A DNA stretch of 64,000 nucleotides from Escherichia phage vB_EcoM_112. This document shows, in pieces, positions 1 to 64,000 of the stretch; position 1 is the stretch's first letter, and each line of letters begins with the position of its first letter. A program made the translations under genes and the position numbers. The DNA is taken from sequence record NC_024125.2; one strand, 5' to 3'. The notes beneath the pieces were generated by a model. That model saw only the letters and a program-made list of their open reading frames with translations. It had not been told where the DNA came from and did no database searches.

Positions 1-1
1 A

Positions 2-2179
2 TTAGGCCGCAAGGGCCTTCATAGTTTTAGCGATTTGGGAAACTTCATCATCACTTAAAGAGTTGCGATAACTGATGAAGTCGGAAACAATACGGAATTT
101 CTTGGTAAACTCAGCAACCATTTTATCACTGTTTTTTGAAGCATTATTTGATAATACATCAAAAAGATTAGTTACTGTCCAGATGTCATGACCGATGGTA
201 TCTTTTCCACCATTAAAATATACACCGCGCAATGAACTAACTATATTAGCGAGTCGTGTATATTCTTCAGAAACTTCATCTGTACTGAAGTACTTCATCA
301 TAAAATCTAGTTCAGGATACTTGATAATTTTATCAATATATCGTTGAGCTGAACTTGAATAACCTACATACTTATCATAATCTACATCATCAAAAGCATC
401 TACATATAAATCACGCAAAGCTTCAAAAATACATTGGCACTGACCGAGTTCTTTTACCTTTTTCTGTAAAAGCGGACGAATAACATAAAATTCATTAATG
501 CCAATAAGATTAGCCATACGAATCAAAATATTCATAGATGGATGACAAAGAGATGTAGTACCATCCATAGAGAAAATATCAGAACGATGCATATACGCTA
601 CATAACCAGTAATTTCATCTGCTTCTGACGTAAGTGTAAATAGTTCCTCTTTTTCCCAGCGCCCGTCTTTAATTTCAAACTTAAATGCTGTAGCAGCTTT
701 AGGACGAGGAGCTTTACTTTTAACTACCTTTGGAATATAGCTTTTAACTAAAGCTTCAATTTCTGACAAATAATGAATGTTAACTTCATCACTTTCAAAC
801 ATCGCCATAATATCAGGAAGTAAATCAATCTGCGATTCTACTTCTGGGTTAATAAACAGAAGGCGTTCGTTATGATGAATATTTAAAGTGTTATTAAATT
901 CACTATCATCTAACGCATGTGCTAATCCACGGACAATATTAACACGATTTTTAATATTGTCAATAACGATATTAATTTTTGTTGTATTAATACCAAACAG
1001 ACGATAACTTGATGCAACGGCTGAAGTTTCATGACTTTGCTTAATGCGTTTCAGTCGAGGGTCAAGATTTACTTCATACACAACTCCTGCATTGCATAAC
1101 TTACTGTCAGGTTCAAACATGCTTTGCATCTTTTTATATGACAGATTTTTAGTCGTGAATTTGACTGAATTGCTAATCATATAATCTCGAGCAGAATACC
1201 CCATCTTCATCAATTCACGATATGTGTGACGAGGAGATGTAGATTCTTTAAATCGTTTTACATCTTCATTAAATGCTTTCTCACTGAGTTCTTTAACTCG
1301 TTCAATGATATTTTTACGAGTGCGATCATCTAGTGAAAGAGCCTCACGAGATGGAGCAATATCAAGTGAACCCATTGGAAACTTAATGTAATTCACTTCA
1401 TTGCGGATGCTTAACCAGTTACGGTCTCTAATAACACCATCGATAGGATAAACAATACCGCCATAGATAGCATACAATCCGCCACGATCAGGCCAGTATC
1501 TTTCTGGATTTACACCGTAATAATCATCAAAATCCGGAAAATAATCAATTTCGCGGTCAAGACCATTAATGATAGCCAAATCTTTGAATGGTCGCATGAT
1601 ATAAGAAACTTCATAAGCAAAGTTTCTAAAGTCTTTTTCTTCAACTGGAACTACGATTTCAATACCAGTTTTATCATCTGGACCCATTTCTTTTACGAAT
1701 GTAGGTTTAATCTGTGGACCATCACCATCCATGTAAGCTACATAACCACGAATTTCGCCTTTATGATACGAAGTAATACTAAATGTATCAGTATAACTAA
1801 ACGGAGATTTAGAACCTAAACCAAATCCGCCAATGAAATCGTTAGATTCAGCCTTAGATGAACTGAAGTATGAATTATACAGACCAGGAGAATTATCATC
1901 ACCCTGAATATCAAAATCACTCATACCCGGACCAAAATCTCGACAAACAAATCGCGGATCTAATCGTCCTGGAACTTGTATGATAAATTTTTCAGGATTT
2001 CCATTGAGAGCATGGGCATCAATCATATTAGTAATCAATTCACGGACTACTGCGCGAATCTTGTTTGTATACAAATCAGACGACAGAATTTTAAATACTT
2101 TAGGAGATGCTGTGATGCTAAATGCTTTCGATTTAGAACCATTACCAAGAATTGTTTCTTTTTCAGTGGTGATAATCAT
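2..2179 (-). CDS. rIIA: rIIA membrane-associated protein (rapid-lysis/Rex exclusion locus), 725 aa
   Basis: 725-aa ORF, N-terminus [14 protein letters not shown] and length as I recall for T4 rIIA; ATG at 2177-2179, TAA at 2-4. Confidence 0.9.
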
Positions 2180-2189
2180 AATTTCCTCA

Positions 2190-2393
2190 TTAATTCATAT
2201 TACGCTTAATAACTTCAGCAACTTCTAGTAGTTCATCTTTAGTTGCGGTGTCGGATTGAATTTTATCTCTAATATCTTTAAAGCGGTTTTTAAATTCTTC
2301 GGCTTCTCCCATATCGAAAAAGCGTTGAATGATTCTATATTCTCGATGAACTGCTTTATCAAAAAGTTCTAAATTTACTTTATATGATTTCAT
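2190..2393 (-). CDS. hypothetical 67-aa protein (position of T4 rIIA.1)
   Basis: ORF immediately upstream of rIIA, ATG verified at 2391-2393; early promoter just upstream. Confidence 0.6.
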
Positions 2394-2447
2394 TTCAATA
2401 TCCTCATTTGCCCAATTAATTATACCACATCCTTGTGGTAAAGTAAA

Positions 2448-2980
2448 CTACTGGCTCATCCATTCTTTACGAAGGTCAGCGTTATCTCCCATGAGCATTT
2501 CAAAAAGCTCTTTCCAGTTCTCAGGAAGTTTAACAACATCATATACTGGATTTTGAATCATCTCACGATATTCAGATTTTTCCAAAGAGCCAAGTCCTTT
2601 AATATAACGGATGCTATGTTTAGGTAGAGCATCTTTGGCACTCTCATATTCAGCGACTGTATAAAACCATTCTTGTTTTTTACCGACCTGAGCGATGATT
2701 ACAGGAGTTTTGACAAAACGAATTCGTCCTTGCTCAAACAATTCTGGCCAATTACTAAAAAATCCGAGCAGAGAAGGATAAATAGAACCTAATCCAATAA
2801 TCTCTTAATTATGAGGTATTTCTATAGATAGCCCGAAGGCTATCCATCGTGATCTGCGTCTGTCATAATAGCGACATTCGCATAGTTCATTGAAGAGGAT
2901 TTAATAGAACGACGAACATTGTTCTGCAATTTATATTTTTTCATATCAACGCTAGAAGAATCAATTTTTACAAATTTCAT
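2448..2980 (-). CDS. 60: DNA topoisomerase II subunit gp60, translated by programmed bypass of a 50-nt coding gap; segments 2843..2980 and 2448..2792
   Basis: 46 codons MKFVKIDSS...DADHDG end at take-off GGA (2843-2845) followed by UAG (2840-2842); reading resumes after landing GGA (2793-2795) as LGSIYPSLLGFF...; 46+114=160 aa. Confidence 0.9.
2793..2845 (-). other. gene 60 translational bypass element: take-off GGA, UAG stop, CUUCGG hairpin (2827-2844), 50-nt untranslated gap, landing GGA
   Basis: Matched GGA codons exactly 50 nt apart; stem GAUAGCC/GGCUAUC with UUCG loop spans the take-off codon; nascent peptide KKYKLQNNVRRSIKSSS precedes it. Confidence 0.85.
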
Positions 2981-3779
2981 TATACACCTCATAGAACTTT
3001 TCATCAGGAATCCAACCGCGTTTAAATTCATTAAATGCTCGGCCGAATAATTTTGAATTCACAGTTATATTATTAACTGATTTCCATTTAGCAACTCCCG
3101 TTCGTTTATAATGATCGGGGTCATATTTCGTGACGTACCATTCATATAAATTTGGTATTAATTTTACAGCCTCTGGATTTGTCGCTGATTTATTATACCA
3201 TGGTTTCGCTTTTTCAAGTTCAGCTGCTTTTGCAGTAGCAGCAACAGTATTTCCAATACCAACTAATTTTTCAGCTTTAATGCGTGGATCATTAACATGA
3301 AGACGAAAAACTTCGCCTTTTTCATTTTTAAAGCATGTCATGCCTTTAATTCCAGGAAGCTTAACACCTTTATTAACACCGCACCATTCCTTTGGGTTAA
3401 ATGATCCTTTAATTAATAAGGCGCATTTACCCGATTTAATACTTCTCATTAAAACTTTATCTTTCATAAAGTTTTTTGACCATTCAGATACTGCTCTTTG
3501 ATGGTAAATTCTAGCAATTTCATATAATTTACTAGAACGTAAATATTTTTCAGTGTTTAACATTCTATTCATCGCATATGCCATTTCACGATTACGATGA
3601 ATTTTATATAGTAGAAAATGTGCTAAAAAGTGTTCACGAAAAGTCAGTTTCACCAAATTTTCTTTATCATCAGAACCTCCCATTGATCTTGGAAGGATAT
3701 GATGAATTTCACCCTTAAATTTAGAAACGCGGGTTTTACCCCGCACTATTAAGTCATTATAGATTTTTTCGTAATTCAC
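2961..3779 (-). CDS. mobA: HNH homing endonuclease MobA, 272 aa as tracked
   Basis: HNH motif HHILPRSMGGSDDKENLVKLTFREHFLAH; sits between gene 39 and gene 60 and overlaps both; first codon is GTG with no in-frame ATG nearby. Confidence 0.75.
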   Translation of the reverse strand: MNYEKIYNDLIVRGKTRVSKFKGEIHHILPRSMGGSDDKENLVKLTFREHFLAHFLLYKIHRNREMAYAMNRMLNTEKYLRSSKLYEIARIYHQRAVSEWSKNFMKDKVLMRSIKSGKCALLIKGSFNPKEWCGVNKGVKLPGIKGMTCFKNEKGEVFRLHVNDPRIKAEKLVGIGNTVAATAKAAELEKAKPWYNKSATNPEAVKLIPNLYEWYVTKYDPDHYKRTGVAKWKSVNNITVNSKLFGRAFNEFKRGWIPDEKFYEVYNEICKN

Positions 3780-5307
3780 CTACTGTTATCCATTTACCAT
3801 TAATCTGTACTTCATCATTTTCATTTACGATAATTGTATCGCCATTTAGTTCGAAAGTAAACCACTCGCCATCTTCTTTTTCTTCAAACGCCTTTTCACC
3901 AAGAACTAGACCAGTGATTGCGCAAATATCAAATAGTTCTTTGTTTTTAAGCATATCGGCATATGACATACCCCAGCTATTAAGAACTTTACCGCGCAAT
4001 GGATAACCACCATGAAGTTCTTTATCACGAACATCAATAAGATATCCGATAGCAGAATCACCCTCAGTCAAGAACAATGTAGTATCAGCATCTTTACCAC
4101 AAAGATTCGCTTTAATATGTTTATGAACCTTAGCTTTAGAAGCCTTTTTAGCTGCTTTAGTTTCTGCTGCCTTTTCCGCCGCCAATTTACGAGCTAGTGC
4201 AGCTTCAATAATCGGCATTAAAATTGCTTCATTATTTAGAATAGCGCGTGAAATCTTTTTAGCATCAAGTTGAATATGACTACGAATTTCGCCAAATGGA
4301 GAAGTCAAACGCTCTTTAGTTTGAGAATCAAATCGCATGTTTTTCATATCACGAACAAACATAACGATAGTCAAACATTCTTTAACCCGTGCTTTAGTTA
4401 CATCAATTTTGAACTTACGTTTGATTTGTGGAATAAGGTCTTCACAAATATCATCCATAACACAGTCAATGTGATGGCCACCATTCTTAGTATGAATGTT
4501 ATTCACATAAGTTAATTGACGAAAACCATCCGGTGAACGACCAACTGCAATAGAACAATTTTCTTGTTCTTGAACGATAGCATGCTCATCATATTGGCGT
4601 GCATATTTCTTAAAATTACCCTGAACCTTTTTACCATTAAAGGTAAATTGAATATCAGGATAAACAACAGCAAGTGTCTGGAGACGATCTAGTGTAATGT
4701 CAAGATAAACTTGGGACAGCTCATTAGTTTCAAATGACATAAAATCAGGAATGAAAGTAACGCGAGTTCCTTTCCATTTTCCAGGAATATCTTCCCATGA
4801 TTTATTTTCCATGCCATTTGAACAACGAACTACAATATTATTTTGACCATCACCAGTTTCACCAACAAACATCACAGAAAAAATGTTAGTTAAACTAGAA
4901 CCAACACCGTTCATACCGCCAGTGACGCGTTCTTTATCATCACCGAAGTTACCACCTGCTTTTGGAATAGTCCATGCAGCAACAGGACCAGGAATTTCTT
5001 CACCAGTAGGTGTTTTAACCATAGCCTGTGGAATACCACGACCGTTATCTTCAACTGTTACCTGATTATTTTTAATAGTAACATTAATTTTATTTGCGAA
5101 TTTAAACTTAGTACGAATACCTTCATCTACTGAGTTATCGATAATTTCATCAATAAGCTTAACAAGACCAGGTACATACTGAACACTTTCCCATTTACCA
5201 AACAGAAAGCGCTCATGCATTTCATTAGCAGAAGAGCCAATATACATGCCGCTACGCTTTTTGATATGTTCAATATCGCTCAGAATTTTAATTTCATTCT
5301 TAATCAT
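3757..5307 (-). CDS. 39: DNA topoisomerase II large (ATPase, GyrB-like) subunit gp39, 516 aa
   Basis: 516 aa from ATG at 5305-5307 (tracked start 5310 is GTG); GHKL ATPase motifs (EIIDNSVDE, GLVKLIDE); synteny. Confidence 0.9.
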   Translation of the reverse strand: MIKNEIKILSDIEHIKKRSGMYIGSSANEMHERFLFGKWESVQYVPGLVKLIDEIIDNSVDEGIRTKFKFANKINVTIKNNQVTVEDNGRGIPQAMVKTPTGEEIPGPVAAWTIPKAGGNFGDDKERVTGGMNGVGSSLTNIFSVMFVGETGDGQNNIVVRCSNGMENKSWEDIPGKWKGTRVTFIPDFMSFETNELSQVYLDITLDRLQTLAVVYPDIQFTFNGKKVQGNFKKYARQYDEHAIVQEQENCSIAVGRSPDGFRQLTYVNNIHTKNGGHHIDCVMDDICEDLIPQIKRKFKIDVTKARVKECLTIVMFVRDMKNMRFDSQTKERLTSPFGEIRSHIQLDAKKISRAILNNEAILMPIIEAALARKLAAEKAAETKAAKKASKAKVHKHIKANLCGKDADTTLFLTEGDSAIGYLIDVRDKELHGGYPLRGKVLNSWGMSYADMLKNKELFDICAITGLVLGEKAFEEKEDGEWFTFELNGDTIIVNENDEVQINGKWITVGELRKNL

Positions 5308-5359
5308 CACTTATCCTCGTTTGGTTTCGGGAATATTATACTCCAATAATCATAAAGCT

Positions 5360-5377
5360 AAAGGCCCGAAGGCCTTT
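5360..5377 (-). terminator. CUUCGG tetraloop hairpin immediately after the stop of the lipoprotein ORF
   Basis: Plus strand AAAGGCC-CGAA-GGCCTTT; transcript loop UUCG; overlaps stop at 5377-5379. Confidence 0.5.
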
Positions 5378-5637
5378 TATTTAAAACGAATAGTCGAATC
5401 CTTGAAGAATAGTCCAGAACATACTGTTCCTTCTACTTTCTGTCCAGTAGGTCCAATAGCACGAAATCCAGTATGCTGGAAATCATTTTCAGAGCAACCG
5501 AACCAATTGTATCCAGTGATTTCAATATTAGTAAAACCGCTTGAAGACAAAACTTTGGTTGCATTATCAGCATCAGTACATCCTATTAAAGACACTGCTA
5601 ATACTAATGCTGCAATAGAACGATTAACATATTTCAT
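5377..5637 (-). CDS. small lipoprotein (signal peptide, lipobox LIGC), about 86 aa
   Basis: Hydrophobic N-terminus ending LIGC; ATG at 5635-5637 (tracked start 5646 is GTG). Confidence 0.55.
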   Translation of the reverse strand: MKYVNRSIAALVLAVSLIGCTDADNATKVLSSSGFTNIEITGYNWFGCSENDFQHTGFRAIGPTGQKVEGTVCSGLFFKDSTIRFK

Positions 5638-5642
5638 AATTT

Positions 5643-6014
5643 TCACTTAAATTTAATGGCTTGAAGAAGACTAATAACTCTCAAGCGACTTCTTTCATCT
5701 TTAACTGTAAAAGAAAGAGGGTCACCAGACTTCATAGTAATAGTGCATTCAAAATCAAAATCTTCGGAAACTTCTTTGAAGAAGTCAAATTCTTCATCAT
5801 AAATTAAAACTTCACTCCGAAGACTGTGAAGAATTTTTCCGTCATTTCCAGATGCTGTACTAATCATTGTAACATTATTACCTTTCATATCTTCAACGAT
5901 AAATTCGCTTGTAGATATTACAGCATTAATAGAACCATTCCTATAAATAGCAGAAAATAGATATTTCTTTTCTTCACCTTCGCGAATGCGATATTTCTTA
6001 CCGATTTTAAACAT
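5643..6014 (-). CDS. hypothetical protein, 123 aa
   Basis: ATG verified at 6012-6014; no motif recognised. Confidence 0.6.
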   Translation of the reverse strand: MFKIGKKYRIREGEEKKYLFSAIYRNGSINAVISTSEFIVEDMKGNNVTMISTASGNDGKILHSLRSEVLIYDEEFDFFKEVSEDFDFECTITMKSGDPLSFTVKDERSRLRVISLLQAIKFK

Positions 6015-6016
6015 AA

Positions 6017-6193
6017 TTACCCTTTAAGTAAGTCGTAAAAACCACCATTCACATGCTTAGGAGCGGAAACTAACCGAATAGCAATCCGATGACAATCAGG
6101 ACATACATCAGTATCCCTTTCAGAAATTTTCTTGATTTTTTCGTATTCTTTTGCACAGTCTTTGGATTGACATTTATAATCATAAAGAGGCAT
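6017..6193 (-). CDS. zinc-ribbon protein (FmdB-like CxxC...CxxC), 58 aa; not in ORF track
   Basis: MPLYDYKCQSKDC...CPDCHRIA; ATG at 6191-6193 with AAGGAA RBS, TAA at 6017-6019, fills the gap exactly. Confidence 0.5.
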   Translation of the reverse strand: MPLYDYKCQSKDCAKEYEKIKKISERDTDVCPDCHRIAIRLVSAPKHVNGGFYDLLKG

Positions 6194-6195
6194 AA

Positions 6196-6615
6196 TTATT
6201 CCTTAAAGTGAGCTTTCAACATCTGATACAAGGACCATGCTTGTTCATTATTTTCAATAGTAACTTTCATTACCGGGAATTCTGTGAAATCTTCTATTTG
6301 TTCTTGCTCTTCCTGCTCTTGTTCTTCAGCAGCCTGATATGGATTTTCAACTTCATCAAAGAACCCAGCTTCGTTAGTAGAGAGCCAGATAAAGTTTTCG
6401 TCAAGGATATCACCACCGGCACAACGTTTGAGTACACCTATGGATGTCATAATTTTAGTAGGACGCCCAAGATAATCAGCATCTAAAATTTTAAAAGGCT
6501 CCATACCTAAACGTCGTGCATAGATTCCGTTATCAGTATGGTCTTTAATAAAATTTTCTTGAGCTTGTTTATTTTTAAATTGATACCATTTATTAACTTC
6601 AAATTTAATAGCCAT
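6196..6615 (-). CDS. hypothetical acidic protein with [10 protein letters not shown] tract, 139 aa
   Basis: ATG at 6613-6615 overlapping upstream stop (TAATG). Confidence 0.6.
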
Positions 6616-6830
6616 TAATAAATTTCCTTCCAGTAAGTTGTACCGTCTTCAGTAATTTCACGAAATACACCATAAATTGGCTGTTTATCACCGACTTTCT
6701 CATACACATAAACAGAAGTCAAGTGAGTAAACTTGCTAGTATGTTCCTTTTGAACTACTACCAAATTTGGATCAAATAATACATCTTCAAATTCATCATT
6801 AGTGCAATTCTGAACAATTTTACGTTTCAT
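6615..6830 (-). CDS. hypothetical protein, 71 aa (position and size as I recall for T4 cef)
   Basis: ATG at 6828-6830; synteny only. Confidence 0.5.
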
Positions 6831-6843
6831 TACAATTTCCTCA

Positions 6844-7113
6844 TTAATTGAACAGTGGAGCGATACGTTTCAGAAGAGTAGCAGCACCTTTGGCGAATTT
6901 TACATCATGAAAAACAGTTTCTTCTTCTGTAACAACTCGAGCTTTAATGTTTTCACAATCCCAATTTTTACGAACAATCTTCAAAAGCTGCAGTAAATCT
7001 TTACATTCAGCAATATCGATAACACATCCACGAGAATCTTCCATTATCGCACGATAACCGTAAGCCATACCATAATCGTTGAAAGATTGCTCGATGATAA
7101 TTAAGTTTTCCAT
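6844..7113 (-). CDS. hypothetical protein, about 89 aa
   Basis: ATG at 7111-7113 preceded by TTGGAGAATAAA leader; tracked start 7125 is a TTG extension. Confidence 0.55.
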   Translation of the reverse strand: MENLIIIEQSFNDYGMAYGYRAIMEDSRGCVIDIAECKDLLQLLKIVRKNWDCENIKARVVTEEETVFHDVKFAKGAATLLKRIAPLFN

Positions 7114-7136
7114 TTTATTCTCCAAGTTGTTTCTGT

Positions 7137-7179
7137 ATCAGTAGTTGATATTGATATAGTACCATAATCAACTACTGAT
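7137..7179 (-). repeat. perfect 13-bp inverted repeat ATCAGTAGTTGAT / ATCAACTACTGAT around a 17-nt loop
   Basis: Arms 7137-7149 and 7167-7179 are exact reverse complements; loop carries a TACTAT -10-like element. Confidence 0.6.
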
Positions 7180-7209
7180 GTATATAGTTTTATGAAAAAA
7201 TTTTAAACT

Positions 7210-7707
7210 TTATGCACAGCGAGCTTTGCTATAGTGTTTAATCCAACTTTCAGGAATGACTTTGTATGTTCCTAAAAATACCGCGTTGTACAGCTTAACA
7301 CCATCTTCTACCCACTGATCGGTAATGTATGCGCACATAGCACGAGTACGGTGTTTTTGAACAACCCCTTCCTCATCTTCAGTAAATTCAAATTCATAAG
7401 GAGCAACGAACTTGATAGCTTGACCAAGTTTCCACTTAAAGTCTACACCTACATGCGAAGTATCAATCGTTTCAATTCCTTTAGCGGGAACAGCTTTCAA
7501 AAACGCAGGCTCAAGAAATTTCCATCGAACATAACCAAACTGGGGCTTAGACATTCCATCTTTAGCAATGATACGTACTTTTACTTCAGAATCTTCATCT
7601 TTAACACCGTGTTTAAGCTGAATGCTTACAACTTCAACCAATTTTCCTGCTGCTTTAGAACGGGATTTATCAGATACACGAGCAATTTCACCGATATTAA
7701 TATTCAT
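7210..7707 (-). CDS. hypothetical protein, 165 aa; paralog of 7786..8319
   Basis: Shares motif TDQWVEDGVKLYN with neighbour (TDQWIEDGVELLN). Confidence 0.6.
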   Translation of the reverse strand: MNINIGEIARVSDKSRSKAAGKLVEVVSIQLKHGVKDEDSEVKVRIIAKDGMSKPQFGYVRWKFLEPAFLKAVPAKGIETIDTSHVGVDFKWKLGQAIKFVAPYEFEFTEDEEGVVQKHRTRAMCAYITDQWVEDGVKLYNAVFLGTYKVIPESWIKHYSKARCA

Positions 7708-7753
7708 AATTATCTCTCACTTGTTAAAAAGATTTTATACTCCACAGGACCAC

Positions 7754-7783
7754 ATTATACTCTGGTCCCAAGAGTTTGTAAAC
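7754..7783 (-). promoter_or_regulatory. T4-type early promoter (GTTTAC-N18-TATAAT)
   Basis: Plus gtaaac 7778-7783 and attata 7754-7759. Confidence 0.6.
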
Positions 7784-7785
7784 TA

Positions 7786-8319
7786 TTAATTCAAAATAGC
7801 TACCACCGCACTACGAGGTACTACACTAAAATCACCTGCATGAACAACGTTCAGAAGTTCAACACCATCTTCAATCCACTGGTCTGTTACCCAACCACAG
7901 ACCGAAATAAATGGAGTCTTGATAGCTACCGCATGAGTTAGAAGGTCAGTAGGATCGCATTCTTGAAAGAGGATGAACTCTGCTTCATAAACCAGGATTT
8001 TCTCTATTTTGTTATTGTCTAAACGACGACCGTGGACAATATAAGATTTAGTAAACCATTTACTTTTTTCAAAATCTTCAACAATAAATTCACCTTCGCC
8101 AAAAACATCAGTCAGAGTTTTATGGCCGGAAATCAAGGCATTAGTTTTAATTTCAGTTTCAACCAGTTTGTAGGTTTTGCCGATTTCAATAGCGGTAGTC
8201 ATAGTAGGTTCCTTAATTTCCAGTGGTTTAACAGGGCATACATAAGTGCTTACAGCATCAAAATCAATCAGTTTAGCTACCGGATTTGGTATGTATTCAG
8301 GATTATAATTAAATTTCAT
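7786..8319 (-). CDS. hypothetical protein, 177 aa; paralog of 7210..7707
   Basis: ATG at 8317-8319. Confidence 0.6.
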   Translation of the reverse strand: MKFNYNPEYIPNPVAKLIDFDAVSTYVCPVKPLEIKEPTMTTAIEIGKTYKLVETEIKTNALISGHKTLTDVFGEGEFIVEDFEKSKWFTKSYIVHGRRLDNNKIEKILVYEAEFILFQECDPTDLLTHAVAIKTPFISVCGWVTDQWIEDGVELLNVVHAGDFSVVPRSAVVAILN

Positions 8320-8321
8320 AA

Positions 8322-8819
8322 TTATCTCATTTCAATAAAATCTACGAGTTCAGCATGCGATTTGCGGAACATTACTTGATGCCCACCAATGATAACTTCA
8401 TCTTCAGGAACTTCGTATACAGCAAGATAAAATCCTTTAGAAGATAATTCTTCACGCTCTTCTCGTGTGAACCATCTCATCATATCATATTCACTAGCGA
8501 AAGCAAAATGATAAAGACCTATAAACCATCCGGGAATATGATATTCTGTTCCAGCATAATCTTTCTTGAACTTAGTATTAATTACTATATTAGCGTTTTT
8601 AACTAATAGTTTATCTTCGTGTGGTAAAGGAATTCTTTTATTATCGCTATGATGCATAAAATTAGGTCTGTCATAACCTACGTGTAATAGCCACTCTTCG
8701 CTCCATGAATCTATTATACTCCTGTACGGCGTTATTTGAACACAAAGATTTCGACGTATTGTTATAGCATCTTCATAATCAAGAATACTAAACGATGATT
8801 CAACACGATAAATTTTCAT
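8322..8819 (-). CDS. hypothetical protein, 165 aa
   Basis: ATG at 8817-8819. Confidence 0.6.
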   Translation of the reverse strand: MKIYRVESSFSILDYEDAITIRRNLCVQITPYRSIIDSWSEEWLLHVGYDRPNFMHHSDNKRIPLPHEDKLLVKNANIVINTKFKKDYAGTEYHIPGWFIGLYHFAFASEYDMMRWFTREEREELSSKGFYLAVYEVPEDEVIIGGHQVMFRKSHAELVDFIEMR

Positions 8820-8846
8820 TTTATTATCCTCAGTAGCTATGGTGTT

Positions 8847-8876
8847 ATAATACCATAACTAACCGAGGAAGTAAAC
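8847..8876 (-). promoter_or_regulatory. T4-type early promoter (GTTTAC-N18-TATTAT)
   Basis: Plus gtaaac 8871-8876, ataata 8847-8852. Confidence 0.5.
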
Positions 8877-8882
8877 AACTTT

Positions 8883-9566
8883 TTATCGTTTTGTTGGAAG
8901 AGACAGAGGATCGCACTCTTCCTCTGATGGAGCGTCTTCAAGACCCATAGCATACCGCAAAGCATACTTCATCATCAGGATGTCTTTCGCACAGTCATGA
9001 ATAGAATCATGTGCAACGAATCCATCTAAAGCTCCCTTTGGAAGAGGACACGTGGTCATATCACGAACAAGGAGAAGTGCTTCAATTCTGGTACGAATAT
9101 CACGCTGATTCCAGAATTTACACGGTTCTAACTTAAATGTGTCAAGCTCATTCTCAGAAACACCATTAAAACGTTGAATATCACGAATAAGATCGACTAA
9201 AATTGGAAAATCAAACGACATTCCACGGCACCAGCCTTGAGATTTCCAAGGATCGATATTATGTGCATTGATGTAATCATTAAATTTTGCAATACCATCG
9301 ATAGTGCTTACATCTTCATCTGATGGTGCAATATTTTTTCGAGCTTCAGGAGATTGATTCTTCCACCATTCGATAGTGCTTTTAGTAAAAAGACGATGTC
9401 CTTTTTGGCTTTTTAAATCAAACTTGATTTTAATGCCGCGTGAAACTAATTCATCAAATGTTTCAACTACTTCTGGATTAGGGTCAAAGGCAATAACAGC
9501 CAAATCAATAACAGCTGCCTTTTCACCGCTTCCCATTGTTTCAAAATCTATAATAAAATCAAACAT
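8883..9566 (-). CDS. dexA: exonuclease A (DnaQ-like 3'-5' exonuclease), 227 aa
   Basis: N-terminal FIIDFETMG exonuclease motif; length and synteny. Confidence 0.85.
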   Translation of the reverse strand: MFDFIIDFETMGSGEKAAVIDLAVIAFDPNPEVVETFDELVSRGIKIKFDLKSQKGHRLFTKSTIEWWKNQSPEARKNIAPSDEDVSTIDGIAKFNDYINAHNIDPWKSQGWCRGMSFDFPILVDLIRDIQRFNGVSENELDTFKLEPCKFWNQRDIRTRIEALLLVRDMTTCPLPKGALDGFVAHDSIHDCAKDILMMKYALRYAMGLEDAPSEEECDPLSLPTKR

Positions 9567-9808
9567 TAAATTTTCCTCGCTAAATCGCGAATTTGGCCTA
9601 CAGTGTAGTCTTGAATATAAACTTTATTAATAGGTTCATCAATAAATTTTGCCATAGATTCAATATCTTTTTGCATCTCTTCAAGACTGTATATTATCTT
9701 TAAAGCTTTTTCGCGAATAGTAATATTTTCAGGACCAGAATTTTTCTCAATGACAGCTTTAACATTTGTCATAAGAGATTTAAACTGACACCAACTTAAT
9801 TCAATCAT
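9566..9808 (-). CDS. hypothetical 80-aa protein; tandem paralog of 9801..10046
   Basis: LEEMQKDIESMAKF vs LEEIERDLIALEFF in neighbour. Confidence 0.55.
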   Translation of the reverse strand: MIELSWCQFKSLMTNVKAVIEKNSGPENITIREKALKIIYSLEEMQKDIESMAKFIDEPINKVYIQDYTVGQIRDLARKI

Positions 9809-10046
9809 TAATAATCGCCTTATAAAGATAGCTAATTTCGCCTAAAATATAATCATTGATTGTAACAGTTTTCACTTCACCGCAAAAGAATTCTAACGCA
9901 ATCAAATCTCGTTCAATTTCTTCCAATTGAAGCATTAACTTACTAGATTCTATTTTTACAGTTTCACGATTTTTGCTATAAGCAATTTCATAAGTTTCGC
10001 TTACTTTATCTTGAAGAAGATAAAACTGATCTTTAGTTATTTCCAC
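9801..10046 (-). CDS. hypothetical protein, about 81 aa from GTG start
   Basis: Tracked start 10061 is TTG without RBS; GTG at 10044-10046 has GAGGAAG RBS. Confidence 0.5.
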   Translation of the reverse strand: MEITKDQFYLLQDKVSETYEIAYSKNRETVKIESSKLMLQLEEIERDLIALEFFCGEVKTVTINDYILGEISYLYKAIIND

Positions 10047-10067
10047 GAATAGCTTCCTCAAATTTAA

Positions 10068-11387
10068 TCATACATAAAATACATCATAACGACCACGGGT
10101 AACACCAACATAAAGAAGTTGTTGGGCCAATTCAGCATCTGCATAATGAATACAAGGCGTATAGATGAAAGCACGGTCTACAGACATACCCTGAGCTTTA
10201 TGGAATGTTGACGCAGGAAGTGCTTTCACTTTACTAAACTGTGATTTAGCATCCCAAAAATCACTCCACGGGGCTTTTCCGCCTTTATTCCAATTTTTAT
10301 AAGTTTCTGCTGTTTTACCTAAAAATAAGTTAAACTTATATAGCTCTTCATCAGATGAAATTATTTTAATCTTTTCACGATAATATTCATCATCGCCGTA
10401 AGTTTCTACTGTTAAATCCCAATGACGAATTAAGTATTCTCCAGAAACACCACGAGCTTTAACAAAGGTTGATGTATACTCTGCTTCTATAATACGAACT
10501 AATTGTCCGTTATTAAAAATAATTTCTGACACAGGCTTTCCATCAATTTTATATGTTTTAATTAATGGTTCCTGCATTACAATAATTTCACCGACAATAA
10601 AATCTTTATCAGTTTCAAAAATCTTTTTACGAATAATGCTATTTAACTTGTCAACAGATTTATTCGTAAATGCCATTACGCGATTTTCAAACAAATCATC
10701 TAGTGATTTGACGATTGAAAAATAATTTACCATAAAATCGCGTAAAGCGGTATCACCAGTAAATCCACGTACTCCATGCCCGTCAACAACTTTATCATAA
10801 ATCCACTTACCGTTACGAACGTCAGTAGCTACATCAATAATAGGAGCATTACTGCGTTTAACTTCAGTGAGTTCACACTGATAAAAATCTTTGTGTGTAA
10901 AGAATGGACTGATATAAGCAGTGTTTTCTCCTGGGTCAACAGGTCTAATCTGCTTATTATCACCTATTCCAATTATAGTACACCACGGCGGGATAGTTGA
11001 AAGCAGAATTTTAAATAGCTTTCTATCATACATTGACACTTCGTCGCAGATTAATACTCTGCATTTAGCTAAATCCGGTACTTCTTTTTGTTCAAAAAGA
11101 ACGTTTTCTTCATATGTTACTGGGTTAATTTTAAGAATGCTATGAATAGTACTTGCTTCTTTCCCTGATAGTTTTGAAAGAATCTTTTTAGCCGCATGAG
11201 TAGGAGCTGCTAAAATAATACCAGTTTCACCCGTAGATATTAAAGCTTCAATGATGAACTTAGTAAGAGTAGTCTTACCGGTACCAGCAGGTCCATTAAT
11301 AGTTACATGATGTTTCTTTTCTTTAATAGCCTTCATAACAATGTTAAAGGCATTTTTCTGGCCTTCGGTCAAATCATCAAATGTCAT
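10068..11387 (-). CDS. dda: Dda 5'-3' DNA helicase (SF1B), 439 aa
   Basis: Walker A GPAGTGKT; length and N-terminus MTFDDLTEGQKNAF. Confidence 0.9.
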   Translation of the reverse strand: MTFDDLTEGQKNAFNIVMKAIKEKKHHVTINGPAGTGKTTLTKFIIEALISTGETGIILAAPTHAAKKILSKLSGKEASTIHSILKINPVTYEENVLFEQKEVPDLAKCRVLICDEVSMYDRKLFKILLSTIPPWCTIIGIGDNKQIRPVDPGENTAYISPFFTHKDFYQCELTEVKRSNAPIIDVATDVRNGKWIYDKVVDGHGVRGFTGDTALRDFMVNYFSIVKSLDDLFENRVMAFTNKSVDKLNSIIRKKIFETDKDFIVGEIIVMQEPLIKTYKIDGKPVSEIIFNNGQLVRIIEAEYTSTFVKARGVSGEYLIRHWDLTVETYGDDEYYREKIKIISSDEELYKFNLFLGKTAETYKNWNKGGKAPWSDFWDAKSQFSKVKALPASTFHKAQGMSVDRAFIYTPCIHYADAELAQQLLYVGVTRGRYDVFYV

Positions 11388-11695
11388 CGTAAATTCCCTG
11401 CAATTGGTATACTAACAATACGCCCAGTATCTAAAATTCGCTGATATAATCTTTGTGTGTCTACGTCAGGCTTAACATGTTTAACTTCTATTTTATTAAA
11501 CCAAAATTTACGTGGAGTCTCAACTAATCTTGGAATTCCCTTACCTAAAGCTAGTCGATACTGCTCTTTAAGAGTAGTAAATACTTTATCAGCAATCTTC
11601 CATTCAAAAAATACAGCAGGACGATGTTCATCAAGCGGAACTGGCGCCGTAAATCCGTCTTTGTCTCGGTAAACTATCGCATATACATAAACCAT
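11384..11695 (-). CDS. hypothetical protein, 103 aa
   Basis: ORF overlapping dda start. Confidence 0.6.
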   Translation of the reverse strand: MVYVYAIVYRDKDGFTAPVPLDEHRPAVFFEWKIADKVFTTLKEQYRLALGKGIPRLVETPRKFWFNKIEVKHVKPDVDTQRLYQRILDTGRIVSIPIAGNLR

Positions 11696-11696
11696 A

Positions 11697-12434
11697 TTAT
11701 CCTCGGATAAGTTTAAAAATTGAACAATTTAGCGGGTATCCTCTTTTCAGTTTAAGTTTATCAATAAAAGACAAGTTTTGATACCGCTCTACACCTTGAA
11801 TAATTTTATCACACATATCATATTGCATTTCTGCTTCTGACAGCTTTTTCACAATTTTCCAATCCGAGCCTTTAAGAAGAACGTTCAATTTAACAGCTTC
11901 AGCGCCTTCTGCTATGCGAGAACCATCAATACGAGCTTTAAGTGCTATAATCCTTAGCTTAATGTCAGAGGTCTGTTTTGATTTAGAAAGCTGAGAAATG
12001 TGTTCAATTCGGTTTTCACGTTTTTTCTGTATAGCTTTAATTTGATTATAAGTCTTTTTGATTTTAGCCCATTTCTTTTCATCTAAATTTAGTTTATAAA
12101 CTTTTTTCGCAGATGAACGACCAATTCGCAAAGCAAATAAATCACGCTTTTCAATCAACTCTTCTAAAGTATAATCAGAACGAAATGTATTATACTTTTT
12201 CTTTACTGCAATAACATTCCCTTTAATGTATCCAACGTTATTATCAAAACGTTCTAATGATAATTTCTCTCCTTCAATACGATTATCAAAAGGTTCTCCC
12301 GAGTAAGCACAAACTTTCTGATCTAAAATGTTCTTAATGTAATTGAAGTCTAAGTTAAAATCTTTAGAACGTCTTTTTGCAGATGCCTGAGTATGCTCTA
12401 AACGACGTTTAATTTGGTTATTAGACAGCTTCAT
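11697..12434 (-). CDS. hypothetical basic protein, 245 aa (position of T4 srd)
   Basis: ATG at 12432-12434; lysine-rich C-terminal half. Confidence 0.55.
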   Translation of the reverse strand: MKLSNNQIKRRLEHTQASAKRRSKDFNLDFNYIKNILDQKVCAYSGEPFDNRIEGEKLSLERFDNNVGYIKGNVIAVKKKYNTFRSDYTLEELIEKRDLFALRIGRSSAKKVYKLNLDEKKWAKIKKTYNQIKAIQKKRENRIEHISQLSKSKQTSDIKLRIIALKARIDGSRIAEGAEAVKLNVLLKGSDWKIVKKLSEAEMQYDMCDKIIQGVERYQNLSFIDKLKLKRGYPLNCSIFKLIRG

Positions 12435-12470
12435 ATTTTTCTCACATCTTACGGACGGTTAACTACTTAT

Positions 12471-12500
12471 ACTATAACATTTTTACCTTAACTTGTAAAC
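12471..12500 (-). promoter_or_regulatory. T4-type early promoter (GTTTAC-N18-TATAGT)
   Basis: Plus gtaaac 12495-12500, actata 12471-12476. Confidence 0.5.
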
Positions 12501-12557
12501 AACTTTATGTAAAAATGCTTTAAAAATTTCATGGTATAATGAATCTAAGTCCTTCCA

Positions 12558-13160
12558 TTATAGATTAAATCCTTCAAAATCAAGAGTATAGATAGTGTAT
12601 GTTGAATACTTTTTGTACTCATATCTATCTGCAATTCTAAATACGCTTCCAGCTGGTATCATTACTTCTTGTTCATCTGAAACTAATTCCATATTACGAT
12701 AACGATGGCTATCCGGAAACTTAAAGTTTGGATTGTATTCTTTACAGCGTAGAGCTTTTATAGCATACTCCTGGAAATTGAATACCATAGGAGCTTTGAA
12801 TTCAAAAATAACTTGTGTGTTATACTCTAAACCGGAAGCAAAATGTAGAGCTATATTTTTATCATATGAAGCTGATACTACTTTATCAAATGTAATAATA
12901 TCAATTCCTTGATTTAACACCTGCTTAGTCTCAGCTGGAACACCTCTCCAAAGAGGTTTATCGTTTGGAACCAAACGAGATTTGATTATTTCATTTAACC
13001 AAGTATGGTCATCTGGTTTGTTGGTAATACAATGAATTAAAAGTTCAATTTCAGATAAATTAAACCCTTCAGAAAGTAATTCTTCACGAATAGAAGCACG
13101 CACCGATGCATCCATTGATTTTATTTTAAAATCTTTTAGTTGCATTACTGAGTATTTCAT
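12558..13160 (-). CDS. modA: ADP-ribosyltransferase ModA, 200 aa
   Basis: R-S-E triad elements (LWRG, SAS, EQEVMIP); length; tandem with modB. Confidence 0.85.
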   Translation of the reverse strand: MKYSVMQLKDFKIKSMDASVRASIREELLSEGFNLSEIELLIHCITNKPDDHTWLNEIIKSRLVPNDKPLWRGVPAETKQVLNQGIDIITFDKVVSASYDKNIALHFASGLEYNTQVIFEFKAPMVFNFQEYAIKALRCKEYNPNFKFPDSHRYRNMELVSDEQEVMIPAGSVFRIADRYEYKKYSTYTIYTLDFEGFNL

Positions 13161-13780
13161 TCAACTACCTCAATATCATAAACTTTAAATGTTCCAAAAG
13201 AATCGTGTAATTTTTCTTTTGAAATAGAAGTTATTCTATACTTTCCAATTGGAATCATCCATTCTTGTTCACGCACAATCATCATTAAGTTATCAGTACG
13301 CTCTGAATCTAATCCATCAGTATCTTCATATGTATACTTAAACTCAGTATTAGGAGAAGAAAGTATAATATCGCTGATATGGTCAGAGTAATTAAAAGCT
13401 TTATCAGTTTTTAAACGAAGTATTGTTTCAGTGAAATATTCAGCATAAGAAAAAGAACACGCTGTATGCAAACTAGTAGTAAATGAATCTACCCTGTTCG
13501 TTGAAAACACTTCTCCAATTTGTAAATCTTTAATAAGTTCTTTTGTCGATTTTGATATACCACGATATAACTGATAAGGCGATTTAGTTAAATGCTTTTT
13601 AATGATTTTATTCAACTGCCTATGAATAGCTTCATTCTTTTTGGCTTCCATACATTGCCAAAGAACAGACTGCTCGAAGCCAGTAAATTTTTCACAGACT
13701 TTTTTATACATATCATATTGAAAATCAACGCTTTCAGCTTTTATAGATAACTGTTCAACATCTGCAGGATTAATAATCAT
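13157..13780 (-). CDS. modB: ADP-ribosyltransferase ModB, 207 aa
   Basis: Paralog of ModA (LYRG, FST, EQEWMIP); ATGA overlap with modA. Confidence 0.85.
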   Translation of the reverse strand: MIINPADVEQLSIKAESVDFQYDMYKKVCEKFTGFEQSVLWQCMEAKKNEAIHRQLNKIIKKHLTKSPYQLYRGISKSTKELIKDLQIGEVFSTNRVDSFTTSLHTACSFSYAEYFTETILRLKTDKAFNYSDHISDIILSSPNTEFKYTYEDTDGLDSERTDNLMMIVREQEWMIPIGKYRITSISKEKLHDSFGTFKVYDIEVVE

Positions 13781-13806
13781 GATAGCCTCCGTATACTTCA
13801 GAAGCT

Positions 13807-13836
13807 ATCATATCATTGTTAGAAAGGAAAGTAAAC
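13807..13836 (-). promoter_or_regulatory. T4-type early promoter candidate (GTTTAC plus weak -10)
   Basis: Plus gtaaac 13831-13836; -10 TATGAT-like. Confidence 0.4.
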
Positions 13837-13847
13837 AACTTTTTGAA

Positions 13848-14030
13848 TTATTTTGCCCAGGGAGCCCAAGGCGGAGGGTCAAGATGGTATGAAGCTAGTT
13901 CTTCTAGAAGAGCATCTGGGGCTTCAATTCCATAATTCTGTAATACTATACGGTACTCTTTCTTATAATCACTAGAATCATTCTGGATATTCGTAGAATG
14001 ATTATCTTCTAACATCTCAAATAAATCCAT
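13848..14030 (-). CDS. hypothetical protein, 60 aa
   Basis: ORF track. Confidence 0.5.
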   Translation of the reverse strand: MDLFEMLEDNHSTNIQNDSSDYKKEYRIVLQNYGIEAPDALLEELASYHLDPPPWAPWAK

Positions 14031-14183
14031 ATTAATTCCTAGCGATAAAAACCAAAGTGACGATTAGCTTCAATAATCTTTCTTTCTTCTTCGGACATTC
14101 TCCAGCGTAGTCCAACATCAAAATGAGCCCAGACCATCTTAACAAATGCGTGTATGTCTTTAATATCTTCAATAATGAATGTT

Positions 14184-14501
14184 TTACGGTTGACTCGCTA
14201 ATTTAACTTTATCATCTTCAAACAGGTCAAAAAGACCATATTCATGAGCTCTTTTATAGCCTTTAATAGTTAAAGCTTCAGAAGAAGAAAATGGTGAATC
14301 AGTATTTTGCAAAATATCTTCAGTATGCTTTATAATTAGAATAATATTTTCTGGATATTTTCTTTCTTTTATATCTTTAATTAAAAAATCCGGATTTTCT
14401 GCTAAAGGAATAATTAATGAGCATTTTTTATCAAGTGTATTTACTGATTTACCTTCTTTAGACATAAATTCTATTGAATAATGTTTTGCTACTTCAATCA
14501 T
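14184..14501 (-). CDS. hypothetical protein, 105 aa
   Basis: ATG at 14499-14501. Confidence 0.55.
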
Positions 14502-14658
14502 GTGATTTCCTTTTGCCTACTAATGGACCATCGGGAATTTTGTTTTCCTGGATATATTTCTCATTTTCTTCCATCATTTTACTGCCAATTTTAAGAAGCA
14601 AATCCATTGCTTCATTTGCTTTTGCTTTAGCCTCTTCCAATGTCATATCTTTGTTCAT
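14494..14658 (-). CDS. hypothetical small protein, 54 aa; not in ORF track
   Basis: ATG 14656-14658 overlaps upstream stop (ATGA); TGA at 14494-14496 overlaps next start. Confidence 0.4.
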
Positions 14659-14858
14659 GATTTATCCCCATAGATGTCTCTCATCAATTTAAGCGCTGAG
14701 CGTTCTAATTTCTTTTCTTTCTCAGCACTAATCATTGATTTCATCCATTCTTCCGATTCGTTCTGCATTTCTTTATTTGCTTGTTCAACCCAACCATCAT
14801 CAATATACATTGAGTTTGGTCTATTGAACCATTCAAGTATTTTCTTCAGAACTTTCAT
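14655..14858 (-). CDS. hypothetical protein, 67 aa
   Basis: ORF track. Confidence 0.5.
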
Positions 14859-15234
14859 TTGTTTTACCTAAAACGACAGTAGGAGCATCGTCAAATTCAT
14901 GAATTTTTAGCAAATTTGGATTTAAATTATTCCATAAAGAAGTAATAAAATATGATAAAGCATCTTCGTCCACAATTATAAACTTATTTCCTTTATCTAT
15001 TTCCCAACTATATGCTGAATCATATGAATAAAAAGATAAAGGTTCATCATTATATTTTTCTGTGTTAACATTAATGTATTCTGATTTAGTAAATGCTTCA
15101 ATTGCTCTAAACGGACTATTTGGCACAGTTTCAATAATTCCGATCTTTTTAAGTTTTATTTCAACATCTTCTGGAACTGGCATTGAAACGAAATTTTCTA
15201 CGAGATACATAGGGTTACAATAAACCCTTATCAA
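14833..15234 (-). CDS. hypothetical protein, 133 aa
   Basis: ORF track. Confidence 0.55.
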
Positions 15235-15327
15235 TCACTACGGCTACAGTAATTGGAACATCTTTAGCAAACGACATGCTATTACTGCTAATATACATTT
15301 CAAACAAAATCGCTTCCATAATTTTCC

Positions 15328-15672
15328 TCAATCACAAGATGTAGATGAACAACTAGAATCACAAGAACTTCCACATGAATCACCTGCCCATACATGAACA
15401 GGAACATTGGTGTCATATGAATCAGAACTAGACTGTGTATTCTGTGCATTAGATGATGTAGTAGGTACTGACCAGCGCCAAGGATTTTTATAATATTCTC
15501 TTGGGGCTTCTTCATAAGTCATAGTAACTGCTTCTACTGTTCCATCTCCCATATAAACATATTCAACTACAGTTAAAGGAAGATAGTCATTTGAAATAGG
15601 AACTACACCTTCTCCCGGAGTTGTAGAGAAAAAATCTGTAAAGAAATTTTTAAACCAATTAAAGATAAACAT
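15328..15672 (-). CDS. hypothetical protein with Cys/Ser-rich C-terminal tail, 114 aa
   Basis: Tail [18 protein letters not shown]. Confidence 0.55.
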
Positions 15673-15878
15673 TACAAAAAGCCTCTTTTGAATTCAACTT
15701 GCTTCTCACCATAATCATATCGAATCTCTGCATTAAATTCGACAGAGCCATCTGCGTACATCATAAATGAATGCACAACAACTTCTGTAGACCATGGTTG
15801 TAGTTCATATTTCTTCATTACATGCCGTGAAATGATAATATCTAAATCTTCATTTGGTTTAATCCAACGATTTAACAT
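15672..15878 (-). CDS. hypothetical protein, 68 aa
   Basis: ATG at 15876-15878. Confidence 0.55.
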   Translation of the reverse strand: MLNRWIKPNEDLDIIISRHVMKKYELQPWSTEVVVHSFMMYADGSVEFNAEIRYDYGEKQVEFKRGFL

Positions 15879-15904
15879 AGTGCTCTCCTCTATAAGATAA
15901 TTCT

Positions 15905-15934
15905 ATTATACCATACTCATTTTGGAAAGTAAAC
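15905..15934 (-). promoter_or_regulatory. T4-type early promoter (GTTTAC-N18-TATAAT)
   Basis: Plus gtaaac 15929-15934, attata 15905-15910. Confidence 0.6.
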
Positions 15935-15950
15935 CGTTTAAATGAAAAAA

Positions 15951-15968
15951 GGACTCCCGAAGGAGTCC
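15951..15968 (-). terminator. intrinsic terminator-like CUUCGG hairpin after soc
   Basis: GGACUCC-UUCG-GGAGUCC on transcript followed by UUUUUUCAUUU; 9 nt after soc stop. Confidence 0.65.
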
Positions 15969-15976
15969 TTGAATTA

Positions 15977-16213
15977 TTAACCACCTATTTCTGTAGGCGT
16001 AAACATTGCAGCATTCTTAGTTTTCCAATCAGCTGCATCAGAAACTACAGTAGAATATGCCGCCTTTTCAGAAGGAAAGGTCTGATAATGAGAATCTGCA
16101 ATACGATGCTCGTTAGAATAGATTTCAAACGGAACAGAAACTTCCATACCTTTAACTTCTTTGCCTTCACCCGCTGGATGAGTAAAGGTCTTGATGTTAA
16201 CAAAACCACCCAT
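15977..16213 (-). CDS. soc: small outer capsid protein Soc, 78 aa
   Basis: Core YQTFPSEKAAYSTV as I recall for Soc; late promoter upstream. Confidence 0.8.
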   Translation of the reverse strand: MGGFVNIKTFTHPAGEGKEVKGMEVSVPFEIYSNEHRIADSHYQTFPSEKAAYSTVVSDAADWKTKNAAMFTPTEIGG

Positions 16214-16244
16214 AATAAACTCCTTTATTGTTTAATTACAGGTG

Positions 16245-16252
16245 TATTTATA
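16245..16252 (-). promoter_or_regulatory. T4 late promoter TATAAATA upstream of soc
   Basis: Plus tatttata 16245-16252, about 32 nt before soc ATG with AAGGAG RBS. Confidence 0.6.
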
Positions 16253-16255
16253 TCA

Positions 16256-16774
16256 TCAATAACCTCGGTCTTGACGTGCGAAGTTTTCGGCATTTTTCAG
16301 ATAATAAAGTTTAAAGATTTCTTCAGCCGACATTCCAAGAGCAATAAATTTATTCATGAAAAAGTGAAATTGGTCAATCAGTTCAAATTTAATTTCAAGC
16401 TGATCTTCAGGAGATAAATCTTGAATTTTCTTGGATTGCATTTCAGAATAACGTTTCTTCCAAGGTTTCCATACGGCAGAAGCTTCTTTTTCACCATTAC
16501 TCATACCACCAAGAGAAGTATATAGCTCGCGAGTTTCGTCTGCGATATAATCGTCTTGGTTTCGCAGCCAAGCAAGAACTTCTCCTGCAGTTTCAAGTGA
16601 ATCGGGATGACGATTTGTTTCTGGTTTATCATTAGCCAAACGAATCTGTAAATGCCGCTGCATGTCAAGCATAACCTGTAGTGGGTCAATATTGTGCATA
16701 ATATTCTCAGCATATGCACGATTTGCTTTATCAACACCTTCGATCAAATGAGCACATTCATTAAAGTGAGCCAT
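16256..16774 (-). CDS. 56: dCTP/dUTP pyrophosphatase gp56 (MazG-like), about 172 aa
   Basis: MAHFNECAHLIEG N-terminus from ATG at 16772-16774; EASAVW...ELIDQFHF motifs. Confidence 0.85.
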   Translation of the reverse strand: MAHFNECAHLIEGVDKANRAYAENIMHNIDPLQVMLDMQRHLQIRLANDKPETNRHPDSLETAGEVLAWLRNQDDYIADETRELYTSLGGMSNGEKEASAVWKPWKKRYSEMQSKKIQDLSPEDQLEIKFELIDQFHFFMNKFIALGMSAEEIFKLYYLKNAENFARQDRGY

Positions 16775-16834
16775 TATTTTTCCTTTCAATTCATTAATAA
16801 GTTAAATAATTATATCATTTGAATATGTAAGCAA

Positions 16835-18174
<1,340 letters not shown>

Positions 18175-18199
18175 TATATCATCCTCAGCAATTTATTTT

Positions 18200-18229
18200 A
18201 TAATACCATAACAAGCTGAGAAAGTAAAC
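18200..18229 (-). promoter_or_regulatory. T4-type early promoter (GTTTAC-N18-TATTAT)
   Basis: Plus gtaaac 18224-18229, ataata 18200-18205. Confidence 0.5.
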
Positions 18230-18265
18230 AATTTATGATAAATATTAATTTAAAGGAGGATATAT

Positions 18266-18466
18266 ATGGTACAAAAATTAATGGCACTTGTTAATGCCAT
18301 AAAAGGTAATAAAAAGCGTATAGCTTTTACTATTTCTGCTATGGTAGGAATTTTACTCTGGAACTTTATTTTAACACCTGTTGCAATTGCACATGGTGTT
18401 AATATTCCAGTAGTTACTCTTGATACATTCGTAGATTTAGCATTTGCTTTAGTTGGGTTAATTTAA
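18266..18466 (+). CDS. small hydrophobic (two predicted TM segments) protein, 66 aa, on the opposite strand
   Basis: Strong RBS AAGGAGG 7 nt before ATG 18266; only plus-strand ORF in an intergenic gap; stop overlaps gene 61 stop. Confidence 0.45.
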   Translation: MVQKLMALVNAIKGNKKRIAFTISAMVGILLWNFILTPVAIAHGVNIPVVTLDTFVDLAFALVGLI

Positions 18467-19491
18467 ATCTTAGCATATTTAGATAGCCGCATTTTAGCCA
18501 TCAACCCCTGGGCAATATTATTTTTCATATATTCCATAATTTGTTCAGGGGTTGCACCTTCCTTTCTAATCATATCATTAACATCTTTTGATTTCCAGGG
18601 AGATTTATCCCAAAACATAACCCTTTCTCCTGCATCAACTAATTTAGTCATTCGCTTAATAGTGTCAGGATGACGAGGTTCATTATCTAAAACCCACACA
18701 CGTCTATCTTTAAATGGAACAACTTCTAGGTCTAATTGACCACCCGTAATAGCTATACCATTTTCAATAAAAAGTGAATCTATAGGTCCTTCTAGAACAT
18801 ATACATCACCATCTTTAACTCGTTCGACTCCATATATTTTTGTTGCCTCAGGATAAGCTTTGATGGTGATATATTTTTGAGGAGCATCTTTCTTTAATGC
18901 ACGTCCTTGAAAAGACTCAGCTTTTCCATTATCATTATAAATTGGAATAACAAGACGAGGCTCAGGTATTTCCTTTTTATATGTTCCCGGTGCTATGCTA
19001 TTAACTAATTTAGGCCATTCGGTTGTAAACCAAAGATATTTCCATTTATCCTTTGGAATACAACGAGCTTTTACATATTTTATAATTGGATGGTCTTCCG
19101 CCAGTTTATCTAATCTAATACATGACGGAAGAGATTTAATTATTTTCTTCTCGGGTTGTTTAGGAAGTTCTTTAGGTTTTTCTACTGGACGACTTTTACC
19201 TTTTTCTTTTCTTATTTCAAAGATATACTCACGATATAAATCAGGTTCAAACTCCTTTAAATATATTCCGATTGGTGCATGATAGTTACAGTTATAACAA
19301 TGAATATTTCCTTCATTATTATCACCATAATACCATCCACGAGCTTTATTCTGGTCGGTTTTTGAATCTCCACAAACGGGACATCTAAACCGCAATTTAA
19401 AAGTTGAACTATTATTTACTTGTGTGAATTTAGGTAAATGAGCTAATGCACGGTATGCAAACTCATTATCAATCCAAGGTATTGATGACAT
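18463..19491 (-). CDS. 61: DNA primase gp61, 342 aa
   Basis: N-terminal zinc ribbon CPVCGDS...CYNC; TOPRIM-like core; length. Confidence 0.9.
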   Translation of the reverse strand: MSSIPWIDNEFAYRALAHLPKFTQVNNSSTFKLRFRCPVCGDSKTDQNKARGWYYGDNNEGNIHCYNCNYHAPIGIYLKEFEPDLYREYIFEIRKEKGKSRPVEKPKELPKQPEKKIIKSLPSCIRLDKLAEDHPIIKYVKARCIPKDKWKYLWFTTEWPKLVNSIAPGTYKKEIPEPRLVIPIYNDNGKAESFQGRALKKDAPQKYITIKAYPEATKIYGVERVKDGDVYVLEGPIDSLFIENGIAITGGQLDLEVVPFKDRRVWVLDNEPRHPDTIKRMTKLVDAGERVMFWDKSPWKSKDVNDMIRKEGATPEQIMEYMKNNIAQGLMAKMRLSKYAKI

Positions 19492-19493
19492 TT

Positions 19494-19658
19494 TTACTCT
19501 TCTTTTTCTTTAGATTCCTCTTTTTTCTTTTTAGGAATCTGTTCAGGACCTTTATTTACTACAGCACCTGACGTTGTTCCAGTGGAGATATTTTCAGGAT
19601 TACCACCTGAATCTCCAGCTACCATATCTTCTTTAATAAATTCTTTATATGTTTTCAT
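19494..19658 (-). CDS. hypothetical small protein, 54 aa; not in ORF track
   Basis: ATG 19656-19658, TAA 19494-19496; lysine/glutamate-rich tail. Confidence 0.4.
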   Translation of the reverse strand: MKTYKEFIKEDMVAGDSGGNPENISTGTTSGAVVNKGPEQIPKKKKEESKEKEE

Positions 19659-19659
19659 A

Positions 19660-20286
19660 TTAACCTCTATTCATAAAAGCATTAAAAATTTGGTCATCAA
19701 TAGAAACATCTACTTTAGACTGTTTTTCTGATGGTAATTCATATCCACATATTACAATTTTGTGATCAATATCAAAATACACAGAAGCAATATGATTAAT
19801 GATGTTTTCAGTAAAGTCTAAATCAACATCAATATCTTTTTGACCACAGCCCAAAGGATAAATAATGCGAGTAATTCGATTATCTTTAACAAAGATTCCA
19901 CCGACATACTCTGTGCTGCGTTTAAAGTCTACACGCCAACGAAATGAAAAATATTCAGGCTCTTTATGAGCTCTGCTCATAGGACACAACGAGTAACTAG
20001 AATAAGAGATGTCAAATCCTACGCCTTCAATATGAGCCAAAGTATCATGATTAAACCAATTATAATCGTACGCCAAATCCATTAGATTATAATATGTAAA
20101 AGGCACCGGATTAACGTCATTAGTCACAAGCATGTAATTAGCAACTGCTATAATTTCATTGTTTTTAACGAATACAAACCGTGATTGATGCGAATGACCT
20201 GGACCCGCGTTTTCACGATTAATGATATAACACTGGGCACCTTTATATTTGTATGTATCTTTGCACTTGTGCATTTGATAGAGCAT
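19660..20286 (-). CDS. hypothetical protein, 208 aa
   Basis: ORF track; stop/start coupled with sp. Confidence 0.6.
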   Translation of the reverse strand: MLYQMHKCKDTYKYKGAQCYIINRENAGPGHSHQSRFVFVKNNEIIAVANYMLVTNDVNPVPFTYYNLMDLAYDYNWFNHDTLAHIEGVGFDISYSSYSLCPMSRAHKEPEYFSFRWRVDFKRSTEYVGGIFVKDNRITRIIYPLGCGQKDIDVDLDFTENIINHIASVYFDIDHKIVICGYELPSEKQSKVDVSIDDQIFNAFMNRG

Positions 20287-20579
20287 TATTCACCTACCAC
20301 TTCAGCGATGATATTTTTATTATTAAAGTTTTTATCGCAATACAGAACATAATTATACTGCATTACACCACCAGATTTAAGTTGTTTTTGCACTTCAGCT
20401 TTCATTTCAGGACGATCACGTTCAACGATATTCATAATATCCGCTTCAATTTGAATTTCAACTTCAGTCTGATCTGCAGTCATAGACCATTCGCACAAAT
20501 CTTTGTCATAACCCGCCATAGCAGGCTGAGCAGCGCAAGAAGATAAAGCAAAAATTGCAGCAAAGATAAATTTTTTCAT
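20286..20579 (-). CDS. sp: periplasmic protein Spackle, 97 aa
   Basis: Signal peptide MKKFIFAAIFALSSCAAQPAMA; length and synteny. Confidence 0.8.
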   Translation of the reverse strand: MKKFIFAAIFALSSCAAQPAMAGYDKDLCEWSMTADQTEVEIQIEADIMNIVERDRPEMKAEVQKQLKSGGVMQYNYVLYCDKNFNNKNIIAEVVGE

Positions 20580-20607
20580 GATAATCTCCTCAGTAGTTTA
20601 TGTTTAT

Positions 20608-20637
20608 ATAGTATCTCAATTTCCAATAAAAGTAAAC
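20608..20637 (-). promoter_or_regulatory. T4-type early promoter (GTTTAC-N18-TACTAT)
   Basis: Plus gtaaac 20632-20637, atagta 20608-20613. Confidence 0.55.
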
Positions 20638-20639
20638 AG

Positions 20640-20897
20640 TTATTTTAAAACTTCTGCATAATCACATGTTACAAACTGTTTCTCTAACTTGGCGATTTTA
20701 CGAAAGTATCTTTTGCATTGACGAATCTGTCGCTTTGTAGGGCGCACAGCAAACTTAATAAATTCCACTCGACCAAATGGAGGGCTTTCTTCTGCCGGAA
20801 TATCTAATACTAATTCCCACGTATCTGCAATAAGTGCTTTGAATTGAGTATTTTTCCTGACATTATACGGAGTAGGTTTAAATAAAACGATATGCAT
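20640..20897 (-). CDS. hypothetical protein, about 85 aa
   Basis: ATG at 20895-20897 with GAGGA RBS right after dmd stop; tracked longer form overlaps dmd. Confidence 0.5.
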   Translation of the reverse strand: MHIVLFKPTPYNVRKNTQFKALIADTWELVLDIPAEESPPFGRVEFIKFAVRPTKRQIRQCKRYFRKIAKLEKQFVTCDYAEVLK

Positions 20898-20898
20898 A

Positions 20899-21081
20899 TT
20901 ATCCTCGGCAATCCACTTCACATACCTTCTTGTCATCAATGAAAGCTTTAACTAGTGCTTTATTAACTTCAGCATATTGAGTAGTAGCCCATTGAACGTC
21001 ATCTTTCATCATTGTGATCTCTTTAGTAAACATGCTTTCGTTCTTAAACCACCCCATAAAAACTACCTTTACCAATTCCAT
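20899..21081 (-). CDS. dmd: Dmd, antitoxin against host RnlA/LsoA RNases, 60 aa
   Basis: 60-aa ORF MELVKVVFMGWFKNESMF directly downstream of gene 41; length and synteny. Confidence 0.8.
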   Translation of the reverse strand: MELVKVVFMGWFKNESMFTKEITMMKDDVQWATTQYAEVNKALVKAFIDDKKVCEVDCRG

Positions 21082-21110
21082 AACAATCTCCTCATTTAAC
21101 CAACAAGACT

Positions 21111-21140
21111 ACTATACCATAGTCTTGTCAGCTTGTAAAC
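21111..21140 (-). promoter_or_regulatory. T4-type early promoter (GTTTAC-N18-TATAGT), overlaps gene 41 stop
   Basis: Plus gtaaac 21135-21140, actata 21111-21116. Confidence 0.55.
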
Positions 21141-22567
21141 TAAAATTTTAATTCATTTGCCAAAGCATCTAACTGAGCTCGAGCGGATTCGTTTCTTTGA
21201 TAGCGATTCTGTTCAGCCTGAATTTGCTGTGAACCTGCTACTTCGTTCACTTCAGTTGGAGTAGAATCTTGTTCAATTTCTACCCATTTCTGATTTCCTT
21301 TTTGAACACCCATCAAAAACTTATTCCATTTATTCTTATCACCGTATCGTGATTTGATTTGCTTAATGAGTTGTTGTTCAGCAGCTGCTAGCTCCTCGGT
21401 TTCAATGACCGCAAGCATAAAATCAGCTGTTGCTGGAAGACCGGCAGATTCTGCAATATCGCTCATGTTAACATCAGAAGAATCCCAAGCTTGTTTACCA
21501 ACCTGTGCTGCAGTCCAAAGAACAGTTTCGGTTTCAACAGCAAGAGCACGTAATTCCTCTGCAATGGCTTTAACAGTTGTGTAACTATTTTCTGAGTAAA
21601 CTCTAATGCGGCAAGATTTACAAATACCCAGATAGTCGACAATAATGATTGTTGGAACAAAATTCTTCTTGAGCTTTAATTCATTTAAAAGTGATCGAAA
21701 TGTATTAGCGTCTGCTCCACCAGTAGGATATTGCTTAACGATTAAACGACCAAGGGTAGATTTCTCACGCCATTTTTCCATTTTTCCTTTATACTCAGCG
21801 TAAGAAATATGTCCATCATCAATGTCATCAAGAGAAACATCAAGCATGTTAGCGTCAATACGCTTAGCACAGACTTCTTCTGCCATTTCCATGGAGATAT
21901 AAAGAACGTTATGACCAAGCTGCAAATAATCTGCTGCTAATGAACAAAGTCCTAATGATTTACCAACGTTAACGCCAGCCATTAAAACGTTCAGTGTTCC
22001 AGTTTCAGCTCCGCCTTTAGTAATTTTGTTTAGAATTCTGAGTTTAAATGGAACCTTACGAGCTTTATTCATATAAGATAGCCAACGCGCTTCATAGTCA
22101 TCCATCCAATCATGACCAACGTAGCTATCAAATGAAATTGATAATGCTTGGCGCATGATGTCAGGAATAGCACCTACATCTGGCATTTTCTTATTTCGTT
22201 TTTCCGGAGGAAGCTCAGCATTAGTTTGAATTTCAATTATTTTAGACGTAGCATTAAACATCGCCCTTTGCTGAACATATTTTTCTGTTTCTTTTACTAA
22301 CCAGCTATGGTCTTCTGGAGAATCGGCTAGTTTCGAAATAAGTGTTTTTACACCAGAATATTCTGTTTCAGTAAATGAACTATTTTCTAATGCAACATTT
22401 AACGCATTAATAGATGGAACGCTATGGTACTCATTAACATGAGATTTAATTAATTTGAATGTATTTTTAGCTGGACCACTTTCAAAATATTCTGAATCCA
22501 TATATGGCCAAACTTTTGAAAAATAAGCTTGATCAAATATGAGATGAGAAAGAATAATTTCTACCAC
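21140..22567 (-). CDS. 41: replicative DNA helicase gp41 (DnaB-like), 475 aa; GTG initiation
   Basis: Walker A GVNVGKS, DnaB-family layout; first codon GTG at 22565-22567 with AAGGAG RBS. Confidence 0.9.
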   Translation of the reverse strand: MVEIILSHLIFDQAYFSKVWPYMDSEYFESGPAKNTFKLIKSHVNEYHSVPSINALNVALENSSFTETEYSGVKTLISKLADSPEDHSWLVKETEKYVQQRAMFNATSKIIEIQTNAELPPEKRNKKMPDVGAIPDIMRQALSISFDSYVGHDWMDDYEARWLSYMNKARKVPFKLRILNKITKGGAETGTLNVLMAGVNVGKSLGLCSLAADYLQLGHNVLYISMEMAEEVCAKRIDANMLDVSLDDIDDGHISYAEYKGKMEKWREKSTLGRLIVKQYPTGGADANTFRSLLNELKLKKNFVPTIIIVDYLGICKSCRIRVYSENSYTTVKAIAEELRALAVETETVLWTAAQVGKQAWDSSDVNMSDIAESAGLPATADFMLAVIETEELAAAEQQLIKQIKSRYGDKNKWNKFLMGVQKGNQKWVEIEQDSTPTEVNEVAGSQQIQAEQNRYQRNESARAQLDALANELKF

Positions 22568-22576
22568 ACTTACTCC

Positions 22577-22921
22577 TTAAAAGAATTTAAATTTTTTCTT
22601 TGACCTTTTATTAAATGCATCTTGCAGTTGCATTGTAATACATTTTTCTACATGAGGAGCTAACTCAGCTTTTCTTTCTTGGTCAAGAACAGCAAAGTCC
22701 ATTACGACTTTTCCATCAACCCAATCTAATTTTGTCACATACACAATGTGTGTAGAACCATCTTCTAGTTTAATGACAATCTCCTGGATAACATTTTCCA
22801 TAGCGGATTTAATTATCTTAAGAGACTCATTAAAAAGACGTTCTTTTCTTTCTTCTTCCCCCTCCGAAGAGGGGGATTCATCGATAATTTCTAGATCTAA
22901 ATCTAAATCATCTTTATTCAT
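22577..22921 (-). CDS. 40: gp40 head-assembly accessory protein, 114 aa
   Basis: ATG at 22919-22921 gives 114 aa; synteny between 41 and uvsX. Confidence 0.7.
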   Translation of the reverse strand: MNKDDLDLDLEIIDESPSSEGEEERKERLFNESLKIIKSAMENVIQEIVIKLEDGSTHIVYVTKLDWVDGKVVMDFAVLDQERKAELAPHVEKCITMQLQDAFNKRSKKKFKFF

Positions 22922-24095
22922 TAAATTCTTCCATATCACTTAACTGTTCGAGGTCAGTTTCTAAATCAGCAGCTGATTTACTTTTACTTTCTGGAGATTT
23001 AAATTTTTCAACCTTTGAGTTAATCAATTCATCAACTTCAGCTTCAACAATTTCATTACTATCAATAGCACCTAACTGATAAGCACGTTTAATAGCATCT
23101 CGGAATGGTTGATGCTTAAATAAAGGACCCCAGAATGTAGTGCAGTTAGTATCTTTTGCACGCCAAGATTTTTCTTCGCGAATCATCTCGCCGGTTTCTT
23201 CGTCAAGAAATTCACGAGCATACCAACCATTCTTAGGTTTTACTACAAATCCTAATTCTAGAGCCATATCTAACAATCCAGAATAAGGATCGATACCACC
23301 GTCAAATTTAACATCAATAAAGAATTTACTTTTTTCTTTAACGGTACGAGATTTTTCTACATTTAGAACAAATTGATACCCCTGAAGATCAGAACCATCT
23401 TTAATCTGGCGTTTACCGATAATGAATACGGTATCAGCCGAATACATTACGCCTGTACCACCTGTCATCACGGTTTTACTAAACATTTCAATTGTTTCAA
23501 TTGTATGGTTAACCGCAACGCACGGAATATTTTTAATGCTAAAATAAGGAGTAACAATACGGAATAATGACTTCAGTGATTTAGCACGAGTCATATCTGC
23601 CACAGATTTTTCATTCAAGGCATCTTCCGTTTCTTTCTTGGAAGCCATATTACCAATTGAGTCGATGAATACAATAACTTTTTCACCGCGCTCAATAGCT
23701 TCAAGCTGATTCACCATATCAATTTTCAGCTGTTCAACTGATTGAATTGGCGTATGAATTACACGTTCCGGGTCAACTCCCATGGATCGCAAATAAGCTG
23801 GAGTAATACCAAATTCGCTATCATAGAATAGACAAACCGCGTCAGGATATTTGTTCAAATATGCCGCAACCATAGTCAAAGACATATTTGATTTAAAGTG
23901 TTTAGAAGGCCCTGCGAAAATAGTTAAACCAGACTGCATACCGCCATCAATCGCACCAGAAATAGCAATATTAAGCATTGGAATTTTTGTACGAATTACA
24001 TCCTTTTCATTAAAGAATTTAGATGTAGTCAGTTCAGCAGTCATTTTAGAAGTGGAAGCTTTAATCAAACGGGATTTTAAATCTGCAATAGACAT
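22914..24095 (-). CDS. uvsX: UvsX recombinase (RecA-like), 393 aa
   Basis: Walker A GPSKHFKS; RecA fold layout; ATG at 24093-24095. Confidence 0.9.
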   Translation of the reverse strand: MSIADLKSRLIKASTSKMTAELTTSKFFNEKDVIRTKIPMLNIAISGAIDGGMQSGLTIFAGPSKHFKSNMSLTMVAAYLNKYPDAVCLFYDSEFGITPAYLRSMGVDPERVIHTPIQSVEQLKIDMVNQLEAIERGEKVIVFIDSIGNMASKKETEDALNEKSVADMTRAKSLKSLFRIVTPYFSIKNIPCVAVNHTIETIEMFSKTVMTGGTGVMYSADTVFIIGKRQIKDGSDLQGYQFVLNVEKSRTVKEKSKFFIDVKFDGGIDPYSGLLDMALELGFVVKPKNGWYAREFLDEETGEMIREEKSWRAKDTNCTTFWGPLFKHQPFRDAIKRAYQLGAIDSNEIVEAEVDELINSKVEKFKSPESKSKSAADLETDLEQLSDMEEFNE

Positions 24096-24148
24096 TCATT
24101 TTTTCCATAGGCATCATTATATTTTCCTCACTGGTTAAAGATAGAGTA

Positions 24149-24172
24149 ATTATAACACAATAAATTTAGGCA
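24149..24172 (-). promoter_or_regulatory. candidate MotA-dependent middle promoter upstream of uvsX
   Basis: Transcript TGCCTAAA, 12 nt, TATAAT. Confidence 0.45.
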
Positions 24173-25015
24173 TTAATCAACTGCTATTGGATGAATAGCA
24201 TTAAACTTATGAAATGCTTCTGATTTTTCTTTACGCGAAACGCACATGCGAAGAACCTTTAATGGCTCGTCTTCTTCACCCAACGATTTTCGTTTTTCAA
24301 TATTAGAAGTTTTCCAACGAGCTTGCTCTGGAAACTCTCTATTGATTTGCTCAAGCGCTCTATTATGTTTAGAATTACTACGAATTGAACTACACCCGCC
24401 AGGAGCTTGTGCTTTTCCAGATACAACTAGATATTTGAACAAGGCCAAATGCGGATAACCTTGATTAATTAAATTGAGAAATGCATACATATCTTCGCAT
24501 AAATCAATTTTTCCATACCCAATTTGTTCTGTCGTAAGTTTTCCGAGGTCATACCATGTATTCGTGAATCCATATGAATTTTCACGATAATTACCCCAAG
24601 ATGAAGTAATTTTAAAAATTGGTAGACGAGCATGACCGTGATAATACCCGCAATCCATGGCATCTTCAACATATTGAATCAATTCATAGAACTGTTCACG
24701 AGTTAATTGATTAATTTTATCTACGCGCCGTTTATCGTCTCTCTTTCGTATTGAACTCATACGGATAGTAGTATCATCGTCAATCATCCAGATTCGTTGA
24801 CCTGCATACATATCAGTAATTGCTTTACGAGTACCGGCAATTCCATTAACATCATCAGGAATAGTTACAATTTTAGCTCTAGACCCATAGGCATCATAAT
24901 AAGCTTTTTCTTCGTGTTCACGCACTATAATATGCGGTTCATAATCAGTCGGAAACATATCAAGGGCAGAAACTGCCCCGACACGTTGATAACTTGGAAT
25001 TACGAATTGAATCAT
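24173..25015 (-). CDS. glycosyltransferase (DxD, GT-A-like), 280 aa, at the locus where T4 has beta-gt; possibly beta-glucosyl-HMC-alpha-glucosyltransferase
   Basis: MIDDD DxD motif; ATG at 25013-25015 overlaps gene 42 stop; not alignable to my recollection of T4 beta-gt (351 aa). Confidence 0.6.
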   Translation of the reverse strand: MIQFVIPSYQRVGAVSALDMFPTDYEPHIIVREHEEKAYYDAYGSRAKIVTIPDDVNGIAGTRKAITDMYAGQRIWMIDDDTTIRMSSIRKRDDKRRVDKINQLTREQFYELIQYVEDAMDCGYYHGHARLPIFKITSSWGNYRENSYGFTNTWYDLGKLTTEQIGYGKIDLCEDMYAFLNLINQGYPHLALFKYLVVSGKAQAPGGCSSIRSNSKHNRALEQINREFPEQARWKTSNIEKRKSLGEEDEPLKVLRMCVSRKEKSEAFHKFNAIHPIAVD

Positions 25016-25752
25016 TTCCACTCACCTTTATAGTCTTTTTTCACAATATGAGTTTCGCCAGTATTCCACCAATGATCAACCAAATAAAAATGACGAGAAT
25101 ATACATGAAGACTTCCAACATTCCATATAATAGAACCTGCTTTATACTGACGAGTTGAATCGCCTGCATTCAAATCAGATACTAATTTATCTAATACGTA
25201 TTTTTGCCATGCATAATCATTACGGAATCCGAAGACCACGTCATTTGAGCGCATGCTTACTACCGCATTGACTTTCTTATCACGAATCAGGTACTGTACT
25301 GTATTAGTACACATGAAATCTGACATACCATCTTTATTGTAGTCAAACTGCATAGATGGACGAGTATAAATCATGATACCACGTCGAGAATCAGGATTTT
25401 GACCAAGTTCAGCTAAACACATATCATACTGGGCATAGTTATCTTCTGACCAAATAGCCCAACCATAATTCGAGTTAATTTCGCCTTTAGAAGATGCTAC
25501 CTGCTGCCAAATCTTTGGTGTTTCACCTGGAATATCTTTAACAAACAAACTCTTAGATTTATACCATTCAAGTTCACGCTGAATGTATTCATCATTAAGA
25601 GCGCCAAAAATAAACGGTTCATCTGCTACAAATGATGCGCCAATAATTTCAATAGTTTTAACACCAGTTTTATCAACTACGAAATCTTTTTCTTTTAATG
25701 CAAGCCCCAAATGAAGACGGATTTCTTCAACTGTCATAGAGTCACTAATCAT
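25012..25752 (-). CDS. 42: dCMP hydroxymethylase gp42, 246 aa
   Basis: Thymidylate-synthase-like fold motifs; length. Confidence 0.9.
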   Translation of the reverse strand: MISDSMTVEEIRLHLGLALKEKDFVVDKTGVKTIEIIGASFVADEPFIFGALNDEYIQRELEWYKSKSLFVKDIPGETPKIWQQVASSKGEINSNYGWAIWSEDNYAQYDMCLAELGQNPDSRRGIMIYTRPSMQFDYNKDGMSDFMCTNTVQYLIRDKKVNAVVSMRSNDVVFGFRNDYAWQKYVLDKLVSDLNAGDSTRQYKAGSIIWNVGSLHVYSRHFYLVDHWWNTGETHIVKKDYKGEWK

Positions 25753-25905
25753 TTAAACCTCAATTGATACATTCATATTTAACTTGTAACAGTAATAAAC
25801 TCCAACCTAAAATAATAGTTGGAATCATAAGAGGAACCGTTACACTATAGTATATACTTATTATAATCATCAAGATTAAAAGCAACACTGCTATAATTTT
25901 GCTTT

Positions 25906-26157
25906 TCATTCCTTCTCTCTGATGATAATTACCTGATTTGGTTGTGCAGACTTTTTAGTTTCACCCGCAATTGACCAAATAAATGTAATAAACCAACCAA
26001 TAATTGACCAGTTAAACAGTAAAGATGTGAAAAAGATTCCTACTGTCGATTTTGACCCACGCATCAAAGCAATAAACCATGGAAGCATGTATATAATAAT
26101 AGCCAACACGCCTGAAACTAAAACCATAAAAATTGAACCTGCTACTAAAGTTTCCAT
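25906..26157 (-). CDS. imm: Imm superinfection immunity membrane protein, 83 aa
   Basis: Two hydrophobic helices; length and synteny. Confidence 0.8.
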   Translation of the reverse strand: METLVAGSIFMVLVSGVLAIIIYMLPWFIALMRGSKSTVGIFFTSLLFNWSIIGWFITFIWSIAGETKKSAQPNQVIIIREKE

Positions 26158-26164
26158 GTTTTCC

Positions 26165-26545
26165 TCACTTAGTCAAATTTTTTACGCATGAATTATAAGA
26201 ATTCACTACATACTCCATCGGAGCATTTTTACCAGTACGCCATTGGTAATTATTAGCCCAATTAGCCCAAATTTCGGCGCAGTAGTTTTCAATTTTTTCT
26301 TCGTGTGTAATTACATCAGAATTACGATATGCTTGAGCAGATTCATCTGGACGAATAGCTTCGTCAAAATTCGCCTGCATTTGTTCGACTGTTTGCTTTG
26401 GAGCTTCTTTATAACACTTGACATTAGGATTATAAAATTTGCTTGAACAGTTTACAATTTTTCCTACATCAGACTGATTTACTACCGGTCCTTGAGCTAC
26501 ACAACCAGTAAGACCTAATGCAATAACCAAAATAGCGATTTTCAT
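26165..26545 (-). CDS. lipoprotein, 126 aa
   Basis: Signal peptide with lipobox LTGC. Confidence 0.6.
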   Translation of the reverse strand: MKIAILVIALGLTGCVAQGPVVNQSDVGKIVNCSSKFYNPNVKCYKEAPKQTVEQMQANFDEAIRPDESAQAYRNSDVITHEEKIENYCAEIWANWANNYQWRTGKNAPMEYVVNSYNSCVKNLTK

Positions 26546-26555
26546 AATAATTTCC

Positions 26556-26792
26556 TCAAATGCAAGTAGTAATTACTCCAGTAGTGCTTATGCAGGTATT
26601 ACCCATTTGCACACCTAAAGATCCATTTGTATTCACATGAAGATTATCATCAATTTTAACTGATATTTTACCATTAGTGTGAATAACGGTGCTAGATTCA
26701 ATCACAGGTTGAGTATCATTTTCAACACTAACAAATGGAACTGCTGCTAATGCAACTAAACAAACTGCTAAGCATCCCATAACAATTTTCAT
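26556..26792 (-). CDS. secreted/membrane small protein, about 78 aa
   Basis: ATG at 26790-26792 after shared leader GGAGAATGAA; signal-peptide-like N-terminus. Confidence 0.55.
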   Translation of the reverse strand: MKIVMGCLAVCLVALAAVPFVSVENDTQPVIESSTVIHTNGKISVKIDDNLHVNTNGSLGVQMGNTCISTTGVITTCI

Positions 26793-26829
26793 TTCATTCT
26801 CCAAATCCGTATCAGTAGTTGATAGTTGT

Positions 26830-26859
26830 ATAGTACCATAGAAGAACAGGGATGTAAAC
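26830..26859 (-). promoter_or_regulatory. T4-type early promoter within a repeated promoter-leader cassette
   Basis: Plus gtaaac 26854-26859, atagta 26830-26835. Confidence 0.55.
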
Positions 26860-26947
26860 AGTTTTGTGAAAAAATTTTTAGGGAATCCAAAGGGTCCAGA
26901 ATCATCTCTTTTTCATAAGTATAGATTTATATTACTTGTATGAAAAA

Positions 26948-26963
26948 GGGACCTGGAGGTCCC
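26948..26963 (-). terminator. terminator-like hairpin after gene 43
   Basis: GGGACC-UCCA-GGUCCC on transcript followed by UUUUUCAU. Confidence 0.6.
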
Positions 26964-26976
26964 TAGATTTATTCTA

Positions 26977-29673
26977 TCAGCCAAACAGGAAGTCTAACGA
27001 AGCTTTTTCTTCATAGTCCATGCCAGCCGATTCACACATACCCGCAAGCGGTTTAACAAACGATTTTTGGAACAAAGTTGAGTGGTCAATCCAAGATAGC
27101 ACATCAGAACGAATTTCTTTTGGAAGTTCTGTACCCGATGGCCAAGCAATGCACTTGTCACCAAATGGATTTCCTTCACGTAATGGAAGAACCATTACTT
27201 TATTTCCATCCAAAATTGGAGCTACACCCAGACCACTAACAGCTCGACGATAAGTTAGCACACCGCGAATATGGAACGGGCATTTAAATCCTGGCCAACC
27301 TTTATCATCATATTTCGCTATATCGTTCGCAGTTTTTACTTCAGCAATAACTTTATAGTCAAGTTGACGATATTCTTTCTCGAAGTTCTTGTAGTATTCT
27401 TGGACAGACTCTTCACCTTCTTGAAGAATACGACGAATACTTTCTTCGAGAGCTTCTTGCACTGCTTTTGGTGTTGAACTCTGCTGAGTTTCCATACCCA
27501 TGATTTTTAGATGCGGTTCAGCAAATCGTTTATCTTCCATATCATAAACGTTCAGAGCATAACGCTTTTTCGCTTTCCAAAATCCACCAACACCCTTTGA
27601 ACCAAGTGGAGGGCAAGAAATAGCTTCACGGTCCATATGCATCAGATGCTCGCGGTTATTCATATAATCACATAACTCACGATATGCAACATCAATCATA
27701 GGTTCCATCTTTTTCTTACCGAACTGATTCATGAATTCAACTAAATCGTTCTGCTCTTTGAATCGGTCAAGACCAACTTTTTCAATAACTTTATCTACAC
27801 AAACATATACCGAATCAGTATCACCTGCTGCGATGAAATCTTCACCATTAGTTCCGCATACTTTATTCAGATATTCATTAATTTTACGAGCAATCCACTG
27901 AATACCAACTTGGCCGAAAATTGTGATAGCAGTAGCATTTCGCAAATCATAGTAACGAAAATGAATATTACCAAGAGCACCGTAAAGACTGTTAATAAGA
28001 ATTTTACGGTTCAGCTGATTTGTGTTAGCAAGTGTAGCTGCTTTTTCACATTCTTCAATCAAACTATTGAGAACAGATTCGGTGTAATTCGATAGTTCAT
28101 TTAAGAAATCATCACTGAACTTAACATATCGTTCAACTTCAGGTTTAGTTGAACAAGACCCTGCGCCTTTCATAATAATCTTTTTAATAGCTTCGGCATT
28201 CATTTCTTCAGCGAACATTTTCTTTTTCCAATCTTTACGCTGGAAAAATACTTTAGCGATTTCCTTTGGAATGATACCTTCTTGATGCTTATCATACATC
28301 CATCCATTCGGAGAACAAGAATATTCATCACTCGGTTTAGGAGCTGTTCCTGCGATATATTCATGAATTGGATGAACTTTAAACTGACCACGAATAGTCT
28401 CAGGACTAATGTTAACCTGACGAATAATGCTCGGATACAGAGACGTCAAGTCAAAACTCATAATATATCGACGAGCAATTGGTTTAGGTTCAAATACAAA
28501 TGCACCCGGAAAACTTTGTTTAACGTGCGAACCTTGTTGAGGAATAACCTTATGTTCACCTTTCAATGAGTTAAAAATAATAGCATCCCAAGTTTTAATA
28601 GGACTCATTACACCAGAAAAAGGCATTTTAGCATAATAAGACATACTTAAAACTAGATCGATAAACCCGCGAATTTTATCAATTGCTTGAACTGATTCTA
28701 CGTCAATGATGTTATAACTAATGTATCGTTGATGATTAGTCTCACGAAGTTTATTAATAGGACCATCATACGGTAATTTACCTTTTTTGGTTTCATGTTG
28801 AGCAACTGATTCCAAAGAGAATGACGGCAAATTAGTAAAAGCGAATTTCTTGTACAAATCTAAATAATCAAGAATAGATACGCCATCAATAGAATAAATT
28901 TCTTTGCTACCGTACATATTTTGAATTAGTTTAGATTTTACTCGACCGATTGGAGAGAAGCGTTTCATACTACGTTCACCGAGAACCATTTTAACACGAT
29001 TCATGATATACGGAACGTCAAATCCCTCAATATTCCAACCGGTAAAAATAGCAGGTCGTTTCTGTTCCCAGAGATTAATATATTCCATGAGCATATCACG
29101 CTCATTATCAAATGGCATATAAATTACTCGGTCAAGAATTTCTTGAGGAACTTCATCACCACCTTCACAGTCAAGCTTAGCAGCTAACTTTGCATCCCAT
29201 TTTGATACTGAACCGTACATTGAATTCAAAAGGTCGAAAACATAAAAACGATCATCAATTGAATCATAATGAGTGATAGCATCAATTTCATATTCAGCTT
29301 TCATTGGATCAGGAAATTTATCACCAGTAACCTCAATGTCACAGTTAGCTACACGAACAAATTTTCGGTCATAAACAATTTCTGAACCATACGTATCACT
29401 GATATAAGCGAGTTTAAAATCGTTCATACCAAGAGCTTCGAGACCGATGTCTTCCATTCGCTTCATCCAATCTCGAGCATCTTTCATTGATGGAAATTTT
29501 TGAGGAGCGCAATTTTTACCATAGATGTCTTTGTACTTTGACTCTTCCTTACAATGCCTAAACATAGTCGGAAGATATTCTACTTCACGAGTACGTTCCT
29601 TTCCGTTTTCATCAATATAACGTTCAACAATGTTATTTCCGACTGTTTCGATAGAGATATAAAATTCTTTCAT
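26977..29673 (-). CDS. 43: DNA polymerase gp43 (family B), 898 aa
   Basis: Exo and pol motifs (FDIE, YGDTDS); length. Confidence 0.95.
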   Translation of the reverse strand: MKEFYISIETVGNNIVERYIDENGKERTREVEYLPTMFRHCKEESKYKDIYGKNCAPQKFPSMKDARDWMKRMEDIGLEALGMNDFKLAYISDTYGSEIVYDRKFVRVANCDIEVTGDKFPDPMKAEYEIDAITHYDSIDDRFYVFDLLNSMYGSVSKWDAKLAAKLDCEGGDEVPQEILDRVIYMPFDNERDMLMEYINLWEQKRPAIFTGWNIEGFDVPYIMNRVKMVLGERSMKRFSPIGRVKSKLIQNMYGSKEIYSIDGVSILDYLDLYKKFAFTNLPSFSLESVAQHETKKGKLPYDGPINKLRETNHQRYISYNIIDVESVQAIDKIRGFIDLVLSMSYYAKMPFSGVMSPIKTWDAIIFNSLKGEHKVIPQQGSHVKQSFPGAFVFEPKPIARRYIMSFDLTSLYPSIIRQVNISPETIRGQFKVHPIHEYIAGTAPKPSDEYSCSPNGWMYDKHQEGIIPKEIAKVFFQRKDWKKKMFAEEMNAEAIKKIIMKGAGSCSTKPEVERYVKFSDDFLNELSNYTESVLNSLIEECEKAATLANTNQLNRKILINSLYGALGNIHFRYYDLRNATAITIFGQVGIQWIARKINEYLNKVCGTNGEDFIAAGDTDSVYVCVDKVIEKVGLDRFKEQNDLVEFMNQFGKKKMEPMIDVAYRELCDYMNNREHLMHMDREAISCPPLGSKGVGGFWKAKKRYALNVYDMEDKRFAEPHLKIMGMETQQSSTPKAVQEALEESIRRILQEGEESVQEYYKNFEKEYRQLDYKVIAEVKTANDIAKYDDKGWPGFKCPFHIRGVLTYRRAVSGLGVAPILDGNKVMVLPLREGNPFGDKCIAWPSGTELPKEIRSDVLSWIDHSTLFQKSFVKPLAGMCESAGMDYEEKASLDFLFG

Positions 29674-29691
29674 AGATATTCCTTAGTTTAT

Positions 29692-29709
29692 AGCCCGAGT
29701 TATTAGGCT
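29692..29709 (-). promoter_or_regulatory. gene 43 translational operator hairpin (gp43 autoregulation)
   Basis: Transcript AGCCU-AAUAACUC-GGGCU immediately upstream of the gene 43 RBS. Confidence 0.75.
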
Positions 29710-29733
29710 CTTGATATATTATACTCCAATTAA

Positions 29734-29747
29734 GGGGCCGAAGCCCC
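29734..29747 (-). terminator. CUUCGG tetraloop hairpin between regA-distal ORF and gene 43
   Basis: GGGGC-UUCG-GCCCC on transcript. Confidence 0.5.
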
Positions 29748-29751
29748 TTGC

Positions 29752-29973
29752 TTAAATTAGTACTATTTGTCGGGTGAAAATTGTCAATCCATCTGCATTA
29801 ATTGACTTAACGACTGCAGTAAAGTGTTTTTGTTCTGGGTGAACTAATTTTTGAAATTCTACCTGAAATTTTAGTTGAAGGTTTTCTGGTAAATCGAAAA
29901 GTGTTTCTGTTGCAGAAAGATTATATTTTTCTTTAAGAGACGCCATGTATTCTTGCGGAGTTATAGCAGTCAT
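29752..29973 (-). CDS. hypothetical protein, about 73 aa, between regA and gene 43
   Basis: ATG at 29971-29973 one nt after regA stop; weak RBS. Confidence 0.4.
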   Translation of the reverse strand: MTAITPQEYMASLKEKYNLSATETLFDLPENLQLKFQVEFQKLVHPEQKHFTAVVKSINADGLTIFTRQIVLI

Positions 29974-29974
29974 A

Positions 29975-30343
29975 TTAATTACCAATCGTATATTTAGGAA
30001 CGAGTTTCCATTCATGTTTTTGTTTAAAAGAAATAACTCGGAAGTTATTAGTTAAATCTTTCATAAAAGTTCTTTGACCAGGAACGATTTCAATCAGTCC
30101 CCAATCTTCTAATAGCCATGCAATCGAATCACGACGAACTTCATCTTCTTCTGTCATTTCAACCTGGCGACCATCCATACGAAGCATTTCTTTAAAATGA
30201 ACGATATAGTATAGTCCTTTTTTCTGAAGAATATGACAGGACTGATACAGAACTTTATCTTTATTATTAGCAATTCCCATACGAGTCAAAGTTTCTTTTA
30301 CTTTCAGAAAATCTTCAGGTTTTTTAAGAGTAATTTCAATCAT
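29975..30343 (-). CDS. regA: RegA translational repressor, 122 aa
   Basis: Length, N-terminus MIEITLKKPEDF, synteny after gene 62. Confidence 0.9.
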   Translation of the reverse strand: MIEITLKKPEDFLKVKETLTRMGIANNKDKVLYQSCHILQKKGLYYIVHFKEMLRMDGRQVEMTEEDEVRRDSIAWLLEDWGLIEIVPGQRTFMKDLTNNFRVISFKQKHEWKLVPKYTIGN

Positions 30344-30344
30344 T

Positions 30345-30908
30345 TTACCATTCCAATGCTAGTTTTTTGAGTTGTTTCTGTTCTTTTACGTTCTTAGTCA
30401 CTTCTTTCAAAAAATCATCCGTGACTAAACCTTTTAGTTCTTTTAATACTAAAGGAAGTTTTCCATTTTTAGTAAGAATTGATTTATAGTTAATTGCATC
30501 ATTTGTATTAACTTGATACCGCTTAGCAAGTAACTTAATAATCAATACTTCGGTGGAATCTTCAACCAGTTTTGCCCATTTACCATATCTTTTACCACGA
30601 GGAACTGCAGCCATTAGATAATTAAAATGAGCTTCATCACTTAATCCAGAACCGATTAAATTCATAGCATATACAGCTGGCATGCACTCTGGAAATTGTG
30701 ATAATGCATTTTCAACCATGAATTTTGAATAATCTTTTTGAGCAATAGAGCATTTAGTTTTATTATTAATAGCTCCAATTATTTCAAAAAATTCATTTTC
30801 AGCTTTTTCTTTAAAAGAATCAGCAGCGGATTGGACAGCTGTCCAATCTTTTGAATACCAAGCAACTTGATGCTCGTTTAATTGAATATCATCTTCAAAT
30901 AAGCTCAT
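30345..30908 (-). CDS. 62: clamp loader small subunit gp62, 187 aa
   Basis: Length and synteny with gene 44. Confidence 0.85.
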
Positions 30909-30909
30909 A

Positions 30910-31869
30910 TCACTTCCACTGCATTTCGCATGCTAATTGAATGAAAAGATAAGCTAAATGCAATTCAGTATTAGCTGCAATACCATGATACTGATTATTT
31001 TCGCCTACAATTTCGTACATACGAATAATACTCTGCGGAGTTACACGTGAATAGATTTCTTCGGCAAGTTTACCAACGAACCACGAATAATCAGCTGCAT
31101 ATTTTGGTGCTAAAGCTCTGAGTTGTTTAACATCTTTATTTTTGAGAGACTCAAGAACATCATCAATAGCACCACGATCGTTAGTAACCAGTGATAAAAT
31201 ACCAGCATCCAAAACACCTTTAGATGAATAACTATCGAGCTCGCCAATAGTTTTACGAAAATCAGGAAAATTCTTTTTAACCAAAGCTGCTACAACTTTC
31301 ATATCAGCTATAGCAATTCCTTCATGCTTACAGATTTCAGTCAATCGACGAATCATCTGCTTCATCATTTCAATTTTATCTTCATCGGTCGGTTGACCGA
31401 ATGTAATAACTCGACAGCGTGACTGAAGTGGTTTAATAATACCATCAATATTGTTAGCAGTAATAATAATACTACAGTTTGAACTATAAGCTTCCATAAA
31501 GGAACGAAGATGTCGCTGAGATTCTGCTAAACCTGAACGGTCAAATTCATCAATAACGATTACTTTTTGACGACCATCAAATGAAGCGGCGCTGGCAAAA
31601 TTAGTCAAAGGACCACGAACGAAATCAATTTTACAATCTGAACCATTCACAAACATCATATCAGCATTTACATCATGACACAATGCTTTTGCTACAGTTG
31701 TTTTACCTGTTCCTGGAGAAGGAGAATGAAGAATAATATGTGGAATCTTACCTTTACTTGTAATAGATTTAAAGGTTTCTTTATCAAAGGCGGGAAGAAT
31801 ACATTCATCGATAGTAGATGGACGATATTTCTGTTCAAGAATGTGTTCTTTTTCATTTACGGTAATCAT
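30910..31869 (-). CDS. 44: clamp loader ATPase gp44 (AAA+), 319 aa
   Basis: Walker A GTGKTT, Walker B IVIDEFD; ATG at 31867-31869 (tracked start is TTG). Confidence 0.9.
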
Positions 31870-31903
31870 AATTTCCTCATTCAAGTTTTAGTGTAAATTA
31901 TAA

Positions 31904-31917
31904 AGGGCCGAAGCCCT
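31904..31917 (-). terminator. CUUCGG tetraloop hairpin between gene 45 and gene 44
   Basis: AGGGC-UUCG-GCCCU on transcript followed by UUUAUAAUUU. Confidence 0.5.
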
Positions 31918-31920
31918 CTA

Positions 31921-32607
31921 TTAAAAATCATGGGTAGAATCAGCTTCAAGAGCTACTACATAATTCGCATGTTCACCTTCAAATTTAGCAGCACCTTGTT
32001 TACCTTTTGCCCAGAGCAGAAGTTTATAATTTCCTGGTTGCATTTTCATATTTGCCATATTGATAATGAAATTAAATGTATTTTCACCATCATAATCACC
32101 AAGAGTCAAAGAATATTTAACACGGGTCAGAGCAGAATCTTCTACTTTATTAAAACCGTTAATTACGATTTTACCTTCTTTTACTGTGATAGCAATTGTA
32201 TCAATCTGCAGACCACGAGATACACGCAACAGTTGTTGAAGGTCTTCAGCTTTAATTTCAGTAACAACAGATGCTACCGGGAATGGAATTGGTTTATTAG
32301 GAGCAACTACTGTACTCGGATCGGCTGCTGGCCAAAAAATTGTTGAGCGGGCATCAGCAATTTTAATATTTCCATCTTCTGACTGGGAAATTTCTGCATC
32401 ATCATTAACTAGAGACAGAATACCGAGAAAACCGTTCAAATCGTAAATTGCTACATCAAAATCAATAGTGTCAGAAATATTTGCTTCCGCGTAAGTTGTA
32501 CCATTAACTGCGCGAGTCATAATAAATTGACCGGATTTAAGCATAATACCAGAGTTAATAGTAGCGAAATTTTTAAGCAGAGCAGTAGTATCTTTAGACA
32601 GTTTCAT
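31921..32607 (-). CDS. 45: sliding clamp gp45, 228 aa
   Basis: Length and synteny; middle promoter upstream. Confidence 0.9.
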   Translation of the reverse strand: MKLSKDTTALLKNFATINSGIMLKSGQFIMTRAVNGTTYAEANISDTIDFDVAIYDLNGFLGILSLVNDDAEISQSEDGNIKIADARSTIFWPAADPSTVVAPNKPIPFPVASVVTEIKAEDLQQLLRVSRGLQIDTIAITVKEGKIVINGFNKVEDSALTRVKYSLTLGDYDGENTFNFIINMANMKMQPGNYKLLLWAKGKQGAAKFEGEHANYVVALEADSTHDF

Positions 32608-32636
32608 GTAATTTCCTTCAATTCAAATGAGATTTA

Positions 32637-32661
32637 ATTTTATAACTAATTTAATAAAGCA
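32637..32661 (-). promoter_or_regulatory. MotA-dependent middle promoter upstream of gene 45
   Basis: Transcript TTGCTTTA, 12 nt, TAAAAT. Confidence 0.6.
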
Positions 32662-32662
32662 A

Positions 32663-33052
32663 TTAACGATTAAAATCAGCCGCAATTGTTTCCGCAACAA
32701 TTTGAGCAGCAACAATTAGACGTTCATCTGCATTACCGCAATAATCATCTTCAAGACGTTCACCACATGAAGTCATAATAAATTTAGCACCGGCGTTTAG
32801 GGATTCTGTAGTATGTTTGCGCATTAGTTCAATCCATTTATTACTTACTTCACGATCGATAGCTTCATAATACGCATGACGAGCAGGTGCAGATTTAATT
32901 TTGTTCTGAATAACTTCCATTGCGTTATCAGAAAGAGACAAAACCCATGCTCGACGAATTTTATTTTGGTTTTGTGGATTTGATTCAGAACGCACGTGTT
33001 TTGGCTGAATATCTTTTACATCAACAGTATAATTCACAGTAATTTTAGTCAT
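32663..33052 (-). CDS. rpbA: RNA polymerase-binding protein RpbA, 129 aa
   Basis: Length and synteny upstream of gene 45. Confidence 0.7.
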
Positions 33053-33061
33053 AATACACCT

Positions 33062-33250
33062 TTAGTCATAATAATCAGTAACAGTCCAAGCTTCATTTCT
33101 ATTGGACATTATTTTTGTATATTCTGCTTTAAATGCATTCCTAAGCATAGATTCAGTAACTATATGCTCTTCATTAGAAAAATTATTTCTCAGAATATAT
33201 CGTTTTATTTCAGGAATAGTTAATAGATGCTGTCCGGTTGAATATTCCAT
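33062..33250 (-). CDS. hypothetical protein, 62 aa
   Basis: ORF track. Confidence 0.5.
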   Translation of the reverse strand: MEYSTGQHLLTIPEIKRYILRNNFSNEEHIVTESMLRNAFKAEYTKIMSNRNEAWTVTDYYD

Positions 33251-33305
33251 GTTTTTCCTCCATAGAGATTATACTCTAATAAATTAAAGCATAATCTCTT
33301 ATAAA

Positions 33306-34988
33306 TTAAACCATTACAGTAAATCGACCAACTTTCTTCATTTGAAGATGCTGACCGTATGCTTGCGGGTCATGGTCTCTATGTGAAATAACAAAAACGT
33401 TAGTATTTTTTAAACTATCTAAAATAGTTGAAATAGCTTTTACACCTTCAACGTCGGTCGCTGAATCAAAAACTTCATCAAGAATTAATGTGTTTATTTT
33501 AACACCTGAAACCTTTTCAGCAATATCACGCCAAGTAAATAAAAGAGCAATATCAATTCGTGCTTTTTCACCTTGACTGAATGAAGCATAACTAAAATCT
33601 TCACGACCACGGGATTTAATTGTCTCATTAAATTCTTCATCTAATGTAAACACATAATCCGCTTCCATTATTTTAAGATAATGGTTAATCTGCTTATTAA
33701 ATAATGGAATGTACTTTTTAATAATAGCACCTTTAATACCAGAATCTTTGAGCATATCAGTCAAAATTCCTCGGTGGTATTTTTCCATTACTAAATTAGT
33801 TTTTGTCTTAACAATTTTATCAAGTTCTTCTTGAAGCAGTGCTATTTCATCAGCATGGTCAATAAACTCAGAAGATGCTTTTTCTATAGCCGCTTTAACC
33901 TTTTTAGCTTTATCTACTGCTGCGATCAGAGATTGCTTTTTATTGCGAATATCATTTGCCAACGACTGTTGGGTTTTAATATTATCTCGGTATTCATCAA
34001 CAAGAACTTTTAAATTATCACGATGTGTTGAAAGCTGTTCAAACGAATGCGTACATTCAGAAACTTTATCTTTAATTTTAGAAACAACTTTATCACCGGA
34101 ACTCAATTGTGACAAACAGGTTGGACATAATCCACCTTCGTGATACATATTAATGACTTTATTATACGAGTCAATTTTTGATTTAATTAAAACTGCTTCT
34201 TGACCGATTTTATTAAATGCATCAGTCGGGTCTTCATCTAAAACAATATTAACTAATCTTTCATTAGCTTCTTCTATTTCCGATTTTAGCGTTCTAGCTT
34301 CTTTTGCCAAATCATCATACATATTTTGCAGACGAGTAAGATTGTCACCCGTTAATTTTTTCTGGCGTTCAACGTTATCATTATATATTTTAATTTGTTG
34401 GATAATACTATCTTTTTTAACGTCAAGCACTTGGTTTTGTGAATTTAATTCACGTATTAGTGCTTTATTAAGCTTATCCATTTCAGCTAATGTTCCTACC
34501 TCAAGCAGGTCTTCCACAAGCTTTCTTCGCGCAGGGGTCGACAAACCCATGAAAGGGGTATACCCTGCTGTACCAAGGACAACAATCTGCTTGAAACTGG
34601 CATATGACATTCCGATAAGCTGTTCAAATTCTGCTTGGAAATCTTTACTGCTGGCAGATTCATTAAGACGTGTACCGTTAACGGTGATTTCAAAAACGTT
34701 CGGTTTTTGTCCTCTTTTGATATAGTACTTTTTCTCATCATATTCCATCCACAGTTCAACTAAAAGTTCTTTCTTATTTGTGCTGTTTATTAATTGGCCT
34801 TTCTTTACATCACGAAATGGCTTGCCAAAAAGCCCAAATGTGATGGCTTCTAACATAGTAGACTTACCACCGCCATTTCGTCCAGTAATAAGAGTTTTTT
34901 GAACCTTATCTAATTGAATGTCAATAGGATTTCCACCTACTGACATTATATTTTGATACCTAACTCGGTTTAGTTTAAAATTCTTCAC
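33306..34988 (-). CDS. 46: recombination nuclease gp46 (SbcC/Rad50-like ATPase), 560 aa; GTG initiation
   Basis: Walker A GRNGGGKS, coiled-coil middle, signature/Walker B near C-terminus; first codon GTG with AAGGAA RBS. Confidence 0.9.
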   Translation of the reverse strand: MKNFKLNRVRYQNIMSVGGNPIDIQLDKVQKTLITGRNGGGKSTMLEAITFGLFGKPFRDVKKGQLINSTNKKELLVELWMEYDEKKYYIKRGQKPNVFEITVNGTRLNESASSKDFQAEFEQLIGMSYASFKQIVVLGTAGYTPFMGLSTPARRKLVEDLLEVGTLAEMDKLNKALIRELNSQNQVLDVKKDSIIQQIKIYNDNVERQKKLTGDNLTRLQNMYDDLAKEARTLKSEIEEANERLVNIVLDEDPTDAFNKIGQEAVLIKSKIDSYNKVINMYHEGGLCPTCLSQLSSGDKVVSKIKDKVSECTHSFEQLSTHRDNLKVLVDEYRDNIKTQQSLANDIRNKKQSLIAAVDKAKKVKAAIEKASSEFIDHADEIALLQEELDKIVKTKTNLVMEKYHRGILTDMLKDSGIKGAIIKKYIPLFNKQINHYLKIMEADYVFTLDEEFNETIKSRGREDFSYASFSQGEKARIDIALLFTWRDIAEKVSGVKINTLILDEVFDSATDVEGVKAISTILDSLKNTNVFVISHRDHDPQAYGQHLQMKKVGRFTVMV

Positions 34989-35200
34989 AAAAGATTCCTT
35001 TTAATGTATCTTTTAGACCATTCTATCATATCATCATAATCTAAAAAGTATTCATCAAATTCAGCCATGCAAACAACGCCTTGTGCTGTTTTTGATGTAA
35101 TATAAATTATTCCAACATATCTAGAATCTTCTTCGGTATAATCAATATTTGCTGTGAATTCATCATTAATGTCAAATGTCGAAAACTTCACAATACGCAT
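34985..35200 (-). CDS. hypothetical protein, about 71 aa
   Basis: ATG at 35198-35200; tracked longer form overlaps upstream ORF. Confidence 0.45.
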   Translation of the reverse strand: MRIVKFSTFDINDEFTANIDYTEEDSRYVGIIYITSKTAQGVVCMAEFDEYFLDYDDMIEWSKRYIKRNLL

Positions 35201-35435
35201 CCTTAATACAAGATACAGCCATATCTCGTAATGATTTAGGTGTGTCATTATCTAAAATGTTGAAGTTAAAAGATACAGCCCAGTCAGTGCAGACTGTAAC
35301 CTTTTTAATACAATTATCTTCAACTTCTAGCGGTTCAAACCAGTATTCAATAATTTCTTTATGCCCAATATCATCTTTTACTTCGCATTCAAAATGCTGA
35401 CTCATCATAACATTTTTAAATTCATCAAAAGTCAT
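35172..35435 (-). CDS. hypothetical protein, 87 aa
   Basis: ORF track; overlaps gene 47 start. Confidence 0.5.
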   Translation of the reverse strand: MTFDEFKNVMMSQHFECEVKDDIGHKEIIEYWFEPLEVEDNCIKKVTVCTDWAVSFNFNILDNDTPKSLRDMAVSCIKDAYCEVFDI

Positions 35436-36451
35436 TGTGTTGCCTCTACATATAGCTGATTTGCATATTGAATAAGTGCTTCGCGATCAGAATCAGTGAT
35501 GTCTGGAATTGCATTAATGTATTCTTCCATCAATGTCTGAAGAGATTGAACTTCAACTTCTTCACTGTCATCTGACTCGACAGAGTTATCAATCTTTGAC
35601 ACAACTCGTAATGAATGCACAACTTTTTCTAGTTCAGATTCGAACTTCGTTAGATTTTTGTCTACCTCAGTTACTATAACACGTACTGATAGATTTGTAA
35701 AATCTTTATAGTCAATTTTTCCTTTAAATGGATAATGAATTCTACGATGCCAGGTAGTATTATTTGGAATAAATTCCATTCGTTCTGTTTCTGTATCAAA
35801 CATCCAGAACCCACGAGGGTCATTCTCGTCACCTGCTGTTAGTGTCCATGGTGTCCCAATATATCTGACGTTAGCAGCCTCAGAAATAGTATGGAAGTGA
35901 CCAGACCACACTTCTTTATAAGTCTTAAGGAAATCGGGTTCAAGACCATGAGATTTCATTCCTTTATAAAAATAAAATCCATTCAGTTCCCAGTGACCAA
36001 CACAAAAAGAAGCAGATGAAGTTTTGATATGCTCAAGAATTTCACCAGTATTTTCTTCACACATCCAAGGAATTAAATCAATTAAACATCCGTCAAAATC
36101 TACTGTAGTAGGCTTATCATATACTTTAACATTAGGATATTTAGCCAAAAGCTCAGTAGAGGCATTTGGATGCATTACATTTTTATAGTGGAGATCGTGA
36201 TTTCCTACAATAGTATGTAATGTGATTCCAGCACCATCAAGCATTTGAACTATTTCACGGGCAAACTCCATAGTTTTATGCGTGATTGCTTTTCGCACAT
36301 CAAAAATATCACCATATTGAATCCATACAGTAATTCCATTTTTCTTAGAATATTCTATCGCTTGCTTAATTCCATCAATTTGAATACCGCGAATCCACTC
36401 ATCATCAGCTTTAACGCCTAAATGCCAATCACCTAAATTTAAAATTTTCAT
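35432..36451 (-). CDS. 47: recombination nuclease gp47 (SbcD/Mre11-like phosphoesterase), 339 aa
   Basis: Calcineurin-like motifs (GDWHLG, GNHD); length. Confidence 0.9.
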   Translation of the reverse strand: MKILNLGDWHLGVKADDEWIRGIQIDGIKQAIEYSKKNGITVWIQYGDIFDVRKAITHKTMEFAREIVQMLDGAGITLHTIVGNHDLHYKNVMHPNASTELLAKYPNVKVYDKPTTVDFDGCLIDLIPWMCEENTGEILEHIKTSSASFCVGHWELNGFYFYKGMKSHGLEPDFLKTYKEVWSGHFHTISEAANVRYIGTPWTLTAGDENDPRGFWMFDTETERMEFIPNNTTWHRRIHYPFKGKIDYKDFTNLSVRVIVTEVDKNLTKFESELEKVVHSLRVVSKIDNSVESDDSEEVEVQSLQTLMEEYINAIPDITDSDREALIQYANQLYVEATQ

Positions 36452-36610
36452 ATATCAAGAACCGTCATTGAAATGCAAAATAAAATTATTGAAATAAACC
36501 CATCTGGTGTGCTAAAGAAACCAATCCAGCATGCTCTAGTGAATAGATAAAATGCAAGAAAAAGTATCACATATCCAAGAAATATCATTATATCAAACTC
36601 CGTATAAAGC

Positions 36611-36630
36611 TAAAGGGCCGAAGCCCTTTA
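36611..36630 (-). terminator. CUUCGG tetraloop hairpin overlapping the alpha-gt stop
   Basis: AAAGGGC-UUCG-GCCCUUU on transcript. Confidence 0.5.
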
Positions 36631-37830
36631 TTTTGTAATAATGTCAAACTGTTCTTTAAAGCAGAAGCTTGAATCTTGATGTTGATACAAAAATTCATAT
36701 GCTTTTTCTCGCTCACGGTCATAAAGAGCTCGGTCAGATGACAGTTCTTTAATACGTTCAAACGTTGATTCCATATCATTTTCATCAAACCAAATGATAC
36801 CGCTATCATGCGAGGTCAAAGGAGTATTATCAACACGGAATTTTAAATTTTCGCCAGTAGATTTCCAAAATACCGGAATTGTTCCACATGCACCAAGCTC
36901 GAGATGAGTATATTCTAAAGAACGTTGCAGATATTTTTTATCCAACTTACTCAACTGATAACCAAATCCGGATTTACTCATGCGTTCAAGCATTTCGCTA
37001 TTTACATAACGGTCAAGAATTTGCGTTGGCAAATTAGGAGCAATTTTAATTTGGTCTACTTGATGAAGACGATAATACTCGTATGGAATTCCTTTTTCTT
37101 TAATAGGAATGAACGCTGGAGAACGTTCCAGACCTTCCATAATAGTACTTAGTCCTGCAGGTTTAAGATGTTTTTCGTGAAAATCAAACATCTGGTAAAA
37201 ACCTTTCCATGTAGTCGTACGACCAATCCAACGGTTGATATTCATGTTAATTTCAGAAACATCTTTCCAGTAGGTTGATCGAACCTTCGCAATATCCATA
37301 GGAGGCTGAAAATTATATACTGTAGGTGCTTCTTCAATATCATCAAACAAAGAAACTGTTTCAGGATACCATTCTTTCATCAGAACTTTATTAAAATCAC
37401 CATTATCAGAATGGCTAAAAATAACATCAGCTCGACGAACAGTTTCTTCTAATCCCAAATTTCGACGCAAAGAAAGAGAGGAATGGTCATGTTGATAAAC
37501 CACAACACGAACCGAAGGTTTAATGTTATCAATAATTTTTTTATAGTTATTAATAGTATCTTCTTCAACTGAAGTAGCAGGAACTGAATTGATAATTAGA
37601 ATATCACAATCATTTACCAGCTTAAGTGTTTTATCGTATTCTTTTGCCAATAAAACCGGAATTGAAAATGATTTATAATCATGTGCACAGTTACGAGTAA
37701 ATGATTTATCTTTAGCATAAACCAAAGTTACTTCATGACCATTTTTAATAAACCAATCACGTTGCTCAAGAGAAAATTTAGTTACACCGCAACCTTCAAG
37801 ACCTCGAGCCATAAAAATACATACTTTCAT
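36628..37830 (-). CDS. agt: alpha-glucosyltransferase (hmC DNA alpha-glucosylation), 400 aa
   Basis: Length and N-terminus MKVCIFMARGLEGCGVTKF as I recall for T4 alpha-gt. Confidence 0.85.
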   Translation of the reverse strand: MKVCIFMARGLEGCGVTKFSLEQRDWFIKNGHEVTLVYAKDKSFTRNCAHDYKSFSIPVLLAKEYDKTLKLVNDCDILIINSVPATSVEEDTINNYKKIIDNIKPSVRVVVYQHDHSSLSLRRNLGLEETVRRADVIFSHSDNGDFNKVLMKEWYPETVSLFDDIEEAPTVYNFQPPMDIAKVRSTYWKDVSEINMNINRWIGRTTTWKGFYQMFDFHEKHLKPAGLSTIMEGLERSPAFIPIKEKGIPYEYYRLHQVDQIKIAPNLPTQILDRYVNSEMLERMSKSGFGYQLSKLDKKYLQRSLEYTHLELGACGTIPVFWKSTGENLKFRVDNTPLTSHDSGIIWFDENDMESTFERIKELSSDRALYDREREKAYEFLYQHQDSSFCFKEQFDIITK

Positions 37831-37854
37831 TTAATATCCTCTTTGTTTTGGTTT

Positions 37855-37878
37855 ATTTTACCAAAAATTTATAAAGCA
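37855..37878 (-). promoter_or_regulatory. candidate MotA-dependent middle promoter upstream of alpha-gt
   Basis: Transcript TGCTTTA, 11 nt, TAAAAT. Confidence 0.5.
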
Positions 37879-37880
37879 AT

Positions 37881-37900
37881 ATAGGAGCCGAAGCTCCTAT
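37881..37900 (-). terminator. CUUCGG tetraloop hairpin upstream of the alpha-gt promoter
   Basis: AUAGGAGC-UUCG-GCUCCUAU on transcript. Confidence 0.5.
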
Positions 37901-38073
37901 CCACATAATACGCCATACAGAGGCTCGTTAGAACTTTTAAATTTTATGCGCTTATATTTTATAGTTCCTTCTGCTTTAGCTTTATCATGAGACTCTTTAA
38001 AGCGTCTCATCATTTCCTCTTTAGAGAAACGAATTTTATTATAATCTATTTCAGAAGTCTGGGTGTTCATCTT

Positions 38074-38280
38074 TCATAACTGCCACCATTTTTTGACTTG
38101 ATAAGAATCAACCCACACTTTCATATTAGGGTCTGCTCTTACTATAGGAGGATTAACTTCTTTAATTGAACTATCATGGTATTCTTTTTCAGAAATTTTC
38201 ACACAAAGATGACCATTCAAAGATTCAGTAAATCCTGCATTAATTTTAAGACGCTTGAATTTTACGTGTGTAAGCATCAA
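38074..38280 (-). CDS. hypothetical protein, 68 aa
   Basis: ORF track. Confidence 0.45.
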   Translation of the reverse strand: MMLTHVKFKRLKINAGFTESLNGHLCVKISEKEYHDSSIKEVNPPIVRADPNMKVWVDSYQVKKWWQL

Positions 38281-38563
38281 TCATATCCTCAATCTGCGAT
38301 CTAGTAGTTTTCCAAAGAATACTGATGAGTTCATCGTTATATGGCTGTTTTAGAATATCCCGACTTTTCTTGATAGCATATTCGTATTGAGCAAAATTAT
38401 TATTTTCAGCTGCAATCTGAGCGTGCTTATAAAGACGATTCAGTTCGCGTTTGTTTTTAGACAATAACTTATTTGCTTTTCTTTCTGCTTCAAGACGGTT
38501 CTTTTCTTCAATAGAAGAAATAAGCTTTTCCACTTCATTATTAATTTCGGGTTTATCAGTCAT
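38246..38563 (-). CDS. hypothetical protein, 105 aa
   Basis: ORF track. Confidence 0.5.
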   Translation of the reverse strand: MTDKPEINNEVEKLISSIEEKNRLEAERKANKLLSKNKRELNRLYKHAQIAAENNNFAQYEYAIKKSRDILKQPYNDELISILWKTTRSQIEDMIDAYTRKIQAS

Positions 38564-38564
38564 A

Positions 38565-38783
38565 TTATTTCTCTAATATAAAATAAAAATCATCATCTGT
38601 TAAATGATACCGATAGTTTAATTCTACACCATTAGATTTAAAAGCGGTATCATACGGATTTTCTGGATCAATATCAATGTCAAGAGCTAAAACTTCCCTG
38701 AGATACATTTTAAGTAAATAGGGAATAGCTTCAACTTCAGGTATTTCTTCCAAGAATCCGGAGAGGTTAATCGTTAGCCTCAT
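38565..38783 (-). CDS. hypothetical protein, 72 aa
   Basis: ORF track. Confidence 0.5.
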
Positions 38784-39324
38784 ATAAAAAATCCAAACTA
38801 GGAGAATCGTCTACAACACTTTTCTTTTCAGCCCCCGGTGTTCTATAGGTTGATTCTTCGTAATGCGTCATTTTATCATAGATGTCTTGAATAAAAGTTT
38901 CATCTACTAACGCAACCATATCGTCGTCACGACTGTCATAGACATTGTGAACGAAGTAACTATATTTCTTTGCAACTTCCTTACGTTCTTTTTTAATACG
39001 TTGGACGAATGCATTAAAACAAGCTTGAGTTATATATGCATGCGGGTTTTTATATTTCGTTTCATCAAAATTGTGAAGCCCCTTAATAGAAGCTTCTATA
39101 CCATCTGCAATCATTTCTTGTTTCCAAGACTGGGTGTATCCTGAAAAGTTGAAACGTTTAGATAAGCCTTCTGCAATAAGCATAATGGCTAATCCGATAG
39201 TATCATTCTGACGAACTACTTTATTTGGGTCTTTATTATTTGCTAATTCTGTTTTCCAATCAATAATAGCTTGTAAAAGCTCTTTATTGTTTACGTAATT
39301 ATATTTAGGCTTAGTTTCTGACAT
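38767..39324 (-). CDS. 55: late sigma factor gp55, 185 aa
   Basis: ATG at 39322-39324 gives [17 protein letters not shown]; length. Confidence 0.9.
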
Positions 39325-39402
39325 TTTCACCTCTTAGCTCAATTCATAGATCTATTATATCATAATATTTGAAGATCTATCTTAAAGCATAGAGGATATC
39401 AG

Positions 39403-39672
39403 TTATCTAAGTAAACAGTATGCTTGGAACACTTTCTCCATCATCTTTTTAAATTCATGAATATCTATATAATGACTAGTTAGATCAGCATGATATAAAA
39501 AGTCTAAAAACTTTTCATGTGTACTAACATATTCACTTTCATTTAATTCAGAAACATGGCTTTCCCAATATCCAACACCAGTCTTATTTGGGAAAAATGA
39601 AATTTTCATGTATTGGTCAACATAGAAAATGCCATAATTTTCAATAGTAATAGAAATATTAATAAATTTCAT
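39403..39672 (-). CDS. hypothetical protein, 89 aa
   Basis: ORF track. Confidence 0.5.
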   Translation of the reverse strand: MKFINISITIENYGIFYVDQYMKISFFPNKTGVGYWESHVSELNESEYVSTHEKFLDFLYHADLTSHYIDIHEFKKMMEKVFQAYCLLR

Positions 39673-39884
39673 ACATTTATCAGCTTAGCCGCTCCAAGAG
39701 CTGCATCTAGTGAATCAAATTGATCGACATATTCAATCAGTTTGCCGTAATTAGCATATAACCACCATTGGCTAAATTCATACTCAAGGATGAATCCATT
39801 TCCTTCAATTTGAGTTAAACCATTGCCGTTTGTATTTACTTCATATCCGGCAAGACGTAAATCGTTAATAAGAGCTTCGTTCAT
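39669..39884 (-). CDS. hypothetical protein, 71 aa
   Basis: ORF track. Confidence 0.5.
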   Translation of the reverse strand: MNEALINDLRLAGYEVNTNGNGLTQIEGNGFILEYEFSQWWLYANYGKLIEYVDQFDSLDAALGAAKLINV

Positions 39885-39886
39885 AA

Positions 39887-40213
39887 TTATGCCTTAGTAA
39901 TTTTCAGGTCTGCAAATTTTTTCTTGCGTTGATTTTTCATGCGACGAATAGTTTTATCGGAAATTTCATGCTTTTGATAAGCTTTAGATTCTACACCAAA
40001 AGCTTTAACATCAAATTCCGACAAGATATATTGAACCAACAATTCACGGACAGTATTGCGTCCAATTTTCTGATCATTCTGTTTCATCGTCTGATGAAGC
40101 TCTTTTTCCCATTTATCCAAAATTTGAGGAGTTACAATATCGCCTTTTTCTAGCAAAGAAACTACTTTATCATATGCGTAAGAATTAATGACGTTTTTAA
40201 TTTGAATAGTCAT
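39887..40213 (-). CDS. hypothetical protein, 108 aa
   Basis: ATG at 40211-40213. Confidence 0.55.
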   Translation of the reverse strand: MTIQIKNVINSYAYDKVVSLLEKGDIVTPQILDKWEKELHQTMKQNDQKIGRNTVRELLVQYILSEFDVKAFGVESKAYQKHEISDKTIRRMKNQRKKKFADLKITKA

Positions 40214-40251
40214 ACATTATCCTCAATTACGTTAAAATTTTATTATCCAAA

Positions 40252-40267
40252 AAGGGCCGAAGCCCTT
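40252..40267 (-). terminator. CUUCGG tetraloop hairpin overlapping the stop of ORF 40266..40466
   Basis: AAGGGC-UUCG-GCCCUU on transcript. Confidence 0.5.
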
Positions 40268-40466
40268 AGCTAAACTTTTTGGCACCCTTCCAGCCTTCGT
40301 ACATCATTGCGACTGATATTAATATTGCTCCTGAGCAACTTGAATATTTGTGATTCCAAAACCAGTTTAGAAAAACTTCGTCATCAATACCTTGGGCTAT
40401 CATATTTTCAAAGAACTGACGACGAGCTTCGGCAATTCGCTGCGATAATTTAGATTCAGGATTCAT
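40266..40466 (-). CDS. hypothetical protein, 66 aa
   Basis: ATG at 40464-40466. Confidence 0.5.
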   Translation of the reverse strand: MNPESKLSQRIAEARRQFFENMIAQGIDDEVFLNWFWNHKYSSCSGAILISVAMMYEGWKGAKKFS

Positions 40467-40605
40467 TTAAATTTTCCAGTTACCGTTTTCATCAATAAAT
40501 TCAATCCAGTCATTTACTGACCACTTAGTTGTATCACCTTTTGGAGTAACATTTAAAGTGTATAACCCCTGCTTAAAAAGCATTCGTTTGATATTCATAT
40601 TTTCC

Positions 40606-40938
40606 TCAGCTGTAACGATAACACTCGTTTGATTTACGTTTAGCAACTCGTTGAGATGTATTATAATCTAATTCATCGTCGATGTAAACATCTTTTTTCA
40701 ACTTTCTCACTTCATTACGTAATTGACGATTTAATTCATTCTTAACCTCTGAATCAACACCTCGCATACGTCGCCATTTATCTGAGCGAAAAATGTTTTC
40801 AACCATATCTTTATGACTTACACCATCAGGAGCTTTACGCTTTCCGAAATAGTCATAATCACGAACTTTCAAGTCTTTACGACGATACGTTTTACCCATG
40901 GAGTTTAATTTCCTTAGCAACTGAACTAAATGCAGCAC
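40606..40938 (-). CDS. hypothetical basic protein, 110 aa
   Basis: Arg/Lys-rich. Confidence 0.5.
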   Translation of the reverse strand: MLHLVQLLRKLNSMGKTYRRKDLKVRDYDYFGKRKAPDGVSHKDMVENIFRSDKWRRMRGVDSEVKNELNRQLRNEVRKLKKDVYIDDELDYNTSQRVAKRKSNECYRYS

Positions 40939-41074
40939 GATCGCAAATCATGTGTTTATGTAACTTAAGTATAAGATAATAAACATCATAACCATTTACG
41001 TAAGTAACGCGAACAGCATTACCATTAATAAGATAATACTGTCCCTTTTTAATTTCTTTATCAATCATAACCAT
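40892..41074 (-). CDS. hypothetical protein, 60 aa
   Basis: ATG at 41072-41074; early promoter upstream. Confidence 0.5.
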   Translation of the reverse strand: MVMIDKEIKKGQYYLINGNAVRVTYVNGYDVYYLILKLHKHMICDRAAFSSVAKEIKLHG

Positions 41075-41104
41075 ATCAATTCCTCAAAGGCAATTCATAT
41101 GTTA

Positions 41105-41134
41105 ATAATACCACGGTTTGAACTTGTTGTAAAC
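41105..41134 (-). promoter_or_regulatory. T4-type early promoter (GTTTAC-N18-TATTAT)
   Basis: Plus gtaaac 41129-41134, ataata 41105-41110. Confidence 0.5.
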
Positions 41135-41215
41135 AACTTTGTGAAAAATATTTTAGGGAATGATAAGAAAGGAACGATAACTTAGAATGGTAATATACAG
41201 AATGTGAGAAAGAAA

Positions 41216-41228
41216 GGCCCAGAGGGCC
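41216..41228 (-). terminator. GC hairpin with U-rich tail after nrdH
   Basis: GGGCC-UCU-GGGCC on transcript followed by UUUCUUUCU. Confidence 0.5.
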
Positions 41229-41232
41229 CGTC

Positions 41233-41556
41233 TTAATCTTCTATGATATCTCTATCATATCCAAGTGAAATGAGAGTTTCTTTGAAGTGTTTAATGTTCT
41301 TTTGTCTAGAATCATTAATGAAAATGACTGGATAACGAATGTTAAGAGATGTGAATCCAGCGCGTTTAGCAAGAGATACAATCAGTGGACGATCATACTC
41401 AATCTTACCGTTATTTGTAAGAACTTTATAGAAAGTAAAAGGAGCATTGAGCTCCTTTAGAAGTTTTGTAACTGATTGACATCCAGGACAACGACCTACT
41501 TCATCTGGAATTCCATAGACTTCAATCTTATTCTTTAAGTTCGAGTTTTGTTCCAC
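41233..41556 (-). CDS. nrdH: glutaredoxin-like NrdH-type redoxin, about 107 aa from GTG start
   Basis: CPGC active-site motif; no in-frame ATG; GTG at 41554-41556 has AAGGAA RBS. Confidence 0.6.
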   Translation of the reverse strand: MEQNSNLKNKIEVYGIPDEVGRCPGCQSVTKLLKELNAPFTFYKVLTNNGKIEYDRPLIVSLAKRAGFTSLNIRYPVIFINDSRQKNIKHFKETLISLGYDRDIIED

Positions 41557-41839
41557 GAGAAATAATTCCTTGGTAAGCCCAATAAGGAGGATTAACAGAA
41601 TCCTCGCCAGAGTTTTCTTCAGGAAAATAAACCTGGATAACAAATCCAGATGCATCAAAGGTAAAATAAACCGTAGGCAGTTCACCTAACAATTCGGCAC
41701 GAGCATTAATTTCTTCGAGATCTCGTTCACGTCCAGCCCAAAAACTAGGATTTAGACTACATTCGTAAAAATAATAGTCATTACCGAACATATCAAAACC
41801 CTTCCAACTCTCTACCACATACCGCTCAAAACTAATCAT
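41528..41839 (-). CDS. hypothetical protein, 103 aa
   Basis: ORF track; 3' end overlaps nrdH start in another frame. Confidence 0.5.
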   Translation of the reverse strand: MISFERYVVESWKGFDMFGNDYYFYECSLNPSFWAGRERDLEEINARAELLGELPTVYFTFDASGFVIQVYFPEENSGEDSVNPPYWAYQGIISRGTKLELKE

Positions 41840-41841
41840 AA

Positions 41842-42057
41842 TTAAGCCTTTTTATCAAGAACAGAATTCAGCTTGTTAGTAATTTTATCCAGACGCTCAT
41901 TGAACTCGCTAGAAGATAAACCCTTTTCTGGAGAAATCAAACTAATCACGAAAAATATAGCAATAAAAGGAATAAGGAAAATAGCTCCAACTGCCATAAA
42001 CAGAAAGAATGTTACAGTTGTAAGAAAATCAGCTAAACCTTTACGAAATTTATACAT
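41842..42057 (-). CDS. small membrane protein, 71 aa
   Basis: Two hydrophobic segments. Confidence 0.5.
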   Translation of the reverse strand: MYKFRKGLADFLTTVTFFLFMAVGAIFLIPFIAIFFVISLISPEKGLSSSEFNERLDKITNKLNSVLDKKA

Positions 42058-42171
42058 ATTTTACCCTTAATTGATTAACCAAGCATTGATAAGCACTAAA
42101 CTATATTGCGAATAAAATTCTGGACCAAAATGAAAATCATATCATTTATAGTATCCATAATGTAATTCAAT

Positions 42172-42642
42172 TTAATCATGTGTCCACCCCTCATCGGTAT
42201 TTGACCAAAGTCGCTGATTATCTGATCCTCGCCACAGCTTTTTAGTCGGAAGATTTTTCTCATACTTCCCATCAATAATAACATCAACATATTTAAGCAT
42301 TTCTAGTTGTTTAATATCTTCAAACTTATATCCTGTCCACAACCAAATGCTTTTATTGGGATAAAGATTTTTAATAGTTTGAACCACAGAGTGAATCACG
42401 TCTCTGTTATCAGGATAAAGAGGGTCTCCTCCAGTTATAGTTAATCCTTCTATATAATCATTATTCAAACATTCAATTAATTGTTCTAATGTTTCACCAG
42501 TGAATGGAATACCATTTCTAGCATTCCATGTTGATTTATTATAACACCCTTCACATTTATGCAAACAACCTGTAACGAAAAGAACGGTCCTGCATCCAGG
42601 GCCATTCACAAAGCAGCACGGATATATTCTGTCATAATTCAT
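42172..42642 (-). CDS. nrdG: anaerobic ribonucleotide reductase activating protein NrdG (radical SAM), 156 aa
   Basis: CxxxCxxC cluster GCLHKCEGC; ATG at 42640-42642. Confidence 0.85.
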   Translation of the reverse strand: MNYDRIYPCCFVNGPGCRTVLFVTGCLHKCEGCYNKSTWNARNGIPFTGETLEQLIECLNNDYIEGLTITGGDPLYPDNRDVIHSVVQTIKNLYPNKSIWLWTGYKFEDIKQLEMLKYVDVIIDGKYEKNLPTKKLWRGSDNQRLWSNTDEGWTHD

Positions 42643-43469
42643 AATAATATCCAATTTTTCCAAGCTTCATCAGTAGAATTACAGCATTTTAGTATAAGAT
42701 GTCTAGAAACTTTTATGGCATTTGAGCACTTTTTAATTGAATCATATTTAATACCGTCAACTGAAACGGTTTTGCTAGTTGGAGAAATTTTTCCATACAT
42801 TGGATTTTTTGAACCAACTTGAAGTCCTTTTAAAGCTTTTGAAAGCTTTTGTCTAGATTCCAATGACATGGGAGAATTCTTTTTACCTTCAATAATTCGC
42901 TTGCGATGAAGTTCGCGTTCTTCTTCACTCAAAGAATTGTAATATTTTTTAACACCGTTTGATATAGATAATTTATCTTTCTCAGACCGCTCTCCAGCTA
43001 ATTTACTTCTAACATCTTTTCGCTTCATAGCTATGCTTACGGCTTTATTTAAATTTGCTTGATGCTCTGGCGTACGTTTATATTTCTTTAAAGCACGTGA
43101 AATAGCTATTTTAGTTTCTTCTGTTCTCTTTTTACCTTTATTTGCTAAACTATTTTTGCGGCGATGTTCAAGTGTCTGTTCATAGGCAGTTCCACCTTTT
43201 CCACCAGGTTTAATATTATATGTATTTTCTTTTAGACAATACTCTTCGGTTACAAGTTCAGCTTCTTTATCATACATTTGTTTTTCATTATCAAAAACAT
43301 GTAAAATTTCTTTATTAAAATTTTTTCTACCATATTTTAATAAAGCGGCACGAATCAATGTTCCTGACCCCATATAACCGTCATTTATGTTATCGGTGCT
43401 ATGCGCACCGATATATTCCTTTGAATTAATTATATTTGTTATTTTATAAATTATATAATACCTATGCAT
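42639..43469 (-). mobile_element. free-standing GIY-YIG homing endonuclease ORF, 276 aa
   Basis: N-terminal YIIYKITN...KEYIGAH motif; basic C-terminal DNA-binding half; overlaps nrdD stop and nrdG start. Confidence 0.75.
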
Positions 43470-45279
43470 GTTTTACTCGTTTTACCATTTCTTTCATTTT
43501 ACCTAAATTCCATGGAACAACGCTAGGAGTTCCAAGATATCCGCATGTTCTTCTTATGGTATTCATCTTTTTAGGATCAGTTTCTCCACAAATAGAACAA
43601 ACAAATCCGTTTTCAGTAGGAGTCATTTCATGGGTACTTCCGCATGTAAAACATTTATCTACTGGCATATTAACACCAAAATAATCTAAATGTTGTGCAG
43701 CATAATCCCATACAGCCTCAAGACCTTTTAAGTTATTTTTCATATCAGGAAGTTCAACATAAGAAATGTGACCACCTGTTGCAATGAAATGATACGGGGC
43801 TTCGCGAGAAATCTTTTCAAACGGAGTAATATTTTCTTCTACTGAAACATGGAAACTGTTAGTATACCAGCCTTTATCAGTAACATCCTTTACACTTCCA
43901 TATTTTTCGGTATCAAGTTTACAGAAGCGATAACACAAGTTTTCAGCAGGAGTAGAATACAAACTAAAAGCAAATCCGGTTCTTTCAGTCCATTGTTTAA
44001 GATGAGTATTCATTTTAGTTAAAATTTCTTGTCCAATATCACGACCGACAAGAATATTCAATTCGTGAATACCAATGTATCCTAGAGACACTGAACTTCT
44101 ACCGTTTTTAAATAACTCAATTATGTCGTCATCAGGTTTAAGACGAACCCCGAATGCACCTTCTTGGTAAAGAATAGGAGCAACAGTTGCTTTAACTCCT
44201 TTTAAGGAACTAATTCTACACATCAAAGCTTCAAAACACAAATCCATTCGCTCATTGAACAATTCGATAAATTTCTGTTCATTGAACTGTGTTCCAATAT
44301 AAGAATCTAATGCGATACGAGGAAGATTCAGTGTTACAACACCAAGATTATTACGTCCATCAAGAATTTCATTACCAGTCGAATCTTTCCATACGCTCAA
44401 GAAACTACGGCAACCCATCGGAGAAACAGGAACAGATGAACCAGTGATAGCTTTATTGTTCTTAGCTGAAATAATATCAGGATACATCCTTTTGCTTGCG
44501 CACTCTAGAGCAAGCTGTTTAATATCATAGTTCGGGTCGTCTTTATAAAGATTAACACCTTCTTCAACGAACATAACAAGCTTAGGGAAAATAGGAGTTA
44601 TCCCATCACGACCAAGACCTTTAATACGATTTTTCAGAATTGCTTTCTGAATCATTCGTTCAGTCCAGTCAGTTCCCGTACCAAATGTAATTGTTACAAA
44701 AGGCGTTTGTCCGTTTGAACTAAAGAGAGTATTTACTTCATATTCATAAGCTTGGAATGCATCGTATACGTCTTTTTCTGTTTTAGACTGGGCATAATTC
44801 AACGCATCAGCGATTTGCCATTTTTCTGCATCCTCAATATGTTTTGCATAGGTGCGTTTAACATAAGGAGAAAGTACTTTATCTACATTCGCAAAAGTCG
44901 TTCCGCCGTATTGGTGAGAAGCAACCTGTGCAGTAATTTGTGCCATAATTGCAGTAGCAACGCCAATTGATTTAGGAGTTTCAATCTGTGCATTACCTAG
45001 CTTAAATCCGTTTTCAAGCATTCCTTTTAAATCTACTAAACAACAATTAGTAAATGGAAGAGCAGGGGAATAATCAATATCGTGGAAATGGATAATTCCG
45101 CTTTCATGCGCTTTCATAATAAAAGACGGGACCATATTTTTGGCAATGTGTTTAGACACAATACCAGCCATAAGGTCCCGTTGAGTTGGAAAAACACGAG
45201 AATCTTTATTAGCATTCTCGTTTAAAAGGTCTTTATTAGTTTTATGAATCAATCCTTCAATTTCTTTTTCAATTGTCAT
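43462..45279 (-). CDS. nrdD: anaerobic ribonucleoside-triphosphate reductase NrdD, 605 aa, uninterrupted
   Basis: C-terminal glycyl-radical and zinc-ribbon region (CFTCGS...CSICG, RRTCGY); single continuous ORF. Confidence 0.9.
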   Translation of the reverse strand: MTIEKEIEGLIHKTNKDLLNENANKDSRVFPTQRDLMAGIVSKHIAKNMVPSFIMKAHESGIIHFHDIDYSPALPFTNCCLVDLKGMLENGFKLGNAQIETPKSIGVATAIMAQITAQVASHQYGGTTFANVDKVLSPYVKRTYAKHIEDAEKWQIADALNYAQSKTEKDVYDAFQAYEYEVNTLFSSNGQTPFVTITFGTGTDWTERMIQKAILKNRIKGLGRDGITPIFPKLVMFVEEGVNLYKDDPNYDIKQLALECASKRMYPDIISAKNNKAITGSSVPVSPMGCRSFLSVWKDSTGNEILDGRNNLGVVTLNLPRIALDSYIGTQFNEQKFIELFNERMDLCFEALMCRISSLKGVKATVAPILYQEGAFGVRLKPDDDIIELFKNGRSSVSLGYIGIHELNILVGRDIGQEILTKMNTHLKQWTERTGFAFSLYSTPAENLCYRFCKLDTEKYGSVKDVTDKGWYTNSFHVSVEENITPFEKISREAPYHFIATGGHISYVELPDMKNNLKGLEAVWDYAAQHLDYFGVNMPVDKCFTCGSTHEMTPTENGFVCSICGETDPKKMNTIRRTCGYLGTPSVVPWNLGKMKEMVKRVKHA

Positions 45280-45749
45280 TTTAAACTCTTTCTAAGCTGC
45301 TTCTTAAATGAAGCTATTAACTGTGTTTTGGTGTCAGATTCATTATATTCAAATCCTCTTTGAAGCATCTCGGCCATCATTTCCTCTTTTCCTAAACGAG
45401 AAAATTCCTTTGATTTATCTCCAACAAAGTTAGGGTGAATATTATTTTGGGTGTAATCGGATTTTAAATAAGTAAGTAAATTTTCTAACCATTCAAGATA
45501 ATCAACACCTTGTCCCTTTAAGCCAGAACGATTAAATTTATGCTTCATTTGACCTTCTGCGGCATTGCATAGATTACAAAGCAATCCACGTACCTTTCCT
45601 GCTTTTGGTCCATTTAATTCATGGTCATGATCAAGGTGATTAGCTTGAACGTCAGGATTTAGTTCTCGTTGGCAAATTAAGCATTTACCATTTTGTGCAT
45701 CATAAAATTTCTGTTTTTCTTCTTTATATAATTTGCCAGTCAATAACAT
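45276..45749 (-). CDS. 49: endonuclease VII (Holliday junction resolvase) gp49, 157 aa
   Basis: Zinc motif CLICQ...CNLCN and HLDHDH; length. Confidence 0.9.
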   Translation of the reverse strand: MLLTGKLYKEEKQKFYDAQNGKCLICQRELNPDVQANHLDHDHELNGPKAGKVRGLLCNLCNAAEGQMKHKFNRSGLKGQGVDYLEWLENLLTYLKSDYTQNNIHPNFVGDKSKEFSRLGKEEMMAEMLQRGFEYNESDTKTQLIASFKKQLRKSLK

Positions 45750-45790
45750 AATAAACCCTTACTTTAAATAGATAAGGGTATTTATTATTT

Positions 45791-46276
45791 TCAAGTATTG
45801 TAAAACATTTGATGCAATCGCTTATATTGCCGAATCTTTTGGTCAGAAAAAGAAATTTGATTTTCAAGCCATTCAATGTATTCTGCGGCAGCTTGCATCA
45901 GGTTACCTTCATAGCCATCGTTATTTTCTTGTGCAGCTAATTTAGCTAATGCGTATGAAATACGTTCACCTTGAAAATCGGCTTTAGGCTTCTGAACAAC
46001 TTGATTAGTTCGCTCTACAACTTCTTCAATTTCGCCATTTTCGACTGATTCAGTATTCCACAAACACCAATACGTAATTGGCTTATCGTAGATGTTAATA
46101 ATCTTTCCGTCGGAAAGTTCAATTTCAATAATTCCAGTATCAGGTTCTATATCATCTTCACATTCTTTTGCAAGTTCACGAACTTTAAAGACAGTACCTG
46201 CACTAAGTTCCGGCCAGTAATTACATAGCCCTGTATCAACACGATTAATTCTAAACCACTTATCTACTGTAATCAT
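45791..46276 (-). CDS. pin: hypothetical protein, 161 aa (position and size as I recall for T4 pin)
   Basis: ATG at 46274-46276 (tracked start is TTG); synteny only. Confidence 0.5.
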   Translation of the reverse strand: MITVDKWFRINRVDTGLCNYWPELSAGTVFKVRELAKECEDDIEPDTGIIEIELSDGKIINIYDKPITYWCLWNTESVENGEIEEVVERTNQVVQKPKADFQGERISYALAKLAAQENNDGYEGNLMQAAAEYIEWLENQISFSDQKIRQYKRLHQMFYNT

Positions 46277-46398
46277 GTCCCATCTCCATATCAATTAAGT
46301 CATTTATCGTTGGTTCATTATACACCGTTTCTTCATCAGTGTAAATCGGTTCTTCCGGCTCTGGCTCTACAGTTTCCCATCTAGCCGCCCACCAAGGT

Positions 46399-46569
46399 TT
46401 AACCCCGAAGCTTATTAAGTTCTTCATAATCAATCCAGGATTCTAATCCTGATGGTAGGTCACATTCAATTTCCCAAAGAAGTTCTTCAATTTTATGAAG
46501 ACGATCTAATTCTTCAACAGGAATAGTAACCATTGATGGAGCTCTTGCTGCACTAATATCGTATATCAT
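46399..46569 (-). CDS. hypothetical protein, about 56 aa
   Basis: ATG at 46567-46569 after upstream stop. Confidence 0.4.
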   Translation of the reverse strand: MIYDISAARAPSMVTIPVEELDRLHKIEELLWEIECDLPSGLESWIDYEELNKLRG

Positions 46570-46571
46570 AT

Positions 46572-46787
46572 TTACCCCAGTTTGACCATGCAATCGCCGT
46601 ATTTCCACTTAGAAATAGACTTTTCACCATTAGAATAATAAACTTCGAGTTTAGCGCGATTATTTTTAATTTGAATAACCTTGGCTGTCATCAAAGTTCC
46701 ATACCCATAATAAACTGCAACCTCATCACCTACATATACCGCGCTTCCGCGGTAATCGTGAATATAGTCAGTTCCTTCAAGCATCAT
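46572..46787 (-). CDS. hypothetical protein, 71 aa
   Basis: ORF track; overlaps nrdC start. Confidence 0.5.
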   Translation of the reverse strand: MMLEGTDYIHDYRGSAVYVGDEVAVYYGYGTLMTAKVIQIKNNRAKLEVYYSNGEKSISKWKYGDCMVKLG

Positions 46788-47047
46788 TTAAAATATTCTC
46801 GCAATTGGTCAAATCCACCAATATGACTTCCATCAGGAGCAAATACCTGAGGCATTGTCAAGCCAATTTGAATATCACGACCTAGTTTAGTCAGAAGCTC
46901 AGCAATTTTCTCATCATCAAAAACACCTTTTTCCGGCATAATGTTGATAAATTCAAACGGCTGTTTCTTCACAGTCAAAAGACGTTTTGCATTATCGCAA
47001 TACACACATTTATGGATGTTGCTATCATAACCATATACTTTAAACAT
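46784..47047 (-). CDS. nrdC: glutaredoxin/thioredoxin NrdC, 87 aa
   Basis: CVYC active site; length. Confidence 0.9.
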   Translation of the reverse strand: MFKVYGYDSNIHKCVYCDNAKRLLTVKKQPFEFINIMPEKGVFDDEKIAELLTKLGRDIQIGLTMPQVFAPDGSHIGGFDQLREYFK

Positions 47048-47048
47048 A

Positions 47049-47291
47049 TTATTCCTTAATTCCTAGTACTTGTTTAAAAGTCTCGTCGTAATCAAGACTT
47101 TGGCCCGTTTGTTCTTTATGTTTGTATATAATATCACTTACTTCTGATAGCATATTTTTATATGAACGAGTTAAAGCTGATTTAAGCACGCTGTATCTAT
47201 CAGGAAATTTACCATGTTCATTATAATAAGCTATTGCTAATTCACGGACTGCCTTTTCAGCAGTCTCCATATATTCTTTACGCTTGGTCAT
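47049..47291 (-). CDS. hypothetical protein, about 80 aa
   Basis: ATG at 47289-47291. Confidence 0.45.
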
Positions 47292-47592
47292 TTTCTTCTC
47301 GGTCAAATCGGTGTTTACAATGGCGACATTTATAACGAAGATTACTAGTCTGCCAATGGACCAATTGCACCTGTTCAGTTCCACATTCAGGGCAATTAGG
47401 AACGTTTTTAGAAGCCCTTTCACGACGTTCAACCATGACCATTACAGAATCCCAATTAATAGGAGGGCTATAATCATCACAACCATGAATCTTTCCACGC
47501 ATTTCCAAATCGTCTTCTTCACCAGCCATAATAATTTTAATTAGACTAGAATTACTTGAAGCTGCAATGTCTTCTAATAGACGCTTTTTCAT
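47278..47592 (-). CDS. zinc-ribbon protein, 104 aa
   Basis: CPECG...CRHCKH. Confidence 0.55.
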
Positions 47593-48518
47593 TTCAATAC
47601 CTCAATAGCATTACGTAAACCATTTGCTTTTGCATTAAGAGCTTTTAACAATTTGGTGTGTTCTGCAATTTGGGCTTCAACTTCAATCAAACGAGCATTG
47701 AGATATTCGCGTTCTTCACTCAGATTATCAACCTTTTCTACTTTAGGCTCTTTTACAACTGTCTTATATGTATTAGGGTTCTTCAGTTTAATTAGAATGC
47801 GTGAACTGTATAACATTGAACCATTATTTTCGGTTTCGTCATACATTTCTACTACATCCATAATTTTTAACATCATGCGGAGTTTATAAGACAACGAACG
47901 AATAGTTTTGTTGTGCTTATTAATTTCTTTAGCTGTCATGGTGCCGAGATTACGTGAGTAATAATAAGGAACCTGGATATTAATTAATACTGATGAACCA
48001 CCTGGCTTGTGTGTTACTTCATCAGCAATAACCCAGTCCTTAACATGAACTGTATTTGTACGGTCATCACCCGCGGTAAACAGTTTGCGAGCATGCTTAA
48101 AAAGCATATTCACTTGGTCATTGAATTGACAAGCAAATTTATCAGCAAATTTAGTTTCAGGAATGGTAGATAACCAATCAGCCAAATGAGTCTTTTTAAC
48201 ATCGTTAACAATAGTAAATTCAACCAAATCGGTTATAGATGTCTCAGATTTAATAAAGCTCGGCTTCATAAAGTTTTTAATGTTATCGTGAGCTACAGTA
48301 GAAGATAACATACGAGAACGTTTAAACCATTCAAGCAAATTACCTAACGAATGAGAATAAGCGTTTTGAGTATCTTTACAGATATGATTTTCCTGGCCAA
48401 CATATTGAAGGAAATCACGAAGAATATTATTGATTACTGCTCTGTGTCCGATCTGATAATTACGGTGTTTAGTAATAAGACTGTCAAAATAATCAATATA
48501 ATGTTTACGAGTTTTCAT
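47589..48518 (-). CDS. hypothetical protein with C-terminal coiled coil, 309 aa; member of a four-gene tandem family
   Basis: Conserved KPVE-like motif then helical tail. Confidence 0.6.
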   Translation of the reverse strand: MKTRKHYIDYFDSLITKHRNYQIGHRAVINNILRDFLQYVGQENHICKDTQNAYSHSLGNLLEWFKRSRMLSSTVAHDNIKNFMKPSFIKSETSITDLVEFTIVNDVKKTHLADWLSTIPETKFADKFACQFNDQVNMLFKHARKLFTAGDDRTNTVHVKDWVIADEVTHKPGGSSVLINIQVPYYYSRNLGTMTAKEINKHNKTIRSLSYKLRMMLKIMDVVEMYDETENNGSMLYSSRILIKLKNPNTYKTVVKEPKVEKVDNLSEEREYLNARLIEVEAQIAEHTKLLKALNAKANGLRNAIEVLK

Positions 48519-48572
48519 GTTCTTCTCACTTGGTTAATGATTTATACTCCGAGCCATCCTTGGCTTTAAATT

Positions 48573-49574
48573 TTACTTAATTAACTGTAAAGCTTGTTCT
48601 AAACGATCAAGACGATTAACAGATTCTTCCCAAATCCTTTTAGCCTGCTCATATTCTTTCTGCGCTTTATTAGAAATTTCTAGAACTTCTTTATAAGCTT
48701 TTTCTAGTGCAATAACTTCTGGACGAATTTCTACCGGTTCAGGTGAATCATCAAGATTATCCATTAGTTCCTCAAGGGTAGTTTCTTCTTTAGGAGTATT
48801 CACAATTTCATCACATTTTTGCTGGTAAATTTCTTTATCAGTCGGTGAGTACGCACACTTTACTTCACGAAGACTAATTACAATTTTATATCCTTCCCAT
48901 CCGCATATATTCTTAAAAGGATATGTATGAATACTTTTTACAGTTTCCATACAGCCCAAAGCCGTCTCTAATTGATGAGTTATAGTGCTAGCAATTGAGA
49001 AAAATTTATTAATGTTCTTTTGATTAGCTGCTGGTGTAAAAAATCCATAATTCACAAAAATAGCTACTTTATTTTTATCAAGCTCATATTCTTTTACGAT
49101 AATCATATCAGAAGCCAAAGGATGAATTTGACGATAATCGCCATAACATAATTTAGAAGCTGATTTTAGAATTTGTCCTTTGAAAAGTCTGAAATTACTA
49201 ATCCAACGACGAGTAAAAATATTCTCAGGGTCTTCTTTGATATTAAGATGATAAGAATTAACATCACCGAACCAATTATATCCTACTACATCTTTAGTTC
49301 GTTTAATTTCTTTCCCAAAATTACCAAGAATATCCCTATTAACCAAATATGAAAGAAGACGAGACCCTTTAAAGGTTTTCTTAATGGCATCTTTATCTGT
49401 ACGACTAGAAATTTCACGAACTTCATGAATAAATTTGCCGGAAGAAACAATACTTGCATCAATATTATTGAGCCATTGATTGATAATAGAAAGAACGATA
49501 TTTTGACCAAACATCGGTATAGCTTTATCATCAATAACGCTGTTGAACGATTTAATATATTCGTTGCGAGTCAT
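48573..49574 (-). CDS. hypothetical protein with C-terminal coiled coil, about 333 aa
   Basis: ATG at 49572-49574 with GAGGAG RBS; tracked start overlaps promoter -10. Confidence 0.6.
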   Translation of the reverse strand: MTRNEYIKSFNSVIDDKAIPMFGQNIVLSIINQWLNNIDASIVSSGKFIHEVREISSRTDKDAIKKTFKGSRLLSYLVNRDILGNFGKEIKRTKDVVGYNWFGDVNSYHLNIKEDPENIFTRRWISNFRLFKGQILKSASKLCYGDYRQIHPLASDMIIVKEYELDKNKVAIFVNYGFFTPAANQKNINKFFSIASTITHQLETALGCMETVKSIHTYPFKNICGWEGYKIVISLREVKCAYSPTDKEIYQQKCDEIVNTPKEETTLEELMDNLDDSPEPVEIRPEVIALEKAYKEVLEISNKAQKEYEQAKRIWEESVNRLDRLEQALQLIK

Positions 49575-49602
49575 ATTAATCTCCTCAGTAGAAAGTAAGA
49601 AC

Positions 49603-49632
49603 ATTATACCACATCCTTGTGGCGAAGTAAAC
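49603..49632 (-). promoter_or_regulatory. T4-type early promoter (GTTTAC-N18-TATAAT)
   Basis: Plus gtaaac 49627-49632, attata 49603-49608. Confidence 0.6.
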
Positions 49633-50639
49633 TAGTTTAGTGCATTTAGTGCGTTGTTCAGTTTAGAACGTTGCTTCGTGAGATTTTTGACTTTTTCTAG
49701 CATCTTTTCAGCTTCTAACACTTCATTGGTCGCTTTAACGAGTTCATCATCTACTGCCTTGATAGACTTCTCAATCGCATCCGCGTGCCATTTTTCAACA
49801 GGTTTAAGACTCGGATTTTCAATAGGAAGAAAATTCGCTTTATTAAATTTCCATGCATCTTTATTACCTGAGCTATACATCCAAAATTTAGGATCGTTTG
49901 ATGAGCAATTAGATAAATTTAAGTTATCTTGCACTTCCTGCTTTTTCTCTTGCGTGACTTCGTCTTTTCTCAAAAAATCATATTTAAATGAAACGATCAT
50001 ATCAAGTTCATATGTTGTTGTATGTTCCCAATTTCGCTCAAAACGAGGTAAAATCTTAGACTGAACAGCGGCAACAACATCCATATACTTAAATGCTTCT
50101 GTCAACTGTGATTTAAGGCATTCACAAATTGAAAGAGAATTTTTTGTATTAGGTTTAAAGCTAATTCGTGCAGTTCTATTATTTTCTTTTAACGGTCTTA
50201 CTTCCATCTGAAGAGTATAACCATCAAATTTCAGATTCTTTAAGTTAATATCAGAACCTTTTAATCGACTAGCAGTAGACAAAATTTGCTTTAATTGTTT
50301 ACGAAATAGAGCAATAAATCTCCATTCAATACGATAATGATTTGGATTAAAAAATCCTGTTGATAAATCAACCTTACTCTGACCAACGCCTTGAACAAAT
50401 AGAGGATTTTTATAATCAATAGTTTTACAGAAATCGGTGAGCTGCTCACGAGCAGTCATTTGTGTAATATATCCCGCTTTACTAAAATGACGTAACCATT
50501 CACTGCTATTCATATACTTAAAGTGAATATCACGATTAACTTTATCAGGGTCTAAATTATTTTGGCACAAAAATGTCATAACATTACGGGTATAGCTGGC
50601 ATTACGAACCATATCTTCAATTTGAGAACGAGTTTTCAT
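49632..50639 (-). CDS. hypothetical protein with C-terminal coiled coil, 335 aa
   Basis: ATG at 50637-50639. Confidence 0.6.
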   Translation of the reverse strand: MKTRSQIEDMVRNASYTRNVMTFLCQNNLDPDKVNRDIHFKYMNSSEWLRHFSKAGYITQMTAREQLTDFCKTIDYKNPLFVQGVGQSKVDLSTGFFNPNHYRIEWRFIALFRKQLKQILSTASRLKGSDINLKNLKFDGYTLQMEVRPLKENNRTARISFKPNTKNSLSICECLKSQLTEAFKYMDVVAAVQSKILPRFERNWEHTTTYELDMIVSFKYDFLRKDEVTQEKKQEVQDNLNLSNCSSNDPKFWMYSSGNKDAWKFNKANFLPIENPSLKPVEKWHADAIEKSIKAVDDELVKATNEVLEAEKMLEKVKNLTKQRSKLNNALNALN

Positions 50640-50647
50640 GGTGTTCC

Positions 50648-51535
50648 TTAAGATTTAAGTAAATCAACAATTTTAATTAATTTTTCACGCTCAGATTTAG
50701 CTTTACTACTCAATCCAGATAGTCTGAAAATTTCATCGTCATACTGTTGAATAGAAATATTCAGCTCTTCAATTTGCTTATTAAAATAATCAATTTGCTC
50801 AGAATGTTTTTCATTACTGCGAACTGGTACAGGTTTTGTAGGCAATTTAGTTAAACTGGATTCATCCGGGCGATAAATTAAAATACAACTTGAACCAATC
50901 GGGCATTTAGCACCAGACACATATTCTAATGTTCCGGCTTCTTTTAAAACTTCAAAAGCTAAACAGAGATGATGCCCCATATTAACATAATCTGTAGAGC
51001 GAGCTCTGACGTAATAATCATCGCCGCGAATACTAAATTTAAAGCATTTAAGGTCTTCTGTATTATTGGTCTTAAAAATCATTTGTTTATCTAGACCTTT
51101 AGCTAATCTAGCGCCTAATGCTAATAATCGTCGTTGATTTTCCCACAAATCCGCAATCATTTGATCGAATGACAATTTCGGCATTAGTCGGCCATAAAGG
51201 TCATATCCTTTATTATAATTACGAAGGATTTCACTCGCGTTAATACGAGACAATGCTCCAATTTTATTAAGGGCTTTCATGATGCGATTAGATAAACCCA
51301 TTCCAGACCCGTTTGTTCGTTGTAAATGTTTATCTAATCCAAACCCAATATCAACTTTAAATTTATCTAAAATTTCAGCATGAACATCTCTGTCAATAAC
51401 ATTCAAATCCAAAGTTGGGTTAAATCTATGAAAAAATTTATCTGGCTCTCCACGACGAAGTACAGTCCATTCATTTAATTTTTTATTAACTAAAGATTTA
51501 ATTACTGTATTGACATTATTAATTACTACTGACAT
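50648..51535 (-). CDS. hypothetical protein with C-terminal coiled coil, about 295 aa
   Basis: ATG at 51533-51535 (tracked start TTG). Confidence 0.55.
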   Translation of the reverse strand: MSVVINNVNTVIKSLVNKKLNEWTVLRRGEPDKFFHRFNPTLDLNVIDRDVHAEILDKFKVDIGFGLDKHLQRTNGSGMGLSNRIMKALNKIGALSRINASEILRNYNKGYDLYGRLMPKLSFDQMIADLWENQRRLLALGARLAKGLDKQMIFKTNNTEDLKCFKFSIRGDDYYVRARSTDYVNMGHHLCLAFEVLKEAGTLEYVSGAKCPIGSSCILIYRPDESSLTKLPTKPVPVRSNEKHSEQIDYFNKQIEELNISIQQYDDEIFRLSGLSSKAKSEREKLIKIVDLLKS

Positions 51536-51546
51536 ATTTTTCTCAC

Positions 51547-51951
51547 TCAATTTTCAATTTTACTAAATACACAGAATATGATGGAAAAGACTATATAAGC
51601 ACCGCATACAGATTGAACTAATACCATTCCAAAGAACCAAACAATATTATCAAACAATGTCTGTTTTACGTCGAAAGGACGTAAACTTACAGTAATATTA
51701 TCACCTTTTTCTATTGAAGAATACATCTCTGGTGAAATATATTCGCTAAATCTATAACCGTCATTTAGTTCATATACGGCAATAAACGATAAACTAGACC
51801 CCTTTCCTTGTGTTCCTGTAAAGGTATTAACTATAGTAACATCATAATCTTTATAATGCATATAATCATTAATTGCGTAATAACCATATGCAATTACTAT
51901 ACATAAACAACATATCAATAAATTCAATCTTTTAATTATCAACTGTTTCAT
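51547..51951 (-). CDS. membrane protein, 134 aa
   Basis: Hydrophobic segments at both ends. Confidence 0.55.
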   Translation of the reverse strand: MKQLIIKRLNLLICCLCIVIAYGYYAINDYMHYKDYDVTIVNTFTGTQGKGSSLSFIAVYELNDGYRFSEYISPEMYSSIEKGDNITVSLRPFDVKQTLFDNIVWFFGMVLVQSVCGAYIVFSIIFCVFSKIEN

Positions 51952-51980
51952 AATAATCTCAATTAAAAGGGCTTAGAACC

Positions 51981-52004
51981 ATTATACCATCCTTGGTATA
52001 AAGC
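51981..52004 (-). promoter_or_regulatory. candidate middle promoter (imperfect MotA box plus TATAAT)
   Basis: Transcript CGCTTTA, 12 nt, TATAAT. Confidence 0.35.
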
Positions 52005-52006
52005 GG

Positions 52007-52534
52007 TTATGCGAGTACCGTCTTTAACCGTTCTTCAAATTTCCGAAGAGTGTTCTGGCGTTCAGCTCTTTGCTTTTTGTAAGTTTCAATACGCTCTGAA
52101 ATGAGATTGTATCGTTCATTTACTGATTCTTTCATAAAATCAGGAATTTCACGAGAAGCTTTAATCTCGTCAAATTTATCAATAACAGCTTGCTCTTCAG
52201 CAATTAAGTTATCATACATCAAAATATCTTTCTTGATGAACTCAATATCTTCTTGAGTTACACGAGATAATTTAGATGCTTTATCCTTTTTGTACTGTTC
52301 GTTAGTATCACGAGACCAGTGTAATGTACGATTTTTATTCGTATTTTTGTAAATTTCTACAATACCAATCTCATCGATAATAACGATCCAATTCCAACGA
52401 GATTTGTAAATTTGTCCTCCATCAACCGTGATTTCACCTCCAATTGAGATGTCATTAAAGAACTTGCTTTGAGCTTCAGATTTAAATTTACCATCATTGT
52501 AGTTTACCAAGTTGAAAATATCTTTAGCATTCAT
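52007..52534 (-). CDS. hypothetical protein, about 175 aa
   Basis: ATG at 52532-52534 with GGAGG RBS; tracked N-terminus is translated promoter/leader. Confidence 0.55.
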   Translation of the reverse strand: MNAKDIFNLVNYNDGKFKSEAQSKFFNDISIGGEITVDGGQIYKSRWNWIVIIDEIGIVEIYKNTNKNRTLHWSRDTNEQYKKDKASKLSRVTQEDIEFIKKDILMYDNLIAEEQAVIDKFDEIKASREIPDFMKESVNERYNLISERIETYKKQRAERQNTLRKFEERLKTVLA

Positions 52535-52908
52535 TTTCTGTTCCTCCGTAGTTGATAGGGTAATAGTACCACGGAAGAACAGTCTTGTAAACAACTAAAA
52601 GAAACTTCTTTCACAATTTTTCCACTGAACCACGCGCTCACTGCTTTCTTAGTCTCAGGAGCGGTGTTATCCATAAACCATTCAAAGGCAGCCTTTTTAT
52701 GATTCTGGAGGGCTTCTCGGGCTTTAATCTGCTCACGGTCTATTAACACTAACATATGAGCCTTTCTTGTCACCAGGGGCTTCTTATGATTTTTTGAATA
52801 CTCCCAATCATTTGTCCATCGCATCGTTGTTGCGAATTGAAGTACAGCTTCCTTAATCTTAGTTTCGTAAATTTCACGAGCCTTTGAGTATAACATCATT
52901 ACCTCCAT
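52531..52908 (-). CDS. hypothetical protein, 125 aa
   Basis: ORF track; 3' end contains the downstream early promoter. Confidence 0.5.
   Translation of the reverse strand: MEVMMLYSKAREIYETKIKEAVLQFATTMRWTNDWEYSKNHKKPLVTRKAHMLVLIDREQIKAREALQNHKKAAFEWFMDNTAPETKKAVSAWFSGKIVKEVSFSCLQDCSSVVLLPYQLRRNRK
52563..52592 (-). promoter_or_regulatory. T4-type early promoter (GTTTAC-N18-TACTAT)
   Basis: Plus gtaaac 52587-52592, atagta 52563-52568. Confidence 0.55.
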
Positions 52909-52997
52909 TTACTAGTTTAATTCTAGTCATCTTTTTGATGGCAGTCCATATAATCTATTTCTGAACTGCCTTTTTGTCATAGAAGGCCTCTTATGAA

Positions 52998-53966
52998 TTA
53001 TTTCAGAAGAGTAACCTCAGCAATTTCTCCCCAACCATTTTTGTCGGTCATAATAAAGTCAGCAAGATAAAGAGCAGTACGCAGTGAAACATTGCGTAAA
53101 CGATTAACATTGACTTTCATCCATGATAATGCTTTATAAGTTTCTTCATCAGAAAGACCACGCTTTTGCATCATGTCGGTTGAAAGAATAACATCTTCAA
53201 CCCTGACCATAATTTCTTCATTAGTGTGAACACCCAAATCTAAATAAACTGAGCGGGAAACTAATGCTTGTAAATGTGGAGCAAGTTTAGTACCACGGTC
53301 TAATTCGCGGTCAATGTCAACGTTTGTGATAAAAACAATCGTTCCTTTAAATTCAAACTCACGCTCAATGCCTTTTTCTTCTAAGTAAGAAGATGCGGTA
53401 CTCCAGCAGACTTTACGGGTCTCTCCAGTGTCCAGAGCAGCTTTCAGAAGATTAAGAATGTCCATATCAGAGAAAACATCCACATCATCAATCAAAAGGA
53501 CAGAATTCTCTTCACGATTATTCCAAAGCTGCTCATAAAGACCAATACCAGAGATTTTACCGTTAATGCTTTTATATTCAATGTATCCATTATCATTTGC
53601 TTTATTTAAAGCTTTATCTAAAGAATACGTTTTACCAATACCTGCTGCACCAGAGATAATTAATGAACGAATGTTTCCGTTAATAATACCATTCGTCATC
53701 ATTCCCATAACATTAAATCTTTTATTAATGCGGGTTTTCATATCTTCATATGATTCTTTAACTTCTTCAACTTTTACACCATCATATGAAATGTCTGATT
53801 TGTAAACCCAAACACCGCGACGTTTACCGTCAATTTCAACAAAAACTTTACCATCTCCTTGTGCATCTACCGGAGCATTATCTGGGAACCATTCGCCTAA
53901 GAGCTCAAAAGTTCCAGAGATTTCTTTACCGAAGTAGATACCCTTATTGATAGTTACAGTTTTCAT
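52998..53966 (-). CDS. P-loop ATPase (AAA-like), about 322 aa
   Basis: Walker A GAAGIGKT, Walker B LLIDDVD; ATG at 53964-53966. Confidence 0.65.
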   Translation of the reverse strand: MKTVTINKGIYFGKEISGTFELLGEWFPDNAPVDAQGDGKVFVEIDGKRRGVWVYKSDISYDGVKVEEVKESYEDMKTRINKRFNVMGMMTNGIINGNIRSLIISGAAGIGKTYSLDKALNKANDNGYIEYKSINGKISGIGLYEQLWNNREENSVLLIDDVDVFSDMDILNLLKAALDTGETRKVCWSTASSYLEEKGIEREFEFKGTIVFITNVDIDRELDRGTKLAPHLQALVSRSVYLDLGVHTNEEIMVRVEDVILSTDMMQKRGLSDEETYKALSWMKVNVNRLRNVSLRTALYLADFIMTDKNGWGEIAEVTLLK

Positions 53967-54003
53967 TTTATTCTCCAAATCTGTATCAGTAGTTGATAGT
54001 TGT

Positions 54004-54033
54004 ATAGTACCATAAAGCTTTATGCTTGTAAAC
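54004..54033 (-). promoter_or_regulatory. T4-type early promoter within a repeated promoter-leader cassette
   Basis: Plus gtaaac 54028-54033, atagta 54004-54009; leader near-identical to the one at 26792-26835. Confidence 0.55.
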
Positions 54034-54063
54034 AACTTTGTGAAAAATTTTTGAAATAAAAAA

Positions 54064-54081
54064 GGGAGCCCGAAGGCTCCC
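54064..54081 (-). terminator. CUUCGG tetraloop hairpin after the nucleotidyltransferase-like ORF
   Basis: GGGAGCC-UUCG-GGCUCCC on transcript. Confidence 0.55.
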
Positions 54082-54083
54082 TA

Positions 54084-55097
54084 TCATTTATAATAACTTC
54101 GGTGGTTTTCAAGATAGACCTTCTCAAGGAAGTCATCCCAGAAACTCATGTCTACTTTTTGCTGCATACCGTTCTTAGAAGCTTCAGTAGATGCTGCTTC
54201 TACTTGATCGACCGCATCTTCCAAAAACTCTTGAACGGTTTTAAATGGATGTTTACCCAACTTCACGTCGAGAATAAATGGAGCATCTTGGAGTGGATAA
54301 ATCAAGTCGCCAGTTTTGTAAATTTCCAATAGTTGAAGTCCACCACGGCAAGCATGGCTCAGAGCTTTCCAGTCAATACCTTCGTTGGCTTCAGCCTTAC
54401 GAGCGCGTTCACCGTATTCAGCATCTAATTTGTTCAGTGACTGCTTAAGCTCAATAAGAGAAAGAGTTGTCTGATATTTACGACCCAACACTGTGTAAAA
54501 CGTCTGTGGGCCTGTTTTCTCATGATTATGGAACACCCATTCACAGAATTCGTTTTCTGGAAGACGATGCTTAATATCTTCAACTTTAGTACGACGCTGC
54601 TTAATAGAACCATCTTCTTGGTAATCAACCCATTGCTCAGGGATTTGATTAACTACTTTCAATACATCACGTAATGCAGCCAAACGAGAACCCTTGACAC
54701 CGTATTTAGAAGCTTGCTTGCGGACATATCCTAAATATGATTTCATGTTAGTCGTATAAAAACGAGAACGGTTGTCTTGGATAAACTTCCACACATCAGG
54801 CAAATCAGATTTAACCACTAGTTCAGGTGGAGTGTGAAGCATATCTAATGCTACGGTTTCACCATCTGCTGCTAATTTAAAGAAATACTTAAGACTGTAT
54901 AGTTCATGGTCAATATCATCTTTAGTGTTTTTAGATGATGTGTTGTTGGTATTTTTACTCATATGCTCTTTGACGTTTCCGATAAGAATATCGCGAGCAG
55001 GAGGAACAAAGATTTCTTTAAAATCTAAGTCAGATTCTGGGGTAGAAGTTCCATACAGATGACTACCAAAATAGCTTTTCATTACTGTTTTCATCAT
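54084..55097 (-). CDS. nucleotidyltransferase-fold protein, 337 aa
   Basis: N-terminal GSHLYGTSTPESDLD resembles the GS...DxD motif of Pol-beta-type NTases. Confidence 0.55.
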   Translation of the reverse strand: MMKTVMKSYFGSHLYGTSTPESDLDFKEIFVPPARDILIGNVKEHMSKNTNNTSSKNTKDDIDHELYSLKYFFKLAADGETVALDMLHTPPELVVKSDLPDVWKFIQDNRSRFYTTNMKSYLGYVRKQASKYGVKGSRLAALRDVLKVVNQIPEQWVDYQEDGSIKQRRTKVEDIKHRLPENEFCEWVFHNHEKTGPQTFYTVLGRKYQTTLSLIELKQSLNKLDAEYGERARKAEANEGIDWKALSHACRGGLQLLEIYKTGDLIYPLQDAPFILDVKLGKHPFKTVQEFLEDAVDQVEAASTEASKNGMQQKVDMSFWDDFLEKVYLENHRSYYK

Positions 55098-55555
55098 TCA
55101 GCCTTATATTCAATAACAGGACATACTTTAGCTTTACGCGCTTTTAAAAATTCGACGATAATCGATTTCTTTGGTTGAATAGGAGGTAAACCTTTATACG
55201 CCCTATCAATATTTTCTAGGTGTAAAGCATAATCCTTTTTCCATTTATAATCTTTATATTTTTCACGCAAATGTGCAGGAATAACAAATGAACCGATAAT
55301 AAGTAAAACAACCAAAAGCGCAAGTATAAATGCCGATGGAAGAAGAGTCCATAAACTACCGAAAATAAGCCAACGTTGTAGGCTTTCTGCACAAATAATT
55401 GTTAACCCTACGAGTATAGCACACCCAAAAATAGAAACGAAAAATGTAGGAATGACAATAGACCAAAAATATGCGCATAGTGTCTTAGGTCGTTGCCATT
55501 CATCGTTAAACAATTTGAATAATTTATAGTGCCAAGAGTTTTCATTAATAATCAT
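55094..55555 (-). CDS. membrane protein, 153 aa
   Basis: Multiple hydrophobic segments. Confidence 0.55.
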   Translation of the reverse strand: MIINENSWHYKLFKLFNDEWQRPKTLCAYFWSIVIPTFFVSIFGCAILVGLTIICAESLQRWLIFGSLWTLLPSAFILALLVVLLIIGSFVIPAHLREKYKDYKWKKDYALHLENIDRAYKGLPPIQPKKSIIVEFLKARKAKVCPVIEYKAE

Positions 55556-55557
55556 AA

Positions 55558-56079
55558 TTATCCTTTCATTGAAGGCGTAACGGTTGTTAAATACTTAATC
55601 ATAGCTTCAGCTTCTGATTTTGATAATGAAATTTCTCCATTGTTTTGACGAATAGAAATAAAATCCGGATGACGGTCACCACCAGCTTTTAAAACACACA
55701 TATAAGTATCAACTTCGCCTTCAATATTTGAAATGATTGAAGCAGTTCCACATGAATGCGGTTTTTGATAAATCAATACAGCTTTTCTTCCACCGTTTGA
55801 CTGCTCATAGGCTTTTAATACATCAAGCAAATCAGTTCTTTTATCAATAGCTAAAATGTTGTTTTCATCTTCAATGTTAAATCCTTCGGATACTTCATAA
55901 AGCGTTACCCATAAATCACCAATGTCAATAACAGCATTTACTTTTCCACGGCTTTTAAGAGTATGACAAATTTTCTTGATTTCGTCATAACTCATTTTAA
56001 TAATATCATCTCCTTGACTAAGGAAGATGTCATTTTTAAATTCAACACGAATTAAACCACTTCCACTTGAAATAAACAT
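55558..56079 (-). CDS. hypothetical protein, 173 aa; paralog of 56086..56640
   Basis: Shared C-terminal motif (KYLTTVTPSM vs TYLDSVIPTM). Confidence 0.55.
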   Translation of the reverse strand: MFISSGSGLIRVEFKNDIFLSQGDDIIKMSYDEIKKICHTLKSRGKVNAVIDIGDLWVTLYEVSEGFNIEDENNILAIDKRTDLLDVLKAYEQSNGGRKAVLIYQKPHSCGTASIISNIEGEVDTYMCVLKAGGDRHPDFISIRQNNGEISLSKSEAEAMIKYLTTVTPSMKG

Positions 56080-56085
56080 ATTTCC

Positions 56086-56640
56086 TCACTTTGAAATCAT
56101 AGTTGGAATAACAGAATCAAGATAAGTCTTTAGTGCAATAGCTTCGTCTTTGGTAAATGTGACAATATGTGCTCGAGAATCATCAATTTGGCGAACAAGT
56201 ACGACATCGCCATCTTCATAAGAAGTCTTGACATCCAAAGTCGTAGTATAATTTGCAGCTACTGGATTAATAATGCTAGCACCGCGATCTTTAGCCCATT
56301 GAAGTTTAGCCTTTTCGGGTGTTTCGACTGTTTCAGATTCCAAGAATTCTTTCACCTTGGCAACGAATGTTGCCCAATTGTTGATAGAAAGACACATAAA
56401 TTCAGTTTCAATATTACCGCCGTAAAGGCCACGATAAAAACGAACTTGGAGGTCGCCTGTAATATTAGTTACACCGGTAACTCCTGAGGGAGCATAAGAT
56501 AAAATCGCAGCCAGTTCCATAGGAAGAATAGTAATACTATCGTCTTCCTGCGTCAGAACGTATACATTATCACGTTTTTCGATAACCAGGTCACCGAACA
56601 AATCAGTTGTTTCAATTACAGCTTTCATATTATTTACCAA
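56086..56640 (-). CDS. hypothetical protein, 184 aa; paralog of 55558..56079
   Basis: ORF track. Confidence 0.55.
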   Translation of the reverse strand: MVNNMKAVIETTDLFGDLVIEKRDNVYVLTQEDDSITILPMELAAILSYAPSGVTGVTNITGDLQVRFYRGLYGGNIETEFMCLSINNWATFVAKVKEFLESETVETPEKAKLQWAKDRGASIINPVAANYTTTLDVKTSYEDGDVVLVRQIDDSRAHIVTFTKDEAIALKTYLDSVIPTMISK

Positions 56641-56815
56641 TTAAAGTTTCAATATAAGAATCAAGATTTACTTTAGCTTCTTCCATAAGAGTTTTGTATT
56701 TAATCTTGTTAGCATGTCCGGAGAAAGCTGATTCATCAATAATTGTTGATGTATGAACAGCTTTACTATACGTCTCAATTAATTCTCTTAATTTAAAAGC
56801 CTGCTCACTTGTCAT
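56630..56815 (-). CDS. small helical protein, 61 aa, member of a ~60-aa paralog family
   Basis: N-terminus MTSEQAFKLRELIETY. Confidence 0.5.
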   Translation of the reverse strand: MTSEQAFKLRELIETYSKAVHTSTIIDESAFSGHANKIKYKTLMEEAKVNLDSYIETLIGK

Positions 56816-56947
56816 TACATACTCCTTTGAATAATATCAATAATGTTGTTCACCAGATTATAAGTAAACATTGGATAATTATATTGAATCATCACATACA
56901 CAACAAACAAAACTTTCATTCTCTTCTCCTTGACAGTTGGCAAGATT

Positions 56948-56977
56948 ACTATACCATAACCTTGCCAACTTGTAAAC
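56948..56977 (-). promoter_or_regulatory. T4-type early promoter (GTTTAC-N18-TATAGT)
   Basis: Plus gtaaac 56972-56977, actata 56948-56953. Confidence 0.5.
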
Positions 56978-56979
56978 CA

Positions 56980-57153
56980 TTAAATGACGTTTTCGATAAA
57001 ATTCTGAAGCTTTGTGTGAGCATCAACCATGATTTTCATTTCTTCCTTTGCGAAAGCTGTACCTCTTTCCCGAGAAGAACACTCATAGTCAGAAACTGCA
57101 TTAGCATATTCTTCAATTAGCTTCATTAAAAACATCTGCTTTTCAGTTTTCAT
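56980..57153 (-). CDS. hypothetical small protein, 57 aa; not in ORF track
   Basis: Translated codon by codon: ATG 57151-57153 to TAA 56980-56982. Confidence 0.4.
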   Translation of the reverse strand: MKTEKQMFLMKLIEEYANAVSDYECSSRERGTAFAKEEMKIMVDAHTKLQNFIENVI

Positions 57154-57337
57154 TATTCCACCTAATCATTTCAAGATATTGAACTAACTTAGCTTTAGAT
57201 TTATCCAAATCCCTTTTAGCTGATTCTATACCTTCGTATGAATATCCTTCACAATGCTCAACTGCCAATTGATATGAATCTATTTCAATATCACGTGCTA
57301 ATTTAATGATTTTTTCAAACTGTTCGCGTGTTAGCAT
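57143..57337 (-). CDS. small helical protein, 64 aa, paralog family member
   Basis: N-terminus MLTREQFEKIIKLARDI. Confidence 0.5.
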   Translation of the reverse strand: MLTREQFEKIIKLARDIEIDSYQLAVEHCEGYSYEGIESAKRDLDKSKAKLVQYLEMIRWNNEN

Positions 57338-57339
57338 AA

Positions 57340-57522
57340 TTAAACTCTCGTATTATGATCGATAATTTCATCAAGAAACATATCTAACGCTTCTAAAGCA
57401 TTATCAACTTTAGCTTCAAGTTCATCAATACCTGATAAGGCAAAATTAATGCGCTCCTCATCTGCTTTGCGAATTAAAGCTACCAATTCTTTAAGTTTAT
57501 CTGCTTGTTCTATACTAATCAT
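57340..57522 (-). CDS. small helical protein, about 60 aa, paralog family member
   Basis: ATG at 57520-57522; [17 protein letters not shown]. Confidence 0.45.
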   Translation of the reverse strand: MISIEQADKLKELVALIRKADEERINFALSGIDELEAKVDNALEALDMFLDEIIDHNTRV

Positions 57523-57710
57523 TATTCCACCACATATGAAAGAGAGAATATTGCACACGCCATATGAGTTGCAACTTCATCACACATATTATAACGTTTC
57601 TTAAGAAGTTCTACAAGTTCTTCACTAGTAACTTCATCCATGTCGACGAAAAAATCACCATTAATGATGACGTAGATATTTCCTTCTTGATTAAGTGCTT
57701 CAATTTTCAT
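57522..57710 (-). CDS. hypothetical small protein, about 62 aa
   Basis: ATG at 57708-57710 with AGGAG RBS; tracked start is TTG inside the promoter. Confidence 0.5.
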
Positions 57711-57738
57711 GATGTTCTCCTCTTTATCCGATGGTTGT

Positions 57739-57768
57739 ATAGTATCACAGCTCAAATGGAAAGTAAAC
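57739..57768 (-). promoter_or_regulatory. T4-type early promoter (GTTTAC-N18-TACTAT)
   Basis: Plus gtaaac 57763-57768, atagta 57739-57744. Confidence 0.55.
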
Positions 57769-57784
57769 CGGTAAAATGAAAAAA

Positions 57785-57800
57785 GTCTCCCGAAGGAGAC
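57785..57800 (-). terminator. intrinsic terminator-like CUUCGG hairpin
   Basis: GUCUCC-UUCG-GGAGAC on transcript followed by UUUUUUCAUUUU. Confidence 0.65.
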
Positions 57801-57805
57801 TAATG

Positions 57806-58192
57806 TTATTCGAGGGAAAGAAGATATTTACTTTGATAAAACATTCCAGTAATATCATCTATCGTACTTTGAATGGCTGGAGGCATTTCTTTGTAAATGC
57901 TGTTAGATTGGTCTAGTATACGATCAATCATTTTAATTGTGTCGGTAGGAAGTTTACTGGCATCCGGAATTGAAGGAGTGTATTTTCTACCAGAATACCC
58001 CAAATACTGCTCACCAAATTTATCAATCAAATCTGGCAACTCAGAGAAAATAAAATCGTATGCTTTGTGTCTAGCATAACTTTTAGTTTCAAAATGTGCA
58101 GAATGAAAATAAGCTTGTGCAGCCATTAATAAACCTAAGTATTCATCTGCCTTTGAAGGTTTTCCACTTTGTGAAAAGTCGCTGAATTTCAT
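57806..58192 (-). CDS. hypothetical protein, 128 aa
   Basis: ORF track. Confidence 0.55.
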
Positions 58193-58482
58193 TCAGTCTC
58201 CAATTTAATGTTCATAATTCTAGCGTATGATTGTGCCATCTCCGCGCCTCGTTCTATACATTCAAAATCAGAAGAGCATGGGTCATTTTTATAGGTCGTT
58301 CTCATAAAACTATAGAATTGTTCAGACGATTCTACGCTTTTATTTTCAAAAAGCATATAAACGTGCCTAATACCAGATTCCATAAATTTATCAAAATGAG
58401 GATCGACATTCGCTTCAATCGATGGAGATAAAACAAATGACAATCCTAGCATGGCAAAAAGTGCCGTTGCTTTTAAGGCCAT
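58189..58482 (-). CDS. rI: lysis inhibition protein RI, 97 aa
   Basis: N-terminal signal anchor MALKATALFAMLGLSFVLSPSIEA; length. Confidence 0.85.
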   Translation of the reverse strand: MALKATALFAMLGLSFVLSPSIEANVDPHFDKFMESGIRHVYMLFENKSVESSEQFYSFMRTTYKNDPCSSDFECIERGAEMAQSYARIMNIKLETE

Positions 58483-58494
58483 AAAGGCCTCCTA

Positions 58495-58707
58495 TCATTT
58501 TTGTCCTGTATTTACTTTATGCCGATGCACGGCCTTAACTTTATCAAGGTATTTTTCAAAATTTCGCAATCTAGTATAGTCTGCCGGAGATTGATTGAGT
58601 GATACTTCTCGACGCAAAGCTGAAATGATATTTCCAACTTCCCTACGAATTTCATCTAATTGAAGCACAGTAAGATTGCGAAGTTGCTTTTCAGTTAATT
58701 GTAGCAT
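58495..58707 (-). CDS. hypothetical protein, 70 aa
   Basis: ORF track. Confidence 0.5.
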
Positions 58708-58749
58708 ATATACCCCTTTAGTTAGATAAACCTATTTATAACTTTTGCA

Positions 58750-59331
58750 CTAACCGAGCTTTTTAGTTAATTCATTCCAATGTTTTCTACACAAAGAAAC
58801 ATAAATTTCATCACCAATACAGATTTGATTACCTTCTTTAACTGGTGTTCCATCTTCCATTAATCGAGCTGTCATAATCGCTTTTTTGCCGCAATGACAA
58901 ACTGCCTTTAGTTCAATAAGTTTATCTGCAATCGCTAAAAGTTCTTTAGAACCTTCAAACAATTTTCCAGCGAAATCAGTCCTTAATCCATAAGCCATAA
59001 CAGGAACATTATATGTATCAACAATTCGGCTCAATTGATGCACCTGTTCAGTTTTTAAAAACTGGGCTTCATCTACAAATACGCAATGAATATCTTTTTG
59101 TGCTTCAGCCCATTTATAGAACTCGAAAATATCCATATCATCTGTAATAATATTTGCTTCCTGCCTAATTCCAATGCGAGAAACGACTTCACAGACAGAA
59201 TCGCGAGTATCAATAGCAGGCTTAAGAACTAATACACTCATTCCACGTTCTTTATAATTATGTGCAGCAGTCAAAAGAGAAGCAGATTTTCCAGCATTCA
59301 TTGCTGCATAAGTAAAAATTAAACTCGCCAT
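58750..59331 (-). CDS. tk: thymidine kinase, 193 aa
   Basis: P-loop AAMNAGKS; C-terminal zinc ligands CHCG...C..H; length. Confidence 0.9.
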   Translation of the reverse strand: MASLIFTYAAMNAGKSASLLTAAHNYKERGMSVLVLKPAIDTRDSVCEVVSRIGIRQEANIITDDMDIFEFYKWAEAQKDIHCVFVDEAQFLKTEQVHQLSRIVDTYNVPVMAYGLRTDFAGKLFEGSKELLAIADKLIELKAVCHCGKKAIMTARLMEDGTPVKEGNQICIGDEIYVSLCRKHWNELTKKLG

Positions 59332-59332
59332 C

Positions 59333-59521
59333 TTAGTCCTTAGTTAAATTTTCTAAATATGTTTCTAAATCATTTTCAGCTTTATCGATAGATTTTACTA
59401 ATTCGTAATATGTTTCGGCATCTCCATATTCAGAAGATATTTCAAAAGACAAATCCTTTTCTAAACTAATAATTTCACCAACTAAAAATAATATTTCGTT
59501 CTTTTGTTCGCGAGTAATCAT
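59333..59521 (-). CDS. small helical protein, 62 aa, paralog family member
   Basis: N-terminus MITREQKNEILFLVGEI. Confidence 0.5.
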   Translation of the reverse strand: MITREQKNEILFLVGEIISLEKDLSFEISSEYGDAETYYELVKSIDKAENDLETYLENLTKD

Positions 59522-59703
59522 AAGGAATTTATATAATTAATAAGTTCTTGTTCTTTATTATCGAATTCTTTAGAAAGTTCTTCGTACTCGTTTGCACTAA
59601 AAGGACCGCATTCATTACAAACTTTTTCCAATTCGCTATTTTTATCCATAACTTCGTGGATAAGAGAAAAGAGTTTGTCTTTTTGTTCTTTGCTTAGGCT
59701 CAT
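59518..59703 (-). CDS. small helical protein, 61 aa, paralog family member
   Basis: N-terminus MSLSKEQKDKLFSLIHEV. Confidence 0.5.
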   Translation of the reverse strand: MSLSKEQKDKLFSLIHEVMDKNSELEKVCNECGPFSANEYEELSKEFDNKEQELINYINSL

Positions 59704-59873
59704 ATATTAATTTCCAGAAGTTTTAAAATAATTCGCTTTTGCTTAAATATTTCCATAGTTAAATGATCAGTATCTTTTTGACCAATTCCAATGGCAAAAC
59801 CTTTATTAGCAGCGAGTTCAATTAAATTATCAAGTTCACGTAACACTTCGTACTGTAACTCAGAACTATTCAT
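59700..59873 (-). CDS. hypothetical small protein, 57 aa; not in ORF track
   Basis: Translated codon by codon: ATG 59871-59873 to TGA 59700-59702. Confidence 0.4.
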   Translation of the reverse strand: MNSSELQYEVLRELDNLIELAANKGFAIGIGQKDTDHLTMEIFKQKRIILKLLEINI

Positions 59874-60082
59874 TTCGGTTTACCTTCTTTAACGAAATCT
59901 GGATAAGGATAAAATCCCGAATAAAATCCTTCACCTTTATGATTGACGCATCCTTTATTAGAACAATAGCACCAATAATCGAAATCACAAGCCATTTCAT
60001 CGTTGCATAAAGCAAAAACAACCGGCCACTTACACTTTTCACAATGGGCATTTTTAAGAATACTAGTTTGGCTCATAACCAT
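59870..60082 (-). CDS. cysteine-rich small protein, 70 aa
   Basis: Eight Cys, CEKCKW...CYCSNKGC. Confidence 0.5.
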   Translation of the reverse strand: MVMSQTSILKNAHCEKCKWPVVFALCNDEMACDFDYWCYCSNKGCVNHKGEGFYSGFYPYPDFVKEGKPK

Positions 60083-60300
60083 GTCACCTTTAAGCAGTAT
60101 TCTTCTACATGCTGTTTACGACCTTTCTTATCAATAAAGGTATATTCAACGAATGTTCCAATGTAGTCTTTATCTACATCATGTGGACTATTAATTGGAC
60201 ATTTAGTACGGCAAATGCGTTCCCATTGACGAATAATTACTGCCTTATTCTTTGGGTCATACGGATGTGGATAATGTATATTCATAATAACGGTTCCCAA
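60073..60300 (-). CDS. hypothetical protein, 75 aa
   Basis: ORF track. Confidence 0.5.
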   Translation of the reverse strand: MGTVIMNIHYPHPYDPKNKAVIIRQWERICRTKCPINSPHDVDKDYIGTFVEYTFIDKKGRKQHVEEYCLKVTWL

Positions 60301-60749
60301 TCAACAATCACAATTTCTAATTTAGAGGAATATGTATCTAAAATCCCCTCAATAATATCCCAGTTCCCTTTACCTATGCCTGCACCAATCCTAGGCATAT
60401 AGATTGTAGGTTTAATCAGTTTATTTTCACCAAACTCATTTAATTCTAACATACAATTCATTAAAGCGGAATACTCAAAATTTGGCCCCGGTTGAAATTG
60501 AGTATAAAGATTAAAGCAGTAAGCTTTATGAGTCCTAAAGTATTTTTCATAGACTGAGTAAGAACCGAGTTTAGTTACATCGCCCCATTCTGTCTGTAAT
60601 TTATCAGCTTCCAAAATTTTAGGGAAAGCTTTGGTTAATTGACCCGCTACGCCTGAACCCATAGTATGAAAACAATTGCATCCATGCGCAATATTTTTAC
60701 CTTCAGCGAAAAGGGCGACAATATCGCCCTTGATATATTTTACAATCAT
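60282..60749 (-). CDS. macro-domain (ADP-ribose-binding/processing) protein, 155 aa
   Basis: Macro-domain-like elements GDIV...IAHGCNCFHTMGSGVAGQL and IGAGIG. Confidence 0.55.
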   Translation of the reverse strand: MIVKYIKGDIVALFAEGKNIAHGCNCFHTMGSGVAGQLTKAFPKILEADKLQTEWGDVTKLGSYSVYEKYFRTHKAYCFNLYTQFQPGPNFEYSALMNCMLELNEFGENKLIKPTIYMPRIGAGIGKGNWDIIEGILDTYSSKLEIVIVDWEPLL

Positions 60750-61087
60750 CTAGTACTCAATCCTCGATTATAAGAATCTACCAAACGGTCAACCATTGAA
60801 TGACAAGCGGCTTTATCTTTCTCCTCCGCAACTGAACATTCTAAAGTATTCCACTTTTTAGCATATCGTTTTAACAATGTATCATTTTTGTATCTGCTTG
60901 ATTTATCTCTTTCTCCGTCTTTATATGCATATATTAATTTCTGCGCAAATTCAGCTTGGCATGCTTTATTTTTCCCGCAATAATCCGCTGCAGTACGGTT
61001 TACATACTCTCTAATTTCAGTATATGATGTATCTGCTAACGCAGAAAATGAAATTAATCCTATACATAAAACCAAAATTTTAGTCAT
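60746..61087 (-). CDS. secreted protein with signal peptide, 113 aa
   Basis: MTKILVLCIGLISFSALA leader; four Cys. Confidence 0.55.
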   Translation of the reverse strand: MTKILVLCIGLISFSALADTSYTEIREYVNRTAADYCGKNKACQAEFAQKLIYAYKDGERDKSSRYKNDTLLKRYAKKWNTLECSVAEEKDKAACHSMVDRLVDSYNRGLSTR

Positions 61088-61625
61088 TTACTATTTCCAA
61101 AAGTTTATTATTTTTAAGGTAATTAGCCTTTTCTAGGACTTCAGAAGCATATTTAGAACCAGCTTTAACATTCCATCCCGAATTATAAGAGGATATTGCT
61201 TTTCTTATATCGCCCTTATGTATATTTAACCAATAAGAAAGTTCAATGTACGCCCAGGAAGCTGAATTGGATCGTTTATTCAACATTCTTTTTATTTCAG
61301 CATCGGTCATATTATAACCAAGTTCCTTAACTCTTGCTCGCATAGTAGGCAAATAATTTTGGAACATTCCGTAGGCGTGATGCTTTGGTTTAGATTTTAA
61401 ATTAACTCCGCCAGAGCTTTCTTGCCATAAAATAGCAGCCATTATATGACCTAATCCGCTCTTGTGGATGTTTTTATGTGTTTTATATTTTCCATCCTTA
61501 GAAAATTGTTCCCCGAATTGATACGCGTAACGCATGTTATCGAGTTGGACATTACTGAAAGTATGCTCGGAGCTATGTGCCATCATTGAAATGGCCAATA
61601 GACCAGCGAGTAGTGCTTTTCTCAT
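61080..61625 (-). CDS. periplasmic lytic transglycosylase-like (SLT domain) protein, 181 aa
   Basis: Signal peptide; SLT-like motifs WQESSGG, YGMFQ, SSYNSGW. Confidence 0.55.
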   Translation of the reverse strand: MRKALLAGLLAISMMAHSSEHTFSNVQLDNMRYAYQFGEQFSKDGKYKTHKNIHKSGLGHIMAAILWQESSGGVNLKSKPKHHAYGMFQNYLPTMRARVKELGYNMTDAEIKRMLNKRSNSASWAYIELSYWLNIHKGDIRKAISSYNSGWNVKAGSKYASEVLEKANYLKNNKLLEIVND

Positions 61626-61632
61626 GCTTACC

Positions 61633-62094
61633 TCATTTAGTTTTAATTACTGCTTTAGAAGCCTTTCCTGGTAAACGGCGACTGTTGATAATTGCCATCC
61701 TACATTGAAGTGATGGGTCTTTGAACTTCTCATTAGGTTTACAAACTGTAAATCCAAGCCAAAGATTTCCATCTGTAATTTCTAAACGTCCAGGACGATA
61801 TTCAACCCCATCAATAAAATCCTCGTCAATGTCAGGACGCGGAGGCATACTCAGGAATTCATTAACTTCTAAAACATGGTCTTTTATTTTATGGAATAAT
61901 TCAAAAACATATGTCTCATCAATCTCCCGTTGAATTGCACGATCAAGAAGATGTTGAGAATATTTTAGATGAAACGATGAGACTCCTGCTGCTTTTGATG
62001 CCTCACGAATCTCATTGTTAATTTGACGAAACTCCGACTCAAAATGACGACGAAGCTTATTTCGACGGATAAAAACTTCTGTATTGATAGTCAT
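61633..62094 (-). CDS. regB: RegB sequence-specific endoribonuclease, 153 aa
   Basis: Length and synteny; early promoter upstream. Confidence 0.8.
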   Translation of the reverse strand: MTINTEVFIRRNKLRRHFESEFRQINNEIREASKAAGVSSFHLKYSQHLLDRAIQREIDETYVFELFHKIKDHVLEVNEFLSMPPRPDIDEDFIDGVEYRPGRLEITDGNLWLGFTVCKPNEKFKDPSLQCRMAIINSRRLPGKASKAVIKTK

Positions 62095-62121
62095 GTTGTT
62101 CTCCTCTTAACTGATAGAAAA

Positions 62122-62151
62122 ATTATACCACAGTCAAGAGGAAAAGTAAAC
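62122..62151 (-). promoter_or_regulatory. T4-type early promoter (GTTTAC-N18-TATAAT) upstream of regB
   Basis: Plus gtaaac 62146-62151, attata 62122-62127. Confidence 0.6.
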
Positions 62152-62153
62152 AG

Positions 62154-62474
62154 TTATTCTTTAAATCTAATCAATTTATTCATAGACTTTGAAACTTCTG
62201 CACGAACCTCATGTAGATTTTTGAGCTGTTCAAGACGCTGCTCATAGTAAGCAATTTCATCTTCTTCGAGACAGTCCTGTGAATCTTCTTTAAGATAACG
62301 TGCATAGTCCTGGAAAGCGTTACGAACTACTTCCTGGAAGTCATCAAGACTTTGAATTTTCTTAGGAGCAACAGATACACGACGAGGGGCAGTATAATAC
62401 TCATAACCAAACCCTGCGCTTAATTGAGCCATTAGTATTTTTCCTCTGGTTGGAACACTGCGCGGCAAGCCCAC
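62154..62474 (-). CDS. hypothetical protein, 106 aa
   Basis: ORF track. Confidence 0.5.
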
Positions 62475-62698
62475 ATACTGGCTTCTTTGAGTTTCGTTTT
62501 AGCAATAGTTAACTGATCGAGGCTTTCGGCGTAATTCTTCGCGAGTTCATCATCTTCACAGCTATCAAATGCTTCCCAAAATTCATCGTATAAAGCATCA
62601 AAGATAAGTCCTAAACGAACTTCAGCGTCTTTAATAGCATTTACTTTACCGATTTTTTCGTCGGTGTGTGGCTTATAACCTTTAATATCTTCAATCAT
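62432..62698 (-). CDS. hypothetical protein, about 88 aa; by position possibly the vs.4/Acb2-type anti-CBASS protein
   Basis: ATG at 62696-62698 with GAGGAAG RBS; second ORF after regB; no sequence-level confirmation. Confidence 0.4.
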
Positions 62699-62912
62699 AT
62701 TTGACTTCCTCACCAGTGCATAAATCATATTCAACTAAACGAATAGGTTCATGAATGCCATATCCCTGAACAGAAATTTCTGTCGTGGGATAAATTCCAT
62801 CAATATCGCCCATATTCCACGCTTCATTAAATTGCTGTTCACCTGAATTACTAAACCATTCGGCGAAAGCATTTAACACATCTTCAGAGCCTTCAATAAT
62901 TATCTTTGCCAT
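62691..62912 (-). CDS. hypothetical protein, 73 aa
   Basis: ORF track. Confidence 0.5.
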   Translation of the reverse strand: MAKIIIEGSEDVLNAFAEWFSNSGEQQFNEAWNMGDIDGIYPTTEISVQGYGIHEPIRLVEYDLCTGEEVKYD

Positions 62913-63274
62913 TACAAACTCTCGGTAAAGGTACGAGCGATAACGTCGCGCTGCTGTTCCGGAGTCAGAGAGTTAAAGCGAACTGCATAACCGGATACAC
63001 GGATGGTCAGCTGCGGATATTTTTCCGGATGCTTAACTGCATCTTCCAGAGTTTCACGACGCAGAACGTTAACGTTCAGGTGTTGACCACCTTCAATTTT
63101 AACTGTAGGTTGTGGCTCAATTTCAATTTCACGGGCATGCAAACCATAGAAAATTTCTGGGTCTACAAAAGAGTCCTCTTTAAAGGTTTTAGAGACAATA
63201 ATTCGTGCTTGAATACCATCTTCAAAATAAATAGTACCTTTATGTGTGCCTTCAAGAATTTGATATGCTTTCAT
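62912..63274 (-). CDS. autonomous glycyl-radical cofactor-like protein (GrcA/YfiD family), 120 aa
   Basis: C-terminal glycyl-radical motif [27 protein letters not shown]. Confidence 0.7.
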
Positions 63275-63281
63275 ATAAACC

Positions 63282-63611
63282 TCAATTAGAAAATAAATTT
63301 ATCCAAGATTGTTCTTTAATTAAAAATGGCTCAGAATCATATGCCATTAAACTTTGGGTAATTAATCCTTTAAAAGGTCCATCAATAAATTCCATGGTAA
63401 AATACGGAATTTTATTCATTAGCCGTGAATTAGGAGCAGTGCACAAAACTCTGCATCCTTTGAATACACCTTTTTGTAATTTGTATTGCTTGGGATAAAA
63501 TTCGCTTAAAATGTTGTTATTTGCCAAAATTTCAAAATGATTTACCAATTTATTTTTAATAGTTTTTGGCGAAAAATAAAGATATTCGAAAAGCTGTGTG
63601 TCTGTCATCAT
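63282..63611 (-). CDS. hypothetical protein, about 110 aa
   Basis: Tandem ATGs at 63606-63611 coupled to upstream stop. Confidence 0.5.
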
Positions 63612-64000
63612 TGCATTCCGATTACGAAAAACTGCGGACGAGTAATACCACCAATGCAACATTTACTATTACAGCAGTAGTGTACAGTGTCAATATGGAC
63701 GCTATAAATCTTATCCATATCAGGAGATTTGACAGGCTCATCAATTATATACAAAATTCGCGAAAGCGATAAACCTCTGAACTTACTTCCTTTATTACCA
63801 ATAAAACTGCGCACAGAATCAGTAAATAAACGAAAACGTATATCATCATTAGAATAACGCGAAAATTCCTTTTTAATGTTATTTGCAGAAATTTTAGCGT
63901 AAGCTGAAGTATTAGAAAGAACAATAACTGTTCCGCCATCATACAGCCAATTAGCAGCAAAGTTAGTCACAGCAATTGATTTACCGGATTGACGTCCACC
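63608..64000 (-). CDS. partial CDS (N-terminus beyond window end), P-loop NTPase-like
   Basis: Frame open to the window edge; Walker A GGRQSGKS at 63977-64000; Walker B-like ILYIIDE. Confidence 0.45.
   Translation of the reverse strand, partial: GGRQSGKSIAVTNFAANWLYDGGTVIVLSNTSAYAKISANNIKKEFSRYSNDDIRFRLFTDSVRSFIGNKGSKFRGLSLSRILYIIDEPVKSPDMDKIYSVHIDTVHYCCNSKCCIGGITRPQFFVIGMQ

Follow-up and report, generated by a model that had tools for sequence, protein, structure and literature searches.

The window, by which we mean the whole 64,000-nt stretch of DNA that we analyzed, contains on its minus strand a small gene, vs.6, whose product is best described as a member of the phage branch of the GrcA (YfiD) family, a branch for which functional validation comes through the T4 protein Y06I. 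We consider it highly probable that Vs.6, like its T4 ortholog, acts as a spare part for the pyruvate formate-lyase (PFL) of the host. The identification of the gene is in itself already known and ordinary, because T4 Y06I was characterized in 2001 and GrcA is routinely annotated in T4-like phages.

Identity and genomic setting of vs.6

The initial annotation had placed a 120-aa ORF at this locus, and its coordinates were exactly right (Table 1): the ORF lies on the minus strand, begins with ATG, ends with TAA, and encodes a protein with a computed mass of 13.8 kDa. The putative ribosome-binding site shares nucleotides with the stop codon of vs.7, the gene upstream, and the TAA of vs.6 overlaps the ATG of the next gene, a packing that is typical of T4 early-gene blocks. 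When we scanned the surroundings of vs.6 for promoters and terminators, the counts were not above those in shuffled sequence. An antisense ORF of 127 aa (62906..63289, plus strand) was taken as a shadow of vs.6.

Vs.6 shares 119 of its 120 residues with T4 Vs.6/Y06I (NP_049730, for which the RefSeq name is GrcA). The sole difference is at residue 73, which is Arg in the window and in E. coli GrcA but His in T4. The two genes have the same length, with 3 nucleotide differences in the 3' half, and they occupy the same position: T4 vs.6 is flanked by vs.7 and vs.5, with vs.4, vs.3 and regB downstream, and the neighbors of vs.6 in the window are the same as in T4 and KMB40. Other genes in this part of the window–those for RegB, an SLT-like Vs.1, a macro-domain protein and an Acb2/Tad1-type Vs.4–also agree with the T4 map. 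By sequence and position, the ORF is thus assigned as the ortholog of T4 vs.6/Y06I. The 1.2 kb around vs.6 has 97.5–98% identity to many Tequatrovirus genomes, and the window as a whole is identified by its sequence as a Tequatrovirus (T4-like) genome. In near-identical phage records the gene is labeled 'vs.6: autonomous glycyl radical cofactor', 'GrcA' or 'pyruvate formate-lyase'.

Two other genes in the vicinity also have recognizable domains. The gene at the T4 vs.4 position, two ORFs downstream of vs.6 (62432..62734, minus strand), has a Pfam hit to the Acb2/Tad1 hairpin domain (E = 1.4e-19); members of the Acb2/Tad1 family are phage sponges for cyclic-nucleotide immune signals (anti-CBASS). 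At the T4 tk.4 position (60282..60749, minus strand) there is a gene for a 155-aa macro-domain protein (Pfam Macro, 2.9e-6). A bioRxiv preprint deals, by its title, with orphan antitoxin-like enzymes with which T4-like phages neutralize DarTG1, and this protein could belong among them.

Table 1. Coordinates of vs.6, its parts, and the nrd genes in the window.
Feature	Coordinates	Strand	Description
vs.6 (Y06I) CDS	62912..63274	-	From the ORF list; 120 aa; phage GrcA/YfiD homolog (autonomous glycyl-radical cofactor)
GAGG, putative RBS	63280..63283	-	5 nt upstream of the vs.6 ATG; found by sequence inspection only
vs.6 5' half, codons 1-60	63095..63274	-	Phage-type, AT-rich; corresponds to the disordered half of YfiD
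172-nt exact run shared with E. coli grcA	62925..63096	-	Gene nt 179-350; encodes the structured glycyl-radical domain
Gly95 codon (GGT)	62990..62992	-	Predicted radical glycine, from alignment to 6OWR and PFL 697-759
nrdH	41233..41541	-	Glutaredoxin-like; 99/100 residues identical to T4 NrdH
nrdG	42172..42663	-	Radical-SAM activase of NrdD; Pfam Fer4_12 (1.6e-48) and Radical_SAM; 78% identity to T4 NrdG
nrdD	43462..45279	-	Anaerobic RNR large subunit; Pfam NRDD (1e-171) and Gly_radical (6.6e-25); 605 aa, uninterrupted
nrdC	46784..47047		Pfam Glutaredoxin; T4 gene order

The glycyl-radical domain and pyruvate formate-lyase

Vs.6 was initially described as ending with the glycyl-radical motif RVSGYAVRF. 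The motif is present, at residues 92–100, but it is not at the very end of the protein, because 20 residues follow it. The Pfam domain Gly_radical (PF01228) matches Vs.6 with an E-value of 2.8e-18 (66.8 bits, compared to a gathering cut-off of 22.2). E. coli GrcA/YfiD, in the form of PDB entry 6OWR, matches residues 22–120 (E = 8.6e-42), and the C-terminus of PFL (residues 697–759) is identical to Vs.6 at 49 of 63 positions (78%; E = 5e-26). The last 62 residues of Vs.6 (residues 59–120), which take in the loop of the radical glycine and also the C-terminal helix, have 100% identity to E. coli GrcA (P68066; 6OWR). Gly95 of Vs.6 is aligned both with the glycine of the GrcA motif and with Gly734, the radical site of PFL. 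An alignment to E. coli GrcA had been set beforehand as the check on the proposed GrcA/YfiD-like nature of the protein, and in it the radical glycine context is fully conserved, inside the identical 62-residue block. Judged by these scores, the glycyl-radical match is far beyond a chance motif, and the description of the protein as a GrcA/YfiD-like spare part was borne out.

In structural terms Vs.6 has the features that define the GrcA family: it is a stand-alone protein of ~14 kDa with a PFL-type radical domain, and its gene, which has its own ATG and ribosome-binding site, is flanked by unrelated small phage genes and is not a piece of a larger gene for a glycyl-radical enzyme. Its score against the NCBIfam equivalog TIGR04365 (spare_glycyl) is 153.3 bits over residues 20–120, which is below the curated cut-off of 170 because the N-terminal half of Vs.6 is divergent. 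PHROG 1209, labeled 'unknown function', matches the protein over its full length (residues 1–120; E = 1.2e-62). E. coli GrcA is a 127-aa protein encoded on the host chromosome, whereas Vs.6 has 120 aa and is encoded in the genome of a lytic phage. Compared to PflB, an enzyme of 759 aa, Vs.6 lacks the catalytic barrel and the Cys418/Cys419 site; what the two have in common is the RVSGYAVRF loop within PflB residues 697–759, the piece that is replaced by the spare part. The radical domains of the GrcA2 and GrcA3 families (NF008341 and NF038360; 78–80 aa) align to residues 60–120 of Vs.6 (E = 6.8e-27 and 5.6e-31, respectively), but these families have no N-terminal half at all, and Vs.6 scores under their cut-offs.

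The function of the T4 ortholog has been published. Andorfer et al. 2021 (PMC8683613), in a summary of Wagner et al. 2001 (BBRC 285:456), describe two small 'spare part' proteins, YfiD of E. coli and Y06I of T4, by which the function of oxygen-cleaved PFL is restored and which were the only spare parts validated at that time. For T4 Y06I, the same summary, again citing Wagner et al. 2001, states that PFL-AE installs the glycyl radical and that the protein then forms a complex with cleaved PFL. Nolan et al. 2006 (PMC1524935) placed vs.6 among only 11 T4 ORFs of unknown function that are conserved in five T4-like genomes, and had already noted its Gly_radical match.

The mechanism that we propose for Vs.6 begins with the reaction between oxygen and the glycyl radical of active PFL, which cuts the PFL chain at Gly734 and kills the enzyme. 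Vs.6 would replace the lost C-terminal glycyl-radical domain with a fresh copy, on whose Gly95 the host radical-SAM activase PflA would place the radical, and the complex between Vs.6 and cleaved PFL would again be able to convert pyruvate into acetyl-CoA and formate. Infection by a T4-type phage shuts off the transcription of host genes. An infected cell would be unable to induce grcA because of this shut-off, and we infer that this is why the phage carries a copy of its own. The output of acetyl-CoA, formate and ATP could in this way continue when a fermenting host meets oxygen, and the sustained fermentative energy metabolism could help phage yield under fluctuating low oxygen.

A repair role for oxygen-damaged glycyl-radical enzymes had been suggested initially. 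The suggestion is supported for host PFL, which is the target validated for the T4 ortholog (PMC8683613, citing Wagner et al. 2001); the validation does not extend to glycyl-radical enzymes generally. Our analysis identifies the repair target as host PFL and not the anaerobic ribonucleotide reductase (RNR) of the phage. A benefit to the phage in anaerobic or gut replication can reasonably be inferred; in the accessible literature we found no in vivo vs.6 mutant phenotype and no test of an anaerobic or gut benefit. More widely, vs.6 would illustrate how enteric phages that are strictly lytic bring along accessory genes with which the fermentative energy metabolism of the host is kept alive under fluctuating oxygen.

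The N-terminal half of Vs.6 looks homologous to that of YfiD but strongly diverged: it shares with GrcA only 18 of the 51 residues that align, the HMMER alignment begins at residue 22, and two deletions in this half leave Vs.6 7 residues shorter than GrcA. It contains a motif that is conserved across T4-like and T5-like phages. Residues 1–60 of YfiD are disordered, residues 61–127 duplicate the fold of PFL residues 693–759, and the N-terminal half aids the binding and activation of cPFL (PMC8683613). Because this half matters in YfiD, the phage protein could have other kinetics than YfiD or prefer other partners. A phage-specific half of this kind also leaves room for altered partner behavior, and since the corresponding half of YfiD governs cleaved-PFL binding and activation efficiency (PMC8683613), Vs.6 might conceivably be a decoy or modulator that competes for PflA or occupies PFL, redirecting or damping host fermentation for the benefit of the phage. 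We consider this very improbable, because the T4 protein restores the function of cleaved PFL (according to PMC8683613, citing Wagner et al. 2001), and because the catalytic half has been kept identical to that of the functional host GrcA under strict purifying selection, which would be needless for a mere blocker. In the phages that we compared, the C-terminal half departs from E. coli by synonymous changes only (dN 0), apart from R73H in T4, and by this measure vs.6 is under purifying selection.

By tblastn we found homologs of Vs.6 in 1587 phage records, and in 1538 of these the match spans 80% or more of the protein. Among the carriers are T4-like phages of Escherichia, Klebsiella, Enterobacter, Citrobacter, Yersinia and Aeromonas, as well as T5-like Demerecviridae. 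In the T5-like phages (for example, Escherichia phage HildyBeyeler, L089:1501-1869; also loci L137-L163) the homolog is a 122-aa GrcA-like protein whose gene lies within the tRNA gene region, and its N-terminus starts with MKAYQ, as do the T4-like proteins. On these observations, the GrcA-like gene family appears to be common to unrelated lytic phage families. Several nominally viral IMG/VR contigs that were matched in the search with Vs.6 (L164-L174) have ORFs of 124–284 aa that resemble C-terminal fragments of pflB (GC3 0.44–0.59) and are not small GrcA-like genes; these contigs are probably host DNA or prophage flanks.

DNA similarity between vs.6 and host grcA

At the DNA level the two halves of vs.6 differ sharply. 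The 5' half has a GC content of 0.33 and a GC3 of 0.18, and blastn detects no similarity between the first ~178 nt of vs.6 and E. coli grcA; the match begins at nt 179 of the gene. From codon 60 onwards the phage and E. coli sequences are near-identical, with a sharp boundary at the 5' side. Codons 60–120 together with the stop codon are identical to E. coli grcA at 179 of 183 nucleotides (180 of 183 in T4), and the longest stretch without a mismatch is 172 nt. Between the two halves GC3 rises from 0.18 to 0.44, the level of E. coli grcA (0.43). The patch boundary is ~7 residues inside the structured half of YfiD (residues 61–127), and the patch therefore encodes nearly all of that half. The matching segment is present in every complete E. 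coli genome searched (5426 of 5426, at 95–99% identity), and in a megablast search with positions 39001..64000 of the window this patch was the best match in each one of the 5426 genomes.

The patch is closer to E. coli grcA than the grcA genes of related bacteria are. Over the same segment, E. coli and Salmonella grcA are identical at 154 of 183 sites (dS about 1.0), and E. coli and Citrobacter amalonaticus grcA at 170 of 183 (dS 0.36), whereas dS between phages and E. coli in the patch is 0.05–0.23. Because of this low divergence relative to the other hosts, we attribute the patch to a recent source in the Escherichia lineage itself. Transfer from host to phage is the direction indicated by the composition of the patch and by the orderly way in which grcA has diverged among the enterobacterial species sampled.

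In the 14 named phages and 80 IMG/VR loci that we compared, the patch is restricted to the Tequatrovirus/Mosigvirus lineage. Its identity to E. coli is 95–98% in the named phages and 96.7–98.9% in IMG/VR loci L096-L101. In the genera Karamvirus, Slopekvirus, Pseudotevenvirus, Krischvirus and Jiaodavirus, as in the Aeromonas phages, the T5-like phages and a jumbo Yersinia phage, identity to any of 81 host grcA genes does not go beyond 70–89%; this panel does not contain K. pneumoniae, K. aerogenes or Aeromonas. We had considered a general 'host tracking' of C-terminal DNA in other phage lineages and rejected it within this panel, because the others reach only these values.

Klebsiella phage Shinkou (Jiaodavirus, L084:1501-1863) has a compositional step of its own: the GC content of its vs.6 is 0.56 in the 3' half and 0.34 in the 5' half. 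Its 3' half matches the best of the 81 host grcA genes at 162 of 183 sites, in the panel without K. pneumoniae and K. aerogenes, and may have been acquired separately, from a Klebsiella host that is missing from the panel.

In one IMG/VR locus (L101), the N-terminal half resembles the Mosigvirus and JK45 alleles. Compared to the window, this locus has 20 differences in the 180 nucleotides of the 5' half (dS 0.39) but none in the 170 nt with which the 3' half begins (Fisher p about 1e-6). The point at which the identical stretch ends on its 3' side varies among phages. The patch looks younger than the split between Tequatrovirus and Mosigvirus, and its properties suggest that it came from host-to-phage gene conversion. 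It may reflect either repeated conversion against host grcA, or a single converted allele that was spread by phage–phage recombination. One specific version, in which vs.6 is a maintained chimera of an old phage N-terminal half and a C-terminal half that is repeatedly overwritten by recombination with E. coli grcA during infection, we put forward tentatively, as possible but somewhat short of probable. If it is true, the structured domain is kept nucleotide-identical to that of the host, and vs.6 would be a natural case of ongoing gene conversion from host to lytic phage, with a boundary close to the junction between the disordered and structured parts of YfiD. The host-identical patch, which we regard as a modest side observation, could serve as a natural marker of the frequency of recombination between T4-type phages and the host chromosome. 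We found no description of a DNA mosaic between vs.6 and grcA in the accessible literature, and a prior description is possible.

The 172-nt run that is identical to E. coli grcA and the host-like composition of the patch would also be seen if vs.6 were a piece of host grcA that the phage had captured recently and kept as a passenger without a selected function. This explanation is extremely unlikely. Only the 3' half is host-like, and the 5' half is old, phage-specific and common to distant T4-like and T5-like phages. The ORF is intact and has a ribosome-binding site and translational coupling, the patch has a dN of 0 across the sampled lineages with the exception of R73H in T4, and homologs over most of the protein's length are as numerous in phage records as the tblastn counts above indicate.

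Anaerobic ribonucleotide reductase genes in the window

The initial annotation had set vs.6 alongside anaerobic RNR genes. The genes nrdD, nrdG and nrdH are indeed in the same window (Table 1), but they are 17.6–22 kb from vs.6, and so are not alongside it. Vs.6 and NrdD both contain the Pfam Gly_radical domain (PF01228), and Nolan et al. 2006 (PMC1524935) suggested a role for vs.6 in nucleotide metabolism, so Vs.6 might be a part of the anaerobic RNR system of the phage, either as a spare domain for oxygen-cleaved NrdD or as a substrate or partner of NrdG. The activase of NrdD is a different one, NrdG. A BLASTP comparison between Vs.6 and the NrdD of the window gave no significant similarity (E = 5.5), and the radical motifs of the two proteins are unlike (RRTCGYLG in NrdD, RVSGYAVRF in Vs.6). 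The idea of a spare part for NrdD was rejected, because the pairwise BLASTP and the motif comparison are both against it. With its 100% identity to GrcA and 78% identity to PFL 697–759, the radical domain of Vs.6 is assigned to the PFL/GrcA type and not to the RNR type. The 17.6 kb that separate vs.6 from nrdD in the window, and the published biochemistry–activation by PFL-AE and rescue of PFL, as summarized in PMC8683613–also argue against a role in the RNR system, which we judge to be very unlikely.

The gene order in some Aeromonas phages is the other point that bears on an RNR role. In Aeromonas phage PX29 (L093:2023-3447), a distant T4-like phage, the order is nrdD-nrdG-vs.6-nrdC-nrdH, so that vs.6 lies between nrdG and nrdC, with a 23-nt overlap between vs.6 and the 3' end of nrdG. 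In a second Aeromonas phage, nrdG appears under the same match. The PX29 arrangement suggests that vs.6 is co-expressed there with the RNR activase, and the presence of vs.6 in the nrd cluster of some Aeromonas phages is a hint of some connection with the anaerobic RNR module, for which the PFL model does not account.

The nrd region of the window differs from that of T4 in several ways. In T4 a group I intron with I-TevII divides nrdD, whereas nrdD in the window (within 42172..45279) is uninterrupted. Between nrdG and nrdD there is an ORF of 276 aa (42639..43469) with GIY-YIG/NUMOD3 matches, at the place where T4 has the HNH endonuclease gene mobC; the true start of nrdG is probably the ATG at 42642. 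Together with the difference in similarity to T4 between NrdG (78%) and NrdH (99%), this makes the nrdG–nrdD region look like a case of local mosaicism around a homing endonuclease.
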